Both the position numbers and the translations under genes were made by a program. Below are positions 1 to 25,746 of a stretch of DNA of 25,746 nt, in pieces (position 1 is the stretch's first letter; every line of letters starts with the position of its first letter). The notes under the pieces are model-generated. The model was not told the DNA's origin. It worked only from the letters and a program-made list of their open reading frames with translations, and searched no databases. The stretch is from an uncultured virus (IMG/VR IMGVR_UViG_3300024518_000036) (lineage: Duplodnaviria > Heunggongvirae > Uroviricota > Caudoviricetes), in the IMG/VR virus record IMGVR_UViG_3300024518_000036. One strand, written 5' to 3'.

Positions 1-2
1 CG

Positions 3-392
3 CTTCGGCGAAGGCAGGAAGAGCATCGGCTTGCTCAACTGGCCCTGGCTTCGGGGTACACGCCCGAGATGCGTCGGTTCCTGCAGAGCATCGGAGCGAC
101 GAAGCTCACTTTCTGGTCGTACGGCGCGAACAGGGCGGTGCAGCCTGACTGGCCTGAATGGGCGGAGGACGACAATCTCGTCACTCCTTCTGGTGTGGTC
201 GTGCCCTTTGCAGGGTTCTTTCGTGGGGCGGCTGAAGAAGCAGGGGAAGCAACAAGCCCCACTGATTTGACAGAGGCTCAGCACACGACTCTGCTTCGCA
301 TCGGCTACGAGAGGGGGGAAGCCCGGAAGAATCGGAACCGGAGAAGGAAACCTCGGCGTAGCGCCCGGAAGCGGAGAAGTCGATGGCGGTAA
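3..392 (+). CDS. hypothetical protein, 5'-truncated by window edge, Arg-rich C-terminus
   Basis: The frame of ORF 69..392 is open back to base 3. It ends ...EARKNRNRRRKPRRSARKRRSRWR and its end overlaps the start of the next gene. Confidence 0.55.
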   Translation, partial: LRRRQEEHRLAQLALASGYTPEMRRFLQSIGATKLTFWSYGANRAVQPDWPEWAEDDNLVTPSGVVVPFAGFFRGAAEEAGEATSPTDLTEAQHTTLLRIGYERGEARKNRNRRRKPRRSARKRRSRWR

Positions 393-1042
393 AGAGCCCT
401 TACGACGACCTGAGAGCTGCCCAGACTCTGGCGCAGGGACAACGTCTCTACAAGAAGCTCGGACGCTACCTCTCTGGGGATACGAAAGGAGTTCGCACTG
501 CGGCCACGCGTCGAGCAATTGCCACGAGGCGATGGCGGGACGAGGCCAAGGAAGTCAGGCGCCAGTTGGAGCAGCGCTTCGGTGACACGGTTCGTCTGAC
601 CAGTGCCACCATCTACGCCACTGCCGCCTCCGGAAAGGAAGGGGGGAGGGCAAGGCGTGTGGAGCCAACTTGGTCCCGGCGAAGGCACTTCACCGCCCCG
701 AAGCCGGATCGAGAGGCTCTACATGAACCATACATCCTTCATGTTCCTGTAGACGACGTGACCTATGAACCCCTGGGCGTCTATCCCAACTTGACAGACG
801 CTCTTCAAGTCGCGGCGAATCTTCGCCGGGTGCGAAAGGGCATCACACCGGGAGTGACATACAAGGCGTCCGAACTCGTCCTCTTACAAGAGGAGCTTCG
901 GGCTGTAGACTCGACTCTGGGGTCCCTGACGGTTCACCTCAAGCGTCTCATGGAGCGGAAGAGGAGGCTGGAGAGGGACATCGAGCAGCTGAGCATACGA
1001 GAGCAGGACTTGGGTAAAGGAATGGGAGCCCCACCAGAGTAG
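383..1042 (+). CDS. hypothetical protein with C-terminal coiled coil
   Basis: 219-aa ORF with GGAG upstream and heptad-like LQEELRAVDSTLGSLTVHLKRLMERKRRLERDIEQL. Confidence 0.65.
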   Translation: MAVKSPYDDLRAAQTLAQGQRLYKKLGRYLSGDTKGVRTAATRRAIATRRWRDEAKEVRRQLEQRFGDTVRLTSATIYATAASGKEGGRARRVEPTWSRRRHFTAPKPDREALHEPYILHVPVDDVTYEPLGVYPNLTDALQVAANLRRVRKGITPGVTYKASELVLLQEELRAVDSTLGSLTVHLKRLMERKRRLERDIEQLSIREQDLGKGMGAPPE

Positions 1043-1069
1043 TTGCCCCTTCTTGCTCGCCGGTTAGTG

Positions 1070-1083
1070 TTGTCATCTGGCAA
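1070..1083. promoter_or_regulatory. putative operator, imperfect palindrome TTGTCA-TC-TGGCAA
   Basis: Intergenic, upstream of 1108. Same pattern as 8633-8645 and 19055-19068. Flanked by the inverted repeat CTCGCCGG (1056-1063)/CCGGCGAG (1092-1099). Confidence 0.4.
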
Positions 1084-1107
1084 AGCACAGGCCGGCGAGG
1101 AGAGGAC

Positions 1108-1584
1108 ATGGGAGTCACATACAGCTGCAAGATGGCCGTTGGGGTCGTCGTTCACGAAGTGGACGACTTCTTCTTCGAGGTCAAGAAGACCAAGGAGACC
1201 GTGGAGGCCGACTGCTCGCATCCCGAGGGCCAAGGCAACCGCTTCTGCCCGAAGTGCGGGGCCGAAGGTGAGCACGAGATCGAGCACGAGAAGAAGACAC
1301 CGAAGAAGGAGTTTGCCGGCGACCTCGACGAGGACGCGGAGGACTGGATGTACGACGATCCGGTCTCCATTGCGGGCTTGGACTTCTTCACCTTGAAATA
1401 CGACCCCTACGGCACCAGTGTCTACGTCTACGGGGAGGAGCTTGGGTCGGCTGGTGGCTACGGAGCCACTACGGTCTGCGAGGATGCTGACAACATGACA
1501 GTGACCATCGAGCGCGTGCAGACCCGGCTGGTGGAGCTAGGTCTGCCGAAGGCCCAGATCTTCCTGTCGATGAGCGCGGGATGA
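1108..1584 (+). CDS. hypothetical protein with zinc-ribbon motif
   Basis: RBS GAGGAGAGG. Motif CSH-x7-FCPKCG. ATGA overlap with the next gene. Confidence 0.75.
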   Translation: MGVTYSCKMAVGVVVHEVDDFFFEVKKTKETVEADCSHPEGQGNRFCPKCGAEGEHEIEHEKKTPKKEFAGDLDEDAEDWMYDDPVSIAGLDFFTLKYDPYGTSVYVYGEELGSAGGYGATTVCEDADNMTVTIERVQTRLVELGLPKAQIFLSMSAG

Positions 1585-1904
1585 TTGATCTATGGGCCGT
1601 GATGTCGCACCCCTCGGGGGAGCACCCCAACGACGTGGTGCACCCAGACGGGTGGCCGTCGGGTGAGTCCCAGGCGGACTACGAACCTGCAGGTCCGTGG
1701 GAGCCGATCTCCTACGACAGCACATCCTTCAAGTTCATGTGGAGGAGACCCTATCGAGAGAAGAAGTCCGACCTGGAGAAGCTGGCGACTGCGAAGTCGG
1801 CCGTCAGCAACAGGGAAATCGAGGAGCTGGAGCGCATGGCGAAGGGCGTTCTTCGCGTCACGGCTGATCTCCGCTCCATTCGTGACGTGCTGGAGCAATC
1901 ATGA
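1581..1904 (+). CDS. hypothetical protein
   Basis: 107-aa ORF with ATGA overlaps at both ends. Confidence 0.7.
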   Translation: MIDLWAVMSHPSGEHPNDVVHPDGWPSGESQADYEPAGPWEPISYDSTSFKFMWRRPYREKKSDLEKLATAKSAVSNREIEELERMAKGVLRVTADLRSIRDVLEQS

Positions 1905-2566
1905 AAACCGACCGCGTCGAGAAGGCCCAGGCGGCTCTGGACAACCTCCTCTCCTGCGACACAGCTGCGCTCAAAGAGCTGATGCGGAAGCACAAGATCT
2001 ACGAGGAGGGTCTCTTCTCCTTCGCGAAGTTCAAGAAGGGCGACCGGGTCATCATTACCGGCTCCATCTACGGGAACCCCGACCACGGCACCTACAGGAG
2101 TACGAGGGCCATGATGAAAGGGACCTCCGGCGTTGTGGATTCCGTCGACTGGCACGAGTATCGAAAGAGCGATGGGGGCTACTTCTGCTGCATGTTCCAG
2201 CCGGACATGGAGTCCTGGGTCTCCTCGCGACCCCCCTGGGGGAACAGCGGGGAGTTGGGAGAGCTGGGCATCGAGTACCTGAACCTGAACCTGAACGTCG
2301 ATCGCCACCTGTTCTTCATGCATGAAAGGGACCTGACGATTCAGCCGGAGGGCTACGACACCTCGGTCCACGTGGAGTGCCGGAGTTGCGGCTGGCGGGG
2401 AGATCACAGGGAATTGGAGTCTCGCCCACCAGAAGGCTACAGCCACCTTCGCCTTTGGTGTGTACAAGAGGGCTGCACCAATCACGACGGCGGCTACCCC
2501 GAAGACCGGGGATTCACCGTCCTGAGCAGCCCTGCCAGTCGCTGGCTGGAGACGAAGGATGAGTGA
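1901..2566 (+). CDS. hypothetical protein with possible C-terminal Zn finger
   Basis: GGAG RBS, CRSC...CVQEGC, and overlaps with both neighbours. Confidence 0.7.
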   Translation: MKTDRVEKAQAALDNLLSCDTAALKELMRKHKIYEEGLFSFAKFKKGDRVIITGSIYGNPDHGTYRSTRAMMKGTSGVVDSVDWHEYRKSDGGYFCCMFQPDMESWVSSRPPWGNSGELGELGIEYLNLNLNVDRHLFFMHERDLTIQPEGYDTSVHVECRSCGWRGDHRELESRPPEGYSHLRLWCVQEGCTNHDGGYPEDRGFTVLSSPASRWLETKDE

Positions 2567-3068
2567 CGAGACCGAAGACCCCCGCATCCAGAACATCATC
2601 GAGTTCTTCACGATGGCTGCGAAGGAGACCTTTGAGCCCACCGAGGCTCTGTCACTGGCTCACGAGGAGCTTCAAGAAGTCGTGGTGGCCGGGATTCTCC
2701 GTACGCTGAAACCTCTGCTGGCCGTTGCTGACGAGGGGGCGCACGGGGAAGCCGCGAAAGGGCTGATGAAGAAGCTGCACGAGCTGACGGAGCGCCGGCC
2801 GGAGCTGAAGAAGCACTTCAAGGAGGTGGGACAACAGGCCTTTGGGCGTGGGGTCGGCCACCAGACCTGGGATTCGTCTCCGGTCTCAGTAGAACAGAAG
2901 GCGCTCCGTCAGGCACAGCCGGGGATGACACCGCTGCAGCAGGGAGTAGCTGCTCACCCCTATCTGGAGCGCTACTACTCCAACCCGCGGCCGGTTTCGG
3001 TGTGGCCGCCGATGTTCCTCTGGCCGGATGGCGACGAGATCATCGGGGCGGAGTACGAGGACGCATAG
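2559..3068 (+). CDS. hypothetical protein
   Basis: 169-aa ORF overlapping the previous stop, in the same operon-like run. Confidence 0.65.
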   Translation: MSDETEDPRIQNIIEFFTMAAKETFEPTEALSLAHEELQEVVVAGILRTLKPLLAVADEGAHGEAAKGLMKKLHELTERRPELKKHFKEVGQQAFGRGVGHQTWDSSPVSVEQKALRQAQPGMTPLQQGVAAHPYLERYYSNPRPVSVWPPMFLWPDGDEIIGAEYEDA

Positions 3069-3078
3069 GAGGATCTCA

Positions 3079-6000
3079 ATGAGGACAAACAACTGGACCA
3101 TCATGGCCCCCCATGCCCGGCTGGCTTTCGGCTTGGAAGGCGAAGACACGCTGAGGAACTTCGGCGACAACCCCCTCTCCGCGTTTCATACGGAGCTGCA
3201 GAAGATAGCGGGCGTGAAGCTCAAGAAAGGGCTCTGGAACGTCCCCTTGAACGCCATCAGCGTCGTGGACACCCTTCAGAAGCAGTTTCCTGGCGTCTCC
3301 ACGATGGCAGCTGCTTGGGTGACCGAGCCGACCCGCTCAGTGGACTGGGAAATCGTGGAGTGCGTTCTCCGGGAACGAGGGGAAGTCCAAGAGTGGGTCC
3401 TTGACGGCTTCCTGACGGCGTATCAGGAGGAGTCCATTGCCTTCGGGTGGACCGGAGCAGGCATTCACTACTGGCATCCCACCGGCTGCTTGACTGGTGA
3501 CACAAAGCTCAAGATCAACCGAGGAGGCAAGACCTTTGACATCGATCTGAAGACGCTGGTTCGACGTGTGCAGGGCGAATGGGGGGGAAAAGGGAAGCAG
3601 TGGGATCTGTCTATTCCTACCTTCGTTCAGTGCATGGTCGATGGTCACGTGCGGCTGAACAGGCTGGTGGATGCCTTTTACACGGGGGAGAAAGAGGTGC
3701 ATGGGGTCATTGTGGACGACCCAAACGATGGTCCAGGGCACCCCATCTACCGGATTTGGGCAACGAAGGACCACCGCTTTGCCACTCCCAGCGGCTTCAA
3801 GCGACTGGAGAACCTCTCCGTAGGGGATGAGGTCATGGTTCGTGGGAGCCAGAAGAAGGGCAAGAAGAAGCCCAAAACAAGCTACAAGCAGGTCGGGGTT
3901 CGGCATCACCCGCACGCTGTCGTCGCTTCTATCCAGGGTTGGACCGAGACGCTCAAGCGCCGCTACCGACGGGGCTACGTGGAAAGGAGCTACCGCGTTC
4001 CCGAGCATCGCCTGGTGATGGAAGCCGTGCTCAATGAGATGGCGTTGGACGAGTGGCTCAAGATTTGTCGAAAGGCCCCAACGTGTGAGGGGATGTTCTC
4101 TGCTTACCCCAATGTCCTCGGGCCAATGGGGCATACGCCTTTCACCGTCCTCGACCCCCGAACCCATGCTGTTCACCACAAGAACGGGGACCACAAGGAC
4201 AACAGGTCGGAGAACCTCGAAGTGCTCACGCACGAAGAGCACTGGGCTCGTCACGGGCGTGAGGAGACGTGGAAGAACGTCGTTGCCGACGTGGTTCCGG
4301 TGAAGATCAAGACCATCGTGCCTGTCGGGAAGGATCACACCTACGACTTGACGATGGAGAGTCCGCATAACAACTACGTGGCCAACGGCTTTGTCGTTCA
4401 CAACAGCGGAAAAACGTTAACCGGCCTTCTGTGCTCCCTTTCCGTCCCTGGTCCAGTGATCGTTGTGACCCGAGCTGCGGCTCGTCTTCAGTACGCCCGG
4501 GAAATAGAGCGCTTCCTCAACGTCAGGGCTTACGTGGTCCGCCCCGAGTCCGAGTTGACCGGGCAGATCCGTGTTCGGGGGGAGAGTCGGTTTGAGTGGC
4601 TGGCGAGGCATCGTAGGGGACCGGTACGGGTCAACGGGGAGTCGTACAGGGAATGGCAAGCTCGGCAGCCAAAGGCTGGACCTGTCCGGGTCAACGGGGA
4701 GTCCTACGGGGAGTGGCAATCTCGGAACAAAGGCCGCTTTTCTCGCGAAGAGATGAAGCTCAACTGGAGCGCCTACAAGGAGGAGCACGGGCTCGACAAC
4801 CCTGGGATGTCCCGTGATGGGATGAAGGCTGCCTGGGAGAGCCACAAGATCGAACACGGGCTCGACAACCCTGGGATGTCTAAGGCTGAACTGTCGGATG
4901 CGTGGAAAGCGCACAAAGAGGCTTACGGGATCGACCCACCCAGGCGACTCCCGGACTACCTCGAAGAGTGTCGGGATGCTGCCCGCCGCCCGTTCATCGT
5001 GGTCGGGTGGGAGGCGTTGACCGCCAACATTGGGCGTCTGGCTGCTCTCCATCCGGGTGTGGTCATCTTCGACGAGTCCCATCGGGGCAAGTCCACCAAG
5101 CGTTGGGACGTGGTGCATCTCCCAGAGCTTCCCGATGACGTAGTGGAAGCCAGGGAAGCTCTTGGCGAGTACACCGCCGACGCGCGGTCCAAGGACGGAT
5201 TCATCAAGGATACGGGGGAGGAGGGCTGGAAGATGTTCGTTCCTGTTCTCAACACAGCGGCGTCCGCAGCGCACCTGGCCAGGGCAGCGAAGAAGCGCAT
5301 CTGCACTACAGCAACGCCTGTGAAGGACAGAGTTCGGGATCTCTGGTCTCAGCTTGACCTTGCAGAGCCCAACGCCTGGGGAAACGCCACGTCTTTCCAG
5401 GACCGCTACTGCGACCGCAAGCCTGGCATCTACGGTGGCTACGACACCAAGGGGAGCAGCAACCTCGACGAGTTGAACCTGCGTCTTGGCAACGTCGCTC
5501 ACATCCTCGCCTACGAGGAGACTCACCGACAGCTTCCCGCCAAGCGGCGGCAGTCTGTCTACATTGCACCGGAGGACCAGTGCCGTCCGGCGTCTGGCTT
5601 CCCGGCAGAGCTGCGCGAGGCGAAGAAGAGAGGTGCGAACGCCGTGCTGGAAGTTAGGCTCGCCCAGGCGGCATCGAAGAAGCGGAAGGCTGTCCTCGAC
5701 ATGGTCATCGACCACGTGTCCTCGAAGCACAAGGTCGTCATCTTCACGGGACGTAAAAGGGACTGCGACCAGCTCGGTGAAGACATGAGGAAAGCAGTCG
5801 GCAAGCTGAAGCAGCCTGCGACTGTCTGGTCAGCCCACGGGGAGCAGTCCGTCAAGCACCGACAGAACATCATTGACGAGTACATGGCCCATCCTGGTCC
5901 CTGTGTTCTCGTGGGAACTGGCCATGCCTTCGGCGAGTCGTTGAACATTCACGACACCGACGCGGCCTTCTTCGTGATGCTGCCCTACACGCCAGGTCAG

Positions 6001-6246
6001 CTGCGTCAGTGGGAAGGGCGCTTCACCCGTCTGGGGCAGACCCGTCCGGTCGTCATCTACTACGTCATCTGCGAAGACAGCGTTGATGAACACATCGCTT
6101 CCATCCTCATCGACAAGCTTCCTGCCGTCCAGAAAGTAGTCAAAGACGCGGAGTTGGCAGAGGCGAGGGACGTTCTTGCGGGCTTCGACCCGAATCAGAC
6201 GGATGACGAGTTCGTAGATTCGATCCTCGCCGACTTGGATTTCTGA
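3079..6246 (+). CDS. SNF2/SWI2-family (superfamily 2) helicase/ATPase, intein-containing
   Basis: RBS AGGAGG before ATG 3079. After intein removal: motif I HPTG-SGKT, Ia VIVVTRAA, II VIFDESH, III TATP, IV KVVIFT, V GESLN, VI QWEGRFTRLGQ. Confidence 0.9.
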   Translation: MRTNNWTIMAPHARLAFGLEGEDTLRNFGDNPLSAFHTELQKIAGVKLKKGLWNVPLNAISVVDTLQKQFPGVSTMAAAWVTEPTRSVDWEIVECVLRERGEVQEWVLDGFLTAYQEESIAFGWTGAGIHYWHPTGCLTGDTKLKINRGGKTFDIDLKTLVRRVQGEWGGKGKQWDLSIPTFVQCMVDGHVRLNRLVDAFYTGEKEVHGVIVDDPNDGPGHPIYRIWATKDHRFATPSGFKRLENLSVGDEVMVRGSQKKGKKKPKTSYKQVGVRHHPHAVVASIQGWTETLKRRYRRGYVERSYRVPEHRLVMEAVLNEMALDEWLKICRKAPTCEGMFSAYPNVLGPMGHTPFTVLDPRTHAVHHKNGDHKDNRSENLEVLTHEEHWARHGREETWKNVVADVVPVKIKTIVPVGKDHTYDLTMESPHNNYVANGFVVHNSGKTLTGLLCSLSVPGPVIVVTRAAARLQYAREIERFLNVRAYVVRPESELTGQIRVRGESRFEWLARHRRGPVRVNGESYREWQARQPKAGPVRVNGESYGEWQSRNKGRFSREEMKLNWSAYKEEHGLDNPGMSRDGMKAAWESHKIEHGLDNPGMSKAELSDAWKAHKEAYGIDPPRRLPDYLEECRDAARRPFIVVGWEALTANIGRLAALHPGVVIFDESHRGKSTKRWDVVHLPELPDDVVEAREALGEYTADARSKDGFIKDTGEEGWKMFVPVLNTAASAAHLARAAKKRICTTATPVKDRVRDLWSQLDLAEPNAWGNATSFQDRYCDRKPGIYGGYDTKGSSNLDELNLRLGNVAHILAYEETHRQLPAKRRQSVYIAPEDQCRPASGFPAELREAKKRGANAVLEVRLAQAASKKRKAVLDMVIDHVSSKHKVVIFTGRKRDCDQLGEDMRKAVGKLKQPATVWSAHGEQSVKHRQNIIDEYMAHPGPCVLVGTGHAFGESLNIHDTDAAFFVMLPYTPGQLRQWEGRFTRLGQTRPVVIYYVICEDSVDEHIASILIDKLPAVQKVVKDAELAEARDVLAGFDPNQTDDEFVDSILADLDF
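3487..4404 (+). mobile_element. intein (306 aa) with HNH homing endonuclease, inserted in helicase Walker A
   Basis: Begins CLTGDT, block B ATKDHRF, ends TYDLTM..NNYVANGFVVHN followed by Ser(+1). Internal HNH: EHRLVME...VHHKNGDHKDNRSENLEVL. Confidence 0.92.
4567..4941 (+). repeat. intragenic peptide repeats (3x RVxGESxxEW then 3x SxxxxxxxWxxxKxxxGxDxP)
   Basis: DNA repeats with a 60-nt period (4621/4681), and a 26-nt identical repeat CACGGGCTCGACAACCCTGGGATGTC at 4786 and 4855. Confidence 0.9.
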
Positions 6247-6563
6247 TGCCTCTAGTGACCACCAACCAGACGCACTACTCGACCGAGGACATCGAGCGCG
6301 CGGTGATGGCCTTCGTGGGGTCTGCGAAGAGGGACCCGAGGCGCTGGAAATACGGCAAGCGAGTGCAGCCTGACTTCGGTGTCCGATACTGGTCAAACAA
6401 GGACGCACGGCCGGTTCGTCCCAGAAAGCGGGGTGGACGGGACGAGTGGGCGACCAAGTACGTCTCCTGCTACGACACCCGCCGTCACACGGAAGACAAG
6501 CACCCTTCCGAGTTGCTTCGACTCTTGGCAGACCAGCTGGAGACTGAGGGGCGGCTACTCTGA
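6246..6563 (+). CDS. hypothetical protein
   Basis: TGATG overlap with the helicase stop; 105 aa. Confidence 0.6.
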   Translation: MPLVTTNQTHYSTEDIERAVMAFVGSAKRDPRRWKYGKRVQPDFGVRYWSNKDARPVRPRKRGGRDEWATKYVSCYDTRRHTEDKHPSELLRLLADQLETEGRLL

Positions 6564-6564
6564 T

Positions 6565-6912
6565 ATGGCCTACTGTGGCGAAAGAGACGAGGAGGGTTGG
6601 TACTGCGTGCTCAAGAGCGGGCATGAGGGTCAGCACCTTTCCCTCGACAACCAACGCATCTGGAAAGGAACTCCGGGATTCCCTGTTCGCTGGGCGGCGA
6701 AGAAGGAGCCTGAGCTTCCTCGCGAACAGACGGACGAGCTGAACCCGACGCTGACGCAGGCTGAGTACAAGAGAGCGAGGATCATGAACAAGCAGACGCT
6801 GAAAGGAGCAGGAGTCCCAACCGGGGACCTGTGTCAGTGCGGCGGTCTGCTTGTTCAGATGGGGGCGTGTAAGCAATGCACCACGTGCGGTGATGGAGGG
6901 AGTTGCGGGTGA
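6565..6912 (+). CDS. small Cys/His-rich protein with C-terminal zinc ribbon resembling the NrdJ C-terminus
   Basis: ATG 1 nt after the previous stop. N-terminal C-x9-CVLKSGHEGQH and C-terminal TGDLCQCGGLLVQMGACKQCTTCGDGGSCG. Confidence 0.65.
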   Translation: MAYCGERDEEGWYCVLKSGHEGQHLSLDNQRIWKGTPGFPVRWAAKKEPELPREQTDELNPTLTQAEYKRARIMNKQTLKGAGVPTGDLCQCGGLLVQMGACKQCTTCGDGGSCG

Positions 6913-6988
6913 CCAAAATATGTCCGAGCCGCTTCGCGCAGAGTGTGTTCCCGACATAGAGTATTCCCTTCGGAAAGGAGCTTCCGCA

Positions 6989-7891
6989 ATGGGTGGTGAC
7001 GAGAAGATCATCTACACGGGGCCGTCGTCTCGGGGATGGCATCGACTTCAGCAGGCCGCGGAGTGCTTGCAGAAGTATGCTTGGGCCTACGAGGCTCCGA
7101 AAAGGAAGGGGGACGGGCTGAAGAGCCCTGCGCTGGCCAAGGGGTCGCTGATTCACCTGGCCTTGGCTCAGCACTACGCGAGGATGCGTGCCGCGCAGAA
7201 GAACCCGGTCAAGCAGCTCGGCGCCCTGGACGACGACACGCCGGAGTCGTGGTGCGAGCCGGAAGAAGCGGTTCGCTTGATCGCGAAGCTTGAAGGCATC
7301 AGTGACCAGATTGCTGACATCGCCATCCAGTCCTACCGTGACTACGTCCTTGCTCACCCTTACGAGGTGGAGTTTCAGGAGATGCGGATCGTGGAGGTCG
7401 AGGACCTGATGAGCGTCAAGATCGCTGGCAAGTACCTGCTTACAGGACGGCTGGATCTTGTCTACGAAGACCTCGGAGGCCGCATCTGGGTCATGGACCA
7501 TAAAACCACTGGGCGTCTGACGGCTCGACACAAGCAGTTCTACGCCGTCAGCGGTCAGCTCCTGGGGTACGCGCACATGGCCCGGGAGAAGTACGGAGAC
7601 CGTATGGCAGGGCTCAAGGTCAACCTCATTCAGCATGGGGACACACCGAAGTTCGAGCGCATCACACTGTCACGGAGCCCCAACCTGGAGACGAGGTTCG
7701 AGAGCATCGTGGTGGACATCGAGGAATCCATCGAACGGATGCAAGCGGCGGGGCGGGATTTCGATGACTGGCCAAAGGGTGTCAACGAGCTGACTTGCTA
7801 CCATCGTTATGGTGCCTGCGAGTTTATTGATCTGTGCCGTCACGGCTATGGGGCGAAGAAGGCGGGTAACTGGACTTGGAAGGACTTGTAG
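6989..7891 (+). CDS. PD-(D/E)XK nuclease, Cas4/AddB/RecB-like, probable 4Fe-4S iron staple
   Basis: RBS AAAGGAG. Motifs GSLIH, VEVE, GRLDLV, VMDHKT, QLLGY. One N-terminal Cys plus C-terminal C-x6-C-x5-C. Confidence 0.88.
   Translation: MGGDEKIIYTGPSSRGWHRLQQAAECLQKYAWAYEAPKRKGDGLKSPALAKGSLIHLALAQHYARMRAAQKNPVKQLGALDDDTPESWCEPEEAVRLIAKLEGISDQIADIAIQSYRDYVLAHPYEVEFQEMRIVEVEDLMSVKIAGKYLLTGRLDLVYEDLGGRIWVMDHKTTGRLTARHKQFYAVSGQLLGYAHMAREKYGDRMAGLKVNLIQHGDTPKFERITLSRSPNLETRFESIVVDIEESIERMQAAGRDFDDWPKGVNELTCYHRYGACEFIDLCRHGYGAKKAGNWTWKDL
7844..7891 (+). repeat. 48-bp direct repeat, copy 1 (3' end of nuclease gene)
   Basis: 45/48 identical to 8581-8628; both encode GYGAKKAGNWTWKDL*. Confidence 0.95.
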
Positions 7892-7944
7892 TCGACACGG
7901 CGGAGACCTCCTGATATTAGTACCCCGCTACCAGGAGATGCACA

Positions 7945-8628
7945 ATGCCAAACTACGGGAAGTTGTCCGAAGAGACTGTCGTGGCGATGAGGGAAGGCTA
8001 CGCGAAGGGCAAGCTCCTTTCTGCCATCGGGAAGGAGCACGGGATTCACCCGTCTCAGGTCAGTCGCATCGTGCGAGGCAAGAGCTACAAGCAGTTCGGT
8101 GGTCCCGTCGCGGAGACGACGAAGAAGAAGGCCGATGAGGATTGGTATGAGGTTGACAAGGCTACGGGTTGCTGGGTTTGGCAGGGCAGAACACTCCGTG
8201 GGTACGGCATCTACGCCACTGGCTACGACGCGGGGTACAGTCAGTTGGCACATCGGTACTTCTACGAGACTCGGGTTGGACCTGTGCCGGAAGGACTGGA
8301 AATCGACCACGTTTGCCAGAACAAGGCGTGCGTGAACCCAGGGCACCTTGAGGCAGTCACGGCGCAAGAGAACACCCACCGAGGCCCGAACACAAAGTTG
8401 GACTGGAAGAAGGTGCGGAAGCTGCGGTCTCTCTACGCTAAGGGTCGTACCTCACAGGCCCAGATCGCTCGGATGTTCAGGGTCAGCCGCGCTACGATCT
8501 GTGCTGTGGTGATGAACAAGAACTGGAAGGACCCAGACTACACGCCTCCCGCCTTTGGTAAGGGGCGGCGGACTGACGTGGGCTATGGGGCCAAGAAGGC
8601 AGGAAACTGGACTTGGAAGGACTTGTAG
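7945..8628 (+). CDS. free-standing HNH (homing) endonuclease with N- and C-terminal HTH domains
   Basis: AGGAG RBS. GCWVWQG..GYG..AHRYFYE..EIDHVCQNKACVNPGHLEAVTAQEN. Two HTH-like segments (KLSEETV..SQVSRIVRGKSYK and KLDWKKV..RATICAVVMNKNWK). Confidence 0.9.
   Translation: MPNYGKLSEETVVAMREGYAKGKLLSAIGKEHGIHPSQVSRIVRGKSYKQFGGPVAETTKKKADEDWYEVDKATGCWVWQGRTLRGYGIYATGYDAGYSQLAHRYFYETRVGPVPEGLEIDHVCQNKACVNPGHLEAVTAQENTHRGPNTKLDWKKVRKLRSLYAKGRTSQAQIARMFRVSRATICAVVMNKNWKDPDYTPPAFGKGRRTDVGYGAKKAGNWTWKDL
8581..8628 (+). repeat. 48-bp direct repeat, copy 2 (3' end of HNH gene)
   Basis: Differs from copy 1 only at three synonymous third positions. Confidence 0.95.
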
Positions 8629-8632
8629 CGGG

Positions 8633-8666
8633 TGCCACCTGGCAATCTTAGTGAGAGTGTTTGACA
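8633..8666 (+). promoter_or_regulatory. putative operator TGCCA-CC-TGGCAA plus consensus -35 TTGACA
   Basis: Palindrome at 8633-8644 and TTGACA at 8661-8666; no good -10 hexamer (TACCTC at 16-nt spacing). Confidence 0.4.
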
Positions 8667-8727
8667 CCCTCGGGGGCCCGGTTACCTCCCTTGAGCACAC
8701 AGGACAATCAAGCAGCGAGGGAGTCGC

Positions 8728-9648
8728 GTGGACACCAAAGATTTGGCCTCTTCCGGTGAGCCGGTCGTGGTCTGTACATATGGCCCGTCGGGAATAGGAA
8801 AGACGACCGACATGGGCTACAGCTTTCCGAAAGCCCTTTTCTTGGCAGCTCCGGGAGCACTGAACAGCGTGAAGTCCGTTTGTGGCTACATGCCTGAGCG
8901 TGCTTTCGTTGCAACCATTGAGCAGGCCACTGATGTCATCGAAGCCCTCGGGGCGGAGAAGACCTTCGATACAGTTGTGATAGACGACTTCTCGTTCATG
9001 GCTGAACAGACCTTCTCCGAGTTGGAAGCCAGCAAGAAGTACACGGGATTCAAGCTGTGGGGAAGGATGCGAGACATCGCGCTGGCCTTTCGGGACAAAT
9101 CTCGCTACTCCGGCGTCAACGTCATCTTGAACTGCTGGGAACAATCCCCCAAGAAAAGGAAGGATGGGCAGGCCGTGCGAGGCGGTCCTCAGCTCTCCGG
9201 CAAGCTTCCTGAGAGCATCCCGGCGCTGTGTGACCTGGTGCTTCGAGCTACTTACGAGCAGCGCCGCAAGCCTTGGCCCGCTGTGTACCGATGCGCCCCT
9301 GACCCCAGCTACGTGATGAAGGATCGGTTCAACATTGCCACCTTATGTGACCCTGCTCCAATGAACCTTGCCGAGCTTCTCCGTGCTAGTGGGCTGATTA
9401 TTCCACGTCTCGTAGAAGGGCAGGAAGAGCAAGTCCAAATCATTTCCAAGGAACTTTCTGGCAAGCCAAAGGATGACGCGACCCAGGTGAACGAGGTATA
9501 TGCCTCGCTCATCAAGTCCGGTGTCTCTCCAGAAGTAGCCCGCTGGACCTTGCGCGATGCCGTCGACCGTGCCGTCATCCGCTCAGAGCTTGGCGCTCAC
9601 GCGCTTACCTTCTTCGACGAGTCTTCGTCGAAAACCCTGCTGGGATAA
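8728..9648 (+). CDS. AAA-family P-loop ATPase, Sak4-like phage recombinase
   Basis: GTG start after GGGAG. Walker A YGPSGIGKTT, Walker B TVVIDD, late KDR motif. Lies between an exonuclease and an SSB-like gene. Confidence 0.8.
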   Translation: MDTKDLASSGEPVVVCTYGPSGIGKTTDMGYSFPKALFLAAPGALNSVKSVCGYMPERAFVATIEQATDVIEALGAEKTFDTVVIDDFSFMAEQTFSELEASKKYTGFKLWGRMRDIALAFRDKSRYSGVNVILNCWEQSPKKRKDGQAVRGGPQLSGKLPESIPALCDLVLRATYEQRRKPWPAVYRCAPDPSYVMKDRFNIATLCDPAPMNLAELLRASGLIIPRLVEGQEEQVQIISKELSGKPKDDATQVNEVYASLIKSGVSPEVARWTLRDAVDRAVIRSELGAHALTFFDESSSKTLLG

Positions 9649-9697
9649 AACCTGGCCGCCCCAACAACCACCGAAGCAACAGCATAGGAGCTTCAAC

Positions 9698-10297
9698 ATG
9701 AGCGAAGAAATCAACGTCAACCGCGACTGGAACGTCAAGGTCAACCTTTCCGGTCTGAACGCCCCCACCGGCGCGAAGAAGGTCCCGGTGGAAGTGCCCG
9801 AAGGCTTCTACACGGCCAAGGTCACTGACATGTACGTCAACCCCGACCACAAACCCAATCGCGTCATCCTGAAGATGACCATCAGTGAGGGCGCGTTCAA
9901 GGGCGTGGTTCGTACTGACGGCCTCAACATCCCCAAGGACGAGAGCGACAACGTCCGCTACTACTGGCGTGGTCTGGCCGAGTCTGCAGGGTACAGCCCT
10001 GCTCAGCTCGACGCTGGCTCCATCGAACTCGGTCGTGACACCTTCATCGACCGTGACGTGCACATCCACTTCACGCCCAAGGACAAGACGACGTCTGGTT
10101 ACGAGCAGATTGACTACCTGGCCCCTTCGGAGTGGAATCAGCAGCGTCAGGTCTTCGAGGCGTCCAACCGCACCGAAGGCGCTCCGAACGGTCCTTCCGG
10201 CTCGGCGCTTGGTGCAACTGGCGGCGGCAGCGAAGGCACCACCAAGAAGAGCGATGTCTTGACGAAGCTCGGTCTCGGTGGTCAGGCCAACGCATAG
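9698..10297 (+). CDS. putative phage ssDNA-binding protein (DUF669-like)
   Basis: AGGAG RBS. VPEGFYTAKVTD motif, beta-rich core and flexible Gly-rich tail. Adjacent to the Sak4-like gene. Confidence 0.6.
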   Translation: MSEEINVNRDWNVKVNLSGLNAPTGAKKVPVEVPEGFYTAKVTDMYVNPDHKPNRVILKMTISEGAFKGVVRTDGLNIPKDESDNVRYYWRGLAESAGYSPAQLDAGSIELGRDTFIDRDVHIHFTPKDKTTSGYEQIDYLAPSEWNQQRQVFEASNRTEGAPNGPSGSALGATGGGSEGTTKKSDVLTKLGLGGQANA

Positions 10298-10383
10298 GTT
10301 CTCCGGGCAGGCTCCGGGCGCCAGCTCGGATAGGAAGGTCAGAAAGCTGGGTTCCTGACTGAAACTGCCCATCCTCCCCGATG

Positions 10384-10420
10384 GCCCTCGACGCCCCGGC
10401 AGCGTCGGGGGCTTCCTCAT
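10384..10420 (+). terminator. possible intrinsic terminator
   Basis: 11-bp stem GCCCTCGACGC/GCGTCGGGGGC (one G-U pair), 7-nt loop, weak tail TTCCTCATTT. Confidence 0.4.
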
Positions 10421-10434
10421 TTGGAGACCAGAAG

Positions 10435-10788
10435 ATGATTATTGGTACACCCAAGAGTCTGGAAGAGTTTCGTGTCTTTTCACGCCCCGAGGTTGACGAG
10501 CTGATCAACGGTGCTGAGGCGTTGGCCACCAGCGGCGCTCCCTTAGAACTCCCTGCGACGGTGATGACCGTTACGCAGGTGTCTCGCATCGCATTGACTG
10601 TGAAGCACTACCGCCAAGTAGTGCAGAATCTCGTCGAGTCCGTTGACGACGCCCTGGACGAAGACGTCATGCTGTTGCCAGCCCGGGTTATGAATGTGGT
10701 CGCGGAAGCCGAGGCTCTTCTCAATATCGAACCACCCAAAGAGCAGAAGGTTGTCGTTCCAAAGGGACGCATTGTTCTGCCAAAATAG
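10435..10788 (+). CDS. hypothetical protein
   Basis: GGAG RBS before ATG 10435; 117 aa. Confidence 0.7.
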   Translation: MIIGTPKSLEEFRVFSRPEVDELINGAEALATSGAPLELPATVMTVTQVSRIALTVKHYRQVVQNLVESVDDALDEDVMLLPARVMNVVAEAEALLNIEPPKEQKVVVPKGRIVLPK

Positions 10789-10797
10789 GAGTCCATC

Positions 10798-11091
10798 ATG
10801 GGCAGAGCTGAAGTCCCCGAAGTCCCCGAAGTCGAAGTCCCCGAAGTCGAAGTCCCCGAAGTCATAGAGGCGGAGGACTCCGACGAGGTGGATCTCGTTG
10901 AGGCGGTGCTTTTTCACGGAAAGCGAATCGAGAGCATGGACCGCACCCTGTTCTTCGGTCTCCGAGGTCTGGTGATGCTTCTTGACCACGTGGAGACCGT
11001 AGTGAACCCCCTCACCCAGCCCGAGGAGAAGGCAGCTGCCTTGCAGCAGCTCCAGGAGACGATCGCTGGAATGAAGGAATCGTTGAAGTGA
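10798..11091 (+). CDS. hypothetical protein with N-terminal EVP repeats
   Basis: AGGAG RBS; 97 aa. Confidence 0.7.
   Translation: MGRAEVPEVPEVEVPEVEVPEVIEAEDSDEVDLVEAVLFHGKRIESMDRTLFFGLRGLVMLLDHVETVVNPLTQPEEKAAALQQLQETIAGMKESLK
10810..10863 (+). repeat. tandem repeat GAAGTC(CCC) x7
   Basis: Units of 9 and 6 nt, all in frame, encoding EVPEVPEVEVPEVEVPEV. Confidence 0.9.
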
Positions 11092-11095
11092 AGCT

Positions 11096-13840
11096 GTGAG
11101 CTACGACCCTCGGGCTCACGGAGCGAAATGTGACCAGTGTCCGCTGAAGGGCAACACTGTCGTGCCTCCGGAGTCCGGTCCTCACGACCTGGAAATCCTT
11201 GCTGGGAAGGCAGTCGCTGTTGTCGGAGAAGCGCCAGGAGAGCAGGAAGAGCGGCAGGGGCGTCCCTTCGTTGGGCCTTCCGGTGACGAACTGAACAAGG
11301 CGCTTGTCAAGGCTTCTCTACGACGTCGTAACATTCACGTCACGAACGTGCTCCTCTGCCGTCCTCCGGGGAACAAGCTCAAGGACCTGCTGACGCGGAT
11401 CAACAAGTACAACAAGGCGCAGGAGAAACTTCACAGGGAGAAGGTGAAGGAGGCCGGGAAAGCTGGAGAACCTCCACCCACGGGCAAGCCTGACTTCATC
11501 CCGTCGCCCATCGACTGCTGTGCTCCCCGCTTCCAGTCGGAGATCGAGAACTTCAAGAACTTCATTACTCTCGGCAAGACAGCGACCAACGCGGTTTCTG
11601 GCGTCACTGCGAGCATCCTGTCGGTTCGGGGCGGGCTGATGGAGTTGGATGCTACGGAGCGGACTCCAGAGCGGAAGGTCATGCCGACCATCCACCCGGC
11701 CTTCTGCCTTCGTATGCCCCGGTGGTTCCACGTCTTTCGCAACGACGTCTTTAAGGCAGCCCGATGGTTCCGCGGCGAGGCGAAGTGGGTGCCTCCCAAA
11801 GTCACGTACAACCCAGACGCTGGGACTCTGAGCAAGTTCCTTTCTCGGGACACCATCTTCACCTTCGACATCGAGACCGACGGGATTGAGTGCTTGACGG
11901 CGAAGATTCGCTGTCTTGCCATCGGAGACGAAAACGACGTGATGGTGATGGGCTTTCTCGGGAAGAACGGACTTACCAAGTTCTACAGCCCGCTGGAAGA
12001 GATCCCGGTGAAGACAGTCCTCTTCGACTTCTTCGAGGACGAGTCCAAGGTCAAGGCGGGCCACAACGCCGGTTACTACGACAAGATCGTGCTCCAGCAG
12101 CAGTGGGGCATCGACCCGAAGCCAATTGTCGATACCATCCTCTTGCACAGGTGTGTCGAGTCTGAGCTACCGCACGGCCTGGCCTACGTGGGCTCGATGT
12201 ACACCGAAGCGCCTGCTTGGAAAACGGATAGAGAAGGGCAAAAGCTCGCTTTCGACTCCGAATCGGACGAGCAACTTCACGAGTACTGTGCCAATGACGT
12301 GGCTGTAACGGCTCGCGTAATGCCGCCCCTCGTGGACCAGGTGAAGCTTCGCAATCAGGTTGGCGTCTGGCAGCTAGATCAGCGAATCCAGTCGGTTTGT
12401 GCTGATATGCACACGGTCGGGATGTTCGTGAATCAGGGTGCTCGGCTGGAGAAAGAAAAGGAGCTGCTGGGCCGTCGGTTCGAGCTGCTCGCAGATATTC
12501 GGGACCGGCTTGCTCGTCCTCAGTTCAACCCGGGCTCGGTCTATCAGGTGCGGGATGTGCTCTTCGCGGACTGGCAGCTTCAGCCGCCTCTGGAAGATGA
12601 GGACCGCTACACGGCCTCGGGAGATCCATCTACCGCTGACCTTGTGCTTCGGTCTTTACTGACCGACCGGTCAGTTCCTGCTGAGCAGCGCGATGTCATC
12701 AAGCTCTTTCGATACTACAGGAAGGTCCAGAAGGTTCTTGGCACCTATGTCGTGAAGCTACGTCCGTGGAACATGGAAGCCGACCTTGGTTGGGACGATG
12801 ATGACGACTGGGTGGATCGGGAAACCCGCGAGCGGTACGGCGAGGTCAAGAGGGGCATCGTGGACCCGCGAACCGGCCGGATGCATCCTGGCTACAACGC
12901 CCACGTTGCCGTGACGGGCCGGCTGTCCAGCTCTAAGCCCATCAACGCTCAGAACTTCCCGAAGCTGATGAGAGGCATGGTTGTTGCTGCTCCAGGCCAC
13001 GTCCTCGTCGGCGCGGACATGGACCAGCTTGAGCTGCGAATTGCAGCAGCCCGCTGGTACGTCAAGCTCTATCTACGTGCTTTTGAAGAGGGCAAGGATC
13101 CTCATTCAATGACAGCCTACTCCGTCTTCGGAGACCGATTCCTCGCGGCTGCCGGTCTTACCTCCGAACAGTTCTCTCGGCCCGGTCCGCTTGTGGGGAC
13201 TTCCTACGTGAACGGGAAGTTCGAGGGCACAGGAGAGGACAAGAAGATGCGAGACCTCTCGAAAGCGGTTCAGTACGCTTCCCAGTACAAGGCCACAGTG
13301 GAGACAGTGCACAAGCTCATTTGCAAGACCGAGGTTCCGGCTCGGGATGCGAACGGTGACAGAGTAGCTGACGGCACGACAGATCTTCCCTACGCCCTCC
13401 TCCCGCTGCGCAAGGTGCGCAAGATGCGTGATAACTGGCTGAAAGGAGCGCCGGAGTTCGAGGCCGGTTGGGACACCGAGATTGCGGCTTTCCGCGATCG
13501 AGGGTTCATCGAAGAGCCGGTTACGGGCCGTCGCCGGGACTTCCTAGATGGCGAGAACCCCAACGAAATCGTGAACTTCCCGATTCAAGCTTCGGCTGCT
13601 GGGCTAATGAACCGAGCCATCCTACAGCTTGCTGAAGAGATCCCCCTGAACAAGTGGGGTCCAGGCACCGGCATCATCAACCAGTGCCACGATTCCATCG
13701 TCGTTGAGTGCCCTGAAGACCAAGCCTCCTACGTGGCTGGGCTTCTAGAAGAGTGCATGAACCAGACGCACCCCGATCTGCCCGGAGTCACTTTTACGGC
13801 TTCAGCAACCACCGGCCATACTTGGCAGCAAGTCGGCTAA
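11096..13840 (+). CDS. polA: family A DNA polymerase with N-terminal family-4 uracil-DNA glycosylase-like domain and 3'-5' exonuclease (SPO1-type architecture)
   Basis: UDG: CDQCPL, GEAPG..E..GRPFVGPSG, TNVLLCRPP, HPA. Exonuclease: FDIET, HNAGYYD, YCAND. Polymerase: TGRLSS, ADMDQLELR, K..QY...Y, NFPIQ, HD. Confidence 0.93.
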   Translation: MSYDPRAHGAKCDQCPLKGNTVVPPESGPHDLEILAGKAVAVVGEAPGEQEERQGRPFVGPSGDELNKALVKASLRRRNIHVTNVLLCRPPGNKLKDLLTRINKYNKAQEKLHREKVKEAGKAGEPPPTGKPDFIPSPIDCCAPRFQSEIENFKNFITLGKTATNAVSGVTASILSVRGGLMELDATERTPERKVMPTIHPAFCLRMPRWFHVFRNDVFKAARWFRGEAKWVPPKVTYNPDAGTLSKFLSRDTIFTFDIETDGIECLTAKIRCLAIGDENDVMVMGFLGKNGLTKFYSPLEEIPVKTVLFDFFEDESKVKAGHNAGYYDKIVLQQQWGIDPKPIVDTILLHRCVESELPHGLAYVGSMYTEAPAWKTDREGQKLAFDSESDEQLHEYCANDVAVTARVMPPLVDQVKLRNQVGVWQLDQRIQSVCADMHTVGMFVNQGARLEKEKELLGRRFELLADIRDRLARPQFNPGSVYQVRDVLFADWQLQPPLEDEDRYTASGDPSTADLVLRSLLTDRSVPAEQRDVIKLFRYYRKVQKVLGTYVVKLRPWNMEADLGWDDDDDWVDRETRERYGEVKRGIVDPRTGRMHPGYNAHVAVTGRLSSSKPINAQNFPKLMRGMVVAAPGHVLVGADMDQLELRIAAARWYVKLYLRAFEEGKDPHSMTAYSVFGDRFLAAAGLTSEQFSRPGPLVGTSYVNGKFEGTGEDKKMRDLSKAVQYASQYKATVETVHKLICKTEVPARDANGDRVADGTTDLPYALLPLRKVRKMRDNWLKGAPEFEAGWDTEIAAFRDRGFIEEPVTGRRRDFLDGENPNEIVNFPIQASAAGLMNRAILQLAEEIPLNKWGPGTGIINQCHDSIVVECPEDQASYVAGLLEECMNQTHPDLPGVTFTASATTGHTWQQVG

Positions 13841-13863
13841 AATCCAATAGCACAGGGAAAAAC

Positions 13864-14160
13864 ATGGAAAAGAGAAAAGTGGACAATCTACTCAACGAGG
13901 CCAAGGACGCAGACCCAGTCGAGCTGCGCGAGATTGTGGCTGAGATGGCAGGGATGGCTTTGAAGAACACTACGTCAACAGAGAAAGAAAAGGAGCTGGC
14001 GGATGCCATCCTTGCCTTTGCCGAATGGCAATTTGGGGGCTACGAGGGAAGAGAACCAACGACGCACAGGGTAGTGGGTCGACAGCTCTGGTACGAGGTG
14101 AGTGAACGTGTCTCCGAAATCACAGGCTCAACCCCCAAAGCTCCTTCTTTTGGTGCCTAG
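13864..14160 (+). CDS. hypothetical protein
   Basis: 98-aa helical ORF following the polymerase; start chosen after AGGG. Confidence 0.6.
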   Translation: MEKRKVDNLLNEAKDADPVELREIVAEMAGMALKNTTSTEKEKELADAILAFAEWQFGGYEGREPTTHRVVGRQLWYEVSERVSEITGSTPKAPSFGA

Positions 14161-14572
14161 GAGCATGAACTCTATAGAGGTCGAAGAGGTGAGCAAAGGG
14201 GTCAAATCCAAACTCACCTCTTCGCTCGGGCTGACCGACGCGGGTCTCACAGACAGCGCGGCTTGGTATCGCGAGATGTTCGAGTCTTGTGGGAACTGGG
14301 ACTCGTGGATCTGGGAGACCGTCACGGGCCGGGACTACGAGACGCGAGAGCCTCACTTCGACGGGTTTGTTGTCTGTGGGGATCGGCTGGGACGAGCCAG
14401 CGCCTCCATCGTCAACCTCGCTTTACGGAACGGCCGAGCGGTCTTGGCTTGGGAGGAGTCGTTGCCTCTCAGATCCGTGCAGGAGGTTGTGCCTATCGAC
14501 CGAGAAGACATGACCTACGGCTGGGGCCTGGGGGCCACGACGGATATCAAAGGGGATGTGAGCCATGAGTAA
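14102..14572 (+). CDS. hypothetical protein, possibly flavodoxin/NDT-like fold (alternative start 14165)
   Basis: Pattern FDGFVV...GRASASIVNLALRNGRAVLAW. End overlaps the next gene. The fold assignment is weak. Confidence 0.55.
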   Translation: MNVSPKSQAQPPKLLLLVPRSMNSIEVEEVSKGVKSKLTSSLGLTDAGLTDSAAWYREMFESCGNWDSWIWETVTGRDYETREPHFDGFVVCGDRLGRASASIVNLALRNGRAVLAWEESLPLRSVQEVVPIDREDMTYGWGLGATTDIKGDVSHE

Positions 14573-14771
14573 TGAAACGGAAACCTCAGTTCGAGACCTT
14601 GTGCTTCGTTTGATGGACGAGGCTGGTCTTTCCCCTCAAGAAATCAGCTCTGCTATGGAGAAGAGGGTGTCGAGCCGCACAATCTACAGGTGGGCTCGCG
14701 GGGAGTCTGCGCCTCAGAACGACATGGACCTCCAAGTTCTGGAGAATCTCGTGGCGGATCGGTGCGCCTGA
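14565..14771 (+). CDS. XRE/Cro-like helix-turn-helix DNA-binding protein
   Basis: GLSPQEIS...VSSRTIYRWARGESAP; 68 aa. Confidence 0.82.
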   Translation: MSNETETSVRDLVLRLMDEAGLSPQEISSAMEKRVSSRTIYRWARGESAPQNDMDLQVLENLVADRCA

Positions 14772-14809
14772 AAGAGACTACACAGGAACAGCAGGAAACA
14801 GGAGAACTG

Positions 14810-16402
14810 ATGCTCTACTTCGAGCATGTTGAAAGCACCTTGAAGAAAGGGTGCAAGGTACAGCTGGGACCGAGGACAGTGATTTGCGGGCCGAACGGCT
14901 CCGGGAAGTCCACCATCGTTCAGTCCCTCGAACTGGCCTCGAACGGGTGGGCTTCCGACATGGAAGGCCGCTCTCGCGTGAAGCAGCACACGGCATTGGC
15001 TCGCCTCTTCCCGCCGAGCGGGGCGAAGAGCGTCGAGGCCATCCTGTCGGACGGGACTGTCTTCAGTTGGTCGATGGAGAGCGGTACGAAGCCCGGTAGC
15101 TTCAAGAAGCCTGATCCAGTGCAGCCTATGACTGTGAGATGGCCGGTTCAGGACTTGATGGACACCCTGCGGGGGGACGCGGGCACAGTCGGCTCGTGGC
15201 TAGAAAAGGAGGTGGTGGGGAGCATCACAGCAGAGGAGCTGTTGGCAGCCTTGCCTCCAGCGGTCCGGCCGCTCGTGTCCGAGTACGTGAAGAAGAAGCG
15301 GAAGACTGACTTCATCGCGTTGTCGAAGGACGCCAAGCAAGAGGCGAAGAACCTCCGTGCTCAAGCCACGCGCAGTGAAGCCACCATCGAGCGCATGACG
15401 GAGGGAGTTGCTCCTCCCATGCTGGACTCCACTCGCGAGAAGCTGGAAGTGCGTTTGGAGGCACTGGCACTATCTGGGGACAACTGGAAGGCAGGGGGAG
15501 TTACTCGGGAAGAGCATGAGGCTGCACGGCGAGAGATCGACAGTCTGGTGAACGAGTACGCAGCGAAGAGCGACGAGCTGGCAGGACTCTCGCCTCTTCC
15601 GGCTGAGGTGAGCAGCGCCCTTGACAGGCTGGTGACAGCAGGGGACCTGATTCGTCAGCACGTCTCTGTCTTCGGCAAGGACGAGTGCTGGGTGTGTGGG
15701 AACGAAGATGAGGCGGCTCTCGACGCCCAAGCCATTCGGCTGACCGAGGCGATGTCTTCCCTGAATCCCCAGTACCAAGAGAGTATCAAGCGACAGCTTC
15801 TCTCCAAGGAGGTCTCGGACCTCGACGAGGTTCTTCAGCAGAAGGCGAAGGAGTTCAAGGAGCTGAAGGTTGTCGAGCCTGTTGATGACAGCGAGTACAG
15901 GTCGGTTTTCCAGACCCTTTCAACGGACGACGCCGCGAAGCGAACCTGGAAAAACGCAGAGGCAGCGAGAAAGGAGTGTGACCAGCTTCGCTCAAGAGCC
16001 GACCTCCTCACCCTGGCAGGAAACGCGTTGGAGAAGGCTGGCAAGCAGTTCTTGTCCCAGCGAAAGCAGACCTTCGAGGACAAGGTGAGTGGCTTCTTGC
16101 CCGAAGGAGAGCGGCTCGGAGTGGACCTCAAGTCTTCCCGTATGGGCCTCATCCGCAACGGGGAGATTCACTCCGCTCTGTCGGGGGCTGAGTGGAGCCG
16201 AATCCTCTTGGCTTTGGCGGCGGCACAGGGTGCCAGCAGCCTTCCCTGCGTCCTCGTTCCCGAGGACCGCGCCTGGGACCGGGATACACTCGGGCGCGTC
16301 ATGCACGCCCTCTCTGACGCCCCCGTCCAGGTCATCATCATGTCGACAGTCTCCCCAGGTCCTGTTGAGGGGTGGACGTGCATCAACCTTGTGGGTTCGT
16401 AG
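14810..16402 (+). CDS. Rad50/SbcC-like (SMC-family) ABC ATPase with short coiled coil and zinc hook
   Basis: AGGAG RBS. Walker A GPNGSGKS, central CWVCG, signature LSGAE, degenerate Walker B VLVPED, QVIIMS. Confidence 0.82.
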   Translation: MLYFEHVESTLKKGCKVQLGPRTVICGPNGSGKSTIVQSLELASNGWASDMEGRSRVKQHTALARLFPPSGAKSVEAILSDGTVFSWSMESGTKPGSFKKPDPVQPMTVRWPVQDLMDTLRGDAGTVGSWLEKEVVGSITAEELLAALPPAVRPLVSEYVKKKRKTDFIALSKDAKQEAKNLRAQATRSEATIERMTEGVAPPMLDSTREKLEVRLEALALSGDNWKAGGVTREEHEAARREIDSLVNEYAAKSDELAGLSPLPAEVSSALDRLVTAGDLIRQHVSVFGKDECWVCGNEDEAALDAQAIRLTEAMSSLNPQYQESIKRQLLSKEVSDLDEVLQQKAKEFKELKVVEPVDDSEYRSVFQTLSTDDAAKRTWKNAEAARKECDQLRSRADLLTLAGNALEKAGKQFLSQRKQTFEDKVSGFLPEGERLGVDLKSSRMGLIRNGEIHSALSGAEWSRILLALAAAQGASSLPCVLVPEDRAWDRDTLGRVMHALSDAPVQVIIMSTVSPGPVEGWTCINLVGS

Positions 16403-16415
16403 CTCCTCCGACCAT

Positions 16416-16428
16416 CGGTAGCACTCGG
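16416..16428 (+). promoter_or_regulatory. conserved upstream motif CGGTAGCACTCGG
   Basis: 12/13 match to the reverse complement of 21721-21733; upstream of gene 16516. Confidence 0.4.
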
Positions 16429-16515
16429 AATCATGTGGGGGGTAAGGCGTGCTTCCCTCTCCGAGATACACTCGGACGCGTGACGAACCTCTGACCGCTT
16501 CCAGCTGAGAGACTC

Positions 16516-17364
16516 ATGGCTGCGCCTATCACCCCCATTTCCCAGCTTCCCTTCCTGAGCTTCACCGTGGCTGGGATCACCACTGCCGCGGTAGTGGAGC
16601 TGGACCCCCAACCGTTCAGCAACACGAAGGAGATCATCCTCCTCAACCTGGGCGCTGCTGCTGCTGACCAGATGTACATTCAGGTGGCCAACGTGGGGGC
16701 TACGCAGGCATCGGGAGACATCATCATCACTGCTGTCCCAAGTGCAGGAGATACCATCGTCATCGGATTGGCAACGCTCACAGTCGTAGCCGGTCCAGCC
16801 GGAGTGGATCAGGTGTCCATAGACACACCACCCTTGACGGGTTCGGCGACCCTCCAGGCGCAGCGAGTTCAGCTTCGTACTTACGAGGCGCTCATCGATC
16901 CGGCCAACACCTTTCTTACCATGAACGTCGACATTTTCCTGGTTGACCCGAGCGACCTATTCAACCCAGGGCTCCCCGTTTATGAAAGCCCCATTCGTAT
17001 CGTTTCCACGCTCGTAGGGACTCTCGGCAATGCGACCGCTCTTTCGGACACCGGAGTAGGATGGGCGACCTTCGAGCCGGCACGACAAACGGCTGCCAGC
17101 CCAGGGAACTTGGCTGGGGGCGTGAACGCCCTTCCTCTTGTCCCCACAGTGACCGCAGCGAACAGCACCGTCCTTCCTGCCGGGGCGGCCCTTACTCTGT
17201 CCGTCGGTTCGGAGGGCAACCGCAACCCCTTGGCAACCCTGGCATTTTGGGCTGCCAACCCGGGCAGCAAGCTGGGCATCGTGGTGGTTATGGCTGCCGG
17301 TGGTGCTGCCTCTGACCTCAACGTCACCTACGTCCAGAATCGTGGCTATCCAGACGGGGTCTGA
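16516..17364 (+). CDS. hypothetical protein, possible virion structural protein
   Basis: Ala/Thr/Val/Gly-rich, beta-type composition. ASGDIIITAVPSAGDTIVIG resembles repeats in phage structural proteins. Function is inferred. Confidence 0.6.
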   Translation: MAAPITPISQLPFLSFTVAGITTAAVVELDPQPFSNTKEIILLNLGAAAADQMYIQVANVGATQASGDIIITAVPSAGDTIVIGLATLTVVAGPAGVDQVSIDTPPLTGSATLQAQRVQLRTYEALIDPANTFLTMNVDIFLVDPSDLFNPGLPVYESPIRIVSTLVGTLGNATALSDTGVGWATFEPARQTAASPGNLAGGVNALPLVPTVTAANSTVLPAGAALTLSVGSEGNRNPLATLAFWAANPGSKLGIVVVMAAGGAASDLNVTYVQNRGYPDGV

Positions 17365-17371
17365 TGCCAGC

Positions 17372-17380
17372 GTAGCACCC
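17372..17380 (+). promoter_or_regulatory. conserved upstream motif GTAGCACCC
   Basis: Intergenic, upstream of 17440; overlaps the inverted repeat ACCCGAAG (17377)/CTTCGGGT (17403). Confidence 0.4.
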
Positions 17381-17439
17381 GAAGATACTTCACCCGCCCC
17401 CGCTTCGGGTAAGTTGGCAAGAGCAACAGGCGGGAAGTC

Positions 17440-17748
17440 ATGGCGGAAAAAGACGGAAAGGAGCTGGAAGCTCTGAAGACGGGCATGGGTCAACTGATGT
17501 CGATCGACAGCTCGGGGTTCAGTTCTCGTCAGTTCATCATGGCCATGTTCATCTTGCTCTCGGGCAAGGGGTTTCTGTTCTACCTCGTCTGGATGGGCTC
17601 TTCGGACTCGGTGCTCATGGCTGCCATTGGGATGGTCTCTGCCGGAGAAACAGCAGCTTCAGGGTTCTGGGCTTACCGGGACACGAAGACAAAAACGAAG
17701 AAGATGGAGGAGGCGCGATTGGCTATGGGAAGCAACGGCAATGGGTAA
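17440..17748 (+). CDS. small membrane protein, holin-like
   Basis: 102 aa with two hydrophobic segments (FIMAMFILLSGKGFLFYLVWM; VLMAAIGMVSAG) and a basic C-terminal tail. Confidence 0.55.
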   Translation: MAEKDGKELEALKTGMGQLMSIDSSGFSSRQFIMAMFILLSGKGFLFYLVWMGSSDSVLMAAIGMVSAGETAASGFWAYRDTKTKTKKMEEARLAMGSNGNG

Positions 17749-18058
17749 AAAGTACCTCATTCCACTCCTGGTCGGTGTCGGCCTCCTCGTTTTGGTCCTC
17801 GTTGCTGGAGCCCTGCTGTTCAATGGCCAAGAAGAGGGAGCAGGGGGGCTGGCGGCGCTCGCTGCCGTCATAGCTGAGGTAGCTCGTAGGCGACGCGCAG
17901 CAGCAAGAAAGGAGCTGGACGAGGTTGCCGAAGAGGCCGAGGAAGACATTACGCAAGCAGAAGACCTCCAGGCAAGCGTGGATGAAGCCGGCGAAGCGAT
18001 AGACGCTGTTGTCGAAGAAACTACGCTGGATGATCTCGTTGACGAGGAAAACGAGTGA
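17741..18058 (+). CDS. membrane-anchored protein with acidic coiled coil
   Basis: N-terminal TM segment YLIPLLVGVGLLVLVLVAGALLF; overlaps both neighbours. Confidence 0.65.
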   Translation: MGKKYLIPLLVGVGLLVLVLVAGALLFNGQEEGAGGLAALAAVIAEVARRRRAAARKELDEVAEEAEEDITQAEDLQASVDEAGEAIDAVVEETTLDDLVDEENE

Positions 18059-18477
18059 TCCTCCTTCTCCTCACAGCCCTGGCCTTTGCAGACGACGAGA
18101 TTCACGCCGTCAACGAGGGGGAAACCGTCGAGGTCTCTGGGCCTGCTGTCTGGATGACTGAAGACCGATTCCGGCTCTACGTGGCCGACTCTCGGAAGCT
18201 ACCGGTCTGCACCGAGGCGCTGGACAAGGCCATCGACTTGAGCATCGAGGCCAACGAGCGGGCTTTGAAGGCGCGCGAGATCGCAATCGCGGAGTTCGAG
18301 GAAGATGAAGCTCTCATCGACGAGCAGGTTCAGACCATCGCTGAGTTGACCGTGAGGGTCGACGATTTGGCGGACAAGGTGACTCGGGTGCGGGCTCAGC
18401 GGAACGTGGCCTGGGGCATTTCTGGCGGGTTCATTGCAGCTTCGGTAGCGGCAACGGTCCTTACACTCAGCAACTAG
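18055..18477 (+). CDS. exported coiled-coil protein with C-terminal TM segment (spanin-like topology)
   Basis: GTGA overlap, signal-like MILLLLTALAFA, coiled coil, C-terminal VAWGISGGFIAASVAATVLTL. Confidence 0.65.
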   Translation: MILLLLTALAFADDEIHAVNEGETVEVSGPAVWMTEDRFRLYVADSRKLPVCTEALDKAIDLSIEANERALKAREIAIAEFEEDEALIDEQVQTIAELTVRVDDLADKVTRVRAQRNVAWGISGGFIAASVAATVLTLSN

Positions 18478-19032
18478 CTAGTAGTCGTCGTCTGGGTGTT
18501 CGTAGTCACCGAGCATCTCGTTCAACTCGTCTTCCAGAATCTCGTACATAGCTTGCCGAAACGCCTGCTTCTGGGCAGCGTTGAGGCGCTGGGCTTGGTG
18601 GTAAGCTGCTAGGGACATCTTCAGGGTGATGAGAATATTCCCTGCCCTGGAGGACTTGGTGGAGCTGCGGACGTACTGCTCGGCAAGCAGACGGCCGGCG
18701 TAGGCGTTCGCCACGGTGTTGGCGAAGTCATAGGCTCCATTGACGACGCCCTGTGCGAAGTTGAAAAGCTCCTCCCAGTTGCCTCCGAACCTGAACCCTC
18801 GGGTTGTGTTGGGGTCATTTGCTTTGGGCCAGACCCCCGAAGGCGCAGGATTACCTCCGTTTTCCTCCCGCTCCTTTCCTTTCAGGTAGGCTGCAGCAGC
18901 CTTCTCAACACCTGGGTGGTCGGCACGCATCTTGCGAAGGATGCGGGCTGCGTTGTCCCGCTCGCCGGGATCTCCTTGGTCGGCCAAAGCCTTGACTTTC
19001 AGGTACTTGAGAATGGTGCTTGTAAAGGGCAT
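18478..19032 (-). CDS. hypothetical protein with DUF2786-like N-terminus
   Basis: MPFTSTILKYLKVKALADQGDPGERDNAARILRKM; converges stop-to-stop with 18477. Confidence 0.6.
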   Translation of the reverse strand: MPFTSTILKYLKVKALADQGDPGERDNAARILRKMRADHPGVEKAAAAYLKGKEREENGGNPAPSGVWPKANDPNTTRGFRFGGNWEELFNFAQGVVNGAYDFANTVANAYAGRLLAEQYVRSSTKSSRAGNILITLKMSLAAYHQAQRLNAAQKQAFRQAMYEILEDELNEMLGDYEHPDDDY

Positions 19033-19054
19033 ATCAGAAATCTCATCTAAGCTC

Positions 19055-19068
19055 TTGCCAACTGGCAA
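19055..19068. promoter_or_regulatory. perfect palindrome TTGCCA-AC-TGGCAA in divergent intergenic region
   Basis: Between the divergent genes starting at 19032 (-) and 19134 (+); each half-site resembles a -35 hexamer. Confidence 0.5.
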
Positions 19069-19133
19069 ACACTCTTGCTATCACCGTATTACGGCTGGTC
19101 GGTCCCAAGGTCAGAACCGTGGAGGTAACAGGA

Positions 19134-19460
19134 ATGTCGAACAGGTACAGGATTGCACGAGCAATGAGCAGAGAAAAGTATGAGGAGGTGGTTCGAGAGG
19201 ACGAAGCGCTTTTGGGTCTCTTCGGGCTTCGTCTTCTCTCCGTCCACAGCGGGGTCCGAGCTGCCGTGGAGGACGAAATCAAGGAGGATCGAATCAACCC
19301 GTGGAACGTGGTGAGCATTGACGAGAAGACCTGGACCTGGCTTCGCCCACTTCTCTGCCGCCTTCGGACCTCCGAGGCCCGCTCTGCTTTGGCTGTAGTC
19401 CCTGTGGTTCAAGCGACCCTTCGCGGTGAAGAGGAAAAGATCATCCTCTCGGCCAAGTAG
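19134..19460 (+). CDS. hypothetical protein
   Basis: GGAGG RBS before ATG 19134. Confidence 0.65.
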   Translation: MSNRYRIARAMSREKYEEVVREDEALLGLFGLRLLSVHSGVRAAVEDEIKEDRINPWNVVSIDEKTWTWLRPLLCRLRTSEARSALAVVPVVQATLRGEEEKIILSAK

Positions 19461-19464
19461 CGTC

Positions 19465-21657
19465 TCAGCCGGTCTTGAGCACGTGGACGAATTCGTCGAT
19501 GATGGCAGCCACTTCGGTCGGTCCCATCCCCCGCACGTGAACGAAGCGGGCGATGGCCTTACAGGTAGGACAGCTGTCACCTTCCTTAATGGGGTGGTAG
19601 CTCCTTTCAGCCTCACTTTTCAGTATGAGGTTGCCTCGGCGGTTGAGCCGCCACTTCTGTCCGATGAGGTCCTGAACTGCACGGCTGGTGCTTGGGTGCC
19701 GAACGCCTGAGACGTCCATGCGTCCCAAGAGCCTCTCGGGTTGGGTACGCACGACTTTGTACCCCATGTGCATCCGGATGAGGTCTGCCTTGGCCTGGCC
19801 AGCCTCCCCTGCTGCCTCCATATTGGCCAGGTGGTCATCCAGCCACTTACGACGGGCGTCGTGGAGAGCTTCCGTTCCCTCACCGCGCCTGTACTCCACC
19901 TGTTCTTCTGCACTCATTGGGTGTGTGTGCCAGAGGTCGGCAGCATCCAAGCTCGAAAGACCGAGGGCCGCCTTGTCTTCCGTGCGGTGCTTGTTTCTCA
20001 CTTCTCGGGCGAGGGTCTCGATGCTTTCGTTGAACCCAGCAGCCGTCTCGTCGAAGCGGTCAGTGAAGACCAGCTCACCGCTAGATGATCGGGTGACGAA
20101 CCCCAGATTCTTTCCTGGTCCCGTGAGCCAGTTCTTCGCGACTTCGCCTATGCGATCCTCTTGGAGGCCGAGACTTCTCATGAGGCGCCAAATCCTAGCG
20201 CTGTAGGCTTTCCGCAGGGAGGTTTCGGCGCGGTCTCGCAGCTTCTTCTCCCTCTCTGCCCACTTCTGGGCATCACCAAATCCCGGCGTCGCCCTGCGGA
20301 GCTGGATCGTGGCCGCTGCCATTGCACCGGCTCGGCCCTTCAGCACTTGGGCTTCGATATGGCGCGGTACATACCGATCCTTCCCGATGCCAGGAAGCTC
20401 CACCTCAATCCGCTGCCCTCTGATCTTGATGTGGGGCTCGGGATCGTCAGCGGTTCCCAGAAACGGCTGCAGCATCGTGTTCAGCACCTGAAGGCCTGAC
20501 GGGTAGTAACGGCTGTTCCCGTCCGGCCAGGTCTTGTTGTCGGCCGCCTGGAGCTTTCGTTTCAGGGCTTCAACTTGCTTCTTCAGTCCCTTTCTGGCGT
20601 CGGGGTGGACCATCGCAATCCGGGGCTCTATCTGACGCAGTTCCTGATCTAGCCTGTAGGCAAGTTGAAGATCTTCCTTTCCGGAGTTGAAGGCTTCAAC
20701 AGCTTTCTGGTGCTGCCCCTCGTAAGTCCAGCCTGCAATGGAGTGCCACTCCCAGTTCAGTGGATCCAGCCCGTGCTGTGCTCTCAGCTCTTGCTTGTCG
20801 GTATGGTACGCTTTCGCGAGGAACCTCTTGACCGTGCCCGCCTGGGCCAACGCGACGTCTCGGGGACCGTCAGGCCGAATGAAGTTCGGCACGACCTTCT
20901 TGTCTTCTTCTTCTTCCTCTTCCTCTTTGGGTCGAGGAGCTGCTCTGACTGGAGCTGCTCTGACTGGTCGAAGCTTGCGCTTCTTGCGCTTCTTCTTCTT
21001 GCGTACTTCGGGCTCCGGCCGGCGCTCGTCAAACTCACGTTCTTCCAAGACAGCATTGAGGAGCCTTACAACGGACAGCGGTGGCATATTGAGCTTAAAG
21101 GCCAGGTCCTGAATACCTGATGCCCTCGCGGTGAATCGAGTGGGCAGCGTCGGAAGACTGTTGATGAACTCCCGAGCAGCTCCTTTCCTCTTCTCGTCTG
21201 CTTCGGCGAGCTGGGCGTTCCTCAGCTTCCGTGCCAGAACCTGGATTTCCCGTTCCAGCCAGATGATGCCAGCGTCCACCTCTGCACTTCGAGGCTGGCT
21301 CCTCAACTCCTGGAGCGACTCTTTCGCCTCGCTGATCTGAAGGGACAGCGTGGCGGCTCGACCCGATGGGTTCTTCTTCGCCCCCCCGAGGCGGCTCAGG
21401 ACTTCCAGTTCGGTCAGCGGGCGCAGGACGTGCGTGGGGTACTCAACGTCTTGGTACTTGTAGCGAGACAGCACTTCTCCATCGAGAATCATCCAACGCA
21501 GGCGCACAGTCATCGGCGCGTCAGTCGCCGGCCCAAATGGTACCAGGGGCCCGCTACGGATGATCAGGGCAAGATCATCGCTGTGGTCTCGCCACGCGAC
21601 ATAAGTTCCGACCGGAAGAGGGTTCCCAGTTGTCCATGGCGTCCAAGAGGAGTTCAT
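19465..21657 (-). CDS. large hypothetical protein (730 aa) with basic/acidic low-complexity linker
   Basis: Long ORF with RKKKKRKKRKLRPVRAAPVRAAPRPKEEEEEEDKK, coiled coils and a terminal CPTC. Confidence 0.75.
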   Translation of the reverse strand: MNSSWTPWTTGNPLPVGTYVAWRDHSDDLALIIRSGPLVPFGPATDAPMTVRLRWMILDGEVLSRYKYQDVEYPTHVLRPLTELEVLSRLGGAKKNPSGRAATLSLQISEAKESLQELRSQPRSAEVDAGIIWLEREIQVLARKLRNAQLAEADEKRKGAAREFINSLPTLPTRFTARASGIQDLAFKLNMPPLSVVRLLNAVLEEREFDERRPEPEVRKKKKRKKRKLRPVRAAPVRAAPRPKEEEEEEEDKKVVPNFIRPDGPRDVALAQAGTVKRFLAKAYHTDKQELRAQHGLDPLNWEWHSIAGWTYEGQHQKAVEAFNSGKEDLQLAYRLDQELRQIEPRIAMVHPDARKGLKKQVEALKRKLQAADNKTWPDGNSRYYPSGLQVLNTMLQPFLGTADDPEPHIKIRGQRIEVELPGIGKDRYVPRHIEAQVLKGRAGAMAAATIQLRRATPGFGDAQKWAEREKKLRDRAETSLRKAYSARIWRLMRSLGLQEDRIGEVAKNWLTGPGKNLGFVTRSSSGELVFTDRFDETAAGFNESIETLAREVRNKHRTEDKAALGLSSLDAADLWHTHPMSAEEQVEYRRGEGTEALHDARRKWLDDHLANMEAAGEAGQAKADLIRMHMGYKVVRTQPERLLGRMDVSGVRHPSTSRAVQDLIGQKWRLNRRGNLILKSEAERSYHPIKEGDSCPTCKAIARFVHVRGMGPTEVAAIIDEFVHVLKTG

Positions 21658-21708
21658 GGGTCCAGAGTAGCCCTTCGGGCTCTCTGAAGGGACGAGATGG
21701 CCGAAACT

Positions 21709-21733
21709 GGGTGCTACCTACCGGGTGCTACCG
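21709..21733 (-). promoter_or_regulatory. tandem pair of GTAGCACCC motifs upstream of the 730-aa gene
   Basis: GGGTGCTACC at 21709 and 21723 on the + strand. Confidence 0.45.
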
Positions 21734-21955
21734 ACGAACCAGAGCAACCCGTTACCAACAACACGCGCAGGGGTCGCGCACTCGTGCACGCGAGGAGATC
21801 AGCGAAAAGCATGGTTCCAGCGTGCTTTCCGCAGTGTTACTGAAATAATGTATTTCCGTAACTCTCCCCAAGGGTCGGTCGGTCTCCACGGGGGATCGCG
21901 TGAAGGATGAGTCGAAAACGACGGCTAATCGCCTCAACACCCCTTTGGGGTGCTT

Positions 21956-21964
21956 GTAGCACCC
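21956..21964 (+). promoter_or_regulatory. conserved upstream motif GTAGCACCC
   Basis: Upstream of 22035; right arm of the hairpin GGGTGCT-TGT-AGCACCC; TAGAAT lies downstream. Confidence 0.4.
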
Positions 21965-22034
21965 TACGACTCCCGATCTCCTTTCTCCCCTCCGGGGAAA
22001 AGGCTAGAATGGTGGTCAGGAAAGGAGCTGACTC

Positions 22035-22562
22035 ATGGCAGGCCTCACCTATCCCCCCTCAGTGTCTGGGTATTCTTTCCCCTCGGGCGGTGGTGGCGGC
22101 GGTGCAGTTGAAGACATCCAGATCCAGTACGCGCATGGGGATCGAAATGTCGAGCAAACGCTCACGTTGGTCAATATCCTCGTCGGAGCAGGGCTGCCTT
22201 CGCAAATGCTGACCGAGCAGCTCAACACCTTCTACTGGAACTTTAGAGCGCTCGACGGCACCGAGTACCTACAGGTTGCATTTACGGAGACCGTGCGCCT
22301 GGAGGGGATCGTGTACGAGCAGTCCGACGGATCGGATCAGGGGATCTGGTCGATAGAGACTCTTTCAGGCGGGATTTACACGGCTCAGGCGGCCAACGTG
22401 CAGATGGGCCTCGGCACCGCGAGTTCCCTGGTGTGGGCAAACACCTGGCTCATCGACGCAGCAAATCAAGCGGATTGTGACGGATACCGGATCCGGGGCG
22501 TGTCAGGATCGATCACCAATGGACCCTGGCGAAACAATCTTCGCGCCTATGTGACCAAGTAA
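22035..22562 (+). CDS. hypothetical protein (beta-rich, possible virion protein)
   Basis: Preceded by GGAAAGGAGCTGACTC, identical to the RBS region of 23536; poly-Gly linker. Confidence 0.7.
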   Translation: MAGLTYPPSVSGYSFPSGGGGGGAVEDIQIQYAHGDRNVEQTLTLVNILVGAGLPSQMLTEQLNTFYWNFRALDGTEYLQVAFTETVRLEGIVYEQSDGSDQGIWSIETLSGGIYTAQAANVQMGLGTASSLVWANTWLIDAANQADCDGYRIRGVSGSITNGPWRNNLRAYVTK

Positions 22563-22840
22563 TGGCACGCACCAAAATAGACAGCGGCTGGCTCTGGACG
22601 TGCGACATCGCCGGATGCGACGAGGAGACCACGACCGGACCGACCGAGGGGTGTCCTGCGACTTGGCGCTTTGTACCGCGTCTGAACGAGGGCGGCCCGC
22701 CGACGTGGACGGCGTGCCCCGATCATGTGGCGCCCCTTGACGCGCATGCTGAGGTCAGGATCGCGTGGCGGATCGCTGCCGGCGACGATCCCGAGGGTTA
22801 TGCCATTTCCAATCCGATGGCTGATCCGCCTTGGGTGTAA
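22562..22840 (+). CDS. small putative Zn-binding protein
   Basis: TAATG overlap; TCDIAGC...CP...CPDH. Confidence 0.65.
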   Translation: MARTKIDSGWLWTCDIAGCDEETTTGPTEGCPATWRFVPRLNEGGPPTWTACPDHVAPLDAHAEVRIAWRIAAGDDPEGYAISNPMADPPWV

Positions 22841-22844
22841 ACTT

Positions 22845-23023
22845 TGACCCCAACATCGCCCGCGACGCCATTCACCTAGCGAAAGGAGCTGATCTCATGG
22901 CCGGTAGACCTGGACCTACGTACAAAGAGCTGATGGAGATGGCGCGCAAGTACCAGGTTCGGCTGAGCCCTTCTTCGGCTCCAGCTTCTGCTCCAGCTTC
23001 TGTTGCGCCTCGGTCGACTCCTG
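22845..23023 (+). repeat. cassette junction/leader repeat, copy 1
   Basis: 22845-22873 is identical to 23484-23512; RBS and leader similarity continues to 23023. Confidence 0.9.
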
Positions 23024-23532
23024 TTGCGACTGGCCTCACTGTGGTCGGCGAAGCAGATAAGGATGGCAACAGCGTCGTCGAGTTCCGAGTACGTATGGCT
23101 GCTTCCTCACCTCTGTCTCTGCTGGTTTACAAGACTTCGATCCGGGACCCGCGGCACGCCTCAGCGTCGGCGACATCGGAGGTCATCGTGCTGGCAGATC
23201 AAGGGCCCCGTTCATTCGACGGCCCATTTGGTGCCGGGATAGGCATGGCCTTGCTCCACGCTGGAGGGGGGTTTTTCGGTCCAGGCGCCAAATACCGATG
23301 GCACGATTTGGGCGACCTCGCGCCCGCGCCCCAAGACACGGCCGAAGGGCTCCAGGACCTGTTGGATCAGTACCGCTACGGTCACCACGGGGAGTACGGC
23401 CAACATAAGAGCGTCGGCCGCGAGCAAACCGCTCCGGTCCTTCGTTGGGTTTCGGAAGCGGTGGCCGGGAAGTGGCCTGTTGGTGACCCCAACATCGCCC
23501 GCGACGCCATTCGATTAGCGGAAAGGAGCTGA
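22897..23532 (+). CDS. leader-family protein A (shared leader lacking the Arg block, plus shared C-terminal domain)
   Basis: AAAGGAG RBS; MAGRPGPTYKELMEMARKYQVRLSPS; C-terminal domain homologous to protein B. Confidence 0.75.
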   Translation: MAGRPGPTYKELMEMARKYQVRLSPSSAPASAPASVAPRSTPVATGLTVVGEADKDGNSVVEFRVRMAASSPLSLLVYKTSIRDPRHASASATSEVIVLADQGPRSFDGPFGAGIGMALLHAGGGFFGPGAKYRWHDLGDLAPAPQDTAEGLQDLLDQYRYGHHGEYGQHKSVGREQTAPVLRWVSEAVAGKWPVGDPNIARDAIRLAERS

Positions 23533-23713
23533 CTCATGGCCGGTAGACCTCGTAGGCGCGCACGTCGAAGAAACGCGCGGAAGAACAGGGCTCGAAGGAA
23601 TGCGAAGCCTACATATGAAGAGCTGATGGAGAGGGCTCGCAAGTACCAGGTTCGGCTGAGCCCTTCGGGAGAGCCGACGGCTCCAGCTTCTGTTGCGCCT
23701 CGGTCAACTCCTG
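23484..23713 (+). repeat. cassette junction/leader repeat, copy 2
   Basis: Gene A end + RBS + full Arg-rich leader of gene B. Confidence 0.9.
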
Positions 23714-24999
23714 CTCCTGCGCCAAGCTCGGCGACACCGGGGGTCTATCGACCCGACTCCGCAGAAGAGAAGGTACGGTGGAGCGAGCAGATAGCGAAAG
23801 AAGCAGGTGCGCTTCTCACAGGCATGGGTCTCTACACGACCGTTGGCAGTGAGAAACTGGGCAATGTCCAGGATTGGAGCCCAGATCAATGGAAAAACAG
23901 ACCTGTCAGGGGGACTGTGAAGTTCTTGTTTTCTCCGGCCAAGCTTGCCTACGTTCAGGGACCGAACCTGCACGGCGACGATTGTCCAGACTACCCGATA
24001 CCTGTAAAGCACATTGGCGGGGCCGACGTGTGGATCTCAGGGAAGTTGTGGTTTTCCTCATCAACAAAACGCCAGCTGAAGGTGGAGATCAACATGAGGG
24101 CGGGGGCTCAACGCCCGTTTCCCCCGGGGGCATGGGGAACCCTAACAGAAGCCTACGGAATGGATGGCGGGAGAAAAGCTCTTCATCGCGTGAACCAGAG
24201 TTTACAGACACGCCAGAAGACGGCCGGGGTAGAGTGCTCTTGGCGGCGTAATGTTATTTGCACCCGAGAGCGGTGGGGTGCCCTCCACGGATCCTATGGG
24301 GGTCCTCACGAGTACGCTTTGGCCGAGCACGGGGACGATACGACCATCCTCCGACGACGCTTGCTTCTTTTTTGCCAGCAAGTCGAACACGCTGTTTCTG
24401 TTTCGGCCCTCTCCCCTCTCGTGAAGGAGTTGGATCAACTCTATCTCGGCATCACGGCGGCCGTAGCCGAAGCGAAGAAAGGGACTACTGGCGCTGTTCC
24501 CGTTGGGCTTACTGAGATCGGTAAGAACAGTGATAGCCACGAGTTCGATTCGGGCGACCACATGGAGGACGAAGTCATCGAGTTCCAGGTCGATTTGAAG
24601 GGAGCTGCTTCCTCACCCCTGTATCTGCTGATCTACACGAAAAGCGCGGGCGGCGGCATGGGAGGAGGCACTGTCAATCTCGTCTTGTTGACGGATAAAG
24701 GAAAACCGATCGGCATGGCCTTGTTCGGTTACTCGGGCGAAGGTCACCCATATCTGGCTGACTTAGTGCCTCGGGTCAGCCAAGACACGGAATCTGGCCT
24801 CGCTGTCCTGGCGGGTCTCAGGAAGTCCGATTGGCGGGTTGGAGATTTGAGGGGCTACGACAACCGCTTTGCTCCACGACACCTTTCGGGGATCCTCCAC
24901 TGGGTTTCGGAGGCGTTGGCAGGGAAGTGGCCTGTTGTTGCTACCGGCGACGCCAACCGTGCCGTTCGATTAGCTGCGGGAGCCCCTGATGGCAGGTAG
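23536..24999 (+). CDS. leader-family protein B (Arg-rich leader, unique middle, shared C-terminal domain)
   Basis: 487 aa; MAGRPRRRARRRNARKNRARRNAKPTYEELMERARKYQVRLSPS. Confidence 0.8.
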   Translation: MAGRPRRRARRRNARKNRARRNAKPTYEELMERARKYQVRLSPSGEPTAPASVAPRSTPAPAPSSATPGVYRPDSAEEKVRWSEQIAKEAGALLTGMGLYTTVGSEKLGNVQDWSPDQWKNRPVRGTVKFLFSPAKLAYVQGPNLHGDDCPDYPIPVKHIGGADVWISGKLWFSSSTKRQLKVEINMRAGAQRPFPPGAWGTLTEAYGMDGGRKALHRVNQSLQTRQKTAGVECSWRRNVICTRERWGALHGSYGGPHEYALAEHGDDTTILRRRLLLFCQQVEHAVSVSALSPLVKELDQLYLGITAAVAEAKKGTTGAVPVGLTEIGKNSDSHEFDSGDHMEDEVIEFQVDLKGAASSPLYLLIYTKSAGGGMGGGTVNLVLLTDKGKPIGMALFGYSGEGHPYLADLVPRVSQDTESGLAVLAGLRKSDWRVGDLRGYDNRFAPRHLSGILHWVSEALAGKWPVVATGDANRAVRLAAGAPDGR

Positions 25000-25117
25000 A
25001 CCTCGTAGGCGAGCACGTCGAAGAAACGCGCGGAAGAACGCCGCGAAGCCTACGTACAAAGAGCTGATGGAGATGGCTCAACAGTACCAGGTTCGGCTGA
25101 GTCCTTCGGGAGAGCCG
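24901..25117 (+). repeat. cassette junction/leader repeat, copy 3
   Basis: TGGGTTTCGGA..GGGAAGTGGCCTGTTG gene end as in gene A, followed by the leader of gene C. Confidence 0.85.
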
Positions 25118-25597
25118 GAGCCGGAGCCGAAGCCAACGCCGAAGCCCAAGCCGGAGCCGAAGCCGCCCCTGGTGTCGACGTATGTGACGTTCCCCAATGC
25201 GCAGGGCCAAGCCCGCGCCCTCACGGTGCCGTCCCACCCCCGCGAGGGGTGGCCTGTCGGGTATAGGGGCTTGCGGGCTGACGATGATCCTACTCGGGGA
25301 TCCCACGATCTAAACAGACGGGGGCTTGGCCCCGGCCAAGCGTGGGTCTGGGGGCCCTTTCCTGGGGTAGATGACCTCTTTGGCATTCACCGGCAGTACA
25401 TCTCCTACGATGGAGACAACAACTACGTCGAGCACCACCATGGGGTCAGAAGGTTCCCCGGTCTGAGCAGAGAGGAAGTCGTAGCGAAGGTCAAGAGAGA
25501 AACGCGCGATCAGTTTGAGGTGACCGAGATCCAAGGCATCAGCGAGACCCGCAGGACGAAGTATTCAGATCCCACACTCGCGTATTGGTCAAGGTGA
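24989..25597 (+). CDS. leader-family protein C (Arg-rich leader, PEPK linker, unrelated body)
   Basis: 202 aa; MAGRPRRRARRRNARKNAAKPTYKELMEMAQQYQVRLSPSGEPEPEPKPTPKPKPEPKP. Confidence 0.8.
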   Translation: MAGRPRRRARRRNARKNAAKPTYKELMEMAQQYQVRLSPSGEPEPEPKPTPKPKPEPKPPLVSTYVTFPNAQGQARALTVPSHPREGWPVGYRGLRADDDPTRGSHDLNRRGLGPGQAWVWGPFPGVDDLFGIHRQYISYDGDNNYVEHHHGVRRFPGLSREEVVAKVKRETRDQFEVTEIQGISETRRTKYSDPTLAYWSR

Positions 25598-25609
25598 CTT
25601 AATGGGGAC

Positions 25610-25674
25610 AAAGGAGCTGACTCATGGCCGGTAGACCTCGACGACGCGCACGTCGAAGAAACGCGCGGAAGAAC
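25610..25674 (+). repeat. leader repeat, copy 4
   Basis: AAAGGAGCTGACTCATGGCCGGTAGACCTCG...CGTCGAAGAAACGCGCGGAAGAAC. Confidence 0.9.
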
Positions 25675-25746
25675 CCAGCTTTGTTGCCCCGACCGGGGGT
25701 GCACCTCCAGTGGAAGGGGGGAAGGTCCGGAAGGGCCCTTTGGGAA
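25624..25746 (+). CDS. leader-family protein D, 3'-truncated by window edge
   Basis: Not in the ORF track. My translation: MAGRPRRRARRRNARKNPALLPRPGVHLQWKGGRSGRALWE, open to the end; same RBS as gene B. Confidence 0.8.
   Translation, partial: MAGRPRRRARRRNARKNPALLPRPGVHLQWKGGRSGRALWE

Follow-up and report, generated by a model that had tools for sequence, protein, structure and literature searches.

Four neighbouring genes at one end of a 25,746-nucleotide stretch of DNA from an uncultured tailed phage (the window, by which we mean the whole stretch analyzed) begin with the same short protein parts and then continue into largely different bodies. This arrangement raises the question of how a common start came to stand in front of different proteins, and whether it carries a function of its own. 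Our best explanation, to which we give a probability of about 0.4, is a lineage-private accessory array in which a modular leader has been recombined onto the bodies and would give them a common destination, likely the head interior. Within this explanation, it is very likely that the genes form a recombining modular leader family, while the role of the leader as an addressing tag to the virion or to DNA, which rests on analogy with the T4 capsid-targeting sequence and the P1 DarB signal, is a tentative proposal.

We first describe the array itself. The open reading frames and their translations confirmed what the sequence-only reading had described: four consecutive genes on the + strand, A to D, start with MAGRP (4/4) and combine two blocks, an R block (RRRARRRNARKN) in B, C and D and an H block (PTYxELMExAxxYQVRLSPS) in A, B and C, giving H only in A, R and H in B and C, and R only in D. 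Gene A (22897-23532, 211 aa) consists of MAGRP, the H block (22915-22974), a Pro/Ala/Ser spacer (22975-23022) and an A/B-type body (23023-23529). In gene B (23536-24999, 487 aa), MAGRP is followed by the R block (23551-23586), the extension RARRNA (23587-23604), the H block (23608-23667), a Pro-rich spacer (approximately 23668-23739), an orphan middle region and an A/B-type C-terminal domain (24496-24975). Gene C (24989-25597, 202 aa) carries MAGRP, the R block (25004-25039), the H block (25049-25108), an EP/KP spacer (25109-25168) and an unrelated body. Gene D (25624-25746) is cut by the window end, and its 41 visible residues comprise MAGRP, the R block (25639-25674) and 24 residues without an H block. 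The Pro-rich linker reported earlier for A, B and C was present, and the near-identity of the blocks in DNA was also upheld, with 46-49 of 51 nt identical over codons 1-17 for the R block and 54/66 to 64/72 nt identical for the H block. A repeat search recovered the copies of both blocks as families D1, D2 and D7. The whole leader measures approximately 25-47 aa.

A divergent gap (21658-22034) precedes the array, which stands at the head of a separate + strand unit. The first gene of this unit (22035..22562, + strand, 175 aa) starts with MAGLTY and shares the start region and MAG with the leader genes, with no R or H block; between it and gene A lies a small Cys-containing ORF (22562..22840, + strand, 92 aa). 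No family was found for either. The ribosome-binding and start region AAAGGAGCTGACTCATGGC that precedes the first gene (22021..22039, + strand) recurs in identical copies at 23522-23540 and 25610-25628, and these three exact copies (repeat family D9) compare with 0 matches in 100 shuffles. Upstream of A and outside any leader gene, a relic of an A/B-type 3' coding end (22845..22884, + strand, 40 nt) reads DPNIARDAIHLAKGA and shares 90% identity with the genuine 3' end of A (23484-23523; repeat family D12). Only 3 nt lie between A and B, the end of B overlaps C by 11 nt, and a ribosome-binding site is all that the 26 nt between C and D contain. The repeat unit spans gene borders, running from the A/B-type 3' end through the ribosome-binding site into the leader (families D4 and D12).

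In the Logan contigs of four runs, all contigs break at repeat edges and therefore do not independently confirm the gene order. In addition, the codon scores per codon of A, B and C were low (-0.01 to 0.07, compared to 0.30-0.33 for the polymerase and the helicase). Both observations would fit an array that is an assembly artefact or non-coding. We nevertheless consider this reading very improbable, since three contigs are recorded for each of A, B and C, the longest of 150,535 nt, and since run X3, whose sample was not flagged as a possible source, contained 96% of the words of the stretch. All 8 pieces listed for X3 had 0 differences, and they jointly cover 21900-25746 except for short gaps at repeat edges. 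Furthermore, the annotated frame scored top of six for A, B and C (codon scoring did not settle the frame of D, with its 41 codons), the indels found in other samples were 3 or 6 nt long (3/3), and an open frame is kept behind a ribosome-binding site at every junction. Variants of the array were also observed in other seawater runs. One 105-nt contig of X4 (depth 2.3) leads from the 3' end of A into an R block that is shortened and followed by sequence as in D, and one 266-nt contig of X6 places a B-like start behind unlike upstream sequence. We gave no weight to a joint in X6 (23352>24898) that would merge A with B through the homologous domain of each; its shorter side comprises just 21 letters. 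None of the 23 runs listed for the stretch was an RNA run.

We then compared the bodies with each other. All-against-all BLASTP of nine leaderless pieces gave two matches only, between the body of A and the C-terminal domain of B (E 2e-16) and between the body of P0004 and P0008, two outside proteins described below (E 2e-57); the remaining pairs were at E >= 0.39. The sequence-only reading had grouped the bodies of A and B and set those of C and D apart. The body of C is indeed unrelated to A and B. However, A and B have only their C-terminal domain in common (approximately 165 aa, 35% identity, E 4e-16, and E 2e-16 in a second comparison), and the middle region of B, approximately 250 aa, had no relative. 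Sequence searches of Pfam, PHROGs, NCBIfam, PADLOC and the PDB gave no family for the leader or the bodies, with nothing below E 0.068 in the PDB; the match of the leader to a characterized domain that had been named earlier as a counter-finding did not appear in these five collections. No toxin family matched any body in Pfam, PHROGs, PADLOC or NCBIfam; the bodies could in principle still be orphan toxins. The ESM Atlas yielded nothing usable: pLDDT was 0.41 for B and 0.45 for C, with feature scores of 0.80-0.81 for B, no usable feature match for C and TM by query <= 0.30 in all structure rows. AlphaFold2 models of B and P0004 had mean pLDDT of 41.6 and 44.6, low-confidence values that count against addressing. 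A wide VIA-align search with the B model was uninformative (best Z 6.6, helices only).

A profile of the leader, compared with 1.84 billion representative proteins, matched, besides A, B and C, a single protein from outside the window, P0004; the two weakest matches, P0005 and P0006, were repetitive junk and were discarded. P0004 (173 aa) carries a 26-aa leader identical to that of A and then a fourth kind of body, with no Pro-rich spacer. In P0008, a body 63% identical to that of P0004 follows another N-terminus, with a KP-rich spacer. The same body thus stands behind two N-termini, which indicates that cargo and leader do recombine. Taken together, the exchange seen in P0004 and P0008 and the independent presence or absence of the blocks agree with the earlier proposal of a modular leader on interchangeable bodies. 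MAGRP is the only piece common to all members, since H is missing from D, R from A and the Pro-rich spacer from P0004, which counts against addressing. P0007 is a 201/202 variant of C; P0007 and P0004 are each recorded on a single NCBI contig of 2443 nt, presumably one and the same.

The other searches returned no further members. At E <= 0.001, a search with protein C found only C itself among 349 candidates. The leader/body alignment A2 gave 74, 51 and 69 pattern matches in metagenome_contigs, genome_contigs and viral_contigs, respectively, and 0 confirmed relatives. There were 0 matches to the exact R-block DNA in viral_contigs, no match to P0008 in metagenome_contigs or to P0004 in genome_contigs, and none in viral_contigs to the 730-aa neighbour protein. 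Neither the DNA of 22000-25746 nor, by tblastn, protein B had a match in the 'phages' collection. The sequence-only reading had suggested tabulating the system across viral metagenomes, an idea that these results do not support: one outside protein (P0004) was found in the collections searched and the three contig collections gave none. Judged from these comparisons, the leader family is private to one lineage.

The phage has a family A polymerase, the relatives of which are not T4-like. The leader family had no match in five phage records of IMG/VR whose polymerase is related (51-60% identity); the one of the five that was checked for gene order was syntenic, and the remainder of the best related contig (L009) held no comparable array. 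Rctr197k, the best named polymerase match (27.7% identity), had no match to the A2 alignment. The function of the array is dispensable in the wider group, which counts against addressing. Within the window, the array adjoins the phage replication module, made of early-type genes, and not head genes. In addition, no virion, scaffold or protease gene, and hence no candidate receptor for a tag, lies in the window. Both points count against addressing. Overall, we regard the locus as a clear case of leader-anchored gene shuffling and not as a wide-reach system, because the family is lineage-private and its bodies have no recognizable function.

With regard to the leader itself, 8 of the 12 residues of the R block are basic and the block stands directly after MAGRP; other basic tracts of the window are found at the C-terminus of ORF 69-392 and in the 730-aa ORF. 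In the AlphaFold2 model of B, residues 5-21 and 27-41 are helical and residues 42-75 lack regular structure, with pLDDT of 54-60 or lower. The hydrophobic moment of the H block was matched by 15-18% of shuffles, so that the block is not more amphipathic than shuffled sequence, a further point against addressing. A hydrophobic core of the Sec/Tat type was absent: the basic block is followed by KPTYKELMEMARKYQVRLSPS and then by the Pro-rich spacer. A modelled complex of two leader copies gave no verdict, at a score of 0.04. The H block contains an L-M-E triplet; the T4 prohead protease cuts at L/I-x-E to remove the tag.

We propose that tandem duplication and recombination have placed one modular N-terminal leader on at least four unrelated bodies in this uncultured marine tailed phage. 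The leader always opens with MAGRP, to which an Arg-rich arm and a short helix block may each be added, and it mostly ends in a Pro-rich spacer. The modular build of the leader, the unrelated bodies, the lower synonymous divergence of the leader than of the bodies and the one body behind two N-termini are direct observations, whereas the common destination is an inference. The leader would give the different bodies one destination, with the H block docking on a shared partner, the R arm binding nucleic acid and the Pro-rich spacer keeping the body free. The most likely destination would be the head interior beside the DNA, and the bodies would then enter the host with the genome, as with the capsid-targeting sequence (CTS) of T4 and with P1 DarB. 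The sequence-only reading had likewise taken the leader for an addressing tag, for capsid loading, DNA co-packaging or ejection, a role that we put forward by analogy with these two systems. The repeated leader DNA would also offer homology for cassette exchange between strains.

The shared 5' ends could also have no common protein function and be a leftover of recent tandem duplication and gene conversion, in which translation start and recombination homology would be what is kept, as at the promoter/stem-loop (PeSL) cassettes in the hyperplastic regions of T4-type phages. We consider this reading rather unlikely, although several observations would fit it. The repeat unit crosses gene borders, a 3'-end relic lies upstream of A, the same start region heads the leaderless gene at 22035, contigs of other runs break or branch at repeat edges, and the leader is confined to one lineage. 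Synonymous divergence in the leader is low as well: at identical amino acids, A and B differ synonymously in 5/34 codons of the leader compared to 26/65 of the body (Fisher p 0.012), and the spacer APASVAPRSTP is identical at 33/36 nt between them. These figures equally suggest recent exchange and support our main explanation as well. Cassette shuffling of this kind is described for T4-type phages in excerpts of two papers (PMC2839356, PMC4122927). By contrast, the four variable codon columns of the R block among B, C and D comprise 4 synonymous and 0 amino-acid-changing ones, a pattern that points to selection on the peptide, as do the indels of 3 or 6 nt noted above, and the H core ELME.A..YQVRLSPS is invariant across A, B, C and P0004. 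Moreover, no promoter or stem-loop element was seen: the scan counted 1 promoter-like site (shuffle mean 1.0) and 7 terminator-like sites (shuffle mean 4.1, sd 2.3), nothing above chance, and the four start regions folded with z-scores between 0.08 and 0.59, with no structure above chance.

Two other readings keep a function for the leader and move it elsewhere. The leader may act in the infected cell and not in the virion, its Arg-rich arm binding RNA or DNA and tethering different effector bodies to ribosomes, phage nucleic acid or the nucleoid of the host. Binding to RNA or DNA is known from arginine-rich motifs such as that of lambda N, and the basic R block directly after MAGRP, the further basic tracts of the window, the adjoining early-type replication genes and the position of the array at the head of its own + strand unit after the 21658-22034 gap are all consistent with such a role. 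However, A and P0004 lack R and yet keep H, so that nucleic-acid binding is not the shared function. In addition, the search for Rfam RNA families and tRNA found none in the window, and structure in the start regions was at chance; overall, we hold an intracellular role to be unlikely. Less probable still, and improbable in our view, is that the leader is an anchor fixing binding or decoration domains outside the particle, like the N-terminal adaptors of tail spikes and fibres that carry variable C-terminal domains. The general plan is similar, with a conserved N-terminus, an extended Pro-rich spacer and a variable body. The EP/KP spacer of C faintly resembled the TonB rod by composition (E 0.048; 13.5 bits, where the cut-off is 315), and the A/B domain was modelled in the AlphaFold2 B model as a beta meander (pLDDT 62-74). 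Nevertheless, the bodies are small, and neither Pfam nor PHROGs assigned them to a receptor-binding, Ig-like or fibre family. Tail and capsid genes are absent from the neighbourhood, and a strongly basic N-terminus is unusual in external anchors.

The addressing reading, together with the modular family on which it builds, can be set beside several known systems. In amphipathic encapsulation peptides of microcompartments and encapsulins, a short amphipathic helix is linked to the cargo by a flexible linker. The leader here has a linker too, and a helix modelled at low confidence, with a moment that 15-18% of shuffles reach. Polymorphic toxins, according to excerpts of two papers, combine a conserved N-terminal trafficking part with recombined variable C-terminal domains, and temperate phages carry MuF-toxin fusions in which a head protein makes up the N-terminal part (PMC5576092, PMC3482391). 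In contrast to both, the leader of approximately 25-47 aa has no folded trafficking domain and no Pfam match; the small immunity genes of polymorphic toxins are absent between the array genes. The modular shuffling at repeated PeSL cassettes in T4-type phages, as excerpted from the papers cited above (PMC2839356, PMC4122927), resembles the array in its short repeated DNA at the borders of orphan genes and in the replacement of genes among close relatives. In the array, by contrast, the repeat consists mostly of coding sequence, and no promoter, terminator or stem-loop signal rose above chance.

In T-even phages, a short common N-terminal peptide is found on diverse small internal proteins, a set read as an arms-race kit in excerpts of two papers (PMC3012670, PMC9026906). 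The T4 CTS of IPI, IPII and IPIII is likewise one short N-terminal peptide on unrelated small proteins of one phage. The array shows the same feature, since its leader is shared and its bodies are unrelated except for the A/B C-terminal domain. The set of T4 internal proteins also varies between related phages. T4 IPIII and IPII start with MKTYQEFIAE and the H block with PTYKELMEMA, identical at 4/10 positions without gaps. In six frames of the window, the motif T[YF][QKE]E[FL] occurs only at three leaders; this motif was picked after seeing both sequences, and we therefore take the T4-like motif of the H block as a lead only. By contrast, the T4 CTS has no detectable homology with the leader. 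The T4 tag follows the initiator Met directly, whereas the tag here would follow MAGRP, with or without 12-18 basic residues, a difference that counts against addressing. In addition, the tag here would be in two parts, with an Arg-rich arm, and then a Pro-rich spacer, unlike the T4 CTS, and its genes are in tandem, whereas T4 ipI lies apart from ipII and ipIII.

For P1, an excerpt of PMC9024508 reports that 30 N-terminal residues of DarB are enough for targeting to the capsid. In this Dar anti-restriction system, an N-terminal stretch of 30 residues or less brings cargo into the head, as we propose here; DarB is one very large protein, whereas the array encodes a family of small ones. It is conceivable, although we rate it as rather unlikely, that a non-T4-like phage has a two-part delivery tag, made of an Arg-rich DNA-binding arm and a docking helix and set off by a proline-rich spacer, which would load interchangeable effector bodies into the head for co-injection, while the DNA of the tag would double as a recombination site for the exchange of effector cassettes between strains. 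Should the leader prove to be an address tag, it would provide a short portable sequence that could be tried in protein packaging and a means of recognizing injected accessory proteins among phage orphan genes. It would then also represent an independent invention of the way in which T4 and P1 deliver varied proteins with their DNA, with a visible mechanism for swapping the cargo.

The final 3.7 kb of the window forms a + strand unit, parted by a 377-nt gap (21658-22034) from three minus-strand ORFs. Two genes of 175 aa (22035-22562) and 92 aa (22562-22840) open this unit and are followed by A (22897-23532, 211 aa), B (23536-24999, 487 aa), C (24989-25597, 202 aa) and D (from 25624, 41 codons up to the window end), which all start with MAGRP. 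The R block (RRRARRRNARKN) is carried by B, C and D and the H block (PTYxELMExAxxYQVRLSPS) by A, B and C, where a Pro-rich spacer follows it, resembling APASVAPRSTP in A and B and consisting of an EP/KP run in C. ORFs and translations agree with the sequence-only reading, whose description of four MAGRP genes with R and H blocks and spacers was right at its coordinates. In a repeat search of the window, the leader was recovered as three DNA repeat families (D1, D2 and D7). The 19-nt region AAAGGAGCTGACTCATGGC, covering the ribosome-binding site and the start, is present in three exact copies, and 0 of 100 shuffles contained one; chance is therefore excluded as the source of the array repeats. 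The gene at 22035 possesses this start region and MAG without the leader. Upstream of A, 40 nt (22845-22884) are 90% identical to 23484-23523, a relic of an A/B-type 3' end, so the repeated unit spans the body end, the ribosome-binding site and the next leader. At the other edge of the window, a 107-aa ORF (69-392) has an Arg-rich tail (ARKNRNRRRKPRRSARKRRSRWR) that recalls the R block, but at the C-terminal end of the protein; the repeat search found no DNA repeat linking it to the leaders.

The blocks combine independently (H alone, R+H, R alone), and the bodies behind them differ. A and B have only a C-terminal domain in common (35% identity, E 4e-16), and B has about 250 additional residues without relative. 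When nine pieces lacking the leader were compared in all pairs by BLASTP, only two pairs matched, the A body with the B C-terminal domain and the body of P0004, an outside protein, with P0008, another one. Between A and B, amino-acid identity was 18/22 in the H block, 11/12 in the spacer and 65/142 aligned positions in the body, and synonymous differences at identical residues were 5/34 in the leader compared to 26/65 in the body (p 0.012). Strong selection is not expected on a Pro-rich spacer, and since the A and B spacers share 33 of 36 nt, recent exchange is indicated, not constraint. P0004 opens with 26 residues that equal the leader of A and lead, with no spacer, into a body absent from the window. 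In P0008 this body recurs at 63% identity, preceded by another N-terminal part and a spacer rich in KP. A 201/202 variant of C (P0007) has the same source and contig record size as P0004, from which we infer that the two are neighbours on one contig; if so, a related strain has a different cassette ahead of C. In metagenome run X4, one low-depth contig passes from the 3' end of A into a shortened R block and continues as in D, and in run X6 one contig has a B-like start preceded by unlike DNA. Taken together, modular recombination of leader and cargo is well supported.

The array has a phage replication module as its context: the window encodes an SNF2-type helicase (3028-6246) interrupted by an HNH-bearing intein (Pfam Intein_splicing, HNH_3), a PD-(D/E)XK nuclease (6851-7891), an HNH endonuclease (7945-8628), AAA_24 and SMC-like ATPases, and a family A DNA polymerase (11096-13840, 914 aa) fused to an N-terminal domain of the uracil-DNA-glycosylase superfamily and a 3'-5' exonuclease. 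Polymerase relatives in IMG/VR (51-60% identity) retain the full length, and the best named phage match is Virus Rctr197k (27.7%). The window sequence was present in seawater and marine metagenomes (23 runs from 19 studies), four of these runs containing at least half of the words. Within the helicase gene, 60- and 69-nt tandem repeats (4618-4878) encode repeated peptide units. The two neighbouring nuclease genes end with the same 48 nt (7844-7891 and 8581-8628, 94% identical), both proteins finishing in GYGAKKAGNWTWKDL; the HNH gene was apparently inserted as a homing endonuclease, with duplication of the 3' end of its target gene. Between the end of a gene at 10788 and the start of the polymerase gene, imperfect tandem GAAGTCCCC-like units with 9- and 15-nt spacing (10810-10883, repeat family D3) are a possible iteron or origin-like region.

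In a related IMG/VR contig, L008, gene order is kept from the polymerase to the homologue of a 730-aa minus-strand orphan (19465-21657). This orphan has a Lys/Arg run, then a Glu run, and a C-terminal CPTC...FVHV...G motif, its C-terminal part being conserved in a 295-aa ORF of L008 (20510-21397). At 16516-18477, a 282-aa Ala/Gly/Thr/Val-rich orphan, conserved in L008 as a 397-aa ORF, precedes three small ORFs that have hydrophobic segments, and together these genes could form a structural or lysis cluster within the replication region. Pfam and PHROGs gave no family for the 730-aa ORF or this group.

When the four leaders were combined into a profile and run against 1.84 billion representative proteins, A, B, C, P0004 and two other matches were retrieved; the last two were rejected as family members because they are repetitive sequence. 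A word-indexed search of 5.8 billion clusters returned A, B, C and P0004 again as true matches. No relatives were found in three contig collections, a phage collection, Rctr197k or five IMG/VR records with a related polymerase, and Pfam, PHROGs, NCBIfam and PADLOC models matched neither the leader nor any body. By composition, the EP/KP spacer faintly matched TonB (E 0.048) and Trypan_PARP (E 0.0073), but neither match came close to its cut-off. Across these searches the family is private to this uncultured marine phage lineage. One related IMG/VR contig, L009, encodes a 227-aa ORF (6594-7277) starting MARPKGKAKKH, in which a basic N-terminus is followed by a stretch rich in Pro and Ala and by clustered Cys and His residues; the style of its N-terminus is similar, yet it did not match the leader/body alignment, the sole profile run on L009.

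That the array is an artefact is highly improbable. The annotated frame had the best codon-usage score of six for A, B and C, D being too short for this measure (41 codons). These scores are well under those of the polymerase and helicase; low scores are common among fast-changing accessory genes. The three indels in other samples measure 3, 3 and 6 nt, and A, B and C each have records from three contigs. Run X3, from a sample not flagged as possible source, contained 96% of the sampled words, and its eight listed pieces showed 0 differences from the window. Short contigs of all four runs examined end at repeat edges, and gene order is therefore not independently confirmed by them. The leader could also be a mere by-product of duplication and gene conversion, with a role in translation and recombination. 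We regard this as possible but doubtful: in the R block of B, C and D, all four variable codon columns are synonymous, and the H core does not vary among A, B, C and P0004, which argues, on small counts from copies that are not independent, that the leader does more than provide a stretch of homology. The H flanks vary, and the H variable columns comprise five synonymous-only and six amino-acid-changing ones.

The proteins are built as an address or docking tag and its cargo would be, from a short conserved peptide at the N-terminus, an extended spacer rich in Pro and interchangeable bodies, and an addressing function is plausible by analogy. In the reading we favour, the leader would give differing bodies one shared destination, most likely the head interior beside the DNA; the R block would bind nucleic acid, and the leader DNA would double as the exchange site for cassettes. 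Several results count against addressing: no head genes lie within reach of the array, which adjoins replication genes; H block amphipathicity was not significant; MAGRP is the sole piece common to all members; predicted structure models had low confidence; and related phage contigs manage without the family. The leader might instead tether effectors to nucleic acid within the cell, which we consider unlikely. That it anchors display domains on the particle is more doubtful still. No body has a recognisable function.

The closest known cases to such a tag come from T4 and P1. The internal proteins of T4 share an N-terminal capsid targeting sequence (PMC3012670, PMC9026906). In T4 gene translations, IPIII and IPII start with MKTYQEFIAE and IPI with MKTFKEF, and the H block start PTYKELMEMA is identical to MKTYQEFIAE at 4 of 10 positions. 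In six frames of the window, T[YF][QKE]E[FL] occurs nowhere but in the three leaders with an H block, a lead only, as the pattern was picked after seeing both sequences. According to the report on P1 DarB (PMC9024508), its first 30 residues bring a reporter into the head.
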